Below, piece by piece: positions 1 through 64,000 of a DNA stretch of 64,000 nucleotides. The stretch comes from Candidatus Uhrbacteria bacterium (GTDB taxonomy: Bacteria > Patescibacteriota > Patescibacteriia > UBA9934 > GWF2-40-263): contig JACPHU010000002.1 of assembly GCA_016188495.1 (NCBI GenBank), forward strand, positions 111,466-175,465. The letters run 5' to 3'. The notes below the pieces were generated by a model. It saw nothing but the letters and a program-made list of their open reading frames with translations. It did not search any database and was not told where the DNA came from. The translations under genes and the position numbers were made by a program. How positions within the stretch are numbered: the first letter of the stretch is position 1; the number at the start of each line of letters is the position of its first letter.

Positions 1-1
1 G

Positions 2-919
2 CTTTCTCAAAAAATTCTTTCAGGAGTGTTGCGCACAGGAGAACGGTTTGGCGCCGGGTATGTGTGTGACGTTCTTCGTGGATCTGCACGGGATCGTGTG
101 GTTGAAAATAAACATGATCGGCTCTCTGTGTATGGTATTGCGAAAGATGTCTCTCGTCAGGAAGTGATGCTTTCGATTGATTTGCTTTTGCGCTATGGCT
201 ATTTGGAAAAACAGCTTGGAGAATATCCAACTCTGCGAGTGAGTGGGGAAGGAAAAAAAGCGTTGACACACCGAGAACCTATTTTATTGCCGAAAATAGA
301 AACGGGTTCTGTGTTGAAACGTGCAAAAAAGGAAAAGGAGACAGATTACGATTTCGAGTTGTTTACCAAACTGCGCCAGTTAAGAAAACAGATTGCCGAT
401 CAGCAGGGAGTCCCTCCATTTGTGGTATTTGGAGATAGAAGTCTTCAAGAGATGTCACGAGCATATCCTCAAGACACAACTGCATTTTCAACGATTTTTG
501 GAGTAGGAGACACGAAGCTAAAGCAATACGGAGAATTATTCGTGAGCCATATTGTTGAGTATGTTCAAGAGAAGGGGATGAGCGTAACCGCACCAAAGAA
601 AGAAGTTATTCTTTTAAAAAAAGAACGTATTGGATCTACGATACAAAAAACAAAAGAGCTTATTGAGAAGAAATATACCCTGGAACAGATCGCGAACGCA
701 CGAGGATTCGTTTGCTCTACCATTGTGCAACATATTGAACAACTGGTTCAGATGGGAGCGGAGTTGGACATTGAGTATCTCAAACCCGCACCTGAAAGAA
801 TAGAAAAAATCAAAGAAGCTTTTGTTCACACAAATTCATCAGCGTTATCTCCCGTCAAAGAATTTCTTGGAGAAGAATATTCTTACGACGAGATTCGTCT
901 TGGAAGATTGTTTTTGTGA
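2..919 (+). CDS. recQ: RecQ-family DNA helicase, C-terminal part (5'-truncated by window edge): RQC winged-helix + HRDC + extra C-terminal HTH-like tail
   Basis: Frame is open from position 2. The motif 'ERFGAGYVCDVLRGS...' matches the RecQ RQC domain. 'FELFTKLRQLRKQIADQQGVPPFVVFGDRSLQEM' matches HRDC. Confidence 0.75.
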   Translation, partial: LSQKILSGVLRTGERFGAGYVCDVLRGSARDRVVENKHDRLSVYGIAKDVSRQEVMLSIDLLLRYGYLEKQLGEYPTLRVSGEGKKALTHREPILLPKIETGSVLKRAKKEKETDYDFELFTKLRQLRKQIADQQGVPPFVVFGDRSLQEMSRAYPQDTTAFSTIFGVGDTKLKQYGELFVSHIVEYVQEKGMSVTAPKKEVILLKKERIGSTIQKTKELIEKKYTLEQIANARGFVCSTIVQHIEQLVQMGAELDIEYLKPAPERIEKIKEAFVHTNSSALSPVKEFLGEEYSYDEIRLGRLFL

Positions 920-958
920 AATGTTTTTGTCTCATTTGTTATACTGCTCTCTACAACT

Positions 959-2251
959 ATGGCTCAAAAAATAACGATGGGAAAAGAATTTAAAGCGGCT
1001 TATAAGGCGATGAATGAAACAGATCAACATCTGTTTCTTACGGGTCGTGCTGGAACGGGCAAATCCACCCTTCTTGAATATTTTCGCAAACAGACACAGA
1101 AAAAACATGTAGTGTTGGCGTCCACGGGTGTCGCAGCTCTTCATGTAAAGGGACAAACGATCCATTCCTTTTTTGGTTTTCATCCGGCTATTGCCCCAGA
1201 GCTCGTTCAAAGGGCATTTCCTGACGCTCTGCCTCTTTTTAATGCAATTGAGACGATTGTGATTGACGAGATTTCCATGGTCCGTGCAGATCTTTTAGAT
1301 TGTATTGATCGCGCATTGCGTCTAAATCGCGGACGACCAAAAGAACCTTTTGGAGGAGTCCAAATGATTTTTATTGGAGATTTATTCCAGCTTCCTCCTG
1401 TTGTGACACGCGATGAAACCGTTCGTTTTGAAACAGAATATTCCTCGCCTTATTTTTTTTCGGCGAACGTCATGCGTGAGATAAAGATACATTTGATTGA
1501 GTTGAAAAAAGTGTATCGACAAAAAGAAAAATTTTTTATCGATCTATTGGAACGTCTACGCACAGGGATGTCGGATGAAGCCGATGTGGACGCGTGGAAT
1601 GAACGCCATGATCCTTATTTTGATCCAACAGAAGAAACGGGCTTTATTCACCTCACGACAACCAATAAAATGGCTCAGCAACGTAATGACTATGAATTAA
1701 AGCAACTTCCTGGAAAAGAATGGAAATTACACGCGCAATCTTTAGGTGAACTTCCAGATCGGAGAATGCCTTCCGAATCCGTTATTTGTGTAAAAGAAGG
1801 GGCGCGCATCATGTTTACCACCAATGATCCTGAAAAACGTTGGGTGAATGGAACGCTTGGAACGATTATACGTATTCGACAAAAAGAGCTTGCCAAATTT
1901 CCTTTGCTTGAAGTTGAATTGGAAGACGGTTCTTGTGTGGAAGTTCAACAGCATAAATGGGAATTATTTGAATATGAACACGATGGCGACGGAGGCCTTG
2001 CAGAATCAGTGATCGGTTCTTACACGCAATATCCCATTACTCTTGCTTGGGCCGTGACGATTCATAAAGGACAAGGAAAAACATTTGACCGTATTCTTGT
2101 GGATGTGGGCTGGGGAGCTTTTGCTCATGGGCAGCTCTATGTGGCACTGAGCCGTTGTACGACTTTTAAAGGTTTGGTGCTCCTTAAACCTTTTCGAACC
2201 AAAGACGTGATTCTTGATCAAGCTGTGGTGGATTTTATGAATATTTTTTGA
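959..2251 (+). CDS. PIF1/RecD-like ATP-dependent DNA helicase
   Basis: Walker A 'GRAGTGKST'; 'IVIDEISMV'; C-terminal 'WAVTIHKGQGKTFD...LYVALSRC' typical of Pif1/RecD2 family. Confidence 0.8.
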   Translation: MAQKITMGKEFKAAYKAMNETDQHLFLTGRAGTGKSTLLEYFRKQTQKKHVVLASTGVAALHVKGQTIHSFFGFHPAIAPELVQRAFPDALPLFNAIETIVIDEISMVRADLLDCIDRALRLNRGRPKEPFGGVQMIFIGDLFQLPPVVTRDETVRFETEYSSPYFFSANVMREIKIHLIELKKVYRQKEKFFIDLLERLRTGMSDEADVDAWNERHDPYFDPTEETGFIHLTTTNKMAQQRNDYELKQLPGKEWKLHAQSLGELPDRRMPSESVICVKEGARIMFTTNDPEKRWVNGTLGTIIRIRQKELAKFPLLEVELEDGSCVEVQQHKWELFEYEHDGDGGLAESVIGSYTQYPITLAWAVTIHKGQGKTFDRILVDVGWGAFAHGQLYVALSRCTTFKGLVLLKPFRTKDVILDQAVVDFMNIF

Positions 2252-2285
2252 CTTTCATCCCTCTTTCTTGTAATATTTCAAAATA

Positions 2286-2313
2286 AAACACCGCTTTGGA
2301 GGCGGTGTTTGTG
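2286..2313 (+). terminator. Rho-independent terminator after the Pif1-like gene
   Basis: Hairpin ACACCGC-tttggag-GCGGTGT followed by TTTGTGT. Confidence 0.6.
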
Positions 2314-2333
2314 TATCACATTATTCCTCTTTT

Positions 2334-3794
2334 ATGGCTCAAGGCAATACCGTTATTCGATTTGAAAATGTTTCTTTTGGATACGATGACGATAGTCCCA
2401 TTCTGGATGAGACAAGTTTTTCTGTTCCTGAAAATGGAAAGTTTACGGTGATGGGACAAAACGGAGCAGGAAAGAGCACGATTTTTAAACTCATTACCGG
2501 TGAGTTAAAACCAGATGAGGGAAAGATTCATCTTCCTCTTAATGCCACGATCGCCACAGCCAAACAGGTGATGGCGCGTGAGTATTTGACTCAAACGGTA
2601 TCGGAGTTTTTTGCGCACGCCTTTGCCGAAAAAAAATATGATTTGGATCGCAGAATCCAGAATGTTCTGGACACCGTAAACCTCTCGACTTCGCTTGAGA
2701 AAAAAATCGGAGAGTTCTCCGGGGGACAACAAGCACGCTTATTACTGGCGTATGCCCTGATTCAGGAGCCTGATATTTTGTTATTAGATGAGCCGACCAA
2801 TAATTTGGATCGCGACGGCATCGATCATCTCACCGCGTTTCTCATCATGTACGATAAGACCGTTCTGGTCATTTCCCATGACGCGGATTTTTTGAACGCT
2901 TTTACCGAAGGCGTGCTCCATCTGGATGTGTTTACCGGCAAGGTGGAAAAGTACGACGGAAACTATACGGATGTGGTTGAGGAAATTTCTGTCCGTGTGG
3001 AGCGTGACCGCATGAACAACGCCCGCATGCTCAAGGAGATTCAGGACCGCAAAGACAAGATCAACTTCTTCGCCCACAAAGGAGGAAAAATGCGCAAGCT
3101 TGCAAGCAAGCTGCGCGACCAGGTCGCGGATGCCGAAGAAAACATGGTCGACGTGAAGCGCGATGACAAGACGATTAAAGAGTTTACGATTCCCGCACAG
3201 CTGTTTACGGATGTCATTGTTCATTTGACCTCTGTGAAGGTGATTAAAAACCATCAGCCCCAGGATGTTGCATTGGATTTGAAATTGCGCAAAGGGCAGC
3301 ACTTGCTTGTGAGCGGACCAAACGGGATCGGCAAGAGCACGCTGCTGCGCACTTTGTTTGAAGGACAAGATGCTGGCGCGAAGATTACGGAAGGCGTGCA
3401 GGTGGGGTATTACCGCCAGGATTTTTCCGGGCTGGATTTTGAACAGACCGCCTATCAGTCGCTTGAGTCGGTGATGGGGGTTCCAAACAATGAAACGTTG
3501 CGTCGCACCGCCGCCCAGTTTTTGCTTGATTCCGACGCGTTGCGCACCAAAGTGGGAGCCCTGTCAGAAGGCCAGAAGGGGTTGTTGTGCTTTGCCCGTT
3601 TCGTGCTGCAGGCTCCGGGGCTTTTGATTTTTGACGAGCCGACCAATCACATCAATTTCCGCCATTTGCCTGTTATCGCAGAAGCCCTCAATACGTATGA
3701 AGGCGCGATGATCGTCGTCAGCCACGCGGAAGAATTTGTGAAAAGCATTCGTTTCGATCAAGAGCTCGATTTATCTACGAAAGGTTCTTCGTAA
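2334..3794 (+). CDS. ABC-F family ATPase (two tandem ABC domains, no TM domain)
   Basis: Two Walker A motifs (GQNGAGKST, GPNGIGKST). Two signature motifs (LSGGQQAR, LSEGQKG). Two Walker B motifs (LLLDEPTN, LIFDEPTN). Confidence 0.85.
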   Translation: MAQGNTVIRFENVSFGYDDDSPILDETSFSVPENGKFTVMGQNGAGKSTIFKLITGELKPDEGKIHLPLNATIATAKQVMAREYLTQTVSEFFAHAFAEKKYDLDRRIQNVLDTVNLSTSLEKKIGEFSGGQQARLLLAYALIQEPDILLLDEPTNNLDRDGIDHLTAFLIMYDKTVLVISHDADFLNAFTEGVLHLDVFTGKVEKYDGNYTDVVEEISVRVERDRMNNARMLKEIQDRKDKINFFAHKGGKMRKLASKLRDQVADAEENMVDVKRDDKTIKEFTIPAQLFTDVIVHLTSVKVIKNHQPQDVALDLKLRKGQHLLVSGPNGIGKSTLLRTLFEGQDAGAKITEGVQVGYYRQDFSGLDFEQTAYQSLESVMGVPNNETLRRTAAQFLLDSDALRTKVGALSEGQKGLLCFARFVLQAPGLLIFDEPTNHINFRHLPVIAEALNTYEGAMIVVSHAEEFVKSIRFDQELDLSTKGSS

Positions 3795-3797
3795 GAT

Positions 3798-4487
3798 ATG
3801 TTTCATCCAACCGTGTTGTACGAAGATAATCATCTTCTGGTCGTCGAAAAGCCTGTGAATATTCCCGTACAGGAAGACGCGAGCGAGGATATGGATTTTC
3901 TGACTCTGCTGAAACAGTGGATTAAAGAAAAAGATCACAAGCCTGGCAATGTGTTTCTTGGGCTCGTGCATCGACTAGATCGTCCGGTGGGAGGGGCGAT
4001 GGTGTTTGCCAAAACATCCAAAGCCGCATCCCGCCTGGGCAAACAGATGTATGCCCGGACCTTTGAAAAAGAATATCTGACCGTAGTGCGAGGAACCCCG
4101 ATGTTTGATTCCGGTCGACTCGTACACTGGCTTTTGAAAGATGAAATCACAAATGTCGTTTCTGTGGTCAATGAAACAACGCCAGATGCCAAACGTGCGG
4201 TTCTTGAGTACGAAGTTCTTCAGACGCAAGAGAATTTGAGCCTTGTCCATATCCAATTGGAAACCGGCCGTTCGCACCAGATACGTGTGCAGTTGGCATA
4301 CATGGGATGTCCGATTTACGGAGATCAAAAATACGGCGCTTCCGTAAATGAACCAGGCCAGCAATTAGCTTTGTGGTCGACGCAGATCCGTTTTTTTCAT
4401 CCAACAAAAGATGAACCAATGATGTTTACAAGTACTCCACCAAAAGAATATCCATGGAATCTTTTTGGCGATCAAATTGATTTTTGA
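3798..4487 (+). CDS. RluA-family pseudouridine synthase
   Basis: Catalytic 'HRLDRPVGG' motif; 'SHQIRVQLAYMGCPIYGDQKYG'. Confidence 0.85.
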   Translation: MFHPTVLYEDNHLLVVEKPVNIPVQEDASEDMDFLTLLKQWIKEKDHKPGNVFLGLVHRLDRPVGGAMVFAKTSKAASRLGKQMYARTFEKEYLTVVRGTPMFDSGRLVHWLLKDEITNVVSVVNETTPDAKRAVLEYEVLQTQENLSLVHIQLETGRSHQIRVQLAYMGCPIYGDQKYGASVNEPGQQLALWSTQIRFFHPTKDEPMMFTSTPPKEYPWNLFGDQIDF

Positions 4488-4537
4488 AATATAAAAAAAG
4501 CTTCGTCCTGTTGAGGAGAAGCTTCCGTATGTGTTAC

Positions 4538-5911
4538 TTACTCGAGACACAACACAGTATAGTCTTGTTTTCCCTCCGTGTTGATGAAGGTAACCTCGAC
4601 CTGTGCGGCAACGACCCTGAAGTCAATGACCTTTTTAACAGAGGTCGGCATCAGGGGCGCCATGATTTTTTCGCCATTGACGTAGACCGCTTCGGTCCCG
4701 TCGGGCTCTCTCTTGGCATAGACGGCTTTGGTCCCCACGGGAAGAAAACGGATACTCATACCAATAGAGTGTCCGTTTTCGTCGTACGCAGGTACATACG
4801 CATCGCGCATCTGCGGATCCAATACGGTGTCACCCTCAATCAGGATGAACTCGTATGAACTCTTCATGACCAGCGCGATCGGAGCTTTTGCTCCCATACT
4901 CACCTGGAGCACGTCGTTCAGCGGGGGGCCCATAAGTTCTCCGCCCCAGGACAGGCGATTTCCCCACTCACCCGCAATGGTCAACAACGGTTTTCTCCCC
5001 ACCTCGCCGTTGAACTGGCGAGCGTGGGAGGTTCCTGTAAATCTCCGGAACCCTTTTTCAGCGTCCCAGATGAGGGTATGGTCGTACCATTTGCCGACCC
5101 TGTTGTTTCCGCTATGGATGCGGAACATGATGAACGATCCGAACTGCTGAAATTCGGTAACAGTTCCTCGAACATACTCGAGATTCTTCTCATATGCCCG
5201 ATAGAGATCTGTTAAATCGTGATGTTCACCCCCGATACTGATTCCCTCCACACGGTTCTCATCTTCCGACACATTCAGCGTGATGGCTTCTCCGCTTCGC
5301 GCCAGCGCGTACGGCTTGTGTGCGAAGGGGCCCTGAAGAATGTTTCCATTCTCGAGCACCCAACAGACGATGTTCCACGACACTGTCCTGAGAGCCAGTA
5401 TCGTTCGACCCCTCAAGTGTTCGAAAGAAGAAGATGCATCACGATCACGATCCATATAATGGATCTCGTCTACTCTACCTAGGGACAGGGCTGAGGGTCC
5501 ATAACACAAGATGGAGTCATTCTCCGTGGTCGTACCAACGATGAGGATGTGGCCTGCGCCATAGGCGGCATTCCACCTATTTACACCCTTGACCACTCGC
5601 ACTGAGGCGAAGGTCCTGAGGGTTGATCCGTACACGTAATCCCAGACTTCCCGGTCATCCTTCTGGGCACGTCGAGCGATATAGCTGAGGTGGTCTGTCG
5701 AGATGAGCGTGATTTCCTGATACACGGGTCCGATACTCGCTGTTCCGTTTCGATAAATGAGGATTGATTCGCCACCCGTCCTTTTGAGAAGGAGGATGGA
5801 ATTCCCCTCGTATCCCCGGATAATGCTTTCGCAATCGCAGAATTCGACTCCACGGATCAAAAGCTTACCACCCATAACCGTGATGTCGCCACCGTGCATT
5901 GACTGCAGCAT
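4538..5911 (-). CDS. Hypothetical 457-aa protein, no signal peptide, in a visibly GC-rich island
   Basis: Long uninterrupted ORF. Composition is clearly different from neighbours. No motif recognised. Confidence 0.5.
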   Translation of the reverse strand: MLQSMHGGDITVMGGKLLIRGVEFCDCESIIRGYEGNSILLLKRTGGESILIYRNGTASIGPVYQEITLISTDHLSYIARRAQKDDREVWDYVYGSTLRTFASVRVVKGVNRWNAAYGAGHILIVGTTTENDSILCYGPSALSLGRVDEIHYMDRDRDASSSFEHLRGRTILALRTVSWNIVCWVLENGNILQGPFAHKPYALARSGEAITLNVSEDENRVEGISIGGEHHDLTDLYRAYEKNLEYVRGTVTEFQQFGSFIMFRIHSGNNRVGKWYDHTLIWDAEKGFRRFTGTSHARQFNGEVGRKPLLTIAGEWGNRLSWGGELMGPPLNDVLQVSMGAKAPIALVMKSSYEFILIEGDTVLDPQMRDAYVPAYDENGHSIGMSIRFLPVGTKAVYAKREPDGTEAVYVNGEKIMAPLMPTSVKKVIDFRVVAAQVEVTFINTEGKQDYTVLCLE

Positions 5912-6492
5912 GCTTTACTCCCTATTTTTGGTTGAATTGCATGAAGTAAGAAGACGTTCTGTCCTTCAGGCAACCACCTTTTATACACGAAAATTCATTT
6001 TTTGTCAACCAATCCGAACAGACCGTTGAAAAACTCGAATATCATGCCAAATTTTATTCCCTGAACTGTTCGTCGTGAGCTAGTCGAACGATCGAAGGGG
6101 CAAAATTTGGCTAAATCATCTGCGGCCTTCGACGGATTCGACAAGCTCACCGTAGACAGGCTCAGGCAATATGAGGAGTATTTCAACGGTCTCCTGTCTT
6201 TAAAAAAATAGAGACAAGGACGATATTTGGTAGCGAATACGACAGGGGCTGCTTGGCGTGTACCTGTGTTTTATCTTGAAAATGTTTAAGGAGAAATTCT
6301 TAGATTTCTAAATCTCTTGTTTTATCGTTGGTCAGATATCCAATCTTTTTTTGTCTTTCTTTATTCTATTCTTTTGTTGATCGTGACAAAAACCGTAGTA
6401 GATATGATTTCTTATGGAAAAGAACACGGCTTTTTTTTATTTGCTGCAAAACAAGCTGTTTGAAAGACAGCGACGGAGAGTTTTATGTTAAA

Positions 6493-6915
6493 ATGGCTGT
6501 AATGTTTTATTTTTTTTACCTCTTTCTTTTTTACAGTTTCGTTGGATGGCTGATTGATTCAGGTTATCGTTCTTTTTTAGATCGTCGATGGGTTCGAGGG
6601 GGATTTTCTGTTTTGCCATTTGCGCCAAGCTATGGGCTAGGAGCCGTTTTCTTGTTTTCTCTGGGGCCATTGGTGGCACCTCTACCGTTAGCTATGCAAT
6701 GGATGTTGTTAGGTTTTTTCTTTGCTGCTTATGAATACACGTGTGGACATTTGGGTGTTCTGTTAAACAAACGCCGTCTTTGGGATTACTCCGGCGGATT
6801 TTTAAACATCCACGGACATACGGATCTGTTGCATGCGATCTATTGGGCCACGCTTTCATTAGGGGTTTTTCATTGGTTCCACCCTTGGCTGCTTGAAATA
6901 TTCTTTAAAACATAA
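6493..6915 (+). CDS. Polytopic membrane protein resembling the 'putative ABC-transporter type IV' (PF06541-like) family; start uncertain (ORF open from 6328)
   Basis: Motif 'FLFYSFVGWLIDSGYRSFLDRRWVRGGFSVLPFAPSYGLGAV' resembles the YSFxGW...NRGFxxGPxxPxYGxGA signature. Upstream 6328-6490 encodes a degenerate partial duplicate of the N-terminus. Confidence 0.5.
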   Translation: MAVMFYFFYLFLFYSFVGWLIDSGYRSFLDRRWVRGGFSVLPFAPSYGLGAVFLFSLGPLVAPLPLAMQWMLLGFFFAAYEYTCGHLGVLLNKRRLWDYSGGFLNIHGHTDLLHAIYWATLSLGVFHWFHPWLLEIFFKT

Positions 6916-6989
6916 GTTTTAGGGAAACTTCTTGTTTTTTCTGTGTTTGTTTGATACATTTTTCTTGTCTTTAACCAAGGAGGCTCCCA

Positions 6990-7190
6990 ATGGGGAATGA
7001 AGATCCCAAGAATACGTCTTCGGATGAACCACTGTTTTCTTCTCAAACAACAAAGGAACAGAAGAAGGAGGATGGTCATTCACCACATAATTCCCAGCAG
7101 GAACGTCGAAAGTTTCTTCCACCGTTAAGACGGCGGGAATCAAGGTTCTGGCAGACAGAAGGATTTTTTGAAGAGGAAGAAAAAAAGTAA
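6990..7190 (+). CDS. Small charged hypothetical protein (66 aa)
   Basis: Strong SD 'AAGGAGG' 7 nt upstream of ATG. A hairpin terminator follows. The protein is low-complexity and K/E/R-rich. Confidence 0.3.
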   Translation: MGNEDPKNTSSDEPLFSSQTTKEQKKEDGHSPHNSQQERRKFLPPLRRRESRFWQTEGFFEEEEKK

Positions 7191-7273
7191 TATCTCTGAT
7201 CCGGAGCTTTTCTCATTGAAGCATCCGGATTTTTTATTGACTTTCAAGCTCGACCCTTTATGATAACGATCAC

Positions 7274-8521
7274 ATGAAAAAAACTTATGACCACATCGAG
7301 TTATTAGCACCTGCTGGATCTTACGAAGCCTTGCAGGCGGCCATCCATGCAGGATGCGATGCGATTTATTTTGGATTGGGAGGGTTCAACATGCGTGCCA
7401 ATACATCCCAAGCATTTACGCTTGAGGACTTGAAACAGATCGCGCATATTTGCCATGAGGCTCATGTCCGATGTTATCTTGCTCTTAACACGCTGATTTA
7501 TGATGGACAGATTGAGGAAATGAAAAAGGTGATTGATGCTGTAAAAGAAAACGATGTCGATGCGATCATCACTTTTGATACCTCTGCCATTTCGTATGCA
7601 CGAGAGTGCGGCGTGGAAGTTCATCTTTCCACCCAGCATTCCGTTTCCAACATCGAGGCCGTGAAGTTTTTTTCCACGGTTGCTGATCGGATTGTCTTGG
7701 CGCGCGAGCTCACACTAGAACAGATTAAGCAGATTACCCATGAGATTGAGCAGCAGAAGGTATGCGGACCTTCCGGGAGACTCATGGAAATCGAGATTTT
7801 TATCCATGGAGCCATGTGCGTGGCCGTGAGCGGACGCTGTGGCATGAGTTTGTATATGTTCGGGACATCCGCGAATTGTGGTGAGTGCAGCCAGCCCTGC
7901 CGCCGCGCGTTTACAGTGACAGACAAGTCCACGGGCAAGCAGCTTGATATCGAGAACGAGTATGTCATGTCTACAGAAGATTTGTGTACGATCGGTATGC
8001 TGGATGAGATTTTAGACTCCGGCGCTGTCTCGTTGAAGATCGAAGGACGAGGCCGTGCACCCGAATATGTGGACGAGGTTGTAAGATGTTATAGAGAAGC
8101 GATTGACGCCATCCGGGAAGGAACATACACAAAGGAGAAGATTGCCCAGTGGAATACACGACTGAGCTCTGTCTTTAATAGAGGACTCAGCGAGGGATTT
8201 TACCGCGGGGAAGCGTTTAAGCATTGGAGCGGTGAAGCCAATTCTCGCGCCACACAAAAAAGAATTTACGTGGGAATGGTCACGCACTATTACCCCAAAC
8301 AATCCATCGCAGAAATTTCTGTACAGGCGGATGATCTGACCGACGGGCAAGAATGCCTTATTACCGGCACAACCACGGGTGTGTTGCGCTGTAAGGCAGA
8401 GAAGATGATGATAGACGAACAAACAGTTTCAAACGCCAAGCAAGGCGATTGTGTGACGCTCGTTGTTCCAGGAAGAGTGAGGGCAAAAGATAAGTTATAT
8501 AAATTGGTTCCTACAAAATAA
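7274..8521 (+). CDS. Peptidase U32 family protein (collagenase-like; YegQ/TrhP-type)
   Basis: N-terminal 'ELLAPAGSYEALQAAIHAGCDAIYFG' matches the U32 family. A Cys-rich segment 'CGECSQPC' is present. Confidence 0.85.
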   Translation: MKKTYDHIELLAPAGSYEALQAAIHAGCDAIYFGLGGFNMRANTSQAFTLEDLKQIAHICHEAHVRCYLALNTLIYDGQIEEMKKVIDAVKENDVDAIITFDTSAISYARECGVEVHLSTQHSVSNIEAVKFFSTVADRIVLARELTLEQIKQITHEIEQQKVCGPSGRLMEIEIFIHGAMCVAVSGRCGMSLYMFGTSANCGECSQPCRRAFTVTDKSTGKQLDIENEYVMSTEDLCTIGMLDEILDSGAVSLKIEGRGRAPEYVDEVVRCYREAIDAIREGTYTKEKIAQWNTRLSSVFNRGLSEGFYRGEAFKHWSGEANSRATQKRIYVGMVTHYYPKQSIAEISVQADDLTDGQECLITGTTTGVLRCKAEKMMIDEQTVSNAKQGDCVTLVVPGRVRAKDKLYKLVPTK

Positions 8522-8523
8522 AA

Positions 8524-8552
8524 AATCACCGCCTCAACAGCGGTGATTTTTT
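8524..8552. terminator. Bidirectional hairpin terminator between the U32 gene (+) and membrane protein gene (-)
   Basis: ATCACCGC-ctcaaca-GCGGTGAT flanked by an A-run and a T-run. Confidence 0.7.
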
Positions 8553-8565
8553 AAAAGAATTGTTT

Positions 8566-10692
8566 TTATGGAAAATCATACCTGAACAAATACACTTGCC
8601 CCTCACCCAGACTGCGCCAGTCGTTGGCGGTGGTTTTGGCGGTTTCGATGATACGCGGGGCGTCCCACCAGTAGTTGTTGACAAGAAAGAATACCGTGTC
8701 GACGTCTCCATGCATTGGCACAAGCGAAAGAGCTTCTTGGGCGGTTTCGCGTGTGGGGTGATCGTTCATGGTAAGGAAATATTGGTACAGTTTTTCTCCT
8801 GTAGGGATTGGATAGAAAAAAAGATCGCCATAATAGCGGAATCCGATTTCTTGGATGGCAGCAGCAGAAACGGATTGGTTGGCCAGCACCAGATACGGCT
8901 TTCCTTGAGCAAGTGTTTCTGCAAGATGTACGGCATCAATATCCGCCTGGCTCACGTTGAATCCTCGGTTGGTTTCATAGGTATCTCGTCTTGGGTAGCT
9001 TAGGTAGAATGTACTAGCTATCATGACCACCAAAAGAAAAAGGACTCCTGCTCGCAGGACAAATGGTTGCTGTTTAATATTTACGAAGACGTGTCCAAGC
9101 CCCAAAATAAGCAGAGGTGCTAAAAAGAAGAGGATGAGCGGCAAAAGACGATCAGCATAATTTGAACGCTCGTAATTGATGAGAAAGGTAAATTCAAGAA
9201 GCGTGGACATGATGAAATAGTTCATGCCAAGGGCTGCGACCATAATCAACAGAATGCGAAATCGACGGGACAGATCTTTTCGGTATTCTATCCAAGCAAA
9301 ACCAGCGATCAGTATAAATAAAAGGAACGCGTTGAAACCGTAGAGATAGACCAGATCCAACACAGGATCAAATCGGTTTTCAAAAAAGATCGTCAGATTG
9401 AGTCCGTTGATCCAGCTCACAGGATTTAAAGCGCTCCAGTTTATGCCCAGGGATTGTCCACTGATGAGCGCGTTTGCAACGAAACTTAATGGAAGCACGA
9501 TGCACGAAAAGGCAATAAGGAGGATTCGAATGATTTTATTTGTTTTGGGAGTACGAGGATTGGTTCGTCGAGGATCAGTCATTAGAAGCATGAAATAGAG
9601 TCCCGCAGGAATACCGGCAATAGGATGAATGAGAACTGTGGCGAGCGTTGTCAGACCCAACACACCCAGACGGGGGTGTTCTTTTTCAAGCAGATAGGGA
9701 ATAGAAGCAAGGATTCCCAGGAGAACCCAAAGATTTGCCAGAGCCTGCGGGGTGGTCACAATAAATTGTGACAACGGAAGCATGAATAAACCTGATAGGC
9801 ACAACATGGCTGTGGACCTGGTACGCAGGATATGGACGCACGCAAAGTACCAAGCCATGGGAAGCAACATGGCGGTTAAGAACGGAACCAAAAAGGTGTC
9901 CGCCAGATCAACCGAAAATTCAAACCCGTGATGAAGAAATAACACCAATACATACTGCCCAATATAATAAAAAGGTTTTGGCGTGATCGTTCCAACATCG
10001 GCCAGATGAAGTTCTGTTGCTTTGTGAATGAATGAGTCAAATCCAAATCCGATAGGGAACACAATGGCAACGATGCTGATGGTGGCAAACAACAGAATGC
10101 AAACAAGGCTCAACGAAAGAGCTCGTTCTTTGCCTCGCCACAAGAGTCCAAGAATAAGGGTGGTGATCAGTAGATAGCTGATAAAGATGGTTGTTGGTAG
10201 TCGTTCCCAAACAGAACGGACCGCCTCTATGACGGGAGTATTTGCCAATGTGATAAAAAAGTACACGAATAACAAAAGACAAAGACTGGATACCAACCAG
10301 ACAGCAGAAGGGATGCGGTGGCGTTTTTCATGCCACAGATCATGCAAATGAGTGAAGAGCGTTTTTGTTTGGAAACGTTTCGTACACCAAAGGATGATTG
10401 GCGGGGTAAGGAGAATAACGGTGGTGATGAGACCTGACGTGACCTGCCAAACATAGTAGGCAAACGTCAGAACGATGAGAAGACACGAGAGCAATACCCA
10501 AAACCCGAGCCACCAACGCAAAATCGCTTTTTCAGAAAACACGATGACCCCACCTAATTCCCAGCCGAAGACGACGGCGTAGGAAATCAATAAAAAAATT
10601 CCTAAGACGGCGTTGTGCCACAGAGCGTTATTTAAAACAAAAAAAACTAGAAACAGGACACAAAAAATGGTAAGCTCAAGACGTCGCAACAT
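8566..10692 (-). CDS. Large polytopic membrane protein (708 aa) with C-terminal soluble domain; possible GT-C/YfhO-like envelope protein
   Basis: More than 12 hydrophobic segments. Sits in a glycosylation gene neighbourhood. Confidence 0.6.
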   Translation of the reverse strand: MLRRLELTIFCVLFLVFFVLNNALWHNAVLGIFLLISYAVVFGWELGGVIVFSEKAILRWWLGFWVLLSCLLIVLTFAYYVWQVTSGLITTVILLTPPIILWCTKRFQTKTLFTHLHDLWHEKRHRIPSAVWLVSSLCLLLFVYFFITLANTPVIEAVRSVWERLPTTIFISYLLITTLILGLLWRGKERALSLSLVCILLFATISIVAIVFPIGFGFDSFIHKATELHLADVGTITPKPFYYIGQYVLVLFLHHGFEFSVDLADTFLVPFLTAMLLPMAWYFACVHILRTRSTAMLCLSGLFMLPLSQFIVTTPQALANLWVLLGILASIPYLLEKEHPRLGVLGLTTLATVLIHPIAGIPAGLYFMLLMTDPRRTNPRTPKTNKIIRILLIAFSCIVLPLSFVANALISGQSLGINWSALNPVSWINGLNLTIFFENRFDPVLDLVYLYGFNAFLLFILIAGFAWIEYRKDLSRRFRILLIMVAALGMNYFIMSTLLEFTFLINYERSNYADRLLPLILFFLAPLLILGLGHVFVNIKQQPFVLRAGVLFLLVVMIASTFYLSYPRRDTYETNRGFNVSQADIDAVHLAETLAQGKPYLVLANQSVSAAAIQEIGFRYYGDLFFYPIPTGEKLYQYFLTMNDHPTRETAQEALSLVPMHGDVDTVFFLVNNYWWDAPRIIETAKTTANDWRSLGEGQVYLFRYDFP

Positions 10693-10726
10693 AAAAAAGC
10701 ATCGAGTGATTTCACTATTTTAACAT

Positions 10727-11305
10727 ATGTTTGAGCGCAACCCGCAGAAGTTGTTTCCGCACGATTATCTCATGCGCTATACCTTCATTCCTTTGATTCC
10801 GTCCTTCATTACACCCAACATGGTTACGGTATTCCGGATGGTGATGACTCCCGTAGTACTGTGGTTTCTCTATCTTGAACAGTTCACGATTGGTGTGCCG
10901 CTTTTTTTGTTCGTTGCTTTTACCGACGCACTGGACGGATCACTGGCACGTTTACGCAACCAAATTACCCAGTGGGGGACATTTTATGATCCGCTCGCAG
11001 ACAAGATTCTTATCAGTGCTGTCATTTTGTTAGTGGTGGTCCAGCACGTTAATGTTATTTTCGGGGTGTTGATTCTCGGTATTGAAGCGCTTCTTTTGAT
11101 TGGAGGATGTATTAAAAAAATGAATGGAAAAATAATAGGGGCAAATATTTTTGGCAAAACAAAAATGTTTCTTCAGGTAATTGGAGTATTACTGCTGTTG
11201 ATCGCTCTTTGGGCTGGTTTTGATTTGTTTATCCCACTGTCTGTAGGAACTCTTTCATTGGCGATCGTTTTTGCGGTGATTAGTCTTTTTACCTATGGCC
11301 TCTAA
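10727..11305 (+). CDS. CDP-alcohol phosphatidyltransferase family protein
   Basis: Motif 'DALDGSLARLRNQITQWGTFYDPLADK' matches D-G-x2-A-R-x8-G-x3-D-x3-D. Confidence 0.8.
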   Translation: MFERNPQKLFPHDYLMRYTFIPLIPSFITPNMVTVFRMVMTPVVLWFLYLEQFTIGVPLFLFVAFTDALDGSLARLRNQITQWGTFYDPLADKILISAVILLVVVQHVNVIFGVLILGIEALLLIGGCIKKMNGKIIGANIFGKTKMFLQVIGVLLLLIALWAGFDLFIPLSVGTLSLAIVFAVISLFTYGL

Positions 11306-12926
11306 ACATACAGAGACCTCTGCAAATCGTTGGAGAACAATCGGCATGATGATCGTCGTTAGTTTCTTTTTTCTTGGGAGCTTGATATTAGTGAACCGAT
11401 CCTTTCTTTTTGTTTCTCCAGATGAAACCGCGAATGCGTATTTTGCAGAATTGTTTGCGAACACATTCTCATTTCAAGGTCCTTACATGCCGTTGGCTGA
11501 TCAATTCGATCGTATCCATCCTCGCAGTACAGTGAATAATCATGGGCAACTTTTACCAGGAAGTTTTTTAGGACTTTCTTTTTTATATGGGACGATTTCC
11601 ATTGTGTTTGGAAAATGGGTCTTTTGGATTTTGACACCTCTGATAACCATTCTGACGGCTTATGCGTGCAGGAAATTGATTGCTCAATGGACGAACGAGT
11701 CCATCGGTTTGATCACATCTGTCTTGTTTTTGGTTCATCCCGCCGTCTGGTATTACGCGTCGCGGGGCATGATGCATAATGTGTTGTTTATTGATTTGCT
11801 CATTTTGGCATGTTGGATGTGGGTGGTACGGCCTTTTAATCAGAAATGGTCTTCCTCGATTTTTCTTGATGGGTTTTTTGCAGGGCTCTTTTTAGGTCTT
11901 GCTCTTTTTGTTCGTTCTAATGAAGGTATTTGGATTGCGGTCGTTCTTTTTCTTTCGGGTCTTATTTGGTGGAGATCGCTTTCATGGCGCCCCTTATTGG
12001 CGGGATTGTGCGGATTGTCTTTGGGGGTAGGATTGCTTTTTTTAATGAACACGCTGACGTACGGTCATCCACTAACGACAGGATATACGTTTCATGTTTC
12101 TTCTTTCGCACAGCCTCCCGTGCAACAAGCTGTTGATATGGAGACGTTGGCAGACACGGTAACGGTTCTTCCTTTTGGATTTCATCCTCACACGGCTTGG
12201 CAGCATTTTTCTTCTTACGGCGTTGAGATGTTTTGGTGGCTGAGTCTACTGGTGCTGCCAGGGTTTTTTATTCTCTGGTCACAGAAAGAAAATCGCTGGA
12301 CCGTACGATGGCTGCTCGTTCTTTCCGGATTGGTCAGTATCTGGTTGGTATTGATGTACGGTAGCTGGGAGATTCACGATAATCCTGATCCGACGCAAAT
12401 TACGATGGCCAATTCCTATGTCCGATATTGGCTTGCCTTGTATGTATTTTCAACACCCATGACGGCGGCGTTGGTTTATTGGGTCATGAAGCGTGGCCGA
12501 TCTCTTTTTTCTCAGCGTCTCATTATTGTTTCCACCCTTCTTCTGATCGTTGGATTGAATGTGAGAGCGGTCTTTTTACAAGGCCAAGATGGACTTGTGA
12601 GAATGCGCGATGAATTACAACGATCACAAGAAATTCAAGCCTCTGTGTTGCGATATACCTCTCCCGAAAGCGTTATCGTCGTTGATCGTTCAGATAAGCT
12701 TTTTTTTCCGCATAGACAGGTTTGGTATCCTCTGCGAGAGCAAGCAACATATGAGGCTATGCCCAAGCTCGTGGAAGCAACTCAACTGTATTATTATGGA
12801 ATTACCTTTCCACAAGCAGATATGGGGTATCTCAATACAGATCGCCTTAAACGCATGGATCTTCAAATCGAGTTGATTGAATCATTCGAACACGAATCCC
12901 TTTATCGTATTTTCAGATCGCTATAA
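11295..12926 (+). CDS. GT-C fold glycosyltransferase-like membrane protein (ArnT/PMT-like)
   Basis: First-loop 'DETANAY' acidic motif; multiple TM helices. Confidence 0.6.
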   Translation: MASKHTETSANRWRTIGMMIVVSFFFLGSLILVNRSFLFVSPDETANAYFAELFANTFSFQGPYMPLADQFDRIHPRSTVNNHGQLLPGSFLGLSFLYGTISIVFGKWVFWILTPLITILTAYACRKLIAQWTNESIGLITSVLFLVHPAVWYYASRGMMHNVLFIDLLILACWMWVVRPFNQKWSSSIFLDGFFAGLFLGLALFVRSNEGIWIAVVLFLSGLIWWRSLSWRPLLAGLCGLSLGVGLLFLMNTLTYGHPLTTGYTFHVSSFAQPPVQQAVDMETLADTVTVLPFGFHPHTAWQHFSSYGVEMFWWLSLLVLPGFFILWSQKENRWTVRWLLVLSGLVSIWLVLMYGSWEIHDNPDPTQITMANSYVRYWLALYVFSTPMTAALVYWVMKRGRSLFSQRLIIVSTLLLIVGLNVRAVFLQGQDGLVRMRDELQRSQEIQASVLRYTSPESVIVVDRSDKLFFPHRQVWYPLREQATYEAMPKLVEATQLYYYGITFPQADMGYLNTDRLKRMDLQIELIESFEHESLYRIFRSL

Positions 12927-12931
12927 ATTTT

Positions 12932-14356
12932 TTGATCTTTCCGTTCATGTTTATTCTCCGTTTTCTACAATTAGTGATCATTAGCATTCCTGTCGGATTG
13001 TTTCTTTGGTTGGCAAATCAGTGGTTCGTTCCCTCCGGCGTCTTTAAGATTTCTCACGTTGTTGGAGAGTCTTCGTCCTTTATTGATGAACTTAGACCAG
13101 AAACACGTGTCAGTTCTGTTGAAAAAAATGAGCAAGGGCAATCTGTTCAGTCTGTTTTTGGAGATCCTGTCTTTTTTTTCCTTCACCCGCATCGAGTTTT
13201 TAGCAACATGAATCTGGAAGTCTGGTTTCAAAATGAGGGTCTTCCGTTGATTGAATTAGGCGCGTTGTCAAAGATTCATCCCGAGGTTTATACGCTTACC
13301 CCTCTTCAAAATAGAATTATTGATGATTCTTCGTGGAATCGGCTAGAAAAAAATGGGCTGGTTTTACTTCAGCGCCAACAGATCTACCAATCAGTGGATG
13401 ATTTTTTTGCGAATCCTCCTGAACGAAATCAGGTTGCTGTGTATCGAACCTCGTTTGAAAGCCCGTTTCGGCTTCCTTCGTATCAATCAACAAACAAGAA
13501 GCAGATGATCGATGTTTCTTTGCGGGGACATCATGAATTTAAAACCTATATTAAAAATGAAACTCTTCTTTTTCGCGTCTCCTTTATGGATATGAACCGC
13601 GATGAAGGGGAAGATGTGACGCGTCTGACGGTGTTTAATGAATCGGGTCAGCCTGTTGCCGAAGCTCGCGCAGCCGATGATGGAAACGCAAGTCAGGACG
13701 CCCATGTGGTAGACGGGCTCAGGACGATCGACCTTCGAACAGATGGTTTACCAGAAGGGGTTTATAAAGTCGTGATGGACGCTCCACGTGATATTTTTTT
13801 TCGCAAAGTAGAAACGTCTCAACAGAAAATGGTTTTTTTAAACACGCTTTTTATCGGGGATGAAATCGGCTACCGAGAACCTGGCCAAGGAGCCACATTT
13901 TATACTCAATCGCAGCGACTGCGTTTTCAGACGCGACACGCAGAAGGCGTCCAAACGGTTCTTGCAGGTGACGCGTCTGTGACGATTGCCCAACCGTATG
14001 AGTGGTACACGCTTTCTTTGGACGGACAAGGAGTCCGTTCCGTTACTCTTCCTGCAGGGGATGTAGAAATTGTGACGGAGGGGGGGGTCTCATTTTCAAA
14101 AGAACAGTTTTTTGAACCGGATCCTCCCTCGCTTAACGCCTACGCATCGTTGGATCAAATGGGAGTTGATTATGTGCTCGCGCGTTATACCTCTCCGCAT
14201 AAGGAAGGGGAGTGGTTGGTTGCCAATGTCGAATTTCCTGTGAGTCTTTTGTATACAGACAATCAAACATGGAAATTTAGTTTTTCAACGCCAGGTATTG
14301 AAGAGCTAGATGCCCGTTTTAAGATCCATCAAATCAATGCGTTGCTATATCGCTAG
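12932..14356 (+). CDS. Membrane-anchored hypothetical protein with large extracytoplasmic domain
   Basis: N-terminal TM helix followed by a 440-aa hydrophilic region. Follows the GT-C-like gene. Confidence 0.5.
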   Translation: MIFPFMFILRFLQLVIISIPVGLFLWLANQWFVPSGVFKISHVVGESSSFIDELRPETRVSSVEKNEQGQSVQSVFGDPVFFFLHPHRVFSNMNLEVWFQNEGLPLIELGALSKIHPEVYTLTPLQNRIIDDSSWNRLEKNGLVLLQRQQIYQSVDDFFANPPERNQVAVYRTSFESPFRLPSYQSTNKKQMIDVSLRGHHEFKTYIKNETLLFRVSFMDMNRDEGEDVTRLTVFNESGQPVAEARAADDGNASQDAHVVDGLRTIDLRTDGLPEGVYKVVMDAPRDIFFRKVETSQQKMVFLNTLFIGDEIGYREPGQGATFYTQSQRLRFQTRHAEGVQTVLAGDASVTIAQPYEWYTLSLDGQGVRSVTLPAGDVEIVTEGGVSFSKEQFFEPDPPSLNAYASLDQMGVDYVLARYTSPHKEGEWLVANVEFPVSLLYTDNQTWKFSFSTPGIEELDARFKIHQINALLYR

Positions 14357-14359
14357 CCT

Positions 14360-14722
14360 ATGAAAGGATTTTTTGCTCAAAAAAATTTGATAGAACCATT
14401 AGTTCGAACAGGGTTTTTGACCTCTCTTCTTTTTTATATTCTTTTTTGGTTTACTGATTTTTTGATTCCAGGCTTTGTTTCCCGTTATTTTTCTGTTCAC
14501 CTTTTTCTCCTTACAGCATTGGTTTGCGGTCTCTTATGGTCTCATGTCATTGACACCTATAGACAGCACCCGCAATGGCGGCGTTTTATTGTTTTTTCTT
14601 TGGGGTTTATGTTTGCTCTGTTAACATGGAAGTTCACTTCCGGATTAGGATTTGAACGTTTTTTTCTGGTTATGGTAGTCTTTTTTACTCCAACTCTACT
14701 TTCTTTTTTTCTCAATGAATAA
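14360..14722 (+). CDS. Small 4-TM membrane protein
   Basis: Hydrophobic 120-aa ORF tightly packed between neighbours. Confidence 0.45.
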   Translation: MKGFFAQKNLIEPLVRTGFLTSLLFYILFWFTDFLIPGFVSRYFSVHLFLLTALVCGLLWSHVIDTYRQHPQWRRFIVFSLGFMFALLTWKFTSGLGFERFFLVMVVFFTPTLLSFFLNE

Positions 14723-14724
14723 TT

Positions 14725-15720
14725 ATGAAAATTCTATTAACTGGCGGCGCAGGATTCATGGGATCTAACATGATTCACTATCTCCTTGCTACATACCAAG
14801 ATGTTGAAGTGGTTAATTTTGATGATCTGACCTATGCAGGAAACTTAGAAAGTTTGACCGATATAGCCCAAGATCCGCGTTACACGTTTGTAAAGGGGAA
14901 TATCGTTGACCCTTTAGCTGTGGAGGAGGCTATTGCGGGAGTTGATGTTGTGATTAATTATGCGGCAGAAACTCATGTAGATCGCTCAATTTTGGAACCA
15001 CGCGCGTTTATCGATACCAATGTGTATGGCGTTTACAATATTTTAGAGGCGGTTCGCAAGCACAAGATTCATCGGTATATCCAAATTTCAACCGACGAAG
15101 TATTTGGAGCGGTTCTTGAGGGAGAAAGCGACGAACAATCGAAGTTTGAACCTCGTTCTCCTTACTCCGCGTCCAAAGCCGCAGGGGACCATTTGTGTGC
15201 GGCTTATGCGATCACGTACGGCGTGCCGGTTATTGTTACACATTCCTGTAATTTTTACGGTCCTTATCAGTTTCCCGAAAAGTTGATCCCGCTGTTTACG
15301 ATGAATCTTCTTGAAGGAAAAAAAGTTCCAGTGTATGGAGACGGTCAGCAAGTACGAGAATGGATTTTTACTCAAGATCATTGTCGGGCCGTAGATACCA
15401 TTATGCGAAAAGGCAATCCTGGAGAGGTTTACAATATCGGGACGGGATATCGCGTTCCAAATATGGAGGTCGTTAAACAACTGCTCGATCTCACGGATCG
15501 TGGAGAGGAAGCTATTGAATATGTGACCGATCGTCCAGGACACGATCGTCGATACGCTGTGAATTCAAATAAGTTAAGAACCGAGCTTGGTTGGGAGCCT
15601 CAGGTAAGTTTTGAAGAAGGTCTTGCAAAAACAGTGGAATGGTATAAAAACAATCCAGACTGGGTAAACCGTTGTCGAACAGGGGAATATCAGGAGTATT
15701 ATCAAAAACAATACGGGTAG
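14725..15720 (+). CDS. rfbB: dTDP-glucose 4,6-dehydratase
   Basis: 'MKILLTGGAGFMGSN'; catalytic 'YSASKAAGDHL'; 'TDEVFG'. Confidence 0.9.
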   Translation: MKILLTGGAGFMGSNMIHYLLATYQDVEVVNFDDLTYAGNLESLTDIAQDPRYTFVKGNIVDPLAVEEAIAGVDVVINYAAETHVDRSILEPRAFIDTNVYGVYNILEAVRKHKIHRYIQISTDEVFGAVLEGESDEQSKFEPRSPYSASKAAGDHLCAAYAITYGVPVIVTHSCNFYGPYQFPEKLIPLFTMNLLEGKKVPVYGDGQQVREWIFTQDHCRAVDTIMRKGNPGEVYNIGTGYRVPNMEVVKQLLDLTDRGEEAIEYVTDRPGHDRRYAVNSNKLRTELGWEPQVSFEEGLAKTVEWYKNNPDWVNRCRTGEYQEYYQKQYG

Positions 15721-15772
15721 GACTTTCTCACTTGGCGCATAGCTTTGTCGAAATCTACGTTTTTTGTTCAAT

Positions 15773-15816
15773 CTTCAACAAGTTCAGATTGACCCTGAAT
15801 TTATTGAAGGGTCACT
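15773..15816 (+). repeat. About 45-bp imperfect direct repeat R1 (CTTCAACAAGTTCAG...TTATTGAAGGGTCAC)
   Basis: 15/15 identical start and about 80% identity overall with R2 at 17625-17676. Together they bracket a 1.85 kb segment. Confidence 0.6.
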
Positions 15817-15894
15817 GTATGTGAATACAGCTCACAAAAAGCCTCGATTTCTTCGCGCTCTGCATCCAATTGAGAAAGTCCTAATGAGAATAAA

Positions 15895-15923
15895 TAAAAA
15901 ACCACCCGTTTCAGAGGGTGGTT
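15895..15923 (-). terminator. Terminator of the GC-rich minus-strand gene 15949-16560
   Basis: CCACCC-gtttcaga-GGGTGG with a T-run on the minus strand (A-run on plus). Confidence 0.6.
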
Positions 15924-15948
15924 ACGCCGTGTCTTTAGTGAAAGATTA

Positions 15949-16560
15949 TCAGTGAAAGATCATTGCACAACTGATCCCGGTACTCACGAGAAACATTAGC
16001 GCATGGGCAATGGCCCATTCACTGGGGTTCCAGCTACCTGTATTTTCCGGGGTTACTATTTGATATTCTCGTTCCCCAAAGAATCCTGGCCCTTTCTTGG
16101 TGAGTACCTTTCGTGGAATACAGAGCCTTTTATAAGACCAGAAGAGAATCAGGGAAGTCAGAAAAAAGAATGGGATTCCGACTACTGCACCGAGTAAATC
16201 CTTGGTCAGACCTACAGCATCTTCGCCCATGATTTTCCAGGCGATCATGAGCATGGTGAAGTGTCCGACTTCCGTGTTTCCAAATTTGGTCACTTCACCA
16301 TTGAGAGCGCTGAGCGCTCCGGAGACTCCTTCGCCGATTTCCTTTCCGATGCCGGCATACTTGCCGACCTGCTCCAGGTTGGTGAGTGTTTCTCCGACCT
16401 TGATCTGCGCGATCTGACCTTGGGTCAACTGACTGGCCGGAACCACGTAGGTTTGGGGCGGTTCCGGTGCCTGCTGTTGTCCCAAAGCGGTGGCAGACGC
16501 GAAGGCGAGCATCATCAACACAGCGACGATCATTGAACGGACTCGGGATCTGATCTGCAT
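15949..16560 (-). CDS. Hypothetical secreted/membrane protein (GC-rich island)
   Basis: N-terminal signal-like 'MIVAVLMMLAFASATALG'. A hairpin terminator lies at 15895-15923. Higher GC than flanks. Confidence 0.5.
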   Translation of the reverse strand: MQIRSRVRSMIVAVLMMLAFASATALGQQQAPEPPQTYVVPASQLTQGQIAQIKVGETLTNLEQVGKYAGIGKEIGEGVSGALSALNGEVTKFGNTEVGHFTMLMIAWKIMGEDAVGLTKDLLGAVVGIPFFFLTSLILFWSYKRLCIPRKVLTKKGPGFFGEREYQIVTPENTGSWNPSEWAIAHALMFLVSTGISCAMIFH

Positions 16561-16657
16561 GTTTGCTCCTTGATTCTCCCTTTGTTGTTTACGGACGGTA
16601 ACGGGAGATCGGAGGCTATCTTAAAAAAACTTTTTTGTCAATATTGTTAACAAAATT

Positions 16658-17575
16658 ATGAAAATTCTTATTTTTGGTAAAGGATACATGGGTGAACGCT
16701 GTGCAGGAGTATGGGCAGATGAGGCTGTACTTTCCGACGTTCGTGTAACGTCTGTTGAAGACGCGTTAGCCGAAATTCAGCGTCATCAGCCAGACGTCGT
16801 TTTCAATGCGGCTGGAGTAAAAGGCAAACCCAATGTGGATTGGTGTGAAGACCATCCTCTTGAGACGATTTTGGGAAATACACTGATGCCACTGATGCTC
16901 GCGCATGCCTGCCAACAGGCCGGGGTGTATTTGCTGCACATGGGGTCCGGATGCATTTTTTACGGAGACTCCCATCACGAAGATAAGGCCTGGAAAGAAC
17001 ATGACTTTGGAAATCCGACACCTGTGTATTCGCGCAGCAAGTGGGCGGCGGATTTGGTCCTTACAACTCTGCCGAACGTCGGGGTCGCGCGCATTCGCAT
17101 GCCGATTGACTGGATTCCGTCCCCTGGAAATTTGATCGATAAACTGGCTGGATTCGATAAAGTGATTGACGTAGAGAATTCCGTCACCATCGTTGATGAT
17201 ATGGTCGAGGTGTTTTATCAGCTTCTGGAAAAACGTGCTCCTGGCATTTTCCACGTGACAAACCCTGGAACGATGCGTCATCGAGATTTGATTCAGTTAT
17301 ACGAGGAACTCGTTGATCCGACTCATACGAATGAATGGATTTCAAACGACGAACTCGTCGCTCATGGTCTTGCGACAAGAGGACGATCAAACAATACGTT
17401 AGCCTCCGAAAATTTAACAAAGTTTGGCATCACCATGAGGCCTATTGAAGAAGCTCTGAGGGAAACATTGGAAAAATACGCTGCAGCCAAGAAAGAAGAA
17501 GAGCACGGCTGCGAAAACGGTGACAATTGTTGCGGCGGCGGATGCTGCGGTATGGATGGAGGAGGATGCTGTTAG
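16658..17575 (+). CDS. RmlD-like NAD(P)-dependent sugar-nucleotide reductase/epimerase with unusual Cys/Gly-rich C-terminal tail
   Basis: 'MKILIFGKGYMG' Rossmann motif. 'YSRSK' matches catalytic YxxxK. Tail is 'HGCENGDNCCGGGCCGMDGGGCC'. Confidence 0.65.
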   Translation: MKILIFGKGYMGERCAGVWADEAVLSDVRVTSVEDALAEIQRHQPDVVFNAAGVKGKPNVDWCEDHPLETILGNTLMPLMLAHACQQAGVYLLHMGSGCIFYGDSHHEDKAWKEHDFGNPTPVYSRSKWAADLVLTTLPNVGVARIRMPIDWIPSPGNLIDKLAGFDKVIDVENSVTIVDDMVEVFYQLLEKRAPGIFHVTNPGTMRHRDLIQLYEELVDPTHTNEWISNDELVAHGLATRGRSNNTLASENLTKFGITMRPIEEALRETLEKYAAAKKEEEHGCENGDNCCGGGCCGMDGGGCC

Positions 17576-17589
17576 CGATTTTTCTCCTC

Positions 17590-17622
17590 ATATTCCCTGA
17601 GCGAGGAGTCATCGACGAGTCG
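17590..17622 (+). repeat. 33-nt exact repeat, copy 1 (ATATTCCCTGAGCGAGGAGTCATCGACGAGTCG) just after the stop of the RmlD-like gene
   Basis: Identical 33-mer at 57987-58019. Both copies are preceded by CTCCT. A third, partial copy (19/20 nt) lies on the minus strand at about 6157-6180. Confidence 0.8.
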
Positions 17623-17624
17623 CC

Positions 17625-17676
17625 CTTCAACAAGTTCAGGGTGATCATGAGTTTATCGAATGGTCGAAGGGTGCAG
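17625..17676 (+). repeat. About 50-bp imperfect direct repeat R2 (CTTCAACAAGTTCAG...TTATCGAATGGTCGAAGGGTGCA)
   Basis: See R1. R2 directly follows the 33-nt repeat copy 1. Confidence 0.6.
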
Positions 17677-17800
17677 ACGTGTTTACCCCTTCGACTCCGC
17701 TAGGACAACTTCTTATCGGAGCGATCAATAGAGGTCTGTCCCAAGTATAAAACCGCCAGAGATGGCGATTTTGTTTTGTGTATTTATGTCTGCTCGTTCA

Positions 17801-17829
17801 TTGACGCGAAGAAAACTGGTCGTTATACT
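17801..17829 (+). promoter_or_regulatory. Sigma70-like promoter (TTGACG - 17 nt - TATACT) for the putative TA pair
   Basis: Near-consensus -35 and -10 elements with 17-nt spacing, about 12 nt upstream of the 17841 start. Confidence 0.5.
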
Positions 17830-17840
17830 AAAGTCATAAT

Positions 17841-17993
17841 ATGGCTGAAAAAAATACATCTTATAGCTCTGCCCAGGCCAGGAAGATTGTTGCTGAATAT
17901 ATTGATCAGTCAGCTTTGCGTTTGACCAAGAGATTAAAAAAGGCCTATTCGGAAGAAAAAAAGCAGACCGTCAAAGTTCGGTCGTATGTTTAA
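17841..17993 (+). CDS. Small ORF (50 aa), candidate antitoxin of a type II TA pair
   Basis: Good sigma70-like promoter immediately upstream. Its stop overlaps the start of the next ORF by 8 nt. Confidence 0.3.
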   Translation: MAEKNTSYSSAQARKIVAEYIDQSALRLTKRLKKAYSEEKKQTVKVRSYV

Positions 17994-18336
17994 GATCTAT
18001 TATCGGGAGGCGGTTATTTCGGCTATCACAGGCTTCATTCGTGCATACGAAGAAGCTTTTTTTGAACTCTATCGAGAGAGCGGTTTAGTGACGGAACAAG
18101 AAATCATTGAGAACTATCGACGTTCAGCTCAAAAGTTAAACGAACAGATTTTTTCAGAAATCGAAAACTATTTGAGTGTAAAACAAGTACTCGGAAGGAA
18201 AGAACACAGACAATGGCATGAGTTTACATTTTACGTTGGGAGTCGTTTGATAACAGTTCATTACACGACGAACGATGCGGAAGTATTGAGAATAGTTGAA
18301 ATGATCGGGATTGAGCGAAAGCCGATTATCTTTTAA
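17986..18336 (+). CDS. RelE/ParE/YoeB-superfamily toxin-like protein (116 aa)
   Basis: C-terminal 'SRLITVHYTTNDAEVLRIVEM' resembles the R-x-I-x-Y...V-L-R-I-x-H signature. Overlapping two-gene arrangement. Confidence 0.4.
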   Translation: MFKIYYREAVISAITGFIRAYEEAFFELYRESGLVTEQEIIENYRRSAQKLNEQIFSEIENYLSVKQVLGRKEHRQWHEFTFYVGSRLITVHYTTNDAEVLRIVEMIGIERKPIIF

Positions 18337-18380
18337 TAAAATTGACTTTTTAAAAGGAAAAAGAGTAAAGTCGGCTTACT

Positions 18381-19463
18381 ATGAAAGCTCTTATTGCCGC
18401 AGGGGGTCATGCAACGCGATTGCGACCTATCACATGGACTCACAATAAACATATTATTCCGTTGGCTAATAAGCCAATGCTTTGGTATGTCTTGAAGAAA
18501 ATCACTGATGCAGGGATTAAAGACATTATTATCAATGTCAATCCAGGCGACGTGAAATACATGAGTGACCACTTGGGGGATGGTTCTGAATTCGGGGCTC
18601 ATGTGACCTATTTAGAACAGCGCGGGGGAGCAAAGGGATTAGCTCACGTGGTGGCAAACGCGGAAGAACATCTCAAAGGCGAACGATTTCTTTTTTTCTT
18701 GGGAGACAACATTATTTTGGGAAGCATCAATCAGTTTGTTGATCGGTTTGAACGAGAACAGCTTGATTGTATGATCGCCCTTTCACACGTGAAGGATCCT
18801 CATCGTTTTGGCGTGCCCGAGTTTCATCCAGACGGTACGCTTAAGCGTACCGTGGAAAAACCAAAAGATCCCCCCTCTTCCTTTGCGGTCACGGGGATTT
18901 ACCTTTTTGACGAACAGTTTTTTGATGCGTATAAGACGATCGAGCCATCCGAGCGTGGCGAGTATGAAATTACCGATGTTATTACGTGGTATATCCAAAA
19001 TGGAAAGGTGGGTCATGAAGAAATTACCGGCTGGTGGAAGGATACCGGTACCCCTGACGCGTTGATTGAAGGCAATGCTCTGATTATGGACGATACGCCT
19101 CGCGAAGAATTTTGCGTCCATTGTGAGCCCCATGAGGATGCTCAAATTCAAGGACCTGTTTCTATTGGGGCGGGGACAACGGTTTCTGCGGATTGTCTTA
19201 TTCGTGGACCTGTGGTTATTGGTGAGGGGTGTAAGATCGTTTCCAGTTATATTGGTCCGTATACGTCTATCGGAAACAATGTCGAAATTGTTAATTCAGA
19301 GGTAGAACATTCCATCTTATTTGATGGAGCGAAGATTGATACGACCCGTCGAATTGTGAATAGTTTGATCGGGCTTAACGCTCATCTGGTTGATTGCAAG
19401 CGTTCCCACCCAAAAAGTGGTCACAGACTGATTATCGGTGATAACAGCTTTGTCGAATTATAA
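18381..19463 (+). CDS. Sugar-1-phosphate nucleotidyltransferase (long-form glucose-1-phosphate thymidylyltransferase-like with C-terminal beta-helix)
   Basis: 'AAGGHATRLRPIT' matches the GxGTRLxPxT nucleotidyltransferase motif. Confidence 0.8.
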   Translation: MKALIAAGGHATRLRPITWTHNKHIIPLANKPMLWYVLKKITDAGIKDIIINVNPGDVKYMSDHLGDGSEFGAHVTYLEQRGGAKGLAHVVANAEEHLKGERFLFFLGDNIILGSINQFVDRFEREQLDCMIALSHVKDPHRFGVPEFHPDGTLKRTVEKPKDPPSSFAVTGIYLFDEQFFDAYKTIEPSERGEYEITDVITWYIQNGKVGHEEITGWWKDTGTPDALIEGNALIMDDTPREEFCVHCEPHEDAQIQGPVSIGAGTTVSADCLIRGPVVIGEGCKIVSSYIGPYTSIGNNVEIVNSEVEHSILFDGAKIDTTRRIVNSLIGLNAHLVDCKRSHPKSGHRLIIGDNSFVEL

Positions 19464-19480
19464 GGCACAGGAATAAAAAT

Positions 19481-19508
19481 AAGAGCCATTTGGCTCTTAT
19501 TTTTAGTT
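19481..19508. terminator. Bidirectional terminator between the rmlA-like gene (+) and PEGA gene (-)
   Basis: AAGAGCC-attt-GGCTCTT flanked by A/T runs. Confidence 0.6.
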
Positions 19509-20870
19509 TTGAAGAGGTCTTTTATACCAGTCCCATTGGGATGACGATTGTTGGAACAGATGGAGCGTTGTGCCTTGCCGATCTATCCAAAAGATTCCAG
19601 GTAAGTCTTTGAGGAGAATGGTTTGAGAAAGAATGCGCGCACCATCCAAAGTAAGTGCTGTGGTTGTTCCGTCGGACTGATAGATTGCTGTATTTCCTTC
19701 CGGGTACCAGTCCAAGTGAGTGATGGGACGACTCAGTCGTACAAGAGTGTCTGTTTGGTGTGTGGTTTGAACGTATCGTTTAATATCGTAACCGCTTGAG
19801 TACAGGAGAATGTCTCCGGAAGCATTCCATTTCCACAAAGAGGCCTCCTCATCAAAGAGAATAGGCTGTTCTTTATTTACGGGATCAATCAGAATAAGTC
19901 GATTTTGACGATCGTTATGTAACCCTATTAAGTTCTTTGGAGTTTCTACAAACGTATATTCTCCAAGGGGGAGATACGTGATGATGGAAGCTGTTGCGCC
20001 ATCTTGATAAGAGATCACTTCTTTGTTATTGGCTTGTGAAACAGTTATTTCCTTTTCGGAATGACTGATAATCGCTGAAGCCTTAAAGTTAAGAGGAGTT
20101 AATTCTCTTGTTGAAAGAGAGAAACGAGATATCTTCTCTTTTGAAAGGAGATAGAGTTGATCGTTTTTTCCCGCATCCCACCAGATACGGTCAATAGGAT
20201 CTTCGGTTTGGGGAAGTTCAATGAGTTCTCCATTACTTACATGCGAAATGGTCATTTGGATGTGCGATTCTTTACTTCGTTCAAGTGATAAAAAGGTTCC
20301 CTCTGATGACCAAGAAAGATCATAGGTGCTTTCTGAATCATAAGGCAGTCGCATGAGAAGTTTTTTTTGAGCATCTTCTACGTGTACCCGCCAGACTTCA
20401 AGCCAGGAGCTTTCTTGAGTGATATAAGCAAAACTGTCTGTTTTTGGATTGATCGAGAGGTCTATGAGGCCGATCATCTTTTCTTGTTCGGGTTGTTTGT
20501 CTAAAAAGAGGACGACCTCGTTGAGGATGCGTGCCTCCCGACTCAAAAAAGACAAAGAGGTTTCCCAAGGAAGGTAGCCGGTTTTTTGAAGGGTAATGAG
20601 ATGTTCTCCAGGAACGATGGTATTGATGACGGCAGGAGTTCGGTCTGTGGAGGGGAGTGTATCGATGAGAATCATCGCATTTCGAGGAATGCTTGAAATA
20701 TTCAAGATAGCCGTATGGACGATTCTTCCGTGAGAAAGATCAAAACGATATCCTGCCGTGTAGAGGACAATCAAAGGGGCAGAGATAAGAAAAGCAAACA
20801 AAAAGATGAGAAAGAGAATCAGGCGAAAGGGTTTGGACATATCATGTTCTATTGTATATCCTGTAGACAT
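19503..20870 (-). CDS. Membrane-anchored PEGA-domain + beta-propeller protein
   Basis: N-terminal TM. PEGA-like segment 'ISSIPRNAMILIDT...VPGEHLITLQKTGYLPWET'. Repetitive beta-strand-rich C-terminal region. Confidence 0.6.
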   Translation of the reverse strand: MSTGYTIEHDMSKPFRLILFLIFLFAFLISAPLIVLYTAGYRFDLSHGRIVHTAILNISSIPRNAMILIDTLPSTDRTPAVINTIVPGEHLITLQKTGYLPWETSLSFLSREARILNEVVLFLDKQPEQEKMIGLIDLSINPKTDSFAYITQESSWLEVWRVHVEDAQKKLLMRLPYDSESTYDLSWSSEGTFLSLERSKESHIQMTISHVSNGELIELPQTEDPIDRIWWDAGKNDQLYLLSKEKISRFSLSTRELTPLNFKASAIISHSEKEITVSQANNKEVISYQDGATASIITYLPLGEYTFVETPKNLIGLHNDRQNRLILIDPVNKEQPILFDEEASLWKWNASGDILLYSSGYDIKRYVQTTHQTDTLVRLSRPITHLDWYPEGNTAIYQSDGTTTALTLDGARILSQTILLKDLPGIFWIDRQGTTLHLFQQSSSQWDWYKRPLQN

Positions 20871-20872
20871 CT

Positions 20873-22168
20873 ATGGCGATAACATCAAGATCTTTTCCTC
20901 GTTCTTTTTTTGTCTTATCTGTATGCTTAACAACGATTATTACCTTTAGTCTTGGATTTTTTATCGGAGAATCCAGAGGAGTTCAATCGGTTGTTCCGCA
21001 AGGTCAAGGACAGGTATTGGACCAGGGCGATGTTCCAAATTATCTTCAAGAAGATATTGATTTTAAGCAATTTTGGAATATTTGGAGTTTGGTCAAAGAA
21101 GAGTTTTACCGTCAGCCTGTTTCGGATATTGATTTGTATTATGGCGCACTCAAAGGCTTAGTGGCAGGATTAGACGATCCTTACTCTGTCTATTTTGATC
21201 CCGAAGAGGCTGCAGAATTCGCTGCTAATCTCGAGGGTTCTTTTGAAGGTATCGGTGCAGAAATCGGTATAAAAGATGACAAGCTTCAAATCGTTGCCCC
21301 TCTGAAAGGGATGCCAGCTGATCAGGCAGGTTTGCTTCCTGGGGACTGGATCGTGATGATTGATACAACAGAAACAACGGGGATGAGTGTTGAGAAAGCG
21401 ATTTCGCTTATTCGAGGAGAAAAGGGGACGGAAGTTGTGTTAACCATTAGTCGTGAAGGAACAAATGATTTAATGGAAGTTTCTATTATTCGCGATAAGA
21501 TTGTGGTTGATAGCGTAAAATGGACCACAGATGAACAAAACGTGATGACTATTTCTATTTCTACGTTTAATCATGACACATCAGCTCTTTTCACTCAGGC
21601 GATACAGCAGGCTCTTGAACAGAATGTTTCAGGGATTATCCTTGATCTGCGCAGCAATCCGGGAGGATTGCTCACCACAGCCATTGATATTTCTTCTGCC
21701 TGGGTAGGTTATGATCCTGTGGTGATCGAACGAACAAAACAAGAAGCCAATACCTTTAAGGGAATTATGCCACCACGCCTTCAGGGGATTCCTACGGTTA
21801 TTCTTGTGAATGGGGGAAGTGCTTCGGCCTCTGAAATTGTTTCCGGCGCTCTTCAGGATTACGGATATGCGACAGTGGTGGGAACCCAAACATTTGGAAA
21901 GGGTTCCGTGCAGGATTATCAAGAGCTTCCTGATGGATCTTCTGTAAAAATTACAACGGCTGAATGGTATACTCCAAAAGGACGTACGATTAACAAAACG
22001 GGTATTTCTCCAGACGTAGAGATCCCTTATTCTTTAGAGGAATATAAGGCAGGTATCGATCCTCAGCATGACGTTGCGTTAGAGATTATTTTTGGAACCT
22101 ATGACCCAAAACAAAACACGACCGAAGAAAGTGATCCCGCAAAAGATCCAGCAACGGGTATCAATTAG
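20873..22168 (+). CDS. ctpA: Carboxyl-terminal processing protease (S41 family, PDZ domain)
   Basis: PDZ segment 'GLLPGDWIVMID'. Catalytic 'VNGGSASASEIVSGALQDYG...GKGSVQ'. Confidence 0.85.
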   Translation: MAITSRSFPRSFFVLSVCLTTIITFSLGFFIGESRGVQSVVPQGQGQVLDQGDVPNYLQEDIDFKQFWNIWSLVKEEFYRQPVSDIDLYYGALKGLVAGLDDPYSVYFDPEEAAEFAANLEGSFEGIGAEIGIKDDKLQIVAPLKGMPADQAGLLPGDWIVMIDTTETTGMSVEKAISLIRGEKGTEVVLTISREGTNDLMEVSIIRDKIVVDSVKWTTDEQNVMTISISTFNHDTSALFTQAIQQALEQNVSGIILDLRSNPGGLLTTAIDISSAWVGYDPVVIERTKQEANTFKGIMPPRLQGIPTVILVNGGSASASEIVSGALQDYGYATVVGTQTFGKGSVQDYQELPDGSSVKITTAEWYTPKGRTINKTGISPDVEIPYSLEEYKAGIDPQHDVALEIIFGTYDPKQNTTEESDPAKDPATGIN

Positions 22169-22643
22169 ACAGATTCCTGAACGTCCTTCCAAAAAAGAAC
22201 CTGTTCAACGAGAGGTATCTGCTGGGGGTATTGTGTTTCGTAAGGTAGGGAATACGATTTCTTTTGCCGTGATGAAAGATTCTTATGGGAAATGGACTTT
22301 TCCTAAAGGGCATGTGGAATTAGGCGAGGATTTAGAGGAAGCAGCTGCCCGTGAGACGCTCGAAGAATTGGGATTAGAACAAATTCGTTTGTTGGATTAT
22401 CTAGGGAAAATCGATATTTGGTTTCGGGATAAATTTCATAAAAAAGGACAGCTTATCCATAAGGATATCCATTATTATCTTTTCCAAACCCTTGCTGAGA
22501 GTCAACTTCATCCAGACCCTGAAGAACACGTCTATGAGGCAAAATGGGTTTCATTGAGTAAGGTTGAACGTGTTTCAAGCTACGCAGATATGGTACCCAT
22601 TGTGAAACGGGCTATTGAGATTTTGAAACAAACTCAAAGATAA
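22092..22643 (+). CDS. Nudix hydrolase (start uncertain; overlaps ctpA 3' end)
   Basis: Nudix box 'GHVELGEDLEEAAARETLEELG'. Confidence 0.7.
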   Translation: MEPMTQNKTRPKKVIPQKIQQRVSIRQIPERPSKKEPVQREVSAGGIVFRKVGNTISFAVMKDSYGKWTFPKGHVELGEDLEEAAARETLEELGLEQIRLLDYLGKIDIWFRDKFHKKGQLIHKDIHYYLFQTLAESQLHPDPEEHVYEAKWVSLSKVERVSSYADMVPIVKRAIEILKQTQR

Positions 22644-22646
22644 ACT

Positions 22647-23036
22647 TTGTTTATGAAGTTGACGTTTAGTGGACGTGTGGAACAAGGTGAAGGAATGGCC
22701 ACACGCTTGGGATGTCCCACGGCCAATATCGCTATAAAAGCAGGTCTTCTGATTCCAGGACTTGGTGTGTATGTTGGGGAAGCTGACTTGCAGGGAGTTC
22801 GATATCCGGCTCTTATTTGTATCAGCGACGGACGTACAGGAGTAAATTTAAAAATGGAGGTCCATTTACTTGGATTTAATCAAGATCTTACAGGCAAATA
22901 CCTTCACGTTATTCTTCACGAGAAACTGCGCGACATCGTTCCTTTTCCCGGAGAAGAAGAGATGGCTCGCATGATTGAGAACGATCTTTTTCAAGCTCGG
23001 GAATGGTTTGCTCACAAATCGACGTCCGCACTATGA
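22647..23036 (+). CDS. Riboflavin kinase (monofunctional, RibF C-terminal-domain type)
   Basis: 'GEGMATRLGCPTAN' matches the GxGxGxxxGFPTAN motif. Confidence 0.75.
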   Translation: MFMKLTFSGRVEQGEGMATRLGCPTANIAIKAGLLIPGLGVYVGEADLQGVRYPALICISDGRTGVNLKMEVHLLGFNQDLTGKYLHVILHEKLRDIVPFPGEEEMARMIENDLFQAREWFAHKSTSAL

Positions 23037-23058
23037 GTATGATCTGCCAGCCAGGTTA

Positions 23059-23086
23059 TAAACAGGTGTAAAATAAACCTGTTTTC
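23059..23086 (+). terminator. Terminator after the riboflavin kinase gene
   Basis: AAACAGGT-gtaaaataa-ACCTGTTT then T-rich. Confidence 0.5.
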
Positions 23087-23140
23087 AAATATTTAAGCCC
23101 ATGTTACTATTATCCCCGTAAAAATTAAGTTTTCTATTTT

Positions 23141-23422
23141 ATGGCAAAGATGACTAAGAGCCAATTCATGGCATCCTTCGGAGAGATGCTCGGCATTTCA
23201 AAAAAAGAGGCAACAGAGAAGTGGGAGGCATTTGTTGAAATGGCTTTGAAAGAAGTTCGTCAAGGCGGGGAGTTCAATCTTCCAAGCCTTGGAAAGCTTA
23301 TCAAAAAGACTCGTGCCGCTCGCACAGGTCGCAATCCATTGACAGGCGCTTCCATTCAAATTCCGGCAAAGACCGTTGTCAAATTCCGTGTTGCAAAATC
23401 TGCAAAGGATTCCGTACTTTAA
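23141..23422 (+). CDS. hup: HU-family DNA-binding protein
   Basis: 'RTGRNPLTGASIQIPAKTVVKFRVAK' is the HU arm signature. Confidence 0.9.
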   Translation: MAKMTKSQFMASFGEMLGISKKEATEKWEAFVEMALKEVRQGGEFNLPSLGKLIKKTRAARTGRNPLTGASIQIPAKTVVKFRVAKSAKDSVL

Positions 23423-23443
23423 ATAAGTACGATAAAAGTCGCT

Positions 23444-23464
23444 TAAAAGAGCGACTTTTATATT
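23444..23464 (+). terminator. Terminator after the HU gene
   Basis: AAGTCGCT-taaaag-AGCGACTT + TTATATTT. Confidence 0.6.
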
Positions 23465-23481
23465 TCTTTGATTAATTTTTT

Positions 23482-24597
23482 ATGCAAGATACCAAAGAAA
23501 AAGCGATTTTAATGGATTTAATTCATCCTCGTCTGGGAAAGGAACAAGCGTTAGAACGAATGGTTGAACTTGAGGAGTTGGTGAATACCTATGGAGGCAT
23601 TGTCATTGTGAAAGCCTGGCAGAAACGTTTTTCTCCACATCCAAAAACATATATCGGGACAGGAAAGGTGGAGCTATTAGGTCAGGAAGCAAAGACATTG
23701 GGGGCAAAATTATTGATTATCAATGCTCAACTTAAACCCCGCCAACTTTATGATCTCTCAGAAATGCTTAAACCGTTTAAGGTTCAGGTGTGGGATCGAA
23801 TTGATTTAATTCTGAAGATTTTTGCCAAGCATGCCCGTACCACTGAGGCAAAACTTGAAATTGAACTTGCATGTGTGCGTCATATGGGTCCCAGAATTTT
23901 TGGTATGGGTATGGAGTTATCTCGACAGGGTGGAGGAATTGGAACCGTAGGTATTGGTGAGACAAATATTGAACGCATGAAACGGCATTTAAAAGAGAAA
24001 GAACGACGTCTGAAAGACAAATTGAAAGCCTATGAAAACGGAAGGGAATTAACGCGTACACACAGAACTCGTCGCGGATTTAAGACTGTTTCTGTGGTTG
24101 GTTATACCAATGCCGGTAAAACAACGTTATTGAATGCCCTTACAGGCAGAAAGGAATATGTGGCAGATAAGTTATTTGCCACGCTTGATACTCGTGTGGG
24201 CCAGTTGTTCCTCCCACAGAGCCAGAGTGTTGCTCTTGTGTCTGATACGATTGGTTTTATTAAAGATCTTCCTCCGGAACTCCTTAATGCTTTTTCTTCC
24301 ACGTTATCGGAGGCTGTGGATGCAGATGTGCTTCTTCATGTGATTGACGGAAGCGATCCTGATTGGGAAAAGCGTTTTTATGTGGTTGAAAGCATTTTAA
24401 ATCAGTTAGGACTTGCAGCTACTCCTACGATTCTGGTGGTGAATAAAGAGGATCAAATATCTAAGGAAAGAAAGTCCACTATTGAGAAACAATGGCAAGA
24501 TCGAGAATTTTTTTGGATTTCTGCCGCTTCTGCTACAGGTCTTGAATTCTTGGTAGAGAAAATTGAACAGGTTTTTTTAGAAAAAACGTTTAAATAA
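23482..24597 (+). CDS. hflX: GTPase HflX
   Basis: N-terminal HflX domain; G1 'GYTNAGKTTLLNALTG'; 'FATLDT'. Confidence 0.9.
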   Translation: MQDTKEKAILMDLIHPRLGKEQALERMVELEELVNTYGGIVIVKAWQKRFSPHPKTYIGTGKVELLGQEAKTLGAKLLIINAQLKPRQLYDLSEMLKPFKVQVWDRIDLILKIFAKHARTTEAKLEIELACVRHMGPRIFGMGMELSRQGGGIGTVGIGETNIERMKRHLKEKERRLKDKLKAYENGRELTRTHRTRRGFKTVSVVGYTNAGKTTLLNALTGRKEYVADKLFATLDTRVGQLFLPQSQSVALVSDTIGFIKDLPPELLNAFSSTLSEAVDADVLLHVIDGSDPDWEKRFYVVESILNQLGLAATPTILVVNKEDQISKERKSTIEKQWQDREFFWISAASATGLEFLVEKIEQVFLEKTFK

Positions 24598-24626
24598 AAA
24601 ATCAGCCCGGGAAGGCCGATTTTTTA

Positions 24627-24872
24627 TTAGCTCACTAACTCTGCTTTTTTCAGAGCAATCAGATCGTAAGGCTTTCCTTCTCGATCCCATTTTTTGAGCG
24701 TTCGTAATCCTCTTGTAGAAATAATGACCGTGACGGTGCGACCAGTAGATGGGTCTACAAGTCGTTTTTTCTGCAAATTAGGATAGAGTTTACGCTTGGT
24801 TTTGACGTTAGAGTGAGAAACATTGTACCCCGTCGTCGTTTTTTTACCGGTAATAATGCAGGAATGGGACAT
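24627..24872 (-). CDS. rpmB: 50S ribosomal protein L28
   Basis: 'MSHSCIITGKKTTTGYNVSHSNVKTKRK...' matches the L28 N-terminus. Confidence 0.8.
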   Translation of the reverse strand: MSHSCIITGKKTTTGYNVSHSNVKTKRKLYPNLQKKRLVDPSTGRTVTVIISTRGLRTLKKWDREGKPYDLIALKKAELVS

Positions 24873-24929
24873 AAACAGTATGGTTTAATGATGTGAGGAG
24901 TATAACTGAACGCTTTAAAAGTGTCCAGA

Positions 24930-25001
24930 TGAGACTGTTACAAAACTAGCGATCTTGCCTGCCTACCGGTAGGTAGGTCTCATCGAGTTTTGTAACAGTC
25001 T
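24930..25001. repeat. Palindromic repeat element, copy C (short form): 19-bp outer inverted repeat flanking core CGATCTTGCC...TCTCATCG with internal palindrome CCTACCGGTAGG
   Basis: Left arm 'gagactgttacaaaactag' and right arm 'cgagttttgtaacagtctc' are complementary. Conserved sub-terminal 'aaaact.g cgatcttgcc' and 'tctcat cgagtttt' are shared with copies A, B and E. Confidence 0.7.
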
Positions 25002-25050
25002 CTCACGTAACAATCTCAAGATCCTATTTTTATGTTAAAATAGCTTTAAT

Positions 25051-25587
25051 ATGCAGCAAAATCTTCCAAAGTCCTGGATTTTTGTTTTTTTGGTGGTAAC
25101 GACACTAGTGATCGTCATTCTTCTGATTGGTCCAGAAAAACAAATTTCTAAGCAAAAACAAGTGGAACAGTCTCAGCAAACCACGGAACCATCCAGATCC
25201 ACTACGTTTGAATCTATGTTGGAAGCTGCGGACAATGCTATTTATGTTGAGAACCAAAAAACGGGAGCATCCTCTGTACAGATAGGATTCGTTGTCCTTT
25301 CCCGTCCGGGCTATGTCGTTGTTTTTAATGATCAGCAAGGAATTCCTGGATCTGTGATCGGTCAATCCGATCTCCTCTCCTCAGGCGGAGAACATTTTGC
25401 TATACCAGTGAGCAATCCTCTTCAAGAAGGGGAAGTCTACTATGCCATACTCTATCACGACGACGGAGATGAGCGATTGCGTTTAGAGAAAGACGTGCAG
25501 GTCACTGATAGTCAAAATTCAGTCATTCTGATGAATTTTATTGCCTCGCAAGAGGCAGAACCTGAACAAGGAGCCATTGCTCCTTGA
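25051..25587 (+). CDS. Membrane-anchored hypothetical protein
   Basis: N-terminal TM 'IFVFLVVTTLVIVILLIG'; no recognised domain. Confidence 0.45.
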   Translation: MQQNLPKSWIFVFLVVTTLVIVILLIGPEKQISKQKQVEQSQQTTEPSRSTTFESMLEAADNAIYVENQKTGASSVQIGFVVLSRPGYVVVFNDQQGIPGSVIGQSDLLSSGGEHFAIPVSNPLQEGEVYYAILYHDDGDERLRLEKDVQVTDSQNSVILMNFIASQEAEPEQGAIAP

Positions 25588-25671
25588 AGATTTCTTTCAT
25601 TTAGAGTATCTTCGGCAAAGGATTATCGCAGGTACGTGGTAATCTGTTGGTCGTTCTTTGGAGACAGTAAC

Positions 25672-26106
25672 ATGTCCAGACTCAGATCTCATCAGGTAGG
25701 CCATGGTTCCGGTTCTCCAGCAACCACGAGCAAGAAGGATGCTTACAGCGCTTTTCAATCGCTCAGTGGTCGATTCAAAGCAGGTGGAGAGATTCATGGG
25801 GAAGAGCTGTTTGAGTTGGCGGTTTCTACCACAAGGAATTTTTCCGGCATGGATAGTACCCAGGTTCTGGAAATTTTCCATTTTCTTTTGAGTTTTCGGG
25901 TACGAATGGATGAGAGAGATATCCGTTCTTTTTCCAACAAGATCGAGAAGATCGCCAGATACCTGTCTCCTAAGATTTCACGAAACGGGGAGATGATTCT
26001 CAACCCATTTCTCGGCCGTCTGACGACAGGGCATCAGCTTCGTACCACGATCAACAGAGAAGCCACTCGCGTCGGGCAGATCGAGGCGGCGCTCGTCTTC
26101 GTCTGA
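25672..26106 (+). CDS. Hypothetical protein (higher-GC segment; strand choice uncertain, an 94-aa ORF overlaps on the minus strand)
   Basis: ORF only; elevated GC relative to flanks. Confidence 0.3.
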   Translation: MSRLRSHQVGHGSGSPATTSKKDAYSAFQSLSGRFKAGGEIHGEELFELAVSTTRNFSGMDSTQVLEIFHFLLSFRVRMDERDIRSFSNKIEKIARYLSPKISRNGEMILNPFLGRLTTGHQLRTTINREATRVGQIEAALVFV

Positions 26107-26182
26107 TCTTTTTTCCCTCTTGCTTGAGTCCAGCTATTGAGTTGGGCTCTTTTTTGTTTTTGTGTGTTAAAATGAACTGACT

Positions 26183-26929
26183 ATGCATACCAAAAAAAAT
26201 ACGTTACAGAAAGAATTCATTGAGTCTGACTCTGAAGGACATCTTTTTTGTCGACTTCCTCTTGCTCCGGATGAAAATCGTTCACAACCTCCAAAGCTTT
26301 ATGAAATCACCTGGCGCATTTTTCGTATCATGGCCGAGTTTGTAGAGGGATTTCAATTTCTTTCTGAATCAAGTCGAGAAGTCACGTTTTTCGGATCAGC
26401 CAGACTCAAAAAGAGTCATCGTTGGTATAAGGAGGCGGAGAAACTCGGCAAGATGCTGGCTCAGTGCGGATTCACCGTTATTACAGGAGGAGGCCCTGGA
26501 ATTATGGAGGCAGGGAATAAAGGGGCAAAAGAAGGTGGAGGGGTTTCTATTGGATTAAATATCCAGTTACCAACAGAACAGCGTATTAATCCTTACGTCA
26601 CCAAAGGTCGAGGGTTTCATTATTTTTTTACCAGAAAAGTCATGTTGGCCGCTTCGGCTCAAGCCTACGTTTATTTCCCTGGCGGATTTGGAACCCTCGA
26701 TGAGTTTTTTGAGATCGTGACGCTTATCCAAACAGGTAAAATGCAACGTATTCCCGTTGTGTGCGTAGGGAAAGAATTTTGGTCAGGTTTGTTTGAGTGG
26801 TCACAAAAAGTTCAGCTTGAAAAACTCAAAGTTATTTCCGCAAAAGATATGGATCTTTTTCATGTGGTAGATACAGCTCAGGAGGCCTTTGATATTATCA
26901 CCACTTCTCCCGATCGATCTTTTTTTTAA
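26183..26929 (+). CDS. LOG-family (cytokinin riboside 5'-monophosphate phosphoribohydrolase-like) protein
   Basis: 'GGGPGIMEAGNKGA' and 'PGGFGTLDEFFE' LOG motifs. Confidence 0.85.
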   Translation: MHTKKNTLQKEFIESDSEGHLFCRLPLAPDENRSQPPKLYEITWRIFRIMAEFVEGFQFLSESSREVTFFGSARLKKSHRWYKEAEKLGKMLAQCGFTVITGGGPGIMEAGNKGAKEGGGVSIGLNIQLPTEQRINPYVTKGRGFHYFFTRKVMLAASAQAYVYFPGGFGTLDEFFEIVTLIQTGKMQRIPVVCVGKEFWSGLFEWSQKVQLEKLKVISAKDMDLFHVVDTAQEAFDIITTSPDRSFF

Positions 26930-26932
26930 GAT

Positions 26933-28279
26933 ATGGAACCATTGCGAGTCGCACAAAAAGCTCAAGCATGGGTTGTGGATGTGAACATGGGATATGGTCA
27001 TTCCCGTGCTGCTTACGCATTAAAAGATCTCTCCGCCGGCAGTATTGTTTCTGCAAACGATTATTCGGGTATTCCTCCACAGGATCGAACCTACTGGCAG
27101 GAGAGTCGGGAATTGTACGAATGGATTTCTCGAATGAAACCTATTCCCGTGGTTGGAAATTTTTTGTTTGAGACCATGGATCATTGGCAGCAAATTCCTT
27201 CCTTTTATCCTCGACGAGATTTATCTAAACCCAATACTCAGCTTAAACAAATTTATCGTCTGATTCACAAAGGTTTTGGAAAGCATTTTATCCAGACACT
27301 TTCTCGAACTCCTCTTCCGTTTGTCACAACGTTTTTTATCCCCGCTTTTTTTGCTGATTATTTTGATTATCCAGGCGACATTTGGTGTGTGACCACTGAT
27401 GCGGATATTTCTCGTGCATGGGCGCCGATGGATCCACAGCGCAGTCGGATTAAGTATTTGGCCAGCAATGGCCGTGTGGTAGAACGCCTTAAGCTTTATG
27501 GAGTGCGTGATGATCATATTTTTCTTTCCGGATTTCCTCTTCCAAAAGAACTCGTTGGTGGCCCAACAGGCGAAGTATTAAAAGATTTGCTGACAGAACG
27601 TCTGTGCAATTTAGATCCGAAGGGGATTTTTCATGCTCGTTATGAACGCACTTTGCGAGCACAACTAGGCCCTGCCCGCTGTAAACGAACAACCGCTGCT
27701 CATCCGCTTACTCTTACTTATAGCGTTGGAGGAGCAGGAGCCCAGCGAGCGTTAGGAGTAAAAATTCTTCAAAGTTTGAAGTCGCGGATTGCTCGTCACG
27801 AAATTCGTTTCAATTTATTACCCGGATATCGAAAAGATGCCGCTGTGTACTATCGAAACGCGGTAAAGGAGATCGGATTAAAAAAAGAGTTAGGTAGCTG
27901 GGTCGTCGTTCCTGAACATACCTCGCGAGCTGATTATTTTTCTGATTTTACAGAAATTCTCAAAACAACAGATATTCTTTGGACAAAACCAAGCGAGCTT
28001 TCTTTTTATTGCGGATTGGGAATAGCGATGATCATGGCTCCCCCTATCGGTTCTCAGGAAGATTTTAATCGTGTCTGGCTTAGTTATGTTGGAGGAGGAG
28101 TTTCCCAAAACGATCCTCGATATACCAGTGAATGGCTCTTTGATTGGATCGATTCAGGAGGCGTCGCGCGCATGGCGTGGAATGGGTACATTGAAGCTCC
28201 AACGCACGGAACGTATCGTATCGAAGATTTGGTTTTGGGAAGAAAAAGCGAACTTCATTCATTACCGCTTATTGTGTAA
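26933..28279 (+). CDS. Putative GT-B glycosyltransferase (MGDG-synthase/GT28-like)
   Basis: N-terminal 'GYGHSRAAYAL' resembles GxGHxxAAxA. C-terminal 'ILWTKPSELSFYCGLGIAMIMAP' resembles GT-B C-domain. Confidence 0.45.
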   Translation: MEPLRVAQKAQAWVVDVNMGYGHSRAAYALKDLSAGSIVSANDYSGIPPQDRTYWQESRELYEWISRMKPIPVVGNFLFETMDHWQQIPSFYPRRDLSKPNTQLKQIYRLIHKGFGKHFIQTLSRTPLPFVTTFFIPAFFADYFDYPGDIWCVTTDADISRAWAPMDPQRSRIKYLASNGRVVERLKLYGVRDDHIFLSGFPLPKELVGGPTGEVLKDLLTERLCNLDPKGIFHARYERTLRAQLGPARCKRTTAAHPLTLTYSVGGAGAQRALGVKILQSLKSRIARHEIRFNLLPGYRKDAAVYYRNAVKEIGLKKELGSWVVVPEHTSRADYFSDFTEILKTTDILWTKPSELSFYCGLGIAMIMAPPIGSQEDFNRVWLSYVGGGVSQNDPRYTSEWLFDWIDSGGVARMAWNGYIEAPTHGTYRIEDLVLGRKSELHSLPLIV

Positions 28280-28281
28280 CT

Positions 28282-29862
28282 ATGGACAAAGCGTTAGAAC
28301 ATTTGTTGAACACGATTGTTCAAACAAGGCATCAGACAGAGCTTTCTGAAAAAGAGGAAGATGTCATTAAAGTCTCAGACACCGTTTCTGCGGCTGCCTC
28401 TGTTTATGAAACCGTTCGTAATACACTGGAATACGACGAAGAACATTTGCTTCGACGAAATGCGATCCGTCGTATTTTAAAACGCTGTCTTGTCGAGGGC
28501 TCTCAAGCCCAAATGGCCGGAACGCTTGTTAAGGAATTAATCTGGGCAAGATATCTTCCCAATGGTCGGGTCCCCACCAAAGTTATTGAAAAAGTTGAGT
28601 TGATTTTAGAAAAATACAGCGTCCTTTTTGGAATACTCGAATCGGAAACATCGCAAGGACAGCAAGGGTACGATTGGTTGCTTGATGCGGCTTCCGTAGA
28701 AATGGAATATTTTCTTGTTCCTCCTTCGATCGATGAGGCTCTTGCCAGTTTCGCGTATCAGGAGTTGAAGCGTCGTGTGGACTGGCAGACCCATTCTTTT
28801 CCAGAGGCAGACCGCGACCTCCAACTCTACATCGCCATTCATCGAAGTGTCCTGAATTCAAATCCCGCCACGCTTCGTTATCGTCTCTTAACTCTCTATT
28901 ATCCACATTGGCGCAAAGCAAAAAAAGACGATCTTGTTGTGAAGGAAATCATGACGAATTTGCCCAAAGTGATTGATTCCATCGAAAAGCAAATAGGGCA
29001 TTCTGCACAAGATGACGTTTACCGTTTCATTCGTCGGCATGCCATTATTTTTCACTTGCTCTGCGATATCGCCAAAGATAATCCAGAAGCCTTTACGACT
29101 TCGCTCGTGAGCGGGGATATGGAAAGCATCGATGCAGCCATCACCAAGGCTGCGGAGGCACGTTATGCTCTTTTTAGAAGCAGACTAACAAGAACCGTGA
29201 TGCGAGCCGCATTCTTTTTGTTGCTCACCAAATCCATTCTCGCGTTTTTAGTGGAATATCCTTATGAGGTGTTTATTCTTCAGACGACCGATTTTTTTCC
29301 TTTAACCGTTAATATTCTTTTCCCCCCAATTCTTCTTTCTTTGATTAGTTTAACGATTCGTATCCCCAAATCTGAAAATACCGCTCGGATTCTGGAAGAA
29401 CTTCATGCCATTTTTGGGACAGGAGATGAATTCTCTATTGTATTTAAACGTCGTCGAGCCTGGGGAGGGGTTCTTTGGTGGATATTCAACGGACTCTATC
29501 TCTTGATTCTCGTGTTAATGATTTGGCTGATTGTTTCCACACTCAGAACGTTTCATTTTAACGGATTGTCCATATTCTTTTTTATCTTCTTTCTTTCTTT
29601 AGTTGCGTATTTTGGTTTGCGTATCCGTAATACCCGTCGTGAGTTGGTAGTGATCGATATGTCTCGAGGGATGTTTGGTACGCTTATGGACGTTCTCTTT
29701 CTTCCTATCATTCGAGCTGGTCGTTGGGTTGCCTTGCGGGCGCCGCGAGTGAATATTTTTCTGTTCTTTTTTGATTTTATTATTGAAGCGCCCTTTAAGA
29801 CGGCTATTGGTATTGTGGAAAGTTGGTTGGGGTTCTTACGAGAAAAACGAGAAGAGATTTAG
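28282..29862 (+). CDS. Hypothetical protein with soluble N-terminal half and multi-TM C-terminal half
   Basis: ORF abuts the GT-B-like gene (3-nt gap), suggesting an operon partner. Confidence 0.5.
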   Translation: MDKALEHLLNTIVQTRHQTELSEKEEDVIKVSDTVSAAASVYETVRNTLEYDEEHLLRRNAIRRILKRCLVEGSQAQMAGTLVKELIWARYLPNGRVPTKVIEKVELILEKYSVLFGILESETSQGQQGYDWLLDAASVEMEYFLVPPSIDEALASFAYQELKRRVDWQTHSFPEADRDLQLYIAIHRSVLNSNPATLRYRLLTLYYPHWRKAKKDDLVVKEIMTNLPKVIDSIEKQIGHSAQDDVYRFIRRHAIIFHLLCDIAKDNPEAFTTSLVSGDMESIDAAITKAAEARYALFRSRLTRTVMRAAFFLLLTKSILAFLVEYPYEVFILQTTDFFPLTVNILFPPILLSLISLTIRIPKSENTARILEELHAIFGTGDEFSIVFKRRRAWGGVLWWIFNGLYLLILVLMIWLIVSTLRTFHFNGLSIFFFIFFLSLVAYFGLRIRNTRRELVVIDMSRGMFGTLMDVLFLPIIRAGRWVALRAPRVNIFLFFFDFIIEAPFKTAIGIVESWLGFLREKREEI

Positions 29863-29908
29863 GGAGGTACTTTTAGAGAGATTTCTCTCGACTTTATATT
29901 AAATAATC

Positions 29909-30904
29909 ATGCACGACCCTCGTCGTAAAAAGTTTTTTTCTCTTTTTTTAGGATCTCTGTTTCTTTTGGCTGTCGTTTTTTTTACCTATACGTTTTTGTG
30001 GATTCAGACAGCATCCGATACAGAGCCTGTTTTTGGGATTACCTATTCATGGGTTTATGCTCGCCAGCTAGGATTAGATCCGCGCCAGACCTATCACGAT
30101 CTGATTGAAGATCTACAGGTTCGTTCCGTCCGGCTTCCTCTCTACTGGTCTGAGATTGAGCCAAAACAAGGAGAGTTTGATTGGACTCTTCCCGATGAGT
30201 TTATCCAGTTTTCTCAGGATTATGAGATAAAACTCACTGTGGTCATTGGGGCTAAGGTTCCTCGTTGGCCTGAATGTTTTATTCCTGATTGGGCAGAACA
30301 ATTAGATCCTTCCCAGAAGAGACAAGCATTAGATTCTTTTTTGGAAAAAGTTGTTCAACGCTACAAGCGTTTTCCAACCATCATCCGCTGGCAGATAGAA
30401 AACGAACCTTTTTTCCCTTTTGGGGAATGTCCGAATCTTTCCCAAACGGAATTTCAAGAACACGTGAATCTTGTGCGTTCGTTTGATGATCGGCCTATTC
30501 AAGTCTCTGTCAGTGGTGAACTTGGATCTTGGTCAGAGGCTGCGCGCTCGGCAGACATTCTTGGAATTTCCTTATATCGTCAAACATGGAATCCTTTTTT
30601 TGGTTATATAATCTATCCGCTGACTCCTGATTATTATTTTTTTCGTTCGCATCTGATACAAAAATTCGTCCCTCAGGTGATCATTTCCGAGTTACAAGCT
30701 GAGCCTTGGTTTTCAGATTCCATTCAATCACGATCTCTCACTGACTGGTATAAGATGTTTACGGTTGAAATGTTTGAACACAATGTTCAGTTTGCTCGCA
30801 AGACCGGATTGGGAGAAGTCTATTTATGGGGAGCTGAATGGTGGTATAGACTGAAAGAAAGCGGGGATGATCGTTTATGGGAAGCTGCCAGATCTCTTTT
30901 TTAA
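29909..30904 (+). CDS. Membrane-anchored TIM-barrel glycoside hydrolase (GH5-like)
   Basis: N-terminal TM. 'RWQIENEPF' resembles the GH5 catalytic NEP motif. Confidence 0.55.
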   Translation: MHDPRRKKFFSLFLGSLFLLAVVFFTYTFLWIQTASDTEPVFGITYSWVYARQLGLDPRQTYHDLIEDLQVRSVRLPLYWSEIEPKQGEFDWTLPDEFIQFSQDYEIKLTVVIGAKVPRWPECFIPDWAEQLDPSQKRQALDSFLEKVVQRYKRFPTIIRWQIENEPFFPFGECPNLSQTEFQEHVNLVRSFDDRPIQVSVSGELGSWSEAARSADILGISLYRQTWNPFFGYIIYPLTPDYYFFRSHLIQKFVPQVIISELQAEPWFSDSIQSRSLTDWYKMFTVEMFEHNVQFARKTGLGEVYLWGAEWWYRLKESGDDRLWEAARSLF

Positions 30905-30916
30905 ATATCGATCTTT

Positions 30917-32335
30917 ATGAAAAAAAATACGTCGTTTGATGTGATTGTCCTGGGGTCTGGTTCTGCAGGGTTTTCTGCTGTTCAAGCAGCTCATGCGCAG
31001 GGCGCCTCCGTCTGTTTAATTGAAAAGGATCGCCTAGGAGGAGACTGTCCTAATAAAGCATGTATCCCATCTAAGGCGTTATTGAAAGCTGCCACATTTT
31101 ATCGCACGCTCAATCGGGCTCGAGATTTTGGTATAGAACTTGGCGGAAAATCTTTTCAGTTTAAAAAAATCATGCAGTATCGACAAACCATTGTAGACAC
31201 GATTACCGGGGGAGGAGATCGTGGCGATCGATACGTTGAGATTCTGAATCAGATGGATATCGACAGGCGTTTTGGACAGGCTTCTTTTTTAGACTCTCAC
31301 ACCATAGAAATAAATGGTGAGCAGCTTTATGGCAAAACAGTTGTCATTGCCACAGGAACCGTGGATTTCATCCCTCCTATTGTTGGATTAGAAGACGTTC
31401 GTTTTTGGACATGGACAGAGGCGTTGGAAACAAAAAACCAACCTAAGTCATTAGCGATTATCGGTGCAGGTCCTGTTGGGTGCGAGCTGGCAACATTTTA
31501 TGCCTCTTTTGGTACACGCATTCTTCTATTACAGAGTCATCCCGTCATATTAGAGAGAGAAGATAGGGAAATAAGTCTTTTGGCGGAAGGTGTGCTCAAA
31601 CAAATGGGCGTGGAGGTTGTGGTTAATGCGCAGATAGAGGAGATCGTTCACGCCAGAGGAGGTGTTGCCGGGCTTTCTGTCAGTTCTGAAGAGTTTTCTT
31701 CTAAGATGCACGCGGTTGAACGCATTGTTGTCACAACAGGAAAACGAGCAAATATAGAAGGATTGAATGTATCGTTGGCAGGAGTTCATTTGGATAAAAA
31801 GGGTTACGTAAAAACAAAAAAGGATCAATCTACGAACATTCCGCACATTTTCGCTGCCGGAGATGTGGACGGGGGATTGCAGTTTACTCATACTGCTCAT
31901 CAAGAGGGTTGGGTCGCGGGTTTTAATGCCGCCCTTTTTGTTAAGCCCAAAAAAGGGAAGTCACTTCAGACCGACCAGCGAGTTGTTCCGCGCGTGACGT
32001 TTTTAGCATCGGAAGTCGCTTCTGTGGGAATGACTCAGGAAGAGGTTATCCATCAATATGGAAAGGTGTTGGTCGGAAGATATACTATGGCTTCTCTTGG
32101 ACGTGCCCTGACCGATGGTGTAACGCAAGGCATGATTAAACTCGTGGCTCATCCTAAATCACGTAAGCTCTTAGGTGCCCATGTGATCGGGGAACGGGCA
32201 GGGGAAATGATCCATGAGGCAGCATTGGCAATCTTTTTGAATGCAACGATAGATAAAATAGCTCAAATGGTTCACGCGTTTCCAACGTTTTCGGAAGGTC
32301 TTAAGGCAGCGGCCTCGGCGGCACAAATAGAATGA
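30917..32335 (+). CDS. FAD-dependent pyridine nucleotide-disulfide oxidoreductase (dihydrolipoyl dehydrogenase/mercuric reductase class)
   Basis: 'VIVLGSGSAG' FAD motif. Redox-active disulfide 'GGDCPNKACIPSK'. Confidence 0.8.
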   Translation: MKKNTSFDVIVLGSGSAGFSAVQAAHAQGASVCLIEKDRLGGDCPNKACIPSKALLKAATFYRTLNRARDFGIELGGKSFQFKKIMQYRQTIVDTITGGGDRGDRYVEILNQMDIDRRFGQASFLDSHTIEINGEQLYGKTVVIATGTVDFIPPIVGLEDVRFWTWTEALETKNQPKSLAIIGAGPVGCELATFYASFGTRILLLQSHPVILEREDREISLLAEGVLKQMGVEVVVNAQIEEIVHARGGVAGLSVSSEEFSSKMHAVERIVVTTGKRANIEGLNVSLAGVHLDKKGYVKTKKDQSTNIPHIFAAGDVDGGLQFTHTAHQEGWVAGFNAALFVKPKKGKSLQTDQRVVPRVTFLASEVASVGMTQEEVIHQYGKVLVGRYTMASLGRALTDGVTQGMIKLVAHPKSRKLLGAHVIGERAGEMIHEAALAIFLNATIDKIAQMVHAFPTFSEGLKAAASAAQIE

Positions 32336-33825
32336 TTGTTATGAGGTTTTTATCTTTTTTTCACAAAATCATTCGACGTCTTTATTTTTCTCAGGATCTG
32401 ATTTCCCAAAAAAATAAGAAGATTTCGCTTCATTCTTTTTTTGGATGGGAAAGCGTAAGCGTTGATCAAACGATCCAATCAGGGACCTATATCTACGGTT
32501 TTTTTCGTTCTATCATGAAGATGCTTCCCAAACAGACTCGAGCGAAACAGATTCTTGTATTGGGATTAGGTGCAGGAACTTGTCTCAAAGTCATTCGCAA
32601 ACAATTTCCAGAGGCTCATATTGTGGCCGTTGAATATGATGAGGTGATGGTGCAATTAGCTCGAGAATGTGTTTTAAAAAAGCAATCTCATGATTGGTTG
32701 GAGATAAGACAAGGAGATGTTTTGGATGTGTTGCCCTTATTGAATCAGCCATTTGATCTTATTTTTGTCGATTTATTTTGCGGTTCGTTTGTTTCTCCTT
32801 CGGTTTCAACGCCTGAATTTTTACAGCAGCTTCAGCGACTTCTTTCATGGGATGGGTATCTCGTCGTTAATTTTTATTTAGAAGAAGCCTCGATCTCTGG
32901 GAGAGTCGAACAGTTTTTTTCTTCTCATAGTAAGAAACGCTATAATACCAATAGCGTAGGTTTATTTCGCCATTACGGAAAAGGCCGTGTAGGAGAGGTT
33001 CTTCCCGAAGGATTTTTTGATAAGGAACAATCTCATCAATACCTCACCACTCATATTTCCAAGGCCAAGCGAACTCAATTACGAGAAGAACCAGGAGTTC
33101 TTGGGCTCCAATCCTCTTTAGGTTCCATTTCGTGGGAACGTTATGTGGGCGATCACCCTCCTGATCTTTCTCCTTCCTCTCAGATCCGACTCATTCAATG
33201 GCAGCCTTTGACCAATCAGCGACATCGGGGATGGATTCCGGTTCCTCGTTATTTCTCCTCTATCTATAAAAAGGGAATAGCGATTATTGACCAAGAGGCG
33301 TATTGGAATATGTGGTCCTCACAAGCAAAGCGCCAACGTGCTAAATTTTTGCACCAGGAAAATTTGTTTTGCGAACGTGTTGATGTGAAAACTTTTGAAC
33401 AGGCTTATCATGATTCAAAAGCTCTTGATTGGTTCACACGAACCGCTTTTCTTCGCGTGATTACTTTTCATGTGTTGGCCAGACCAGCAAGCGTCAATTT
33501 ATGGGTGATCAAAGATAAAAATCAAGAAGGTCGCATCGTTGCGGGACTTGTGACGGTGGATTTTGATGATATTTCACAGTCGGTCCATATGTGTTCTTTC
33601 ATCCATAAAGAATCGAAGTCGGAACCTTTAGGAGTTCCGTTGATTGATTATTGGTATAAACATTGTTTAGATCGTGGAATTCGTTTTGCCAATTTTGGCA
33701 TTCTTCGCCAAGGGTCAGATCCTCGTGCGTGGCAGGGATATACCAATTTCAAGCGTCAGTTTCATTTGCACGAAATTTGTTATCCTTCTCTTCTTTTTCG
33801 CATCGTTTTTCCTTCTAAAAGATAG
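32332..33825 (+). CDS. Fusion protein: spermidine-synthase-like class I SAM methyltransferase domain + C-terminal GNAT/FemAB-like domain
   Basis: 'ILVLGLGAGTC...VAVEYDEVMV...FDLIFVDLF'. C-terminal acyltransferase-like region is tentative. Confidence 0.55.
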   Translation: MIVMRFLSFFHKIIRRLYFSQDLISQKNKKISLHSFFGWESVSVDQTIQSGTYIYGFFRSIMKMLPKQTRAKQILVLGLGAGTCLKVIRKQFPEAHIVAVEYDEVMVQLARECVLKKQSHDWLEIRQGDVLDVLPLLNQPFDLIFVDLFCGSFVSPSVSTPEFLQQLQRLLSWDGYLVVNFYLEEASISGRVEQFFSSHSKKRYNTNSVGLFRHYGKGRVGEVLPEGFFDKEQSHQYLTTHISKAKRTQLREEPGVLGLQSSLGSISWERYVGDHPPDLSPSSQIRLIQWQPLTNQRHRGWIPVPRYFSSIYKKGIAIIDQEAYWNMWSSQAKRQRAKFLHQENLFCERVDVKTFEQAYHDSKALDWFTRTAFLRVITFHVLARPASVNLWVIKDKNQEGRIVAGLVTVDFDDISQSVHMCSFIHKESKSEPLGVPLIDYWYKHCLDRGIRFANFGILRQGSDPRAWQGYTNFKRQFHLHEICYPSLLFRIVFPSKR

Positions 33826-33887
33826 ATATTTGGATAAATACATAAGGTCTTTTTGAATAAAGAGGATATGTTATACTAGCGTTTATT

Positions 33888-34451
33888 ATGTCAAAAGAAA
33901 TTGTCTTTGATATTGAAACACAAACGGCGGCGGGGTCTGATTTGCGCGAAATGAAAATTTCCGTAGTAGGCGTTTTTTTCTACGAAACCAATTCATATGA
34001 ATGTTTTGAAGAAAAAGATTTTCCAAGGCTTTGGAAGTATTTAGAACAGAGCGATCGTCTGATCGGATATAACTCCCGTTTTTTCGATACACCCATTTTA
34101 AACAACTATTATCCAGGTGATCTGAATAAATTTGTTCAATTGGATATTTTGGAAGAGATTCATAAAGCGTTAGGTTTTAGGTTGAAACTGGATGATGTTG
34201 CGGCAGCAACGATTGGTCAGAGAAAATCAGGGCATGGGTTGCAAGCGGTAGAGTGGTGGAAACAGGGAGAGATCCAAAAAATTAAAGACTACTGTCTTCA
34301 GGATGTAAAAGTCACCAAGGAGGTTTATGAGTACGGTCTTAAATACAAAGCACTTGCTTATGAAGATCGATTGACCGGCCGTAAAGCGATTCCTGTTGAT
34401 TTTTCTAAAAAGGAGCAGGCTTCCTCTATAAATTTAAGCATGGGATTTTAA
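33888..34451 (+). CDS. DEDD-type 3'-5' exonuclease (RNase H-like fold)
   Basis: Exo I motif 'VFDIETQT'; size and spacing of acidic residues. Confidence 0.6.
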   Translation: MSKEIVFDIETQTAAGSDLREMKISVVGVFFYETNSYECFEEKDFPRLWKYLEQSDRLIGYNSRFFDTPILNNYYPGDLNKFVQLDILEEIHKALGFRLKLDDVAAATIGQRKSGHGLQAVEWWKQGEIQKIKDYCLQDVKVTKEVYEYGLKYKALAYEDRLTGRKAIPVDFSKKEQASSINLSMGF

Positions 34452-34503
34452 GAGATCATTCATTTTTTCGAATGAAATTCTGTGGATAACGGTTATCTTT
34501 GAC

Positions 34504-34558
34504 ACACTACATATCGTGGTCTAGAATAAAAGATAACCACAACATATAGTATTTGTGG
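34504..34558 (+). promoter_or_regulatory. Two NrdR-box-like palindromes upstream of nrdJ (ACACTACATATCGTGG; CCACAACATATAGTATTTGTGG)
   Basis: The first matches about 13/16 positions of the acaCwAtATaTwGtgt-type consensus. No nrdR gene is visible in the window. Confidence 0.25.
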
Positions 34559-34668
34559 AAATGAATTTTTGAAGCCCTCATCCTCTTCTCAAGACAAAAG
34601 ATGATCCAAAAGCGGATCTTCTTTTCATCTCTAGTGCCTTTTAATTTTTTTCCGCTCATACTCGCCCT

Positions 34669-37600
34669 ATGTCGGACCACGCCTCCCAAAATCTTCAATC
34701 CACCGTTGATGCCAAAAACGTCTCCGACGTCGTTTGGAATTTTATGACCTCTGTAAAGACCGTTCAAAAACGCAACGGAGAAGAGCAGTCTTTTGATCAG
34801 GTGAAACTTTTTTCTTCTCTGTGCAAGGCGTTTGCCTCAGCGGGGATGAAGGATCAATCCATTCTTGAACGGGTAACGTCTCAAGTGATGACTCGTTTGA
34901 CCAAACAGTTTGACGGTCACAGCATTCCTTCTTTTTTTGATATTCGAGAATGTGTCACCGTCACCTTGATTGATAACAATCTTGTGTATGTGGCAAAACG
35001 ATACGCTTCTTATCGCGGATCCAAATCCAACGATGAGCGAAAAGAAGTGTATGGCCATGGTATTGTCGTTGACCGCTATTTTACAAAATCGAGTATTCAT
35101 CCGTACGACGAGATTGAATGGGAAACGCGAGACGCCACCATTACCGATTCAAAAGGGAAGGTTGTGTTTGAGCAAAAAGGAGTGGAAGTTCCAAAATCTT
35201 GGACACAGACAGCAACGAATATCGTTGTGTCAAAATATTTTTTTGGAACGATCGGAAAAGAAGATCGCGAATATTCCGTAAAACAGCTTGTTGGTCGCGT
35301 GGCAAAAACGATTACGCAATGGGGAACGAAAGATGGATACTTTCACACACAAGAAGACGCCAAAGCCTTTGACGATGAATTGCATTACATTCTGGTCAAT
35401 CAAATGGCTGCGTTCAACTCACCTGTTTGGTTTAACGTTGGGACAGATCGTCCGCAACAGTGTTCTGCTTGTTTTATCAATTCTGTTCAAGATGACATGC
35501 GTTCGATTTTAAGCTTGTGTGTCACAGAAGGCATGTTGTTTAAGGGGGGATCTGGCGCAGGATCCAACTTATCGAAATTGCGTTCACGTCATGAGTTTTT
35601 GGGAGGTAGCAATGGAAAAGCTTCAGGACCCGTTTCTTTCATGAAAGGATTAGATGCCTTTGCTGGTGTGATTAAAAGCGGTGGAAAGACACGTCGTGCT
35701 GCAAAGATGGTGATCTTAGATATTGACCATCCAGATATCGACGATTTCATCATGTGCAAAGTGAGAGAAGAAAAGAAAGCGTGGACGCTTATGGATGCAG
35801 GATACGATGGATCTCTTGATGGAGACGCCTATGCTTCCATTTATTTTCAAAATGCAAATAATTCTGTCCGTGTGACCGATGAGTTCATGCAAGCGGTTGA
35901 AAAAGACGGTGACTGGACAACTCATGCTGTGACCACAGGGGAACCTGTACAAACTTGGAAAGCAACAGAACTCATGAACATGATGGCCGATGCTGCCTGG
36001 CAGTGTGGCGATCCTGGAATGCAATACGATACCACTATCAACAAATGGCATACATGTAAGAATACCGATCGTATTTACGCTTCCAATCCTTGTTCTGAGT
36101 ACATGTTTTTGAATGATAGCGCTTGTAACCTTGCCTCCCTCAACCTCATGCGATTTCGAAAAGAGGTCGATGGAGAAATGATGTTCGATGTAGAAGCCTT
36201 TAAAAAGGCTAACGAAATCATCATTACGGCGATGGAAATTATTGTTGGGAATTCTGCCTATCCTACTCCTGCCATTGAACAAAATAGTCACGATTATCGC
36301 CCTCTTGGAATTGGCTATGCCAATTTGGGAGCCCTTTTGATGAGTCGCGGCCTTGCTTATGATTCCGATGAAGGTCGCAATCTTGCCGCAGCTATTTCTT
36401 CTCTTCAAAGTGGACATTGTTATTATCAGTCTGCCAAGATTGCAGAGAAGATCGGTCCTTTTGCTGGATATAAACGCAATGAAGAACCTTGTTTGGAGGT
36501 CATGCGTATGCACCGCGATGCTTCTTATGAAATGGGGGGAGAAGGCGTTCCAGAAGATCTGCTCAAAGAGTCACGAACCTGTTGGGACAATGTGGTTGAG
36601 CATGGAAGTAAATACGGTTTGCGCAATGCGCAAATTTCCGTTATCGCTCCCACAGGTACCATTTCTTTTCTGATGGATTGCGATACCACAGGTATTGAAC
36701 CGGATATTGCTCTTGTGAAATATAAATGGCTTGTGGGTGGAGGGATGTTGAAAATCGTGAATAACACCGTGCCTGAAGCGTTAACTCGTCTTGGATATAC
36801 GGCACAGCAGAGAGAGCAGATCCTGGCTTTCGTTGAAGAAAAAGACACTATTGAAGGAGCCCCAAATTTGAAGTCAGAACATCTTTCTGTTTTTGACTGC
36901 GCATTCAAAGCGGCGCAAGGAACACGAACGATCCACTACATGGGTCATCTTCGTATGATGGCCGCGGTCCAGCCGTTTATTTCCGGAGCCATTTCAAAAA
37001 CCGTGAACATGCCTCACGAAGCGACGGTGGAGGATATCGCCGGCGTGTATATGGAAGGATGGCGTTTGGGCCTGAAGGCCATCGCGATTTACCGTGATGG
37101 ATCCAAACGACAACAAGCTCTCACCACCTCCAAAGAGAGCGATGCGAAAAAACAAAATACCGACGCCAAAAAACAGGATGAGATAAAGAAAACGCAAGAG
37201 GTATCCCAGGTGATTCCTACCGTGACGATTCAGACGGATACGCGTCTTCGACGCAGACGGCTTTCGGATGAACGTCGCAGTATTACCCATAAGTTCGCGG
37301 TTGGAAATCAGGAAGGATATATCACCGTTGGATTATATGATGACGGAACTCCGGGAGAACTTTTCATCACGATGTCCAAACAGGGTTCCGTCATCTCAGG
37401 ACTTATGGATTCTTTCGCCACAGCGATTTCTATCGGTCTTCAATATGGTGTTCCGCTGGAAGTGTTGGTGAACAAGTTTGTTCACATGCGTTTTGAACCT
37501 TCCGGTTACACGAACAATCCACAAATTCGCATTGCCAAATCGATCACCGATTATATCTTCCGTTGGCTCGCCATCAAATTTCTGCCACGTGAAAGTCAGC

Positions 37601-37890
37601 TTGCTGTAGGGATTAATTACACTCAAGACACTCAGGAGATCATTGAGCCTGTGACAGAAATGGAATCATTGGCCCAACAGCTTGCACAAGACGTTGCGAG
37701 CAAGGATCAATCTAATTTGTTTGAACTTGCCAAACAAAATGTTTTGACACAGACGAGATCTACCGCGCATACCCAAACGTTCGACAACCAGTCCGATGCT
37801 CCTGCCTGCGATACGTGCGGCTCCATGATGGTTCGCAACGCTGCATGTTATAAGTGTCTCAATTGTGGCGCCACGAGCGGATGTAGTTAA
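34669..37890 (+). CDS. nrdJ: Ribonucleotide reductase, class II (adenosylcobalamin-dependent) large monomeric form with ATP-cone and C-terminal Zn ribbon
   Basis: 'NPCSEYMFLNDSACNLASLNL' active-site motif. ATP-cone 'VQKRNGEEQSFDQVKL'. C-terminal 'CDTCGS...CYKCLNCG'. No nrdB nearby. Confidence 0.75.
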   Translation: MSDHASQNLQSTVDAKNVSDVVWNFMTSVKTVQKRNGEEQSFDQVKLFSSLCKAFASAGMKDQSILERVTSQVMTRLTKQFDGHSIPSFFDIRECVTVTLIDNNLVYVAKRYASYRGSKSNDERKEVYGHGIVVDRYFTKSSIHPYDEIEWETRDATITDSKGKVVFEQKGVEVPKSWTQTATNIVVSKYFFGTIGKEDREYSVKQLVGRVAKTITQWGTKDGYFHTQEDAKAFDDELHYILVNQMAAFNSPVWFNVGTDRPQQCSACFINSVQDDMRSILSLCVTEGMLFKGGSGAGSNLSKLRSRHEFLGGSNGKASGPVSFMKGLDAFAGVIKSGGKTRRAAKMVILDIDHPDIDDFIMCKVREEKKAWTLMDAGYDGSLDGDAYASIYFQNANNSVRVTDEFMQAVEKDGDWTTHAVTTGEPVQTWKATELMNMMADAAWQCGDPGMQYDTTINKWHTCKNTDRIYASNPCSEYMFLNDSACNLASLNLMRFRKEVDGEMMFDVEAFKKANEIIITAMEIIVGNSAYPTPAIEQNSHDYRPLGIGYANLGALLMSRGLAYDSDEGRNLAAAISSLQSGHCYYQSAKIAEKIGPFAGYKRNEEPCLEVMRMHRDASYEMGGEGVPEDLLKESRTCWDNVVEHGSKYGLRNAQISVIAPTGTISFLMDCDTTGIEPDIALVKYKWLVGGGMLKIVNNTVPEALTRLGYTAQQREQILAFVEEKDTIEGAPNLKSEHLSVFDCAFKAAQGTRTIHYMGHLRMMAAVQPFISGAISKTVNMPHEATVEDIAGVYMEGWRLGLKAIAIYRDGSKRQQALTTSKESDAKKQNTDAKKQDEIKKTQEVSQVIPTVTIQTDTRLRRRRLSDERRSITHKFAVGNQEGYITVGLYDDGTPGELFITMSKQGSVISGLMDSFATAISIGLQYGVPLEVLVNKFVHMRFEPSGYTNNPQIRIAKSITDYIFRWLAIKFLPRESQLAVGINYTQDTQEIIEPVTEMESLAQQLAQDVASKDQSNLFELAKQNVLTQTRSTAHTQTFDNQSDAPACDTCGSMMVRNAACYKCLNCGATSGCS

Positions 37891-37917
37891 GCCTTGACGT
37901 TGAATAAAGACAAAATA

Positions 37918-37948
37918 AAAGACAAGGTCCTTTGACCTTGTCTTTTAA
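37918..37948 (+). terminator. Terminator after nrdJ
   Basis: AGACAAGGTC-cttt-GACCTTGTCT + TTTAATT. Confidence 0.7.
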
Positions 37949-37972
37949 TTAGGATATCGTTTTTATACTAGG

Positions 37973-38530
37973 ATGCGTAAACGAAAAAAGAGAAGGGAGC
38001 CGATCATGCCCAACCTACGAGTCCAAGTGCGTTCTTTCATGCGCAATATCATGCGCTGGAAATTCGTCTTTGATGTGTTGACGCTTCTGCTGATCAGTCT
38101 CCTGCTGGGGAGCTACTACGTTCCCTGGATTCACGTGAGTTCACAGTTAGTGGATTATTGGTTTTCCACACTCGTCATCTTCGTCGGCGCGCGGGAGGTC
38201 GGACGATGGATCGGTGATCACAAGCAGGGAAAGTACATCCTGCGCTTCATCGCCCATGGCGAGATCTATCTTCTTCTTTTTTTGATCCTACCTTTTGTCA
38301 TGGGTGTTCCCGAGTCCTTTTTTACAAACGCTCCTACAGCTCAACAGAAAGCCGTGATGGTCATGGCTACTGACCTGGGCCTCAAAGTTTCTTTCCTTTA
38401 TGCCACCAGCGCGGTGAGTAAAGGAGGAAGCGAAAAGTACCAGGATTTTGTGGAGAAACTCTCCGCATTTATCAATGCCGTTTTGACTCCCAAAAAACCT
38501 TCTGAGAAACCTGACTCGCGCACCGGATGA
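37973..38530 (+). CDS. Hypothetical membrane protein (GC-rich island)
   Basis: ORF with 3-4 TM segments; start may be internal (MPNLRV at 38006). Confidence 0.4.
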   Translation: MRKRKKRREPIMPNLRVQVRSFMRNIMRWKFVFDVLTLLLISLLLGSYYVPWIHVSSQLVDYWFSTLVIFVGAREVGRWIGDHKQGKYILRFIAHGEIYLLLFLILPFVMGVPESFFTNAPTAQQKAVMVMATDLGLKVSFLYATSAVSKGGSEKYQDFVEKLSAFINAVLTPKKPSEKPDSRTG

Positions 38531-38602
38531 TCTGGTTTGCGAGTTTTTCTATTTTAAAACCCACCAGCATGTGTGGTGGGTATCGTTGATAGGGAGTTTA
38601 TT

Positions 38603-39277
38603 TCAGACTCCCAGGTTTGTTCGCAGATCGTTCACAGTCCTCTTGATAAGTCCGATTCCCTTGCTTGCCAGCAGAGCTGCTTTTGTCATGGCAGTCTCAG
38701 GGTGGACTTCATATTTGACCGGCGGTTCATGACCGTGCCAATCCTTTAGATGCTGTGAGCTTTCGAGAATACGGGGATCATCGAGCACAACAGCGATGGG
38801 ACGGCACATCACTCCTGCGTTCTCGAACATTGCTTCCGAGACCTGAATGACCCGACCCCGCCAAATGCCTTTGAAGGATCCGGCAGGGAACAGGCGCAGG
38901 ATTTCCCATGTGGGCAGATTCTGATTAAGACACAAGGTCGGATCTGTGTCGAAGCTTCCGATCTCGATCAGACAGACGTCACCCACATGGAAATTTCCGT
39001 GAGTTGTGACACCCTGCATCCGATACAACGGTCGAACCTCATACTCAAACGGAGGCTCTTTGTGGGACAATTTCCTTACGCCTTCGTTTTTATGCCCGTC
39101 GATACGGTCATCGGTGAAGAACGCCCGGATGGGCTGCGGTGACAGACGGGCGTCACCCATCTCGCTCACTTCGCCCCGATACCATGTGTCACCGCCGAAG
39201 TCATCGTACGTGGGGCCACTGAGCACATCCACATTCCTGCGAATGATTCGGATCTCACACATACCTCCCACAGACAT
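38603..39277 (-). CDS. Hypothetical protein, possibly MOSC-like beta-barrel (GC-rich island); start uncertain
   Basis: 'THGNFHVGDVCLIEIGSFDTDPTLC' loosely resembles the MOSC GENL..GD..PC motif. The listed ORF extends to 39439, overlapping the murE start. Confidence 0.3.
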   Translation of the reverse strand: MSVGGMCEIRIIRRNVDVLSGPTYDDFGGDTWYRGEVSEMGDARLSPQPIRAFFTDDRIDGHKNEGVRKLSHKEPPFEYEVRPLYRMQGVTTHGNFHVGDVCLIEIGSFDTDPTLCLNQNLPTWEILRLFPAGSFKGIWRGRVIQVSEAMFENAGVMCRPIAVVLDDPRILESSQHLKDWHGHEPPVKYEVHPETAMTKAALLASKGIGLIKRTVNDLRTNLGV

Positions 39278-39398
39278 CTTGGAAATATTTGTCCGTCCGA
39301 GGAATCGCGCTTTTGCCACTTTTATTCTCCTTTGTTGGTGGTTTAAGTGGAGGATTAGAATATACAAAATAAGCCAAAATGTCAATGGTTGTGATAAA

Positions 39399-40751
39399 AT
39401 GCCTGAACGTATGATTAAGCCGTTTCTTCGCAAAATCATTCCAGAGCCTTTGATAAGCGTTTATCATCTTATTTTGGCGCATGTAGCGGCTTTTTATTAT
39501 GGATATCCTTCACAACAGTTGATTGTGATCGGAGTGACTGGCACCAATGGAAAATCTACCACCGTTCAATTTATCGGGCGATTGTTGGAACACGCAGGCG
39601 AGAGAGTAGGTTGGACCAGTACGGCCAGTTTTAAAGTGGCAGATCACGAATGGGTGAACGATAAGAAAATGACCATGCTCGGACGTTTCCAAACGCAGAA
39701 ATTACTTCATCAAATGGTCAAATCAGGTTGTCGTTATGCGATTGTGGAGACTTCTTCTCAGGGTATTGCCCAATTTCGACATGTCGGCATCAATTATGAT
39801 ATCGCTGTATTCACGAATTTAACCCCCGAACACATCGAGGCTCATGGGGGATTTGAAAATTATAAAGCGGCAAAGGGAGCTTTTTTTGCGTCGTTAAAAA
39901 AAGGTTTGCGAAAAAAAATAGACCGGAAAGAAATAGACAAAACAATCATTGTGAATCTGGATGATCTACATGCGGAATACTTCCTTTCTTTTGGCGCAGA
40001 TCGTTCTACAGGATTTAGCATGCGCAATACACAACGACCTTTTGCACGTTTGAATACAGCACCTGTGATTGCGACAGAAGTACAATTTTCAGGAACCTGT
40101 ACACTGTTTACCTACGACGATCTCTTGTTTCATTTCAAACCTATCGGCCCATTTTATTTTTACAATCTTCTCGCTGCCATGACCGTGGCTCGTGAATTGG
40201 GGGTTGGTTCACAAGCACTGCGTGCGGCTGTTGAATCGCTTGAGCCTGTTCCGGGTCGTTTAGAGAACATCGATGAAGGACAACCATTCACGGTCATTGT
40301 TGATTACGCGTATGAGCCAGCGGCACTTTTGGCCCTTTACCAAGCGATTGCGTTGATAAACCACGAGCGGATCATTCATATTTTAGGATCTGCAGGCGGG
40401 GGAAGGGATGTTGCTCGTCGTCAGGTACTGGGGCGTATGGCTGCCCAGAACGATGATATTGTGATTGTGACCAACGAAGATCCTTATGATGAATCTCCGA
40501 TGCAAATCATTACAGATGTCGCCGATGCGGCACAGCAGGAAGGTAAAAAAGATGAGACAGATCTTTTTCGTATTTTAGATAGGGAAAAGGCGATCGAATA
40601 TGCCATTGCCCTTGCTCAACCGAAGGATCTTATTTTAATTACAGGTAAGGGCAGTGAGCCTGTTATGGCTGTGGCTCAAGGAAAAAAAATTCCTTGGGAT
40701 GATCGTCTGGTCGCCCGAAAAATTCTCAAAAAACAGTATGGAAGCACCTAA
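39399..40751 (+). CDS. murE: Mur ligase family, MurE-like (UDP-MurNAc-L-Ala-D-Glu:diamino acid ligase)
   Basis: P-loop 'IGVTGTNGKSTT'; 'TNLTPEHIEAHGGFENY'; C-terminal 'VTNEDPYDESP'. Start chosen at 'MPERM' rather than the ORF-track 39006. Confidence 0.7.
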   Translation: MPERMIKPFLRKIIPEPLISVYHLILAHVAAFYYGYPSQQLIVIGVTGTNGKSTTVQFIGRLLEHAGERVGWTSTASFKVADHEWVNDKKMTMLGRFQTQKLLHQMVKSGCRYAIVETSSQGIAQFRHVGINYDIAVFTNLTPEHIEAHGGFENYKAAKGAFFASLKKGLRKKIDRKEIDKTIIVNLDDLHAEYFLSFGADRSTGFSMRNTQRPFARLNTAPVIATEVQFSGTCTLFTYDDLLFHFKPIGPFYFYNLLAAMTVARELGVGSQALRAAVESLEPVPGRLENIDEGQPFTVIVDYAYEPAALLALYQAIALINHERIIHILGSAGGGRDVARRQVLGRMAAQNDDIVIVTNEDPYDESPMQIITDVADAAQQEGKKDETDLFRILDREKAIEYAIALAQPKDLILITGKGSEPVMAVAQGKKIPWDDRLVARKILKKQYGST

Positions 40752-41259
40752 GTTTATTGAACTGAAAGCTCATGAGGAGGTCCTGGAAGTTGTGTATGCC
40801 TCTATGATTCCTCGCCTGCCACGCGTGACGCTTCTGGTTGTCTGGATCCTTTTACCTTTTTTCTTTCTTTTCCCTTTGTGGCGAGAAGGGGGAATTGGAT
40901 TGGCTATTTTTGCGATATGGCTTTTTTCAGGCGTTCTTTTGCTTGTGCGCGCATACCTGACGTGGTCACGGACCGTTTTTGTCGTGACAGATATGAGGGT
41001 GATTGATTATGATCAAAAAGGTTTTTTCCATCGCGTCGTCACTCAAACACGTTTTGATCAGATCGATGAAGTGAGCTATCACATAAAAGGAATTTTTCCT
41101 ACACTGTTTGGATACGGAACACTCCAGCTCCAATTGCAGGGTTCTTCAGCAGATATTCAGGTTGAGCAAGTAAAACGTCCAAATCGTATCGCAGATCTGA
41201 TCAATGATTTGCGTCGTGAAAGTGAAATTTCTGACTCAGCATTGCATGCCAATCCCTAA
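40738..41259 (+). CDS. Bacterial PH-domain (bPH_2/YdbT-like) membrane protein
   Basis: Two TM segments then 'RTVFVVTDMRVIDYDQKGFFHRVV...GTLQL'. Start overlaps murE stop by 14 nt. Confidence 0.6.
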   Translation: MEAPKFIELKAHEEVLEVVYASMIPRLPRVTLLVVWILLPFFFLFPLWREGGIGLAIFAIWLFSGVLLLVRAYLTWSRTVFVVTDMRVIDYDQKGFFHRVVTQTRFDQIDEVSYHIKGIFPTLFGYGTLQLQLQGSSADIQVEQVKRPNRIADLINDLRRESEISDSALHANP

Positions 41260-41704
41260 GTCTTCATTTATTCAACGAATGGTTCGATGGCGATTCTTGA
41301 TCGTACTGAATATTTTTGTCATTGTTTTTCTGGGAATTTCTTTTGGCCGGGAGATTATTCGTAATCATTCTATCGGGTCAGAAATTGCCCGGCTGCAAGA
41401 ACAGGCTGATTCGCTTGCGGCTAAAAATATAGAAATTTCTGAGTTAAAGACAGCTATTCAAACAGAATCTTATATTGAACGTGAAGCACGTTTAAAACTT
41501 GGAATGAAAAAACCTGGAGAAACCGTCTACGTCATCCAAGAACAAACCCAAGATCAATCTCAGACAGCTACAACAGATGATCCAAATGATCCATTAGGAT
41601 TGGTTATTCAAGATTCGGAGGATGCTGAGGCAGTTGCGAATCCAACCAAGTGGTGGTATTACTTCTTTGATAAACAATCCTATAATACGTTTAGGGATCT
41701 CTAA
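41246..41704 (+). CDS. ftsB: Septum formation initiator (FtsB/DivIC-like) cell division protein
   Basis: TM + coiled coil + 'YIEREARLKLGMKKPGETVYVI' signature. Confidence 0.65.
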   Translation: MPIPKSSFIQRMVRWRFLIVLNIFVIVFLGISFGREIIRNHSIGSEIARLQEQADSLAAKNIEISELKTAIQTESYIEREARLKLGMKKPGETVYVIQEQTQDQSQTATTDDPNDPLGLVIQDSEDAEAVANPTKWWYYFFDKQSYNTFRDL

Positions 41705-41852
41705 AAATGGCGTCTTTTCGTTTCATGGGCGCCCGCCGACCCCACTCTCCCTATGGGGAATAGGGTTCGCGGGGCTCGACCCGCCCGAACGAACGTTCGA
41801 CGGTCGGGCGGGCAGCCCATTCAACGAAAATCCATCCATTTTTAGAGATCCT
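41693..41852. repeat. Palindromic repeat element, copy D (divergent right end), between ftsB-like and PPIase genes
   Basis: Outer IR 'agggatctctaaaaatgg' / 'ccatttttagagatcc(t)t'. Core shares 'tttcatgggcgcccgcc' and '...gttcgacggtcgggcgggcagcccattcaa' with copies A and E. Confidence 0.7.
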
Positions 41853-41865
41853 TCATTAGTAAATA

Positions 41866-42854
41866 TGAATGATGAACCTCTCTGCGAACAGATCGTTGAT
41901 CCGTCAACCGAAGTGCCGGTTGAACACCAAGCGACCTCTCCAGTACCTACTTTTTCTAAACAGAAAACATTTTTACAAAATCCAAAAGTGAGGATTGTCG
42001 CCATTCTTTTGATTCTCGTTATCGGATTTTCATTGATGACTTGGCAGGTTTATGCTAAACCCGTCACCGACCCTTTTGTTCGCAAGGTCGTTCAGATCGT
42101 TCCTTATCCCGCTCTTTCTGTAGAGGGAACAACTGTGAGCATGAAGGATTTTCTCACCGAATATGATTCATTGAGTCGTTATTTTGAAAGTCTTGAAGGC
42201 CAGACAGCCCCTCCTGCCGATCAGTTAGAGGTTGCGATTGCCGATACTCTTGTAAACAAACTAGCGATTCAAAAACTAGCAAAAAATGACGGAATCACAT
42301 TAGACCAGGATCGAGTAGAAAAATATTACCAGGACATCTTGTCCTCTCAAGAGAGCGAAGAAGTCTTTACCAAAAATCTCCAAGAGACCTTTGGATGGAC
42401 TCCAGAAGAGTTTAAATCTCGCATTGTCGATTCTATTGTGTTGGCGTTGCAGATGACAGATGCTGTTCTCAATAATGAAGAGCTTCAGAAAGAGCGGTTA
42501 GCTCTGATCCAGAGCGCTTCTGAACGAGTAAAGACAGGAGAGGATTTCGAGACGGTCGCTAAAGAAGTTCACGCCTCGTTTAACGGCATTGAAAGCGATT
42601 TAGGCTTTATTCAAAGTTCCGTCATTCCAGAAAGCTGGTCCAGTCAGGTTCAGTCTCTTGAAGTGGGCGACGTGACAGAAATCATTACCTTGCCAGAAGG
42701 ATATGTGATTTTTAAACTGCTAGATCGTACGGGGGAAGACGACCAGACTCAACTTCATTTGCTTTCTATTACCGTTCCCAAGCAAAATCTTGAAGAAGTC
42801 GTAGACGCCTATTTAGATACCGTCACGGTTAAACGTTACGTCGGAGAGAAATAA
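41866..42854 (+). CDS. Membrane-anchored parvulin-type peptidyl-prolyl isomerase (PrsA/SurA-like foldase)
   Basis: TM 'VRIVAILLILVIGF'. Parvulin-like 'VKTGEDFETVAKEV...DLGFIQSS...YVIFKL'. Start chosen after repeat element D, not at the ORF-track 41622. Confidence 0.6.
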
Positions 42855-42963
42855 AAACCCATTTTAAATTTATAAAGGAAAAGTGCTACTGATGAGGCAC
42901 TTTTTCTCTTGATCTTCCTGATAGCTCCTGTTATTATTTTCGGGTCTTAGAATATATCTTCAT

Positions 42964-43105
42964 GCTGTGAATGATGAAACTCGATGAGATTGTCTTGAAT
43001 GGGCTGCCCGCCCGACCGTCGAACGACTGAACAGGATTGATCGTCGTTCAGTCGGGCGGGCGGGCGCCCGAAAACCTCAAGATCGCGAGTTTCATCATTC
43101 ACAGC
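42964..43105. repeat. Palindromic repeat element, copy E (inverted orientation), ending 4 nt before tRNA-Thr
   Basis: Outer IR 'gctgtgaatgatgaaactcg' / 'cgagtttcatcattcacagc'. Core is the reverse-complement arrangement of copies A/D ('atgagattgtcttgaatgggctg...gggcgggcgcccgaaaacctcaagatcg'). Confidence 0.75.
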
Positions 43106-43109
43106 TCTT

Positions 43110-43185
43110 GCCACTGTAGCTCAGTTGGTAGAGCAATGCTTTCGTAAAGCAGAGGTCGGCGGTTCAAATCCGCCCAGTGGCTCCA
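43110..43185 (+). tRNA. tRNA-Thr (anticodon CGT), CCA encoded
   Basis: Manual cloverleaf: acceptor GCCACTG/CAGTGGC, D-stem GCTC/GAGC, anticodon stem ATGCT/AGCAG, loop TTCGTAA, T-stem GGCGG/CCGCC. Confidence 0.85.
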
Positions 43186-43256
43186 GAAAAACTCTCATGT
43201 CTATGGGAGTTTTTCTTTAAAACAAAAAGAACTCTTTTCCAAGGGTTCTTTTTGTT

Positions 43257-43330
43257 TGGAGCGGGATACGGGAATTGAACCCGCTTCTTCAGCTTGGGAA
43301 GCTGACATATTACCAGTGTACGAATCTCGC
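43257..43330 (-). tRNA. tRNA-Gly (anticodon CCC), CCA encoded; one A-C mismatch in acceptor stem
   Basis: Manual fold on the minus strand: anticodon stem TCAGC/GCTGA with loop TTCCCAA; T-loop TTCAATT. Short D-loop typical of tRNA-Gly. Confidence 0.7.
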
Positions 43331-43340
43331 AGAAGATATT

Positions 43341-44279
43341 TTATCTTTCTATAACAGCCATTTCTTTTATTTCTTTCATTGCTTGTCGATAGCGTTGTTG
43401 TTCTTGTTCCATTCGTTGTTTTTGAGTTTGAATTTTTTCCTCGATTTCTGGCGATAGTTGAATTTCTGGATTTCCAACCAAACGTCGTAAGAGTTTACGC
43501 CATGTTGGATTTTCAATAGATTCCAATTCTTTTATCTGTTTATAGCGAGGTTTAATAAAAGCTCCTTTGTGGTCACTAATGGATGGTGGTGACGGATATT
43601 TTCGTTCGGCATCAGTCTCGACACCAAGGGGTTTGAAGATAAGATCATCACGAGTATCTTCCTTTTTTCTAAAAGACCCAAGAATTGCAGCTTTGTCAAA
43701 AGAAGCAGTTGAGAACGCGTGTGTAAGTAAATTTTGTGCAAGGTCTAATGTTTGACCTGAAAAAATAAAACTATCAACGATTAAAATGCGTGGCGGAAGT
43801 GATTTGAATGTTTCTTGTAATTCGGTAATGAGCAATTTTAATTTTTTGTTTGCCTCTTCCTGCCGAAAAAGCATGTATTCTTCTTGTCTATCATATCCAT
43901 ATTTTTTTCTGGATTCTTTTTTTATTTCTTTCATCGTTTTTTTATCATAGTAATGATCGTAATAATATTGCATTTTGTCATATCCAGTGATGAGTTCTCT
44001 GCCTACTTTGATATATTTTATTTCTGGAAATTTTTTGTCTGGAAAACGATGTTGCCATCGCGCATGAAGCAAATGCGACCAGATTCGAGCGCCTTGATCA
44101 AGAAAAATAAGGGCGTCATAGTTGGTTTGAGAAAGTTGATCCAAAAAATGATCTGCAGCCTCAAGCATCAACTCGCGGTCTTTTGTGTCAAAAATTTCAA
44201 ATTTTGATTTTTCAACAGATTCCATTTTTTTCAATGCCGTTGTTTCTGGAATAAATTTAGATCCACCTTCTTTCATCAT
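43341..44279 (-). CDS. Phosphoribosyltransferase-like protein (type I PRT PRPP-binding motif), AT-rich
   Basis: 'ILIVDSFIFSGQTL' resembles the PRPP-binding loop. Confidence 0.45.
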   Translation of the reverse strand: MMKEGGSKFIPETTALKKMESVEKSKFEIFDTKDRELMLEAADHFLDQLSQTNYDALIFLDQGARIWSHLLHARWQHRFPDKKFPEIKYIKVGRELITGYDKMQYYYDHYYDKKTMKEIKKESRKKYGYDRQEEYMLFRQEEANKKLKLLITELQETFKSLPPRILIVDSFIFSGQTLDLAQNLLTHAFSTASFDKAAILGSFRKKEDTRDDLIFKPLGVETDAERKYPSPPSISDHKGAFIKPRYKQIKELESIENPTWRKLLRRLVGNPEIQLSPEIEEKIQTQKQRMEQEQQRYRQAMKEIKEMAVIER

Positions 44280-44352
44280 AGAGATACGTTAAGGTTTAAA
44301 ATTATCTTCCTCTTGTGAATGTCTGTACTGCCGGGTATCATATAAAGGAATT

Positions 44353-45159
44353 ATGAGCATGACAAGAATTCTTTTTTCCCTTTCATTTTTTTTTCTTTCA
44401 TTTTTCCTGACACCTGTTTTTGCTCAGGAATTGGAAACAGTGGTTTCAACTCAGTTTGATGCGGCAACGATCGTAAAAGGATATACACTTGAATCCAGCG
44501 ATACGATCATGCGATTGGGGATCCGTCCTGAAACACTCAATGTTTCTACCCGAGTGGATGTGAAAACATTGGATCCTTCTCTCATGCAAGATACGCTTGC
44601 TTCTTTTGTTCAAGATCCAAACAATCCCGTATCGCCTCCTGTCCTTTTGGGAAATATTTATCTTTTTGATATCCTTAATAAAGAAAGTTACGATGGAAGC
44701 GATTTCTTTTTTTTGGAGATCAAATATCCCCAAGAGCAGACAAATGATCAGGACTTGCACGGTCGCCGTCGCATTTTTTTCTTCAATGGAGTGAAAAGCG
44801 TATGGGAAGAGCTTCCATCCGAGGATAGTCCTGATACGAAGTCCGTCCGCGCACTTATCCATTTGCCGTATGCACGTTTGGCTATTTTTGAAGATCAGAT
44901 CCCTGAAATAGGAGAGGCGAGCTGGTATGGTTATGAAGGTTGCGATTGCGCGGCCTCGCCTGATTATCCACAAGGAACTTCTTTGCTGGTTACAAGCATC
45001 AGTGATCCTACCAAGTCAGTGACTGTGCGCGTAAATGATTATGGTCCTGATCGCACGGTTTTTCCTGATCGCATTATTGATTTGGATAAAACAGCTTTTG
45101 CTAAGCTGGCGCCGTTGGGAGCTGGAGTGATTCAAGTTCAAGTAACATTGTTGCCATGA
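44353..45159 (+). CDS. rlpA: RlpA-like (double-psi beta-barrel) septal lytic transglycosylase family protein, secreted
   Basis: Signal peptide. C-terminal DPBB 'ASWYGYEG...TSLLVTSISDPTKSVTVRVNDYGP...RIIDLDKTAF'. Confidence 0.75.
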   Translation: MSMTRILFSLSFFFLSFFLTPVFAQELETVVSTQFDAATIVKGYTLESSDTIMRLGIRPETLNVSTRVDVKTLDPSLMQDTLASFVQDPNNPVSPPVLLGNIYLFDILNKESYDGSDFFFLEIKYPQEQTNDQDLHGRRRIFFFNGVKSVWEELPSEDSPDTKSVRALIHLPYARLAIFEDQIPEIGEASWYGYEGCDCAASPDYPQGTSLLVTSISDPTKSVTVRVNDYGPDRTVFPDRIIDLDKTAFAKLAPLGAGVIQVQVTLLP

Positions 45160-45836
45160 TTCGTTTTAAAAATGTTTCCAAATTGTATCCGCCCAATATT
45201 ATTGGTCTGGATGGGATCAGTCTCCACGTTCAACCTGGAGAATTTGTTTCCATTGTTGGGAAAAGCGGAACCGGAAAATCCACGCTTGCCAAATTACTCT
45301 TCGCAGAAGAGAGGCCCTCTCGCGGGATCATCGAAATTGGGGGATGGGACATTACGCATATTCATGATCGGGACATTCCTTTATTACGCAGACAAATAGG
45401 AGTGGTTTTCCAAGATTTCAAGCTTCTTCAAAAAAAGACCGTGTACGAAAATGTGGCCTTTGCCCTTCAAGTAGCGGGGGTTCGTCCAAGACGAATTCGA
45501 GAGGTTGTTCCTCAAGTACTAGATATTGTAAATCTTGGGAATAAGCTTGCTCGTTATCCTAAACAGCTTTCGGGAGGAGAACAGCAGCGCGTGGCGATTG
45601 CTCGGGCTCTTGTTCATTCTCCAAAGATGTTGATTGCCGATGAGCCAACAGGGAATCTCGATACACTCAATTCGCGTGAGATCATGGACTTACTGAAAAA
45701 AATTAATGAATTTGGCACCACCATCGTCCTGGTTACACACGATCGGGAAATGGTAAATCGTCTCAGACGGCGTGTCATTACTCTTGAGGACGGGAAGATT
45801 GTGTCAGATGTAGAGGAAGGGCGTTATAAGCTTTAA
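45156..45836 (+). CDS. ftsE: Cell division ATP-binding protein FtsE
   Basis: 'GKSGTGKSTL', 'LSGGEQQRVAIARAL', 'LIADEPTGNLD'; followed by ftsX. Confidence 0.9.
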   Translation: MIRFKNVSKLYPPNIIGLDGISLHVQPGEFVSIVGKSGTGKSTLAKLLFAEERPSRGIIEIGGWDITHIHDRDIPLLRRQIGVVFQDFKLLQKKTVYENVAFALQVAGVRPRRIREVVPQVLDIVNLGNKLARYPKQLSGGEQQRVAIARALVHSPKMLIADEPTGNLDTLNSREIMDLLKKINEFGTTIVLVTHDREMVNRLRRRVITLEDGKIVSDVEEGRYKL

Positions 45837-45845
45837 AGGAGGAGT

Positions 45846-46760
45846 ATGTTTGTTTCTAGCTACCGTGTCGTAAAATTTGCTCTTCAAAATTTTTGGAGAA
45901 ATTTTTGGTTATCACTCATTACTCTGAGCATGCTTTTGCTCACGTTGTTTACGGTGAATATTCTCCTTGTATTGAATGTTGTCACAGATCGAGCTATTTC
46001 TTTGGTTGAGGATCGTGTTGAACTGTCTGTGTATTTTTATGATCAGACACAAGACACGACCTTGTCTTCCGCCGTTGCCTATTTGCGCGGACTCAGTCAG
46101 GTGAGAGATGTAGAGATTATTTCCGCGGACGAAGCTTATCAGCAATTTATTCAACGCCATGCAAACGATGCGCAGATCATGGCTTCTTTAGAGGAATTAG
46201 GCGAGAATCCGTTCGGTCCCACGCTTGTTATCAAAGCGGGTGAGGTGGGAGATTTTGAGATGATTATTGATGCGTTGGATAATCCTCAATTCCGGGACAG
46301 TATTCGTGAAAAGGATTTTTCCGATTATCAAAGTATTATTGAACGCATTCAATCAACGACAGATCGTATTCAAGTATTTGTTGTCATCCTTGCGGTTATT
46401 TTTCTCTTTATCGCCTGTTTGATTGTGTTCAATACGGTTCGTATTGGTATTTTTATCCATCGAGACGAGATCGGTATTATGCGATTGGTTGGAGCGAATA
46501 ATTGGTTTATTAAAGCTCCTTTTTTGCTTGAAATGGTCTTACTGAGCTTAATGGCGGTTGGGATAACGATCGGACTTATTTATCCCGCTCTTATTCTGAT
46601 TGAGCCGCAGGTGGGGGTATATTTCGGATCCCAATCAGCCGGACTGCTTGAATATTTTACTCAACACGGACTTCTTATTTTCGGCGGAGAATTTCTCGCA
46701 CTCGTCGTTATCACCTTTCTTTCAACAGGTATGGCGATGAAGAAGTATTTGAAGGTCTAA
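45846..46760 (+). CDS. ftsX: Cell division permease-like protein FtsX
   Basis: Four TM segments with a large first extracytoplasmic loop; synteny with ftsE. Confidence 0.8.
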   Translation: MFVSSYRVVKFALQNFWRNFWLSLITLSMLLLTLFTVNILLVLNVVTDRAISLVEDRVELSVYFYDQTQDTTLSSAVAYLRGLSQVRDVEIISADEAYQQFIQRHANDAQIMASLEELGENPFGPTLVIKAGEVGDFEMIIDALDNPQFRDSIREKDFSDYQSIIERIQSTTDRIQVFVVILAVIFLFIACLIVFNTVRIGIFIHRDEIGIMRLVGANNWFIKAPFLLEMVLLSLMAVGITIGLIYPALILIEPQVGVYFGSQSAGLLEYFTQHGLLIFGGEFLALVVITFLSTGMAMKKYLKV

Positions 46761-46795
46761 AATGTAGCGATCAAAATAATCGGGTTTAATCATTT

Positions 46796-47170
46796 ATGAC
46801 TTTAAAAAAACGAATTGAAATATCTGATTTTACAGCTATTTTTTCTCTCTCGCTTATTTTAGTTTGGATTTCTCATTTTTTATTTTTTACATTGACAGGG
46901 TCAAATGATATTAAAGATATTTTTGCCACAGGAGGTTTTCCCATAAGGTCTTTTTCTTATCCAGGTCCAGCGATGGGTAATGATCATGTTCCTCCCCAGA
47001 TGTGGGGAGGATTTGCTCTGAATATTCTTTTTTGGTTGTTTGTTTGTTCTTTTCTCTTTCAATTTTTTCCAGAAAAATATAAGTCAGAAAAAATAAGACG
47101 CATTATTTTTTGTAGCGCTATCATTCTTACTCTTTTTGGAAAGTTTTATTTTTTGTTGAAATTTGATTAA
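46796..47170 (+). CDS. Small hydrophobic hypothetical protein
   Basis: ORF with 3-4 TM segments; AT-rich. Confidence 0.4.
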   Translation: MTLKKRIEISDFTAIFSLSLILVWISHFLFFTLTGSNDIKDIFATGGFPIRSFSYPGPAMGNDHVPPQMWGGFALNILFWLFVCSFLFQFFPEKYKSEKIRRIIFCSAIILTLFGKFYFLLKFD

Positions 47171-47183
47171 AGAGACTTAATAA

Positions 47184-47207
47184 GTTCGAATCCCTGTCTA
47201 TACACCA
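47184..47207 (+). repeat. Orphan tRNA 3'-end fragment (GTTCGAATCCCTGTC...ACCA) in inverted orientation relative to tRNA-Gln
   Basis: 15/15 nt identical to the T-arm/acceptor 3' strand of the adjacent tRNA-Gln, followed by 'tatacacca'. There is no upstream sequence able to complete a cloverleaf. Confidence 0.55.
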
Positions 47208-47243
47208 AAGAAAAAACAACCGTCAATGACGATTGTTTTTTCT

Positions 47244-47317
47244 TGGTTCCCGGACAGGGATTCGAACCCCGATACCCAGGACCAAAACCTGGTGTCCTGC
47301 CTTTAGACGATCCGGGA
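47244..47317 (-). tRNA. tRNA-Gln (anticodon TTG), CCA encoded
   Basis: Manual fold: acceptor TCCCGGA/TCCGGGA, anticodon stem CCAGG/CCTGG with loop TTTTGGT, T-stem CGGGG/CCCTG (one G-U). Confidence 0.8.
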
Positions 47318-47328
47318 GCGTAGTGAGC

Positions 47329-47357
47329 GTACAAACAAGATCAGATCTTGTTTGTAC
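47329..47357. promoter_or_regulatory. 29-bp perfect palindrome GTACAAACAAGATC-A-GATCTTGTTTGTAC upstream of tRNA-Gln
   Basis: Perfect 14-bp arms with a 1-nt centre. Too tight a loop for an RNA hairpin, so more likely a dimeric protein-binding or cruciform site. Confidence 0.5.
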
Positions 47358-47368
47358 CGAACGGAGCG

Positions 47369-47490
47369 ACCGGATCTGGCTCGAAGAGACAGATCCGGGA
47401 TGTAAACGTATTCCTAGGATCTAACGTTCATCAGATCCGGGATGTAAGCTCATTGCTAAATGGCGAGATCTGTCTCTCTAGACAGATCCG
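47369..47490. promoter_or_regulatory. Array of five CAGATCCG(G)/CCGGATCTG motifs in both orientations (iteron-like)
   Basis: Copies at about 47370 (inverted), 47388, 47431, 47465 (inverted) and 47481. They form two additional 9-bp-stem inverted repeats. Confidence 0.5.
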
Positions 47491-47586
47491 TGAGCTTTCA
47501 CACTCACTGCATGTATCTTTGACCACGAAATAGTACCTAATCTCCCTTTTTCTTTCAAGAGCAGGAGATTAATTCTTTTTCCCTTG

Positions 47587-48420
47587 TTAATCAATGAATG
47601 TTTGTTCGAAAAGGATTTCTTTGCCATAAAAAAGTGAAGCTAAACCAGAAAGATCTTCGCGATTTGTTGTAAAGTACGTCCGTTCTCCTGTTTTAGATAA
47701 TCGTTCATCTAATTCCACATGTCTTTCCAGATAAGAAGCGAGACTGACGGCCGTGATGTCGCCTTGTGTCAAAAGATGGATTCCTGTTGGCAAATGAGCA
47801 CGAAACAGAGAAGAAACCAGGGGATAGTGGGTACACGCCAACAAGACCGCTTCTACTTGGGGATCTTGAATCAATAATTTTTGAACGCACTTTTTAACAA
47901 GCTGATCAGCCCGGTCACTCGTGTGTTCTCCTTTTTCAATCAGATCCACAAGATCAGGACAAGCGATTTGGGTCACTTTCATTTCCGGACGCAACTTATA
48001 GAGTTCATGAATATACGCTTGTGATTCAACAGCGGCAGGAGTGGCAAAAATTCCAACGCGTTTATTGTGTTTGGCCAAATATTCCGCTGCTGGACGAATA
48101 ACCCCTAATACGCGCCGATCTGGAAATTCAACGGGAAGAATTTCTTGTTGGATACGTCGCAACGCTTGAGCGCTTGCTGTATTACAAGCGATCACAACCA
48201 AAGGACATCCTTTTTTCAAGAGAAAACGAACACCTTGAAGGGTGAATTCAAAAATTTCCTCTTCTGACCGTACTCCGTAGGGTGTCCGTGCATTATCCCC
48301 AAGATAGATTGTTGAATAATGGGAAAGTCGTTCGTGAATAGGTTTAAGAATACTTAAACCCCCAAAACCAGAATCAAAAACACCAATCATAGTTTGCACA
48401 GGATAGCGAAAGTCTTGCAT
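47587..48420 (-). CDS. murI: Glutamate racemase
   Basis: 'IGVFDSGFGGLS' and 'VIACNTAS' motifs. Start placed at MQDFRY (the ORF-track ORF extends to 48645). Confidence 0.8.
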   Translation of the reverse strand: MQDFRYPVQTMIGVFDSGFGGLSILKPIHERLSHYSTIYLGDNARTPYGVRSEEEIFEFTLQGVRFLLKKGCPLVVIACNTASAQALRRIQQEILPVEFPDRRVLGVIRPAAEYLAKHNKRVGIFATPAAVESQAYIHELYKLRPEMKVTQIACPDLVDLIEKGEHTSDRADQLVKKCVQKLLIQDPQVEAVLLACTHYPLVSSLFRAHLPTGIHLLTQGDITAVSLASYLERHVELDERLSKTGERTYFTTNREDLSGLASLFYGKEILFEQTFID

Positions 48421-48502
48421 AAAGGGAAGTCTTTTTTTCAACAGTTTTTTGTGTGACCGTATTGGTTGGCATAAGAAGTTATTTATGGCACCATAGAGAC
48501 GT

Positions 48503-48997
48503 ATGTCAAAACCCATTTGTTTATTTATCGGTCGTTTCCAGCCATACCATATTGGACACCATATGGTCATTAAAGGAATGACAAAGGTGTGCCGCAAAGT
48601 GATTATTGGAATTGGAAGCTCAGATAAATCGGGAAGTAAACTCAATCCTTATACAGCCCAAGAACGTAAAGAAATGATTCAACAAGCCCTTCAAGATGAG
48701 GATATTATTCCGCTTTTTGATGTGGAGTTTATCAATCTTCCAGATCATCCGGATGACGACGTGTGGGCACAACAGGTTCTTGAGCATGCGAAACAGGTAG
48801 ATATGATTTGGACGGGGGATCCAGCAGTGAAAAAGTGTTTCGAAGGAAAAATTGAGATTAAGGAGATAAAAGAGGTTCCAGGAATCAGTTCCACCAGTAT
48901 CCGTGAAATGATCAAAAAAGGAGATTTAGACTGGAAGACAAAAGTTCCCGCTTCCGTTGTCAAAGCGGTACAAGATTTGGGAACGGATCGAATGTAA
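48503..48997 (+). CDS. Nicotinamide-nucleotide adenylyltransferase (archaeal/NadM-type cytidylyltransferase fold)
   Basis: 'IGRFQPYHIGHH' matches GRFQPxHxGH. Confidence 0.8.
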   Translation: MSKPICLFIGRFQPYHIGHHMVIKGMTKVCRKVIIGIGSSDKSGSKLNPYTAQERKEMIQQALQDEDIIPLFDVEFINLPDHPDDDVWAQQVLEHAKQVDMIWTGDPAVKKCFEGKIEIKEIKEVPGISSTSIREMIKKGDLDWKTKVPASVVKAVQDLGTDRM

Positions 48998-49072
48998 CCT
49001 ATTCAACTTGACAGAATTCCTTATTTTTTGCAGAATTTGATTAATTAATTCTTTTTAGAAGGAAAATATCTT

Positions 49073-49312
49073 GTGATTAACGTAAAGCGCCGCAAAGGTG
49101 AAAGTTTTGAAAGTTTGTATCGACGTTTTAGCCGTCGTATGCAACAAAGTGGAACGACTCTTGAAGCCAAGAAAAATCGTTTCCATGTCGACGAACCTAA
49201 TAAGACGAGACAAAAAAAGTCCGCTCTTCGCCGTTTGGCTGTACGTATCAAGCGCGAATATCTTATACGTGTTGGACAGCTTGACGAAACTCAAACGATT
49301 TCTCGTCACTAA
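49073..49312 (+). CDS. rpsU: 30S ribosomal protein S21 (GTG start)
   Basis: 'VKRRKGESFESLYRRFSRRMQQSG...' matches S21. SD 'AAGGAAAA' upstream. yqeY follows, a conserved pairing. Confidence 0.85.
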   Translation: MINVKRRKGESFESLYRRFSRRMQQSGTTLEAKKNRFHVDEPNKTRQKKSALRRLAVRIKREYLIRVGQLDETQTISRH

Positions 49313-49320
49313 ATATTTGT

Positions 49321-50076
49321 ATGACTCTGGCAGAAACCATTTCACAAAACATGAAGGTTGCCATGAAAGCCAAAGACAACGCAACGCTTTCCACGTTGCG
49401 TTTGTTGCTTTCTGCGATAAAAAATAAGCAGATCGATGTTGGCCATGTCTTATCTGACTCAGAGATTCAAGACGTCGTGAAAACTCAGGTAAAACAACTC
49501 AAGGATGCTGTTGACTCTTTTACTCAAGGAGGTCGTGAGGATATGGCTCAGGCTTCTGCAGCTGAAATTCAGGTGCTTGAACAATTTCTTCCTGCACAAA
49601 TGAGCGACGAAGAACTGACTCAAATTCTCAAGAGAGTGGTTGAATCCAGCGGAGCGCAAAGTAAAGCAGATATAGGAAAAGTGATGGGGTCTGCGATGCA
49701 GGCGGTTGCAGGACGTGCAGACGGATCGCGTGTAAAGACGATTGTCCAATCTCTTTTGCCTGTTCTTATCCTGGTTGTGTTTGGAGCGATGTCTGCCAAT
49801 CATGAGACGGTCGCTGCGATTCCTTTGTTGGACACATTAAGTAACGGGACTCAATATACCGAATTACTTTTACGATTATTTCGTGTCCTTGTCCTTTGGT
49901 TGGGAATTCCCGCTATTACCATGATTTTAACCGGAGGATTTGAATATACCACCGCTTCTTATCGGGATGAAGTTCATCATCATTCCTTGAGCAAATTGAC
50001 CTTCGGTGTTTTTGCTACATTGATTATCGCTGCTTTATTCGCCTTTTGTACCATTATTCTTCAACAAATTCAGTAA
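49321..50076 (+). CDS. yqeY: GatB/YqeY-domain protein with unusual C-terminal two-TM extension
   Basis: N-terminal about 150 aa match YqeY. C-terminal about 100 aa is hydrophobic. Confidence 0.65.
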   Translation: MTLAETISQNMKVAMKAKDNATLSTLRLLLSAIKNKQIDVGHVLSDSEIQDVVKTQVKQLKDAVDSFTQGGREDMAQASAAEIQVLEQFLPAQMSDEELTQILKRVVESSGAQSKADIGKVMGSAMQAVAGRADGSRVKTIVQSLLPVLILVVFGAMSANHETVAAIPLLDTLSNGTQYTELLLRLFRVLVLWLGIPAITMILTGGFEYTTASYRDEVHHHSLSKLTFGVFATLIIAALFAFCTIILQQIQ

Positions 50077-50077
50077 A

Positions 50078-50207
50078 GAGATCTCTCCAAAACTCGCGAC
50101 CTTCCCTTTCACGGGCGCCCGCCCTCCACACTCTCCCTATTGTGAATAGGGTTCGTATGGCTCAACAGCCCGTTCAAGGCAATCTCATCGAGTTTTGGAG
50201 AGATCTC
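50078..50207. repeat. Palindromic repeat element, copy A, immediately after the yqeY stop
   Basis: Outer IR 'gagatctctccaaaactcg' / 'cgagttttggagagatctc'. Core 'cgaccttccctttcacgggcgcccgcc...cccgttcaaggcaatctcat' contains the GGGCGCCC palindrome. Confidence 0.75.
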
Positions 50208-50288
50208 AATAGATTTTTGAAAAGACAAAAAACGGGGATTGTTCCCCGTTTTTTTAATCACGTATACTTTCTTATAAAATAGTTCTGT

Positions 50289-51293
50289 ATGGAAAAAAAG
50301 CTTGTTGCCAATAAGGCCGTCATCGTGAATCCTCAGGGGAAAATTTTGCTTGTTCGTGATGCGGGAAAATTTGATCATACACAGGCGTTGGGAAAATGGG
50401 ATTTTCCTGGTGGACGGATGGATGCGTTGGAATCTCCTCAAGAAGGATTGTTACGTGAACTGAAAGAAGAAGTAGGATTTGACCCTCATCAGGTTCACAT
50501 TCAACAGCCACTTCAGATTGGTTTTTGGGGGATGGGGGGCGATATTCAACAGAATCCAGTCGTGGGGATTTTTTATCTCGTCCGTTTGTTGGGGGAAGTC
50601 GAGATTGTGTTATCAGAGGAACATACGGAATTTTTTTGGTTTGATCCAAAACAGACGATTCCTAATGATGTGTGGCCTCGAGTATCTGAAGCGATAGAAG
50701 CGTATCGAAGACAAGAGGGGATTGCCGTGGCATCTGACGCACAGGTGAAAGGCTACCAAGGGTATGGTCTTATTCAGCTGTTTACAGGAAATGGAAAAGG
50801 GAAAACCACCGCGGCTTTAGGAGAAGTCTTACGTGCTGTTGGGGCTGGAAAAAAGGTAGGAATCGTCTTTTTTGATAAAGGGGGAGAGACTCATTATTTT
50901 GAACGTAAAATGATTGATCAGATAGAGGGGATTGATTACGTTGCCACGGGCCGCGATCGAATCGATCCGGTGACCGGACGATTTGATTTTTCTATTCAAG
51001 AAATTGATAAACAGGAAGGAAAACGAGGATTAGAAGAGATTCGTCGAATGTTTAAAGAAGGATGTGATTTGGTTGTGATGGACGAGATTAATTCAAGTGC
51101 AGATTTGGGCATTGTTTCTATCGAAGAGGTTTTGAGTGTTCTGGATGAAAAACCTAAACAAACAGAACTCATTATGACAGGGCGCAATGCTCCCGAAGCA
51201 TTCCTCACTCGTGCTCATCTTGTGACGGAAATGCGTTTGCGCAAGCATTATTTTTATTCAGGCGTAAAAGCACGCGAAGGGTTGGATTATTAG
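50289..51293 (+). CDS. Fusion protein: N-terminal Nudix hydrolase + C-terminal cob(I)alamin adenosyltransferase (CobO/BtuR-type)
   Basis: Nudix box 'GGRMDALESPQEGLLRELKEEVG'. P-loop 'FTGNGKGKTTAALG' typical of CobA/CobO. Confidence 0.75.
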   Translation: MEKKLVANKAVIVNPQGKILLVRDAGKFDHTQALGKWDFPGGRMDALESPQEGLLRELKEEVGFDPHQVHIQQPLQIGFWGMGGDIQQNPVVGIFYLVRLLGEVEIVLSEEHTEFFWFDPKQTIPNDVWPRVSEAIEAYRRQEGIAVASDAQVKGYQGYGLIQLFTGNGKGKTTAALGEVLRAVGAGKKVGIVFFDKGGETHYFERKMIDQIEGIDYVATGRDRIDPVTGRFDFSIQEIDKQEGKRGLEEIRRMFKEGCDLVVMDEINSSADLGIVSIEEVLSVLDEKPKQTELIMTGRNAPEAFLTRAHLVTEMRLRKHYFYSGVKAREGLDY

Positions 51294-51329
51294 AAAGCTG
51301 GGTATGTGAGGATGAATGTTAGACACTCG

Positions 51330-52595
51330 TTATTGTAATAACAACGTGGCTAATCCCAGAAAGAACAGAAATCCAAGGACATCGGTAGCAGTGGTAATAA
51401 AGATCGTGGCTGATGTGGCAGGATCTTTTCCTAATTTTTTCATCATGAGCGGAACGAGCGTTCCAAAAAAAGCAGAGACAACCAAATTAGTAATCATGGC
51501 CAGACCAAGAATCAAAGCAATAAGAACGTCATGGTTAAAGACCATAACAATCACCGCCACGATTAAGCCGTTAATCAGTCCGTTGGTAAATCCGGCAATC
51601 AGTTCTCGTTTAAGCGTTGGCCACGCGCTTTGCAGATCAATTTGATTCATGGCAATTCCACGGACAAGAACAGCGAGTGTCTGAGTTCCAGCATTTCCTC
51701 CCATTCCGGCAACAATAGGCATATAGACGGCGAGGAGCACGTATTTACTAATCGTATCTTGAAATAAGCTTACAATGGAAGCTGCAAAGAATGCTGTTCC
51801 AAGGTTGATCATGAGCCATTTGTATCGAAAACGAATTTTACTTGGCGCTGAATCAAGAACGGATTCTTCTTTGTCGATTCCTGCAAACTGATAAAGGGAA
51901 GAAGCTGTTTTGTCATCAAGATTCCTTAAGACGGAGTCAGCATAAATGATTCCCAACACATTGCCTTCCCGGCTCAAAACAGCGACTTTATTGTGTGACT
52001 GTTTTTTGAATGCTTGGAGCACTTCCTCTCGTGAGGCTTGGTGTCTGATGGTGGGTAGAGGTCGAACAAATGTTTTGATGGGATCGGTGGGGGAACCGAG
52101 CCCAAGTGCATGGCCAGGGAGCTGACCAATCAGTTTTCCCTGTCTCATGACAACTATGGTAGGGAGGCGTCCTGTTTTTTGTTCATGCGTTTTAAATCGT
52201 CTTGCGGCCTGTGCGATGGTATCCATTTCCTCTATTTGGATGTAATTGAGATTCATCAAACCTGCAGCGGTTTGGGGATCAAATTCAGAAAGAAAGGTGA
52301 TTTGTTCCTGGAAGGTTTTATTCAGGGCAGTGATTGCATTTTTTTGTTTGGATGTTGGAAGAAGTTGAACAAGATCTGCCGCCTGGTCAGGATCAAGGTG
52401 TTCAAGGATATCCGCGAGCTCATCCCGAGAAAGTTGTTTTAACAAATCTCGAGTCACGTCTTTGCTTAAACATAAGAGCACGTTCACTCGTTCATCGTGA
52501 GAGAGATTCAAAAAACGTTTGAGACGATCTTTAGGATGAAAGCTGATATCACGAACAGCTTCAGGGCATTGGATATTTGAAATGGGTTCAGACAT
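51330..52595 (-). CDS. mgtE: Magnesium transporter MgtE
   Basis: MgtE N-domain, CBS pair and C-terminal TM bundle. Start chosen at MSEP (the ORF-track TTG start at 52628 abuts a terminator). Confidence 0.75.
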   Translation of the reverse strand: MSEPISNIQCPEAVRDISFHPKDRLKRFLNLSHDERVNVLLCLSKDVTRDLLKQLSRDELADILEHLDPDQAADLVQLLPTSKQKNAITALNKTFQEQITFLSEFDPQTAAGLMNLNYIQIEEMDTIAQAARRFKTHEQKTGRLPTIVVMRQGKLIGQLPGHALGLGSPTDPIKTFVRPLPTIRHQASREEVLQAFKKQSHNKVAVLSREGNVLGIIYADSVLRNLDDKTASSLYQFAGIDKEESVLDSAPSKIRFRYKWLMINLGTAFFAASIVSLFQDTISKYVLLAVYMPIVAGMGGNAGTQTLAVLVRGIAMNQIDLQSAWPTLKRELIAGFTNGLINGLIVAVIVMVFNHDVLIALILGLAMITNLVVSAFFGTLVPLMMKKLGKDPATSATIFITTATDVLGFLFFLGLATLLLQ

Positions 52596-52632
52596 AAGCG
52601 TTAAAGAAATTATAATGTATTCAATCAAAACA

Positions 52633-52661
52633 AAAAACCTCGTACCAAGACGAGGTTTTTA
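52633..52661 (-). terminator. Terminator after the ASCH-like gene, just upstream of mgtE
   Basis: AAAACCTCG-taccaaga-CGAGGTTTT. Confidence 0.6.
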
Positions 52662-52667
52662 TATAGG

Positions 52668-52931
52668 TTACTCAAGAGAAATGATCTGTAAACCTTTTTC
52701 TTTGATTTGATCTTCAGGCCAAAAAAGTTTGTCTATCTGGAATGTTCCAACATACGTCACCATTTTTTCTATTACTCTTCCCGTATAGGATTGAGTTTCA
52801 GGATCCCATTCTTCCAACAGAAGAATATCACCCTCATTGATTTCAAAGTCATTCAAACGCAATTCGTATTTCTTTTTTCCAGAAAGGATCGCTTCAAAAT
52901 AAACAGGCCAGACCTTTTTCTTGATCGTCAT
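52668..52931 (-). CDS. Small PUA-like/ASCH (DUF3850-like) domain protein
   Basis: 'KVWPVYFEAILSGKKKYELR' pattern; 87 aa. Confidence 0.45.
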   Translation of the reverse strand: MTIKKKVWPVYFEAILSGKKKYELRLNDFEINEGDILLLEEWDPETQSYTGRVIEKMVTYVGTFQIDKLFWPEDQIKEKGLQIISLE

Positions 52932-53034
52932 AGAATAGATCGTTAAACAGATTTGATCCCTTTAATTTATCACCGTTCTTTTAAAAGAAAAATACCGACG
53001 AGTTCATCCTAGAGGGTAAGGATGGACCTGTCGG

Positions 53035-54150
53035 TTAAGGATTCTTTCTGTTTTTTTTCATGAGCTGACGAAGCCTCATGAATTGTTCTATTTCACCGGT
53101 CATTCCTGCTATTTGCGGAAAATCAGTAGGAACTTTTTGCGCAAATTGAGGCTCAAGTTCGATTAACGATACCCCAGAACCTTCAAGATCCAGCATGGGA
53201 TAGGCACCATAAGCAATACCAAACGATCCCTGCTGTGTTTGAACTTTGTAGTAAGTGAACGCTCTGGCAATATCATCGACCGTTTCATCCTCCTCTTCAT
53301 TCAGATTCGCTGTTATCCCGTGTCGCAGATGTTCCGGGAGAGTCGTACGATTCACGGAAATATTTTTAAAACCGCTTGATTCCAATATTTCCTTTATACC
53401 CTCGATCGTTTCTCGCTCCTGCTCTTTGATTCGTTCTGCGTTAAGTTGTCTGAAACATTCCCCGTGATAGAAACGTTCAACATATATATTCAGACGATCT
53501 TCAGATTGAACGACATGAGTTGTCGTCACTTCACGCCAACCCCTCTGCTCTGCCGTAGAGAGGTATTGTTTCACATTGGTATCTACCCATTGAGGATTCT
53601 GTATGTCTATTGGATCGCTCAGACTTCGGAGTGCATCTGTTTGAGCAGATAGCTCTTCTTTTACCTGAGAAAGAGTTTTTCCTGCAAACAAAGAGAGTTC
53701 CAACTCCTCAAAACATCCCTCTGCATCAACGTCGTGACAAGTGAGCAGATCCCAACCTTTGCCACATCTAGCACAGATCATGTGCGGAGGCGGCAGCGGA
53801 AAGCTGGGTGTCATCCCAATGATGGATTCATAGACGGAGTAAGGACTTTTTTCCAGCCGCATCTCTACATGTTCATTGAGAAACCTATCGAATTCTTCAT
53901 CGGTCATAACGTTGGGCATTGCGTTACGATCTGAACCGGTAAAGATCTTTCGATGAAGTCGAGAACACTGACCAAACTCATCAGAACGATATCGTCCAAG
54001 AAGAATGAACGGTTCTAAGGTGCCATATTCTTCACCCTCCGTTCCGTCAGATTTATAACCTCCTTTTTCGTTTCGCAAATGCATGAGAGCGTAGAAGGTT
54101 TCATAAGACGAAAGCTGTGAAGTGATACCTTCTTTCGTGTTGTGATTCAC
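53035..54150 (-). CDS. Hypothetical 371-aa protein with Cys/His cluster
   Basis: Motif 'HMICARCGKGWDLLTCHD'; no family recognised. Confidence 0.5.
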   Translation of the reverse strand: MNHNTKEGITSQLSSYETFYALMHLRNEKGGYKSDGTEGEEYGTLEPFILLGRYRSDEFGQCSRLHRKIFTGSDRNAMPNVMTDEEFDRFLNEHVEMRLEKSPYSVYESIIGMTPSFPLPPPHMICARCGKGWDLLTCHDVDAEGCFEELELSLFAGKTLSQVKEELSAQTDALRSLSDPIDIQNPQWVDTNVKQYLSTAEQRGWREVTTTHVVQSEDRLNIYVERFYHGECFRQLNAERIKEQERETIEGIKEILESSGFKNISVNRTTLPEHLRHGITANLNEEEDETVDDIARAFTYYKVQTQQGSFGIAYGAYPMLDLEGSGVSLIELEPQFAQKVPTDFPQIAGMTGEIEQFMRLRQLMKKNRKNP

Positions 54151-54266
54151 GTCTTCTCCTTTATTTCATTGGCTATGAACATGCAACACAATAAAGCATT
54201 ATCAAAAAATATTTAAAATGTCAATGGATTGTAAACAAAAATATCCTACTGTCCATATTTTCGGAC

Positions 54267-54614
54267 TCATTTTGTAAAACTATTTATCAGGCCGGATAAC
54301 AATCTCGAAACTTCTTCTAGATTTGTTTTCAAACCAGCTAGTTCTTTATTTTCGATTATTTTTTCATCACAAAGTAATTCCAATAAAGAGGCGCATTCAA
54401 AAACTGATCCACGAGAAATGACGTAAAAATTCTTACGGTCTTGTTTAGATAATTTACCTGTACCTTCCGCGATATTTATGACCATACTGACAGAGGCTCG
54501 ATAAAGTTGGTCTCGCAAAAAAGCATTGGTCTTTTTATCAATCAATATTTTCTGAATTTTTGCGTTTACTTCTTTGGCTTTTTGGTAAGCTACAAGTTTT
54601 TCAAAGTCGAACAT
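54267..54614 (-). CDS. Four-helix-bundle protein (TIGR02436-like, the family often found in rRNA intervening sequences)
   Basis: 'FEKLVAYQKAKEV...INIAEGTGK...SRGSVFECASLLEL' resembles that family. Confidence 0.6.
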   Translation of the reverse strand: MFDFEKLVAYQKAKEVNAKIQKILIDKKTNAFLRDQLYRASVSMVINIAEGTGKLSKQDRKNFYVISRGSVFECASLLELLCDEKIIENKELAGLKTNLEEVSRLLSGLINSFTK

Positions 54615-54684
54615 AATTCTGGAAAATACTAGATTCTAGAATCTAGAGTCTAGTAACTAGATTCTAGTCCCGCCAAAGGCGGGC

Positions 54685-54761
54685 TGGTCGGGCTAGTGGG
54701 ACTTGAACCCACGGCCTCCAGACCCCCAGCCTGGCGCTCTAGCCTACTGAGCTATAGCCCG
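54685..54761 (-). tRNA. tRNA-Pro (anticodon GGG), CCA encoded
   Basis: Manual fold: acceptor CGGGCTA/TAGCCCG, D-stem GCTC/GAGC, anticodon stem CCAGG/TCTGG with loop CTGGGGG (G37), T-stem GTGGG/CCCAC. Confidence 0.75.
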
Positions 54762-54765
54762 ATAT

Positions 54766-54892
54766 GAAGTTCTTCTAAAACTTGCGATCTTGCCTTTCAC
54801 GGGGCCCCATTGGCTTGTCGCCGTATGGCGAATACGGCTCTGTCGCCAATTTCCCCGTTCAAGGCAATCTCATCAAGTTTTAGAAGAACTTC
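54766..54892. repeat. Palindromic repeat element, copy B, starting 5 nt from the 5' end of tRNA-Pro
   Basis: Outer IR 'gaagttcttctaaaacttg' / 'caagttttagaagaacttc'. Core 'cgatcttgcctttcacggggcccc...ccccgttcaaggcaatctcat' contains the GGGGCCCC palindrome. Confidence 0.75.
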
Positions 54893-54978
54893 TTTCGTTG
54901 CGATCATACGATGTTTTTATCAATTCATCAACAATTATTTTCTTCTTTTTTTCAAATTTCTGTTAATATAAGCCTCAT

Positions 54979-57900
54979 ATGAGACGTGAGGGTGAAGCTT
55001 TACATGATCGTGAATCAGCTAAAAAACAAGAAATTTCTTTTTCTGATATTCAGGATGATTTAACTTCTGTATTGGTCAGTCAACGCGAGTTTGTTTCTAG
55101 ACAGGAGTCAGATCGTCTTCCCGAACTTATTTTAGATGAATCTGCGTTTGATCAGTTATCCCAATCTCAACGTACCGCGGTTGAACAAAATGTACGATTA
55201 CTTTCATTGTTATCTGGACATCGGGGAAGCATGCTTCGACGTCAGTTAAAGTCTCTTCAAAATCCATCCGTGGCTAAACTCGCTCAATTATTGGAGTGGT
55301 CCAATAGCGTTGTAAAAAGTGGAGTTTTTTCTTTTGATGAAACAATAACCACACCGCCTTCTGATTTTTTACAAAAGAAAAAGGATCCACGTGAGCTGTA
55401 TGAATATGTACTAGCCGCTTCCGCGATGGGTGAGGAAGAGTCAGTTAATCCAGAAGCGCTTTCTGAAACCATCCGTCGAAGTTTGCATTTGGCGCCTGGA
55501 AAAGGTGATGCGGATATCAATAAGGTGTTGTTTGGCGATCGGTCTAAAGAGATAAAAGTTGTTTTAGACACCTTAGGATTTATTCCTCGCCAGCTTTATA
55601 AATATCCCTCTTTCAGAATACTTGAGCCTGCACAGGTTATTGCTGCTGAGCGCCAACTTCGAGAAATAGAGCAGTCTCATCCTTCATTGCGTCATCAAGC
55701 CCGCGAGGAACGTACCCAGGTCACTCAAGCATTATTTACCAGTGGCATTGCAAAGAAATTACGAACAGGCGGAACAGATACCCGATACGTGACCTTGGAC
55801 TCAAACGGTGTCCGCATTCATTTTGACGGACGTGTTTCTGGAAAAGGGAAATCCCTTTTAGACCGTCCATTTGTGGCGCATATTCCCTACGGTCTTTTAT
55901 CGGATGAATGTGTTTCAGAATTAGAAAAGCATTGGCTTCAAACAGAAGCTGAAGGATTAGAATTACGGCTTCGTCGAGCTCAAGAGAATTATGACATCCC
56001 AGAGAGCCGCGCCAAAAAAGAGCATCAAGTTTCTGCTTTTGCTGACACCTTGGGTTTAACCAAAGAAACTCCGGAATTGACGTATCAAGCCTTTAAAAAA
56101 GAACTTGTTGAATTTCCTGATCGTTTTGCAAAACGCGTTTTAGACAGCGGTGAGATCATTCCAGATCAGCTGCTTGAACGATTGTTTGCAGATATGCAGG
56201 AGAAGGGGATCTTTGTTTCCATGCGGTTTGCGGAGGCAGTCACGGCTTTCATTTCCACAGAAGCTCTTTCGAATAAACGATTGTTTCTTCAGCACGGTAT
56301 TAAAGATAACCAAAAACAAACGTATCAAGCTCGCGCCCGAGTCATGAGCGACCCTCGTTATTACAATGCCCTAAAAATTGTCCGTTCGGTTCTTGTACAG
56401 CACCCTTACTCCGATCCTGAAAAACAGTTTTTGGTTTTTCGCGGACAATATAAAAAATCCAACGAAGGCCGTCAGCATACCTTTTTAGAAGTTGTTCATG
56501 AGGGTCAGATGGCAAAGGTGTTAGTCGATGAACAAAAGGAGTTTAAATCAGATCAGTTAGAACGCACACCTGTGTTTTCTCGAGAAGTATATGAAGAGTT
56601 GGAAGAAAGTTTAGTGGCTTTTGATTATTTTCTTGGACGGATTGATCAGATGCGACGGCTTGTCCGTTATAAAAACAAACACTGGGAAACAAAATTTCGT
56701 GAAGACATGAAAGAGGTGGAGATTTTTGTGCTCACCAATGTCAGTCATCGATATAAAGACCTTCGTGTTCTTATTGATCGATTGCAAACCCAAGAGATGC
56801 CTGAAGAAACTCTTTTGTCTTTTTTCTACGTTCTTCAACAGACACAAGAAGAGTATCGAACGTTTCTCTACCAAGGCGCTACGCCGGAACTCATCGGTTT
56901 CCGAGATTTTTTTCGTCCAAGTGTTCGAGTGCAGGAAATTGAGTATGGCCAAGAATTTTTATCTTTAGCAACACGGATGTGTCCTGAGTGGGGGGTTGAT
57001 AAAGAATTGAGTACAGAATCTCAACCTATTCGTGTGATTGCCTTGAATCATCTTATTCAACATCCATCAGAAACAATCCCTGTCGATGTTGAAGAGGCTG
57101 TGTTAGATAAATTACGTGTAAATCGTAATCGTCCTTTGATCAACGTGGTAGGTGGTTGTAAGTTTGTCGCTGGAATGGAGAATCCTGAAGACCATCCGCT
57201 TAATAAAATGAGTTTAGCTGTGCTAAACGTTGCTCACGAAGTAAAAGCCAATGTCGCTGTTCCTGGGACACAGTCTGGAATCGGAGTGTACTTTGGACAA
57301 CAAAATGTGAGATACCGACGAACCACAGATCATTTTCCGTTTAAAGAACGTGCACATCTCTTTTCTATTTCCACCGGTGGGAATACCGTTTATCCAGAGA
57401 ATCCTTGGATGGAAAAGACAGATCCATCCGAACGATATGCTGTGGCGCCAGTGGACACAGTTGTCACACCTATTACGGCTTTATGGGAAGCTAAAGGGAA
57501 GGAGCGTTTAAGAGGTTACGATCTTCATATTGTTTATATGGAGTCATTGTTTGCTCGTATTAGTAAAGAGCAGCCTCGTGTCCTGGTAGCGGGCAACGGT
57601 GGTATTTTTTCTATTTTGGAAATTAATGAGTCCATCAAGCATGGGTTTGATATTCTTCTGATCGAAGATTCTGGTCGTTTTGCAGAAGCAGCTTCAGCGG
57701 TTATGAGAGAAATCGACCACTTACCAGATCCAGAGGATCCAGGATTTGATGAACATGTGCGTTTATTGTTGCAGGCTACACTTCCAACGGATGTTATGAA
57801 AGAATTTTTTAAAAAGGATTTTGGAGAGACAACACCTCCTCAAGGAGATCTGAAAGAAAATTACGAGGTGTTTCGAGATCATTTTCGACGATTCGTTGTC

Positions 57901-57987
57901 TTAGCAAAGCAATTTCCTAACAAAGTTCATGTGACTCATCTGGATTCACTTGAAAGAGATATACGGACGTTTGTCACACCTCCTTAA
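54979..57987 (+). CDS. Large hypothetical protein (1002 aa) with C-terminal LOG/SLOG-like Rossmannoid domain
   Basis: C-terminal 'VVGGCKFVAG' and 'LVAGNGGIFSILEINESIKHG' resemble the two LOG-family glycine-rich motifs. N-terminal about 650 aa unassigned. Confidence 0.55.
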   Translation: MRREGEALHDRESAKKQEISFSDIQDDLTSVLVSQREFVSRQESDRLPELILDESAFDQLSQSQRTAVEQNVRLLSLLSGHRGSMLRRQLKSLQNPSVAKLAQLLEWSNSVVKSGVFSFDETITTPPSDFLQKKKDPRELYEYVLAASAMGEEESVNPEALSETIRRSLHLAPGKGDADINKVLFGDRSKEIKVVLDTLGFIPRQLYKYPSFRILEPAQVIAAERQLREIEQSHPSLRHQAREERTQVTQALFTSGIAKKLRTGGTDTRYVTLDSNGVRIHFDGRVSGKGKSLLDRPFVAHIPYGLLSDECVSELEKHWLQTEAEGLELRLRRAQENYDIPESRAKKEHQVSAFADTLGLTKETPELTYQAFKKELVEFPDRFAKRVLDSGEIIPDQLLERLFADMQEKGIFVSMRFAEAVTAFISTEALSNKRLFLQHGIKDNQKQTYQARARVMSDPRYYNALKIVRSVLVQHPYSDPEKQFLVFRGQYKKSNEGRQHTFLEVVHEGQMAKVLVDEQKEFKSDQLERTPVFSREVYEELEESLVAFDYFLGRIDQMRRLVRYKNKHWETKFREDMKEVEIFVLTNVSHRYKDLRVLIDRLQTQEMPEETLLSFFYVLQQTQEEYRTFLYQGATPELIGFRDFFRPSVRVQEIEYGQEFLSLATRMCPEWGVDKELSTESQPIRVIALNHLIQHPSETIPVDVEEAVLDKLRVNRNRPLINVVGGCKFVAGMENPEDHPLNKMSLAVLNVAHEVKANVAVPGTQSGIGVYFGQQNVRYRRTTDHFPFKERAHLFSISTGGNTVYPENPWMEKTDPSERYAVAPVDTVVTPITALWEAKGKERLRGYDLHIVYMESLFARISKEQPRVLVAGNGGIFSILEINESIKHGFDILLIEDSGRFAEAASAVMREIDHLPDPEDPGFDEHVRLLLQATLPTDVMKEFFKKDFGETTPPQGDLKENYEVFRDHFRRFVVLAKQFPNKVHVTHLDSLERDIRTFVTPP

Positions 57988-58019
57988 TATTCCCTGAGCG
58001 AGGAGTCATCGACGAGTCG
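57987..58019 (+). repeat. 33-nt exact repeat, copy 2, overlapping the stop codon of the 1002-aa gene
   Basis: Identical to 17590-17622; followed by a strong hairpin terminator. Confidence 0.8.
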
Positions 58020-58039
58020 AAGGGGCATTGAAATTAAAT

Positions 58040-58080
58040 AACCACCAGATCCCGAAGGAGTCTGGTGGTTTTCGTTTTTT
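58040..58080 (+). terminator. Strong rho-independent terminator after the 1002-aa gene
   Basis: CCACCAGA-tcccgaaggagt-CTGGTGG + TTTTCGTTTTTT. Confidence 0.75.
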
Positions 58081-58227
58081 GCCTCCCTATACCCCGGGTG
58101 GCGGACCACGTTACTCGCAAGCAACATGGTGAGGGGTGAGTTGATGAGCCGCAGCTCTTCAACTCTCGAAGTCCTTAACCGCAGTTTTGGACCTCGGCCC
58201 TCTCTCCACCCGTAGGTGAGGAGAAGG

Positions 58228-58845
58228 CTAGCTATTGATCAGATCGATTGACTTCTGGACGGCACTGGTCATGCTGTCGCAGATATACACGTTGGGGTAA
58301 TCCTTGACCAGATCGCTCAGATACGACCGCATCCGGTTGGCATCCTTGAGATCTCGACCCAGAACCTCCTGGTTCTCGATCACGGTTCCCATCGGAATAT
58401 TCTCGATGGAGAGAACGACCGTTCGCCCGTCGGCTCCATACTTGAGAGCTTCCATGATCGAAACGCCGGCGCGAGTCTGTCCGTCGATGACGAACAGGAG
58501 CACCTTTGCCTCATCCTTGGCCGCGGCTTCGATTGCCACCAGTTCCGGTGACCAGTCGTCGACCTGGGGGTTGTAGAAGCTCACTCCAGCTTCTTCCAGC
58601 GTCGGAATGGCATAATCGAACCGCCAGGTGGTCGGGTTGCACGAGCCACCGAGAAACACAGAAGCATTCGAACCAGTAGCATTCTTCATCTCGTTTCCAT
58701 CCTTAGCAGGACTTTTTGTGAATAAACCTACCGTTGTCTGTCCCGCAATATGACGCGGGTAGGCACTGCTGCGACTCATCGTTTTTGGAGCACATGCTCT
58801 TTGACGATGACGGATGAGAATATCAGATTTTATCATTTTTGTCAA
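58228..58845 (-). CDS. Nucleoside 2-deoxyribosyltransferase-like protein (GC-rich island)
   Basis: 'SVFLGGSCNPTTWR' and overall size/pattern resemble the Nuc_deoxyribosyltransferase-like family. Visibly GC-rich. Confidence 0.55.
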   Translation of the reverse strand: MTKMIKSDILIRHRQRACAPKTMSRSSAYPRHIAGQTTVGLFTKSPAKDGNEMKNATGSNASVFLGGSCNPTTWRFDYAIPTLEEAGVSFYNPQVDDWSPELVAIEAAAKDEAKVLLFVIDGQTRAGVSIMEALKYGADGRTVVLSIENIPMGTVIENQEVLGRDLKDANRMRSYLSDLVKDYPNVYICDSMTSAVQKSIDLINS

Positions 58846-59088
58846 TAGTTTTAGACAGATGAAATATTTAGAACAAGCATATTTTGCTTTATTTAGTGAA
58901 AATTTTGACAGTTTTTTTAAAAGAAGTTATTCTTATAGTGGTTTATGACACAAACAAATGTTTCCATCTTCGTTCGCCGTTGCCGTTGTCTTTAAAGGAC
59001 GATACGCGGGTTTGTGATTTTAAATTCCTGTAACGTCGTCCTGTTTGGGCGATTTTTTGTTTGTCCAACCAGCAAAGGAGAAGAGATC

Positions 59089-59598
59089 ATGGCTCTCACA
59101 TGCCTGTTTCCTGCACCTATTTCTAAAGGTGTATGGCACGTTCTTTCAACCGCTCTGGGTTACGAACCAAAGATTGATTCTGAACGGAATACCCCAGAGA
59201 ATCTACAGGACCTTTATCAACGTTCATTAGCAGCTCTGCTTATGGACGGGAATGTACCCGTTGGGTTTATTGCCGCTTGGCCTGTGGCAGAGGGATTTGT
59301 CGAGATCGGTTCCGTGTGGATTCATCCCGACTATCGTCATCAAGGGTTGAGTCATCAGATTTACGATGCGATACTTTTGCTTAAAGGTGTTGGCCAACAG
59401 ATCGCTTTTGGTGTCACAACCAATCCTATTTCTGTCCATGTTGGGCACCGAGTAGGGCTTGAAGTGATGGAGAATTGGGACACGCCTGTTCCTCGAAATC
59501 TGACCTGTGGACCCTGCGAATTAGTTCGTTCAGAAAATCAACCAACCTGCGAAAAACGAAATAAAACCTGCTGGTTACGCATCAGGAAGAATACGTAA
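59089..59598 (+). CDS. GNAT-family N-acetyltransferase
   Basis: Motif A-like 'IHPDYRHQGLSHQIYDA'; SD 'AAAGGAGAAG' upstream. Confidence 0.6.
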   Translation: MALTCLFPAPISKGVWHVLSTALGYEPKIDSERNTPENLQDLYQRSLAALLMDGNVPVGFIAAWPVAEGFVEIGSVWIHPDYRHQGLSHQIYDAILLLKGVGQQIAFGVTTNPISVHVGHRVGLEVMENWDTPVPRNLTCGPCELVRSENQPTCEKRNKTCWLRIRKNT

Positions 59599-59625
59599 AA
59601 GAGGGTACGCATCCCTCTTTTTTGT
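59597..59625 (+). terminator. Terminator after the GNAT gene, at the boundary to the GC-rich block
   Basis: AGAGGG-tacgcat-CCCTCT + TTTTTG. Confidence 0.7.
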
Positions 59626-59920
59626 TTCCTACTCTTGACAAAATCACTCTTTCTGACTAAGGTCCTGCTCTTCAGATAGGGCCCGTCTGATTCAAAACGT
59701 TTTCTTTAGGAGAAAACTGTTTCATGCAAAGGCCCTTCTGCAAGAAAGGGTTCTTTTTATTTTGCGTATACCATACACGCGTTTGGATCATTTCTGTGTT
59801 TCAGGGGGCTCCTGTGCACAGAAGTGATCCTCAGACGCGTCTATGGTGTACCTCAATCTTCGTGTGGTCGTTCCTGTCAGATCACGTGTAAGAATATTGT
59901 TCGACAGGGAGGGTACTTCA

Positions 59921-61783
59921 ATGAACCGATGGATTCGTTATGCGGTGTTGGCCCTGAGCGTGATGCTCTGGACCGCTTGTTCCAAGAATGAGCAGCAGAG
60001 CGCGGCTCCTGCCGCCAATGAAACAGCTGCGCAGAATCAGTCCGCTGCACCCAATGTTCCTGCTTCGACCGTGGGTATGCCCGGCGGGGCGAAGATGTCC
60101 GGAGAACCGGTTCAGGTTCCGTATATCACCTGGGGTGGGGATTATCCCTTCTTCTGGTGTACGGGCGGGCTGCAGACACGTGAAAACACGATTTGCGCCC
60201 AGTACAAGACCAACGTGAAGTTGGTTCCCGGCGACAATTTCCAGACGCAGCTGGCCGATTACAAGGCTGGCAAAAGTCCGTTCCTGCGGGGCACCTTCGA
60301 AATGGTGGGTGTTCACACTGCCGAGCTGTGTGGAAATGACGCCAATGCCTGTCCCGAGTTCGTCTTCCAGATGACTTGGTCGGCGGGCGACCATCTCGTG
60401 ACCCGCGAGGGAATCACAGACCTCGCTCAGCTCAAGGGGAAGACCGTCGCTTTGCAGAAGAGCGGACCTCACATGGGATTCCTCTTTGCGATCCTTCAGG
60501 ATGCCGGCCTCAAGTGGTCGGATGTGAAGATCGTCTGGGTGGATAATCTCTCGGGTAACGGATCTCCGGCTGAGGCTTTGCAGAAGAACGCGTCCGTGGA
60601 TGGGGTGTTCGTAATCACTCCGGATATGCTCGCTTTGACCGGTGCCGAAAGCACGGTCAAGGGAGCGCATGTCCTGGTGTCGACCAAGGAACGCCGTCGT
60701 ACGATCGCGGATGCCTACTTCGTGCGCCATGATTGGGCACAGGCTCATCAGGAAGAGCTCCGAAACTTCGTCGCTGCCTATCTTTACAGTATGGAAGCGG
60801 TGAAAGCTCTGCAGGAAGCCTATGACGGCTCCGGTTCCCCCGAGTATAAGGCTCTGATGAGTTTTACGCTTCAGGCCTTGCCGACTATTCCGACGTTCGA
60901 AGATGCCGATGGTCTGTATCGCGATGCAACGTTCGTCGGACATTCCGGCGCCGTGGCGTTTCTGGACGCGCAGAACAAGGAAGGGATCAACACCTTCGTG
61001 AGTCGCTCAAACGCGATTGCTCGAGAACTGAATCTCGCCACGAACGATTTTCAGATCAACGTGGCTCCTGTGGATCTGTCCCACGCCGTGTTCAACTCTC
61101 TCAAGACCAAAGGATTGGCGAGGAAGACAGCGTTCAATGCCGAAGCCACCCGTGCGCAGCTGGAGCAGATGACCAACCAGGGAACCCTGGGAAAGAACAA
61201 GTCTCTGTCCTTCAGTGCGGGGTATGCTCCCAACCAGACGACGTTCGATGCCAGCCAATACAAGGTTGAGTTCGACCGAATTCTCGAATTGATGGGAAGC
61301 TATTCGACGGCTCCGGTGGCGATTCGTTGTCATGCGGATACGCTCATTGCTGTAGGTTCGATGCTTCAGACAGGAATGGAAGCGGGAGTGATTTCCCGTC
61401 AGGGAACCTCTGGTAACTATTCCTACTTTATTGATGGAGTTCCTCTGGACATCACCAATGCCTCAAAGATCGGCGGATTGATCCATGATCCGAGGTTCAA
61501 TCAGACAAAGAACGCTGATGCACAGAGTCCAACGGAGATTGCAGGTGCGGCCAAGACGCTCACCGAAGAGCGATGCCGAAATGCTCGGGACTCATTCCTG
61601 GCCTATGCCAAGTCAAAGGGATCTAAGATCTCTGACGCTCAGGTCGTCGCTCAGGGGGTGGGAATTGGTGAACCTGTGGTTGTTCTCCCACGTTCGGAAA
61701 AGGAAACGGCTGCCAATCGGCGCGTCGAGTTTTCCGTCGTACGTGTCGAGGTAGAAGCCACTAACCCTAGTTTCGATTACTGA
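59921..61783 (+). CDS. Lipoprotein fusion: periplasmic substrate-binding (NMT1/SsuA-like) domain + C-terminal OmpA-like peptidoglycan-binding domain (GC-rich block)
   Basis: Signal + 'LWTAC' lipobox-like. 'LKGKTVALQKSGPHMGFLFAILQDAGLKWSDVKIVWV' is SBP-like. C-terminal 'AANRRVEFSVV' is the OmpA_C signature. SD 'GGGAGGG' upstream. Confidence 0.65.
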   Translation: MNRWIRYAVLALSVMLWTACSKNEQQSAAPAANETAAQNQSAAPNVPASTVGMPGGAKMSGEPVQVPYITWGGDYPFFWCTGGLQTRENTICAQYKTNVKLVPGDNFQTQLADYKAGKSPFLRGTFEMVGVHTAELCGNDANACPEFVFQMTWSAGDHLVTREGITDLAQLKGKTVALQKSGPHMGFLFAILQDAGLKWSDVKIVWVDNLSGNGSPAEALQKNASVDGVFVITPDMLALTGAESTVKGAHVLVSTKERRRTIADAYFVRHDWAQAHQEELRNFVAAYLYSMEAVKALQEAYDGSGSPEYKALMSFTLQALPTIPTFEDADGLYRDATFVGHSGAVAFLDAQNKEGINTFVSRSNAIARELNLATNDFQINVAPVDLSHAVFNSLKTKGLARKTAFNAEATRAQLEQMTNQGTLGKNKSLSFSAGYAPNQTTFDASQYKVEFDRILELMGSYSTAPVAIRCHADTLIAVGSMLQTGMEAGVISRQGTSGNYSYFIDGVPLDITNASKIGGLIHDPRFNQTKNADAQSPTEIAGAAKTLTEERCRNARDSFLAYAKSKGSKISDAQVVAQGVGIGEPVVVLPRSEKETAANRRVEFSVVRVEVEATNPSFDY

Positions 61784-61796
61784 GAAGGAGGATCAC

Positions 61797-62777
61797 ATGA
61801 ACGGATATAAATTTCTCCTTCGACTGTGTGTCGTGTTGGGGATTGTCAGTTTCTTTTTGATCCCGATGATGGTTGGTGCGGCCGATATTCATAACACTAC
61901 CGTGATTGTGCTGGACGGTTCCGGTTCCATGGATGAATCCATGAGGGATCAAGCGACAGGCCAGTCCGTCAAGAAGATGGATGCGGCCAAAAAGGCCCTC
62001 AAGGATGTTATTGCCAAGGTGCCGTCGGATACCCATGTCGGAATTCTGGTCTTCACAAGCGGTCGCATGGGATGGCTCACAGATCCACCTCTTGGACAGG
62101 TTCAGGAGAACATCTTTTCGGCTCTGGATCAGGTCAGTCCTGGAGGAGGAACTCCGCTGGGACTGGGTATCAAGAACGGAACGGACATGCTCCTACATGA
62201 TCGTCAGACACAGAATAATGTCGGGCGATATCAGTTGATTGTGGTGACTGATGGTGAAAATACACAAGGTCCAGGGGTGGATGAATATGCTCCGTTGGTT
62301 GCTCCTCGCGGCATCCGGATGGATGTGATCGGTGTGGCCATGCCCGGTGGTGCCACTCATCAGCTCGCACAGTGGGCCGATTCTTATCAGCCGGCCGATG
62401 ATGCTGTAAGTCTCCAGACCGCTCTTAAGAAAGCGATCGTGGTGGAGGCGGGCGGAAAGGATGCTCCGGCAGACTTCTCTGCTACCGCAGGGCTTCCGAT
62501 GGAGGTAGCGAAAGTCTGGCTTGCCGCGCTCTCACAGACTCCCCCCAATTATCCGTTGGGAGAGCAGCCTCCTGTGGAGACCAAACCGAATCCTGCCTCT
62601 GCCGCAGTTCCTGTTGCTGAGGCACCTCCCGCTCCTCCTGAATTGGTTCAGTCCAGCTGTAGCACAGCAGGAACCGGAACCATCGGGAGCGGTCTGACAA
62701 CGCTCATGCTCGTGATCATCATTCTGACGTCTCTGGTTTCCAGACGTCGACTGATTCCTGTTCGTATCCGGCGTTAA
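61797..62777 (+). CDS. Secreted von Willebrand factor A domain protein with C-terminal Cys-containing TM + Arg-rich tail
   Basis: MIDAS 'DGSGSM' and 'VVTDGEN'. Tail is 'SSCSTAGTGTIGSGLTTLMLVIIILTSLVSRRRLIPVRIRR'. SD 'GAAGGAGGA'. Confidence 0.75.
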   Translation: MNGYKFLLRLCVVLGIVSFFLIPMMVGAADIHNTTVIVLDGSGSMDESMRDQATGQSVKKMDAAKKALKDVIAKVPSDTHVGILVFTSGRMGWLTDPPLGQVQENIFSALDQVSPGGGTPLGLGIKNGTDMLLHDRQTQNNVGRYQLIVVTDGENTQGPGVDEYAPLVAPRGIRMDVIGVAMPGGATHQLAQWADSYQPADDAVSLQTALKKAIVVEAGGKDAPADFSATAGLPMEVAKVWLAALSQTPPNYPLGEQPPVETKPNPASAAVPVAEAPPAPPELVQSSCSTAGTGTIGSGLTTLMLVIIILTSLVSRRRLIPVRIRR

Positions 62778-62934
62778 CGCCACGATGTCCTTCTCGTTTC
62801 ACTTCATGTGAGTCTACGAAGGACTTTTTTCCTAAGGTCATCTCAGTAACATGAGTTGATCTGAGGCTGAAAAGAATACATTTGTTCTATAAGGTTTAAG
62901 TTCTCTTCAACTGAATAGAAAGAAGGAGAATTCG

Positions 62935-64000
62935 ATGGCTGACAATGAAACGCGGGCAATGCGTAATTTGGGAGCCGGTATTCTGGCTCTTATCTTGATT
63001 GTGGTCCTTGGAGTGAGTTTCAAGTTTTTGATCTATCCCAAGTTGCAGTCTCGTCTAGTAGAATCTACCAGTGCAACAACAAGTTACACTTCGCAGATAA
63101 CCGTCTGTGGCGATTCGTTCGCCGGCTATGCCGTCGTGCGTTCGCCTGCCATGAAGCGTGAGCTCGCCTCCAAAGGGATTCGTCTCAATTGGAAAGATGA
63201 TGTAGCGGACTACGGCGCGCGCGCAAAGGCTGTGCGTGCCGGAGAGTGCGATTTCGCGGTCAATACCATCGACGCGGATCTGGTGACCGGACAGGATTTG
63301 GGAGAGTTTCCCGGTTCCATTATTTTCATCATCGATGAGAGTCATGGCGCCGATGGCGTGGTCGCCTACAAGACGGCCGTACCCAATGTCCAGGCACTCA
63401 ATCAAGCCGGAACCAAGATCGTCGTGACAGCAAATTCACCCAGTGAAACTCTGGCGCGGCAGATGATCTCGGGCATGCTTCCCATGCTCGCCAACGATCA
63501 ACATTGGCTGGAAGCGGCTGATGGTGCAGAGGCTGTCTATAAACAGCTCATCGGTACCAAGCCCAATGAGCGCAAAGCATTCGTTTTGTGGGAACCCTGG
63601 CTTTCCAAAGCTCTCGAAATCGACGGCGTTCAGAAGATCTACGATTCATCCGCCACTACAGCGACAATTGTTGATGTGATGACGGTGAATCGAAGTTATC
63701 TTTCCGAACGTGCCGATTTGGTGAACTTTTTCACTCAGGCCTATTTCAGGAATCTCTGGTCCTATACCAGTCAGCCTTCTGGACTCAGGGATCTGGTGAT
63801 CGAGGACGCCCAGGAGCAGGGAAGCAAGCTCATCAACGATCAGGCGCTTGCTATCGTGACAGGAATTCGATGGAAAAATACTTTGGAGAATTATGCCCAT
63901 ATGGGTCTGGTCCCCAGGTTTGAAGCCAAAGGCATTCCCAACATGGAAGACATGGTTTCGGGAATTTCTCGATTCTTGGTTCGCACAGGCAAACTTGCGA
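62935..64000 (+). CDS. Membrane-anchored NMT1/SsuA-like ABC-transporter substrate-binding protein (3'-truncated by window edge)
   Basis: ORF runs off the window end (not in the ORF track). SD 'AAGGAGAA'. N-terminal TM, then an SBP-like domain similar to the N-terminal half of the 59921 protein. Confidence 0.6.
   Translation, partial: MADNETRAMRNLGAGILALILIVVLGVSFKFLIYPKLQSRLVESTSATTSYTSQITVCGDSFAGYAVVRSPAMKRELASKGIRLNWKDDVADYGARAKAVRAGECDFAVNTIDADLVTGQDLGEFPGSIIFIIDESHGADGVVAYKTAVPNVQALNQAGTKIVVTANSPSETLARQMISGMLPMLANDQHWLEAADGAEAVYKQLIGTKPNERKAFVLWEPWLSKALEIDGVQKIYDSSATTATIVDVMTVNRSYLSERADLVNFFTQAYFRNLWSYTSQPSGLRDLVIEDAQEQGSKLINDQALAIVTGIRWKNTLENYAHMGLVPRFEAKGIPNMEDMVSGISRFLVRTGKLA

Follow-up and report, generated by a model that had tools for sequence, protein, structure and literature searches.

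A bacterial protein with a TRPM-like SLOG domain, a swappable small gene and a 3' hairpin RNA element form a candidate chromosomal module

Analysis of a locus in a 64-kb window of Candidatus Uhrbacteria DNA (the window being the whole 64,000-nucleotide stretch under study) leads us to propose, tentatively, a conserved chromosomal module of three parts: a large protein ending in a SLOG domain, a swappable small gene, and a hairpin RNA element at the 3' end of that small gene. The original prediction had singled out two neighbouring genes, the large one and a convergent gene resembling nucleoside 2-deoxyribosyltransferases (NDT-like). The invariant partner of the large gene, however, is the hairpin RNA element at the 3' end of the slot gene, and not the NDT-like gene.

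Results

The large protein ends in an LSDAT-type SLOG domain

The large gene (54979..57987, plus strand, from the list of open reading frames) encodes a soluble protein of 1002 residues, deposited at NCBI as a 'hypothetical protein' (MBI2473132.1). A profile search places it in a family of proteins of about 1000 residues with 119 cluster representatives at 50% identity, around 55 of them full length; the protein has nine close homologs, the homologs also carry PF18171, and a homologue search with a 72-sequence alignment returned no additional relatives.

By both sequence and predicted fold, the C-terminus of the protein (residues ~700-1002; 57076..57984, plus strand) is a Rossmannoid SLOG domain of the TRPM/LSDAT family, which bears out the LOG/SLOG-like assignment that had been made for it. 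Pfam PF18171 (LSDAT_prok) matches residues 718-909 at an E-value of 6.3e-8 (32.6 bits against a cutoff of 25.4), and an AF2 model of the C-terminus (pLDDT 79) retrieves 60 Foldseek matches at E <= 1e-3, nearly all of them the MHR1/2 region of TRPM channels (TRPM2/4/5/7/8; best match 8e6q_A, E 1.3e-6). Sequence profiles gave the same picture: TRPM2, TRPM8 and TRPM7 were recovered from PDB sequences at E-values of 1e-8 to 1e-3 (top match TRPM2, 7aov_A, E 1e-8), only when the profile was restricted to the C-terminus, the full-length profile giving zero matches. PF18171 corresponds to the prokaryotic 'SLOG in TRPM' domain (Burroughs et al. 2015, as cited in PMC13143021), with which the large protein shares the Rossmannoid SLOG fold, the glycine-rich loops, the GSGR motif and a score above the gathering threshold. 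The N-terminal ~700 residues, the RNA element and the swappable partner fall outside the domain definition, and in the literature searched we found no description of any of the three in connection with LSDAT.

The two glycine-rich motifs pointed out previously were located and start at residues 723 and 869; the motifs of the domain as a whole are PLINVVGG(725-726), NVAVPGTQSGIG(758-769), Y853-x6-R860, NGGIFSILE(873-881) and DSGR900FAE. Profile alignment of the GSGR motif places R900 on R334 of zebrafish TRPM2 (drTRPM2), which forms part of the ADPR pocket together with R278 and Y271 (PMC7555694); a corresponding equivalence of Y853/R860 with TRPM2 Y271/R278 is proposed from spacing only. The terminal glutamate of the LOG-type NGGxxSxxE motif, E881, is kept in 61 of 67 sequences and lost in TRPM2, which has T315 there, and R860, 13 residues before the motif, is kept in 54 of 67. 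This spacing parallels R99 and E122, the catalytic residues of CgLOG (PMC4979012). LOG phosphoribohydrolases, which carry a PGGxGTxxE motif and act on cytokinin riboside 5'-monophosphate, belong to the same superfamily, but the large protein is five times larger, has no Pfam LOG match, and has both the proline and the second glycine of the motif replaced. Judged from these residues, the domain most likely binds an ADP-ribose-like, NAD-derived nucleotide and, because the LOG-catalytic arginine and glutamate are both retained, it may also cleave it.

Fold and motifs are thus homologous to the N-terminal ADPR site of TRPM2, but the surrounding architecture differs. The SLOG domain lies at the C-terminus, where TRPM2 has it at the N-terminus, and the protein has neither an ion channel (no six-TM TRP domain by Pfam scan and hydrophobicity) nor a transmembrane segment, its maximal Kyte-Doolittle value over 19 residues being 1.15. 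A link to NUDIX is a further shared feature: TRPM2 carries a NUDIX-type NUDT9H domain (PMC13143021), and NUDIX genes recur next to the large gene (see below).

As the original prediction had stated, the N-terminus contains no recognisable domains: Pfam, PADLOC, PDB-sequence and fold searches matched the ~700 residues to no family or known fold, and Foldseek with the N-terminal model alone gave zero matches. The region does include a conserved module (residues ~165-405; 55471..56193, plus strand) with near-invariant P203, R245, D274, G277, H301, P303 and E328, which is also found in other proteins without a SLOG domain.

A structured RNA element accompanies the large gene

The RNA-like element (58141..58233, minus strand), delineated by RNAfold, covariation and a covariance model, begins at the UAG stop codon of the small gene. 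It consists of hairpin P1 (58197-58228, minus strand; 13 bp with a UACG tetraloop), hairpin P2 (58167-58196, minus strand) and a third hairpin (58141-58162, minus strand). Seven of ten P1 pairs show compensatory changes. An alignment of 15 sequences has 82% of its cells paired, compared with 66% after shuffling, and compensatory changes in 23 of 28 pairs; after a model-fitted realignment the values are 85% against 66% shuffled (slid controls, 41-58%) and 25 of 28.

The covariance model matches the window at 58150-58233 on the minus strand with 49 bits (E 3e-13), the sole match in 64 kb. Every large-gene locus with downstream sequence carries the element at 43-90 bits and in single copy, apart from L025, which has two. 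The many G-U pairs, together with opposite-strand matches that are only partial and reach 19 bits, suggest that the element belongs to the strand of the small gene. Open reading frames of unrelated families share one end point in the element, down to the nucleotide, and in 13 of 14 the stop codon is UAG. Stop-codon read-through or recoding at this conserved UAG was considered and rejected, as the in-frame extension is not conserved and ranges from 1 to 26 codons. Orphan copies with no open reading frame in front occur in L002 and as the second copy of L025, indicating that a preceding gene is not a strict requirement. No Rfam match was found at E <= 1 for the window or for five element-carrying loci, four of which are among the best-scoring copies, and the element appears to be an undescribed structured RNA motif. 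In viral contigs a pattern scan gave 39 matches, about the number expected by chance, of which the covariance model confirmed none.

An ordinary neighbourhood could in principle account for such an arrangement, in which the NDT-like protein serves nucleoside salvage and has no connection with the large protein, and in which the hairpins act as terminators between convergent genes. The genes are convergent, the tetraloop hairpins are stable and terminator-like, the NDT family is found in many other contexts, and the large gene has a separate terminator of canonical form, probably intrinsic (58042..58081, plus strand; hairpin CCACCAGA...TCTGGTGG followed by a T-run), which was read from the sequence by eye and is not listed by the consensus scan. 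We regard this explanation as highly unlikely. The element has no U-tract directly after its hairpins; its primary sequence and its structure are kept where the proteins share ~30-35% identity and the loci span 36-65% GC; and the covariance model did not find it at unpaired NDT loci. Its single copy in 64 kb likewise led us to discard a generic genomic REP or terminator. Finally, the NDT pairing recurs in seven lineages with differing flanking genes.

Between the stop codon of the large gene and this terminator lies an exact 33-nt repeat (57987..58019), whose second copy is at 17590-17622; similarity between the two copies is confined to the 33 nt. The repeat had been taken to mark the end of the locus, but it lies between the two genes, right after the large-gene stop. 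Two Logan contigs break at the junction of the large gene and the NDT-like gene.

An exchangeable small-gene slot precedes the element

In the window, the slot before the RNA element is occupied by the NDT-like gene (58228..58689, minus strand), whose product matches PF15891 (Nuc_deoxyri_tr2) above cutoff (E 3.9e-18, 66.2 bits against 30), in agreement with the family and the GC-rich composition first suggested for it: GC is 0.55 and GC3 0.69, compared with 0.42 and 0.32 in the large gene. A chimeric assembly at this GC step was considered and set aside, the junction of the two genes being present in independent JGI, ENA and NCBI assemblies. The ATG at 58689 is the most likely start codon, because the resulting 153-residue form is identical to the NCBI protein and homologs have the same start; the longer form from a TTG at 58845 (205 residues) proposed earlier is disfavoured on the same grounds. 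PF15891 was present in all 120 homologs listed out of 186. Conserved residues comprise FLGGSC, W22, R23, E54, K58, D69, T72, R73 and E80, so that, like the nucleoside 2-deoxyribosyltransferase superfamily, the protein keeps an acidic residue, E80, after the D-x-x-T-R motif. Conservation of E80, D69 and the others suggests an active enzyme, which is predicted to act on nucleosides or nucleotides as an N-glycosidase or base-exchange enzyme. We found no close solved or characterised relative.

The association between the NDT-like and large genes is real and well beyond chance. They lie side by side in 7 of ~15 lineages, at 29-86% identity; the NDT-like gene comes in two subtypes, and the arrangement is either convergent or co-directional. 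Conversely, of five NDT homologs sampled, two adjoin a member of the large-protein family. Sequence identity in one protein also correlates with that in the other (r = 0.83). Co-occurrence, which the original prediction rested on, therefore holds in these lineages, but the NDT-like gene is not an obligate partner, as unrelated genes take its place elsewhere. Since the genes are convergent they are not an operon, with the exception of L028, which has the NDT-like gene on the same strand, 27 nt upstream.

At least five unrelated small genes hold the slot, the NDT-like gene being one of them. The alternative downstream proteins (X1, X2, the 261-aa and 148-aa proteins of L016, the 160-aa protein of L024 and the upstream 182-aa protein of L007) were examined as hidden NDT-like proteins and rejected by hhalign. 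The 182-aa protein of L007 has a weak PF15891 match below cutoff. Most slot genes are strongly GC3-rich relative to their surroundings, an excess that the module proposal does not explain. The NDT family is in turn far larger than the SLOG family, and paired copies differ from unpaired PF15891 homologs in being GC3-rich and in carrying the 3' RNA element, which the latter lack.

A slot of this kind recalls integron cassettes, in which unrelated small open reading frames are each followed by a conserved, strand-specific folded element, and tandem and orphan copies add to the resemblance. The element might accordingly be an attC-like, strand-specific recombination site for GC-rich cassettes, the large protein being a mere neighbour or a recombination factor. 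Consistent with this, unrelated frames share their end nucleotide and mostly their UAG, L025 has tandem element copies and orphan copies occur elsewhere, the GC3 of the small genes is unlike that of the host genomes, the strand-specific structure is comparable to folded attC bottom strands, and L027 combines a large protein nearest that of L021 with an NDT-like protein nearest that of L025. Even so, we consider exchange of this type improbable. The element forms two separate hairpins where attC forms one long imperfect hairpin; inspection of the alignment, as distinct from a search with a formal attC model, showed no core sites of the attC type (RYYYAAC/GTTRRRY); each locus has one unit or at most two; the N-terminal region is unlike any recombinase; and neither an IntI-type integrase nor any other integrase or transposase appears in the Pfam records or scans of the neighbours, apart from one Y1_Tnp in L002.

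Neighbouring genes point to NAD and ADP-ribose metabolism

The three-part module, which remains our preferred reading, lies in conserved chromosomal synteny, and the mobile context originally envisaged was not borne out: instead of a mobile island we found no phage or mobile-element signal. Both open reading frames, the tRNA-Pro and the four-helix-bundle gene were confirmed at the locus. The segment upstream of the large gene (54267..54892, minus strand) contains the four-helix-bundle gene (54267-54614, minus strand; PF05635/TIGR02436), the tRNA-Pro(GGG) (54685-54761, minus strand) and the previously noted repeat element, which is present but proved to be a dispersed palindromic intergenic repeat of ~125 nt (54766-54892) that occurs at least four times in the window. 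Other opposite-strand genes replace this filler in L002, L007 and L016, and it is probably outside the module. A phage or prophage origin of the filler genes found no support, PHROGs being matched only by an ASCH/DUF3850 gene and a GNAT gene.

The closest clade retains a NUDIX-CobO (BtuR) fusion gene as a syntenic neighbour (50289..51293, plus strand, identified by Pfam), found upstream of the large gene also in L001, L002, L007 and L016. In L001 the fusion, a trypsin-like gene, a GNAT gene and the large gene all run in the same direction with short gaps between them; this GNAT gene, directly upstream of the large gene, is a homolog (46% identity) of the GNAT acetyltransferase gene in the window (59014..59598, plus strand, by Pfam). 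Related functions recur at more distant loci: NadE, two IU_nuc_hydro genes and NUDIX on the same strand in L004 and L008, NUDIX and His_Phos_1 in L026, NrtR in L037, and His_Phos_1 in L021, L024 and L027. These recurrent neighbours uphold the nucleotide-centred theme of the original prediction. By a rough estimate, a NUDIX/NAD context occurs about four independent times in ~15, where less than one is expected; the enrichment of NAD/ADPR-related neighbours is only moderate, because NUDIX genes are common.

Nucleotide chemistry of this sort is also used in immunity, and the locus could be a nucleotide-signal defence or conflict system in which the SLOG domain senses an infection messenger and either the N-terminus or the small gene is the effector, whose exchange between lineages would have parallels in other immune systems. 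In Thoeris ThsA the SLOG domain is the sensor (abstract of 10.64898/2026.03.01.708072). ThsA is a SIR2-SLOG effector activated by 3'cADPR, and the large protein resembles it in joining a SLOG domain to another region in an NAD-nucleotide setting. The variable partner slot with its five or more unrelated families, the rare and patchy distribution of the large-protein family, the deviating composition of the small genes, which suggests horizontal exchange, and NDT homologs lying in phage-like contexts beside ADP-ribosylglycohydrolase all fit such a role. Other observations make it rather unlikely in our judgement. The large protein has no SIR2 or TM domain and no recognisable effector domain, and the loci examined contain no nearby enzyme that would generate a signal (TIR, cyclase): there is no ThsB/TIR gene nearby, and SIR2/TIR families were absent from the window genes scanned and from the Pfam records or scans of neighbours at other loci. 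Scanned against PADLOC, the large protein and the NDT gene, their neighbours in the window, the module-only proteins and the alternative partners yielded no match, save for one 12-bit match at chance level; neither the large protein nor the NDT gene had a PHROG match; the viral contigs searched held no relatives; and the genes in conserved synteny are of a housekeeping type. The defence half of the predicted 'defence or signalling module' was thus not sustained.

Discussion

How might the three parts of the proposed module work together? The SLOG protein would sense or process a nucleotide derived from NAD or ADP-ribose, with its family-specific N-terminal ~700 residues presumably providing the output or binding a partner. 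The enzyme in the slot, here NDT-like, would act in the same NAD/ADPR chemistry. The hairpin element would be made as the 3' end of the small-gene transcript, starting at its stop codon, from where it could control termination, stability or expression of the partner mRNA, and it is possibly a target of the large protein itself. A more specific scheme, in which the predicted ADP-ribose-like sensor acts on the dedicated 3' RNA of interchangeable effector or enzyme genes and so controls their expression or directs their exchange, would define a new functional unit; we put it forward as a speculative possibility that is on balance doubtful.

In animal TRPM2 channels the LSDAT/SLOG domain serves as the sensor of ADP-ribose, and we found no characterised prokaryotic LSDAT protein in the literature searched. 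Because it keeps the TRPM2 pocket arginine together with the LOG-type glutamate, and does so in an NAD/ADP-ribose gene setting, the large-protein family offers a tractable bacterial model for nucleotide binding and processing by LSDAT domains and for the origin of the pairing of SLOG with NUDIX seen in TRPM2. The RNA element, with its strict genomic association and its position at the end of interchangeable, composition-deviant genes, could bring to light a new way of regulating or exchanging genes. If the proposal is true, the unit would couple an RNA element absent from Rfam with a bacterial relative of the ADPR sensor of TRPM2.

A TRPM-like SLOG domain at the C terminus

The 1002-residue protein encoded at 54979–57987 on the forward strand (NCBI MBI2473132.1, from a 190-kb contig, annotated 'hypothetical protein [Candidatus Uhrbacteria bacterium]') had been predicted to end in a LOG/SLOG-like domain, and the profile searches bear this out. 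Residues 718–909 match the Pfam family PF18171 LSDAT_prok ('SLOG in TRPM, prokaryote') above its cutoff (E = 6.3e-8, 32.6 bits against 25.4). An AlphaFold2 model built from a 9-sequence alignment (mean pLDDT 79, pTM 0.60) gave 60 Foldseek matches in the PDB at E ≤ 1e-3, nearly all to the N-terminal MHR1/2 region of TRPM2, TRPM4, TRPM5, TRPM7 and TRPM8, with human TRPM2 bound to ADP-ribose (ADPR) at the top (E = 1.3e-6, ~345 aligned columns). A separate model of residues 150–700, the N-terminal structure prediction called for originally, returned no TRPM-type Foldseek match, which places the likeness in the C terminus. A profile of 14 sequences covering ~310 C-terminal residues also reaches TRPM2 by sequence alone (7aov_A, E = 1e-8), as well as zebrafish TRPM2 (1.8e-7), TRPM8 (1e-5) and TRPM7 (1e-3).

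In the profile alignment, PLINVVGG is paired with LLISVTGG of TRPM2, ANVAVPGTQSG with AWILTGGTHAG, NGGIFSILE with D307-GGPGTLNT315, and DSGR900FAE with GSGR334LAD. Residues R334, R278 and Y271 of zebrafish TRPM2 belong to its N-terminal ADP-ribose pocket (PMC7555694); the spacing of Y271-x6-R278 recurs in Y853-x6-R860 of the large protein. The Glu closing the NGGxxSxxE motif (E881) is kept in 61 of 67 family sequences and the Arg 13 residues ahead of it (R860) in 54 of 67. For LOG enzymes, catalysis has been proposed to depend on the Glu of PGGxGTxxE together with an Arg upstream of it (PMC4979012); TRPM2 has Thr at the Glu position (T315), whereas the bacterial family has Glu. Given the TRPM2 motif matches and the retained LOG-type Glu and Arg, the C-terminal region is a genuine LSDAT/SLOG domain that, judging from these residues, may still be catalytic. 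Two family members (probably P0061 and P0066) carry W at invariant-G positions (NGW for NGG, KWTWR for DSGR), a pattern that suggests genes of UGA=Gly genomes (code 25, Gracilibacteria/SR1) translated with UGA=Trp.

The SLOG domain is joined to a new N-terminal region. An exhaustive profile search recovered 119 representatives at 50% identity; full-length members (920–1270 residues) number about 55. Within a module at residues ~165–405, D274 and H301 are invariant (59/59) and P203, R245, G277, P303 and E328 nearly so. Five proteins without a SLOG domain carry the module too, and no known domains were found in them. The large protein contains no transmembrane segment.

The NDT-like gene occupies an exchangeable slot

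The convergent downstream gene was correctly taken as nucleoside 2-deoxyribosyltransferase (NDT)-like: its product matches PF15891 Nuc_deoxyri_tr2 (E = 3.9e-18). The reading frame spans 58228–58845 on the reverse strand; the start is almost certainly the ATG at 58689, since the resulting 153-residue form is 100% identical to the NCBI protein and homologs share this start.

Surveying 19 loci by ORF clustering and tblastn, we found an NDT-like gene immediately adjoining the large gene in 7 of ~15 lineages: the window with its 85%-identity group (including a relative labeled Lentisphaerae bacterium GWF2_44_16) and, with identities in brackets, L001 (52%; the NDT gene was missed by the public gene caller), L027 (43%), L021 (36%; same organism as L033), L037 (35%), L025 (33%) and L028 (29%), in which the NDT-like gene precedes the large one by 27 nt on the same strand. 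The NDT-like proteins form two subtypes. Pairwise identities of the two partners are correlated (r = 0.83); the L027 large protein is nearest that of L021 (61%) and the L027 NDT nearest that of L025 (55% vs 41%). In the reverse direction, two of five NDT homologs sampled from long contigs are convergent to a family member, a high rate given the rarity of the family. The NDT family is far bigger (186 matches, eukaryotic catalogues included). Unpaired homologs (L029/L030, 4878–6450; L036) lie among many small ORFs of phage-like look, and one directly follows an ADP-ribosylglycohydrolase gene, with PRPP synthetase and CYTH genes near. The pairing is real, yet not obligatory, and the proposed two-gene co-occurrence stands only for part of the family, the position being filled elsewhere by unrelated genes.

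In nearly all loci the next gene after the large one is small and convergent, and its family differs from locus to locus: NDT-like A or B, the commonest occupant; family 'X1' (L008, L020); family 'X2' (L007, L023, L026); and proteins of 261 (L016–18), 160 (L024) and 187 residues (L004). The non-NDT occupants have no Pfam, NCBIfam or PADLOC match, and hhalign shows none of them to be related to NDT. Most of these genes also deviate in composition, their GC3 being strongly raised over both the large gene and its locus: 0.69 vs 0.32 in the window, 0.70 vs 0.28 in L021 (locus GC 0.36), 0.88 vs 0.30 in L027, 0.86 vs 0.30 in L024, 0.72 vs 0.24 in L020 and 0.93 vs 0.38 in L007. The excess is reduced or missing in L025 (0.39 vs 0.47), L028 (0.76 vs 0.65), L023 and L026.

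Where the large gene ends, GC rises from ~0.42 to ~0.54, and it remains high across the NMT1-like, VWA and OmpA genes (58000–64000). Relatives at 52% identity (L001, L002, L007) share this step past the large gene; in other lineages the GC-rich stretch comprises the small gene and the RNA-like element only.

A conserved hairpin element at the 3' end of the slot genes

Every slot gene ends at the first nucleotides of one conserved element, read on its own strand, and the stop is UAG in 13 of 14 cases. The consensus, (A)GC-UAG-CUyUC..yACC-YNNG-GGUr..GArAGC, folds into hairpin P1, with hairpin P2 immediately behind it and often a third hairpin after that; the first 90 nt have folding energies of -30 to -49 kcal/mol. 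With a 28-pair structure imposed on 15 sequences, 82% of cells are paired compared with 66% in shuffles (0/500 reach 82%) and 41–59% in slid controls, and 23 of the 28 pairs show compensatory changes. After realignment these values become 85% and 25/28, figures that lean towards the structure because the alignment was fitted to the covariance model.

The covariance model finds one copy per family locus having downstream sequence (43–90 bits), and a second in L025. The window match lies at 58150–58233 on the reverse strand (49 bits, E = 3e-13), with no further match in the 64 kb and none in unpaired NDT loci; opposite-strand matches are partial and reach only 19 bits. Two of the matches, those in L002 and the additional one in L025, come from outside the training set, and since no ORF ends at their UAG, the element can stand alone. 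Rfam 15 holds no matching family. In viral contigs, pattern-scan matches were at chance level and the covariance model confirmed none. Because the element is present at all family loci with downstream sequence while the slot families vary, what invariably accompanies the large gene is this strand-specific RNA-like element, with the NDT-like gene as one among several interchangeable genes before it.

Two rival explanations bear on this arrangement. Coincidental neighbors followed by ordinary terminators, which we rank last of four readings, are unlikely, since the element is conserved and unique. Across the loci studied it occurs in strict linkage with the family. A cassette-exchange site, ranked third, has an attractive pattern in its favor, but no recombinase was found among the neighboring genes scanned or on record, apart from one Y1_Tnp in L002.

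The first nucleotides of the element (58228–58233 in the window) are the self-complementary AGCUAGCU, and in most lineages the P2 loop is CU(A/U)GCU (A11 alignment); from their sequences, the two could pair together or mediate dimerization. The window-type variant instead has CUGCGG or CUUCGG tetraloop hairpins at P2 and P3. L034 and L035, independent short-read Logan assemblies of the same organism, break ~240 nt after the NDT gene, in the spacer holding the element and a 33-nt repeat. That repeat, ATATTCCCTGAGCGAGGAGTCATCGACGAGTCG, occurs exactly at 57987–58019 and 17590–17622, directly after two unrelated ORFs, and the likeness stops beyond 33 nt. Past the GNAT gene lies a perfect 9-bp hairpin (59597–59621) with a terminator score on both strands, and a palindromic stretch of ~85 nt ahead of the NMT1-like gene (59766–59851) matches microRNA families weakly on either strand, at scores well under the threshold.

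Chromosomal setting and NAD/ADP-ribose neighbors

The features described upstream of the large gene are all present: tRNA-Pro(GGG) (54685–54761, reverse strand), a 115-residue four-helix-bundle gene (54267–54614, reverse strand; PF05635/TIGR02436) and a repeat element (54766–54892). The repeat is a ~125-nt intergenic palindrome with at least four copies (also ~50085–50205, ~41760–41865 and, reverse-complemented, 42955–43060), of which that at 54766–54892 is bounded by perfect 19-nt terminal inverted repeats. The element resembles a MITE or REP, and Rfam gives no match for it.

The mobile context suggested there is not supported. Synteny around the large gene is conserved in the closest clade (52–85% identity), with a NUDIX-CobO fusion and then a trypsin-like gene upstream in L001, L002, L007 and L016, and an NMT1-like lipoprotein gene, VWA and OmpA genes downstream. 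L001 has the NUDIX-CobO, trypsin-like, GNAT and large genes running in one direction with only short gaps between them; in the window and other relatives opposite-strand genes are inserted among them (in the window MgtE, ASCH, a 371-residue protein, the four-helix-bundle gene and tRNA-Pro). The location is chromosomal, not a mobile island. In the window, the fusion (50289–51293) joins NUDIX to a CobA/CobO/BtuR corrinoid adenosyltransferase and is kept across the clade; the 371-residue protein (53035–54150, reverse strand) lies in a variable segment and has no Pfam, NCBIfam, PADLOC or PHROGs match. The source MAG is labeled Candidatus Uhrbacteria and the 85% relative (L012) Lentisphaerae; because the window encodes diderm-type proteins, including an OmpA-type one, the Uhrbacteria (CPR) label looks doubtful.

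In a more distant clade (L004, L008; 36% identity), NadE, two IU-nucleoside hydrolase genes and NUDIX adjoin the large gene upstream, on its own strand; L026 has NUDIX and His_Phos_1 upstream, L021, L024 and L027 have His_Phos_1 close by, and L037 has an NrtR regulator (NUDIX + NrtR_WHD, E = 4e-26). The recurring theme is NAD, ADP-ribose and nucleoside chemistry.

These neighbors fit the nucleotide-centric theme of the original prediction. For such systems at large, a link to SLOG and NDT-like folds has been drawn (Burroughs et al. 2015, cited in PMC6459960 and PMC13143021). A defense-type sensor-effector system is a plausible reading, ranked second; it has no positive marker of any kind, with zero PADLOC matches among the window locus proteins and no relatives of the large protein in the viral contigs searched.

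Discussion

The domain families are already known, and the literature searched yielded no treatment of a bacterial LSDAT member; the ~1000-residue architecture appears undescribed, as do the RNA element and the GC-rich exchangeable slot. That large protein, element and slot gene together make up a new kind of system strikes us as a real possibility, though less likely than not. The reading we rank first is a nucleotide-sensing or -processing module tied to NAD/ADPR turnover. The SLOG domain would bind, and possibly hydrolyze, an ADP-ribose-like nucleotide, and the partner enzymes would work in related chemistry. The element would govern how the partner mRNA ends, how stable it is or how it is expressed, or else serve as a recombination site for partner-gene exchange.

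Follow-up and report, generated by a model that had tools for sequence, protein, structure and literature searches.

Genes and assembly of the terminal block

The GC-rich end of the window (the whole stretch of 64,000 nucleotides that was analysed) comprises the control region and genes 1–3 of an operon with nine genes and a length of about 11.6 kb, located on the chromosome of a small-genome Candidatus Uhrbacteria (Patescibacteria) lineage. The complete operon was found on a Logan assembly (L001), with genes 4–9 lying past the window end. Its features are:

59597..59621, both strands: bidirectional intrinsic terminator, 9 pairs with a T-run on both strands (terminator scan), closing the upstream GNAT gene and forming the left edge of the operon control region
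59635..59663, plus strand: operon promoter, −35 TTGACA (59635–59640), spacer of 17 nt, −10 TAAGGT (59658–59663)
59672..59690, plus strand: leader hairpin P1, 6 pairs (compensatory changes at 2), also formed when the window sequence is folded at minimum free energy
59729..59754, plus strand: leader terminator P2 with U-run, inside the 5′ untranslated region (59731–59752 in the terminator scan)
59769..59848, plus strand: long leader hairpin P3, about 31 bp, apical half near-identical in the clade
59871..59913, plus strand: helix P4 of the RNAalifold consensus, in which a conserved CCUGUC pairs with GACAGGGAGG
59921..61783, plus strand: gene 1, 620-aa lipoprotein combining a TauA/SsuA-type binding domain with an OmpA-like domain for wall binding
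61797..62777, plus strand: gene 2, 326-aa secreted MIDAS vWA protein with a proline-rich stalk and a C-terminal membrane anchor
62935..64000, plus strand: gene 3, N-terminal TM anchor, substrate-binding domain and OmpA-like domain, first 355 of 515 aa in the window
beyond the window: gene 4, two-TM protein with a cytoplasmic helical bundle
beyond the window: gene 5, homologue of PspA/Vipp1 (ESCRT-III superfamily)
beyond the window: gene 6, third binding lipoprotein
beyond the window: gene 7, NitT/TauT-type ABC permease
beyond the window: gene 8, ABC ATPase
beyond the window: gene 9, tandem AAA+ protein, N-terminal half degenerate, C-terminal half with an active classical AAA domain

The block in the window does encode an envelope module, as first described, and represents only the first third of this operon, to which PspA, the AAA+ ATPase and the ABC transporter also belong.

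The preliminary description had considered a chimeric junction, with contigs from two organisms fused at 59.6–59.9 kb. The abrupt change in composition is the sole support for such a fusion, which appears exceedingly improbable, as the Logan assembly reproduces window positions 57990–64000 with 0 mismatches in 6011 nt and runs on through the whole operon before it re-enters low-GC DNA. The same left-flank SLOG gene is joined to the operon in L004 (a JGI assembly) and in L088 (a different sequencing run). The junction recurs in three related genomes, and the leader that spans it is conserved in five. In the genome nzgw366, the operon is linked with orthologues of window genes at 29–39 kb and 50–51 kb. 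The GC-rich window end is therefore correctly assembled. As to the host, a Candidatus Uhrbacteria MAG contains genes 4 and 5 with 100% identity (HYV70_01115 and HYV70_01120), and the window contains typical chromosomal genes (MurE, MurI, FtsEX, DivIC, HflX, RNR).

Genes 1, 2 and 3 are adjacent and in constant order wherever a locus is long enough to hold them (more than 70 of the 80 loci scanned). The full order from gene 1 to gene 9 was found in Verrucomicrobiota, Planctomycetota, Patescibacteria and CSSED10-310. Acidobacteria, Deltaproteobacteria/Desulfobacterota and Omnitrophota show it as well, apart from one gene that escaped detection or a contig that stopped short. At least eight phyla share the operon gene order. 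As only genes 1–3 are adjacent in Poribacteria and some Myxococcota, this trio may be functional on its own, or the PspA/AAA/ABC genes may sit elsewhere in the genome.

Gene 1 indeed encodes the proposed fusion lipoprotein of an NMT1/SsuA-like and an OmpA domain. Its substrate-binding domain (TauA/SsuA/NMT1-type, about residues 57–400) matches Pfam NMT1, and its AF2 model (pLDDT 79.7) retrieved TauA (6ssy, E 4e-12) and SsuA in Foldseek. The OmpA-like peptidoglycan-binding domain (about residues 425–607) is split by an insertion; the single sequence gave no Pfam OmpA match, and the family profile matches the OmpA-like structures 3oon (E 2.6e-5) and 3td3. The OmpA motifs H-x-D, L..R and NRRVEF are conserved, with H471, D473, R551, N599, R601, E603 and F604 being invariant. 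The signal peptide Cys is present in the Uhrbacteria-type clade.

That gene 2 encodes a secreted vWA/MIDAS protein is borne out by matches to Pfam VWA_2 and VWA and by an intact MIDAS (D40-x-S42-x-S44, T119, D152), which is at least 90% conserved among 76 homologues. After the signal peptide and vWA domain, the protein continues with a Pro/Ala-rich stalk and a Cys before its single C-terminal TM helix, and it ends in an Arg-rich tail. This arrangement of Cys, TM helix and Arg-rich end, which had been likened to a sorting signal, is shared with MYXO-CTERM, the signal processed by the myxosortase MrtX (Guo, Haft and Wall, mBio 2025, PMC11980579). The likeness in layout stands and the tail from the related operon L006 passes the MYXO-CTERM model TIGR03901 (25.3 bits), but the window tail reaches only 14.8 bits against a cut-off of 20, and its host, a Patescibacterium, has no outer membrane. 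Judged by its sequence, the window tail is thus a sub-threshold MYXO-CTERM look-alike. Tails of this type occur only in the Uhrbacteria-type clade; most members of the vWA family have a plain TM anchor and no Cys. Neither a CPBP protease nor another sortase was seen within the window.

Gene 3 is present in full on L001 (4946–6493), where its OmpA domain (Pfam OmpA, 43.2 bits) lies beyond the window end. The suggested paralogy of genes 3 and 1 holds at the profile level (hhalign E 9e-8; E 1e-12 for gene 3 against the gene 6 family), but not in pairwise BLAST, which gave no match between the two. The profile of gene 5 matches PspA/Vipp1 structures collinearly (E 1.4e-9) and the protein has an N-terminal amphipathic segment; its single sequence gave no match to Pfam PspA_IM30. 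In gene 9, the C-terminal half matches VAT/p97 (E 5e-34) and Vps4 (E 5e-15), with Walker A, Walker B and RPGR conserved, and the N-terminal half, in which TGN replaces the P-loop, aligns weakly to the C-terminal one (E 6e-5). A comparison of gene 4 for Snf7 likeness did not confirm a Snf7-like character.

Control region and leader RNA

The two hairpin terminators of the preliminary description were both recovered by the terminator scan. The second of them, P2, sits within a conserved regulatory leader, a structured region of about 250 nt upstream of gene 1. The leader also holds the operon promoter, the TTGACAA and TAA..T box of which are invariant throughout the alignment of seven upstream regions, among them those of the distant L088 and L007. 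As its −10 element matches the consensus at only three of six positions, the promoter was not listed by a generic promoter scan of the window.

Within the leader, for which five or six sequences were compared, the P2 stem and its T-run occur in five of five sequences, with differing stem sequences. The P1 loop AGGGCC could pair with the 5′ strand of P2 as a candidate antiterminator; this complementarity is kept in four of five leaders, with two double changes. Covariation was observed for P3, with compensatory changes at 13 of 30 pairs among five sequences and 94% of cells paired. With a covariance model of P3, matches were confined to the region ahead of gene 1 in the close clade, and Rfam yielded only sub-threshold hairpin matches. 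In P4, the predicted pairing of CCUGUC with GACAGGGAGG would sequester the ribosome-binding site of gene 1, and both GTCCTGTC and GACAGG(G/A)AGG are conserved in L088 as well. The leader RNA may gate expression of the operon by a terminator/antiterminator switch together with a helix masking the ribosome-binding site.

Composition and history of the operon

The block is compositionally distinct from its host, although the break is smaller than first described. Its GC content is 0.536 (59921–64000) compared to 0.435 at 1–59600, and the 58–60% previously estimated are approached only at about 59.9–61.0 kb (0.57–0.58), with 0.49–0.55 in the remainder and intergenic dips down to 0.42. Nor does the rise begin at 59640, as 59600–59900 is a non-coding leader of 44% GC and the coding increase starts at about 59.9 kb. 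A proper calculation nevertheless upholds the difference, with a GC z-score of about +5.3 against the other 4.08-kb stretches of the window (highest other 0.485) and a GC-normalised tetranucleotide correlation with the bulk of 0.73, compared to 0.874 ± 0.025 (minimum 0.81) for other windows. The proposed shift in codon usage was equally found (GC3 of 0.63, 0.54 and 0.57 in genes 1, 2 and 3; mostly 0.33–0.43 in host genes), and so were strong ribosome-binding sites upstream of the three genes (GGGAGGG, AAGGAGGA and AAGGAG, respectively), a type of motif which is absent in 42 of the 51 window ORFs, the starts of which were crudely called. Outside the block, a gene at 58228–58845 (minus strand) is GC-rich too, and several scattered window genes have a GC3 of 0.52–0.62.

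A recently acquired island from a GC-rich donor, with its composition still unameliorated, would account for GC content, tetranucleotide usage and ribosome-binding sites unlike those of the host, and a nearby tRNA-Pro gene as well as the Myxococcota-type grouping of the operon would fit with it. However, the operon occupies the same tRNA-Pro/NUDIX-CobA-linked position in L004, nzgw366, L087 and L088, and the identity among these relatives is similar for operon proteins (39–74%) and host proteins (36–81%). Fourfold sites between these genomes are near saturation, and beyond the Uhrbacteria-type clade, identity to the closest homologues does not exceed about 45%. A recent acquisition, as suggested earlier, is thus contradicted and appears very unlikely. 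Instead, these comparisons indicate that the operon is vertically inherited within Uhrbacteria since its acquisition, with high GC and strong ribosome-binding sites being kept.

A deltaproteobacterial-like origin, in turn, is the best reading of the gene tree, in which the Uhrbacteria operons form a single clade nested with Myxococcota-type operons (100% bootstrap), long-branch effects being possible as this is a neighbour-joining tree of two proteins. This grouping is joined by the clade-specific, MYXO-CTERM-like vWA tail, and the GC excess of the operon over its flanks, which apart from one locus is peculiar to the Uhrbacteria-type clade, points the same way. Most likely, therefore, the operon was inserted beside tRNA-Pro in an ancient transfer, with a GC-rich Myxococcota-like organism as its donor.

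Neutral amelioration fails to explain the lasting high GC of an old, vertically inherited operon. It appears possible, if rather doubtful, that high GC3 and strong ribosome-binding sites are kept by translation selection or GC-biased gene conversion and are no donor relic, an idea that concerns only the cause of the composition and is compatible with the proposed gene identities. The GC offset lasts in every lineage despite saturated synonymous sites, the GC3 ranking of the nine genes is similar in the window genome and nzgw366 (by eye, no statistic), and all nine genes keep ribosome-binding motifs in both genomes, whereas flanking host genes lack them. On the other hand, operon GC exceeds that of the flanks by about 0.10 only in the Uhrbacteria-type clade, followed by one Planctomycetota locus with +0.05, and the median over 66 loci is +0.008. 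Operon and flank GC are thus about equal in other phyla, so that a high GC is no inherent property of these genes. Moreover, other high-GC3 genes of the window (ABC-F ATPase, U32 peptidase, RmlD, hypotheticals) are not classic highly expressed genes.

Known systems and possible function

Operons of PspA, TM-Snf7, inactive and active AAA+, ABC ATPase, permease and PBPB-OmpA have been described before (Ravi, Anantharaman, Aravind et al., mSystems 2024, PMC11237479), with OGG56892.1 from Candidatus Handelsmanbacteria as a published example. They share the parts list of the window operon, including the tandem AAA+ protein with a degenerate first domain. Their gene order (PspA, PBPB-OmpA, TM protein(s) presumed to be the permease, ABC ATPase, TM-Snf7, AAA+) is, however, different, and the window operon encodes three binding proteins, two of them wall-anchored, as well as an always-present secreted vWA/MIDAS protein, which is unmentioned in that paper and its supplement. 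The class has thus been noted briefly by Ravi et al. (2024), while the vWA gene and the present arrangement are not described there.

Domains and gene order suggest that the operon links membrane maintenance to wall-tethered sensing and import. Genes 6–8 would form a type I ABC importer, and the products of genes 1–3 a wall-tethered extracellular sensor or scaffold bridging membrane and peptidoglycan. Gene 4 might bring the PspA polymer to the membrane, where the AAA+ ATPase (gene 9) could remodel it as Vps4 does with ESCRT-III. Together, the operon products may couple membrane maintenance to the state of the wall or to solute import. Taken as a whole, this explanation (operon identity, envelope role, leader control and old acquisition) appears quite probable.

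The binding proteins, permease (gene 7) and ATPase (gene 8) belong to the NitT/TauT family and match importers such as TauABC, SsuABC, NrtABCD and the putative urea system "uca" in binding-protein fold and in permease and ATPase family, with all scores far below the equivalog cut-offs. With three paralogous binding proteins at hand, the operon might be an ordinary nutrient-uptake ABC operon (sulfonate, taurine, nitrate or urea type), with the additional binding proteins serving as spare receptors and PspA, AAA+ and vWA being unrelated neighbours. Such a role is unlikely, as a single nine-gene order in distant phyla would be unexpected for unrelated neighbours and OmpA-like domains fix two of the three binding proteins on the wall. 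In addition, Ravi et al. independently link PspA, AAA+, ABC and PBPB-OmpA genes in other arrangements.

For the favoured role in membrane maintenance, the classical Psp/Vipp1 systems (PspA of E. coli, Vipp1/IM30 of cyanobacteria; 6zvr, 8qbw, 7o3w) offer a comparison, with gene 5 being collinear with their helices. The window operon has no PspBC, PspF or Lia partners, and gene 5 is, unlike in these systems, paired with an AAA+ ATPase, as in archaeal and eukaryotic ESCRT-III-Vps4.

In Bat or MoxR-vWA aerotolerance-type operons, an AAA+ ATPase is encoded with membrane-anchored vWA proteins. The window operon likewise encodes both, yet its ATPase is a classical AAA protein (CDC48/Vps4-like) and not MoxR. 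As the vWA domain is outside the cell, its direct contact with the ATPase is unlikely, and the usual vWA-AAA+ partnership is inapplicable to proteins on opposite sides of the membrane.

Composition of the GC-rich block and integrity of its junction

The end of the window carries genes 1 and 2 and the first part of gene 3 of an operon, and the sliding-window GC content rises there to 53.6% (59921-64000), against 43.5% at 1-59600. This corresponds to a z of about +5.3, with all other 4.08-kb windows having at most 48.5% GC. Genes 1, 2 and 3 exhibit GC3 values of 0.63, 0.54 and 0.57, whereas most genes of the window lie between 0.33 and 0.43. As the GC-normalised tetranucleotide usage of the block correlates with that of the bulk at 0.73 (other windows: 0.874 ± 0.025), the anomaly exceeds an effect of GC alone. 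The preliminary description of a compositionally deviating block is thus borne out in both measures, although its value of 58-60% GC is true for about 59.9-61.0 kb alone and overstates the size of the step. Strong ribosome-binding sites had also been reported, and motifs are indeed present before all three block genes, whereas 42 of 51 window ORFs (at least 120 aa) lack a Shine-Dalgarno-like motif, a count that is approximate as the motif was sought at -20 to -4 of crudely called starts. This pattern suggests that the organism mostly starts translation without a Shine-Dalgarno motif.

Other GC-rich stretches of the window are the gene at 58228-58845 (minus strand) and several scattered genes. 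Hypothetical genes without a Pfam domain and with a GC3 of 0.54-0.62 were found at 4538-5911 (-), 15949-16560 (-), 25636-26106 (+), 37973-38530 (+) and 38603-39439 (-). Three of them also have ribosome-binding motifs and resemble the "foreign" signature of the operon. These scattered genes may go back to additional old acquisitions or represent shadow ORFs. The opposite deviation, a very low GC3, is seen in the ORFs at 43341-44279 (-; 0.25) and 46796-47170 (+; 0.21), which lie near or beside tRNA genes (tRNA-Thr 43110-43185, tRNA-Gly 43257-43330 and tRNA-Gln 47244-47317). Antisense to gene 1 runs a 341-aa ORF (59918-60943, minus strand), which is most likely a stop-poor shadow frame of this GC-rich gene and no real gene.

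A chimeric assembly junction had been proposed as one of two explanations for the step, the other being recent horizontal transfer. The former is refuted by three independent assemblies, each of which joins the same left flank to the operon: L001, a Logan contig extending the window downstream, and the related loci L004 and L088. The window holds ordinary chromosomal genes. The products of genes 4 and 5 of the operon have identical counterparts in a Candidatus Uhrbacteria MAG, and they are about 80% identical to those of Uhrbacteria GW2011_GWF2_39_13. Both hairpin terminators noted ahead of the block are real, with their limits now placed at 59597-59621 and 59731-59752. The left flank comprises the following features:

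54685-54761, minus strand: tRNA-Pro(GGG), upstream of the operon
54979-57987: 1002-aa protein with a prokaryotic SLOG/LSDAT domain
58228-58845, minus strand: nucleoside 2-deoxyribosyltransferase-like gene, GC-rich
59014-59598: GNAT acetyltransferase gene with a host-like GC3 of 0.40, between the deoxyribosyltransferase-like gene and the operon

The GNAT gene is followed by a bidirectional terminator and is missing at that place in L004, which indicates a lineage-specific indel. At two further operon loci, nzgw366 (Uhrbacteria) and L087, a pair of tRNA-Pro genes immediately precedes the operon promoter, whereas in the window the SLOG protein, the deoxyribosyltransferase-like gene and the GNAT gene separate tRNA-Pro(GGG) from the operon. 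The SLOG/deoxyribosyltransferase module of the window therefore looks like an insertion beside the tRNA gene, possibly a nucleotide-centred conflict system; a PADLOC search of this module yielded no match.

Products of the nine-gene operon

The contig L001 was found by an exact-sequence look-up of the vWA protein encoded by gene 2. It is identical to 57990-64000 of the window without a mismatch and then runs on downstream, where it carries:

Gene 4, downstream of gene 3: 252 aa, two-TM helical protein
Gene 5, after gene 4: 278 aa, coiled-coil protein
Gene 6, after gene 5: 399-aa binding lipoprotein, TIGR03427-like (E 5e-26)
Gene 7, after gene 6: NitT/TauT-type permease
Gene 8, after gene 7: ABC ATPase
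Gene 9, after gene 8: 616-aa AAA protein

As the GC content of L001 is back to 41-45% past gene 9, the GC-rich unit is a nine-gene operon of about 11.6 kb, of which the window contains only the first third. Genes 1-3 are the opening part of a conserved envelope operon of the PspA-AAA+-ABC type.

The start of gene 1 is at 59921, whereas the listed ORF opens further upstream, with an ATG at 59843. Its product combines a Cys-containing signal peptide with a TauA/SsuA/NMT1-type binding domain (Pfam NMT1), and the AF2 model (pLDDT 79.7) matches TauA 6ssy at E 4e-12. The C-terminal OmpA-like domain is interrupted by an insertion, and the single sequence did not match Pfam OmpA. The family profile matches the OmpA-like structures 3oon (E 2.6e-5) and 3td3, PF00691 is present in many family members, and H471, D473, R551, N599, R601, E603 and F604, which belong to the H-x-D, L..R and NRRVEF motifs, are invariant. 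Gene 3 overruns the window end; its full-length product of 515 aa consists of an N-terminal TM anchor, a binding domain and an OmpA domain that scores 43.2 bits against PF00691 (cut-off 27.2). Both proteins thus carry a domain of the OmpA-like peptidoglycan-binding family, with binding to peptidoglycan itself being predicted. The proposed paralogy of gene 3 to gene 1 holds as a remote relationship (hhalign E 9e-8), but pairwise BLAST gave no match for gene 1 or gene 6 against gene 3, and the binding-protein families of genes 1, 3 and 6 are mutually related by profile-profile comparison only. In some relatives of gene 1 (P0138, P0015 and P0176; about 970-980 aa), the binding and OmpA-like parts are preceded by about 390 additional N-terminal residues, which makes for a longer layout within this family.

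The assignment of gene 2 as a vWA/MIDAS protein proved correct, with matches to VWA_2 (49.3 bits) and VWA (42.6 bits) above the respective cut-offs and with the MIDAS residues D40, S42, S44, T119 and D152 being at least 90% conserved among 76 homologues. All homologues share a signal peptide, a Pro/Ala/Ser-rich stalk, a single C-terminal TM helix and a basic tail. A Cys ahead of the membrane anchor is limited to the Uhrbacteria-type clade and a few neighbouring sequences (L014, L053). The tail had been likened to sorting signals such as MYXO-CTERM, whose defining features have been described (PMC11980579). This likeness is only partly upheld, as the tail of the window protein scores 14.8 bits against TIGR03901 (MYXO-CTERM; cut-off 20) and thus fails, while that of the homologue in L006 passes with 25.3 bits; the tail in L009 scores 16.3 bits. 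No family match to a CPBP protease, sortase, exosortase or rhomboid as cognate enzyme was obtained in the 64-kb window and L001, which cover part of the genome and are a weak test of the whole. L006 (CAZDDH010000015.1) is labelled "uncultured Rickettsiales", yet the contig has 66% GC and its operon groups with those of Myxococcota and deltaproteobacteria, so its taxonomic label looks doubtful.

A profile of gene 5 built from 21 homologues matches the PspA/Vipp1 structures 8qbw, 8qbr and 6zvr at E 1.4e-9 to 2e-9, collinearly in two stretches (query residues 39-94 and 133-237 on target residues 30-85 and 99-200, respectively). The single sequence did not match Pfam PspA_IM30 at E up to 1. Gene 5 is hence a divergent member of PspA/Vipp1 (ESCRT-III superfamily), detectable by its family profile alone. 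For gene 4, several methods were used to look for an ESCRT-III signal and none was obtained. The C-terminal half of gene 9 is a classical AAA domain (VAT/p97 E 5e-34, Vps4 E 5e-15) with conserved Walker A, Walker B and RPGR arginines. Its N-terminal half has a conserved TGN at the P-loop position and reaches E 0.017 against Vps4 4lgm; the two halves align weakly (64% probability, E 6e-5), with their Walker B regions in register. This would fit a degenerate first AAA domain, although it does not prove it.

The permease (gene 7) matches TauC, SsuC and NtrB models, and the ATPase (gene 8) those for nitrate, sulfonate and taurine. Together, genes 6-8 match a NitT/TauT ABC importer at the family level, with all scores falling under the equivalog cut-offs and so pointing to no particular substrate. 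The linkage of BPD_transp_1 and ABC_tran genes with the binding/OmpA-like genes 1 and 3 in one operon is kept across phyla.

History of the locus and its leader

Window genes at 29-39 kb and 50.3-51.3 kb have syntenic counterparts in the flank of nzgw366, and protein identities between the two genomes are similar for flank (36-81%) and operon (39-74%). L088 shares the SLOG flank, yet its gene 1 is only 49% identical. The shared position of the operon among these relatives implies that it already resided at this locus in their common ancestor. The transfer was accordingly not recent, contrary to the preliminary description. A deltaproteobacterial-like origin, suggested there as well, agrees with the clade-limited Cys of the vWA tail and with a neighbour-joining tree of genes 1 and 3, in which Uhrbacteria-type operons form a single clade (98-100% bootstrap) nested with Myxococcota and deltaproteobacterial operons (100% bootstrap). 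The best reading of this tree is an old transfer from a GC-rich, Myxococcota-like donor lineage. Instead of a recent acquisition or a chimera, the block is an old island, inherited vertically and probably of myxobacterial origin. The case illustrates that composition alone misdates transfers, as a block that looks freshly foreign has long been inherited vertically.

The question arises why the composition stays foreign. Over 66 loci the median difference in GC between operon and flank is merely +0.008, and an excess of about +0.10 is seen only in the close clade of the window. Within related genomes GC3 is offset throughout: 0.81-0.91 in the operon of L088 (its host gene: 0.41), 0.63-0.86 in nzgw366 (host about 0.53) and 0.43-0.67 in the operon of the window (host about 0.36). 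Ribosome-binding motifs precede nine of nine operon genes in both the window and the nzgw366 genomes, whereas flanking host genes lack them. Of the fourfold sites, 56-79% differ between the window and nzgw366, and this applies to operon as well as host genes. Had the signature of a donor decayed neutrally, so persistent an offset in GC3 and ribosome-binding motifs should have been lost; the three candidate causes are translational selection, biased gene conversion and repeated in-place replacement. The other high-GC3 genes of the window (an ABC-F ATPase, a U32 peptidase, RmlD and hypotheticals) include no classic highly expressed genes, which speaks, if not decisively, against a codon bias linked to expression as the source of the high GC3.

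The GNAT terminator and gene 1 are separated by 300 nt that are conserved among five genomes even though synonymous sites are saturated, and a promoter (TTGACA, 17-nt spacer, TAAGGT) is invariant in seven sequences. Four elements make up the consensus fold of the leader, a 5' region of about 250 nt: the hairpin P1, a U-run terminator, the hairpin P3 of 31 bp, and a helix in which CCUGUC pairs with the ribosome-binding region. Twenty pairs changed on both sides, compared with 11.2 ± 2.2 after shuffling (none of 500 shuffles reached 20), and 91% of cells were paired compared with about 44% when partners were slid. The leader of the window folds at -101.8 kcal/mol (shuffles: -65.6 ± 4.3; z = -8.5). 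In this fold the P1 loop region pairs with the 5' strand of the terminator, a complementarity kept in four of five leaders with two double changes, and this pairing could possibly act as an antiterminator.

Rfam assigned no family at the gathering threshold to 59664-59920, where sub-threshold miRNA-type hairpins appeared on both strands at 59766-59851. Searches of L088, L007 and other phyla with a covariance model of P3 were negative, so that this hairpin is restricted to the close clade. A metagenome scan for the leader core gave four matches, the L004 contig and three chance matches in GC-rich coding DNA, and no new leaders. A leader peptide (ORF 59724-59891) was considered and rejected, as the ORF is unconserved and the indels among the leaders have lengths not divisible by three. 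With five sequences, the leader has the status of a candidate regulatory switch, and it offers a concrete regulatory RNA that is open to testing.

Distribution among bacteria and a possible mode of action

Of 1.84 billion cluster representatives, 188 are related to gene 1 at E ≤ 1e-30, and a scan of GTDB species genomes yielded 80 loci. According to tblastn of the nine proteins, genes 1-2-3 adjoin in this order at every one of these loci with room for them. The complete order 1-9 is found in Verrucomicrobiota, Planctomycetota, Patescibacteria and CSSED10-310. It recurs in Acidobacteria, Deltaproteobacteria and Omnitrophota, where a single gene escaped detection or the contig stops too soon; overall, at least eight phyla share the fixed order. 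Adjacency is limited to genes 1-3 in Poribacteria and some Myxococcota.

PADLOC identified no defence system among the operon proteins; the lone match, between gene 9 and IetA (E 5e-8, 85 residues), reflects generic AAA similarity. PspA and TM-anchored Snf7 homologues with inactive and active AAA+ domains can sit in longer operons which also contain an ABC ATPase, a permease and a PBPB-OmpA protein, for example in the order PspA, PBPB-OmpA, TM protein(s), ABC ATPase, TM-Snf7, AAA+ (Ravi et al., 2024; PMC11237479). By its gene content the cassette of the window would belong to this class, which is known only from comparative genomics. It differs in having another, fixed order, three binding proteins and a vWA protein, the latter being mentioned neither in that paper nor in its supplement. 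Full-text literature searches found no experimental work on the cassette. In this variant of the class, a vWA/MIDAS protein that is always present and two binding proteins tethered to the wall extend the published parts list. PspA and Vipp1 are now recognised as bacterial relatives of ESCRT-III, the remodelling of their polymers in the absence of Vps4 being an open question. In the cassette, a PspA homologue is paired with a Vps4/CDC48-like ATPase, and the two are linked with receptors anchored to the wall and with a transporter.

The mechanism of the operon is inferred from these parts. A more far-reaching reading, which taken as a whole is tentative and rather unlikely, runs as follows. The cassette would be a self-contained bacterial counterpart of ESCRT-III/Vps4, in which PspA and the tandem AAA+ ATPase remodel the membrane, directed by a sensor that lies outside the membrane and is tethered to the wall. 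This sensor might consist of the two OmpA-anchored binding proteins and the MIDAS vWA protein, together with the dedicated ABC importer. The operon of Uhrbacteria would be switched by the leader RNA through its terminator/antiterminator, the covarying 31-bp hairpin and the helix masking the ribosome-binding site, and the leader would be a previously undescribed riboswitch-like or protein-responsive element. The persistently foreign composition of the operon would in turn reflect selection rather than recent transfer.

Patescibacteria-type organisms live attached to other cells. That about 11.6 kb of a reduced Patescibacteria genome is given to this operon suggests an important role in the envelope. 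At the Poribacteria locus L018 (chromosome OX639973.1), where the remaining cassette is not adjacent, genes 1-3 are followed at 14391-16458 by a 263-aa ORF and then by an IS605-type TnpB with OrfB_IS605 and a Cas12f-like TNB domain.
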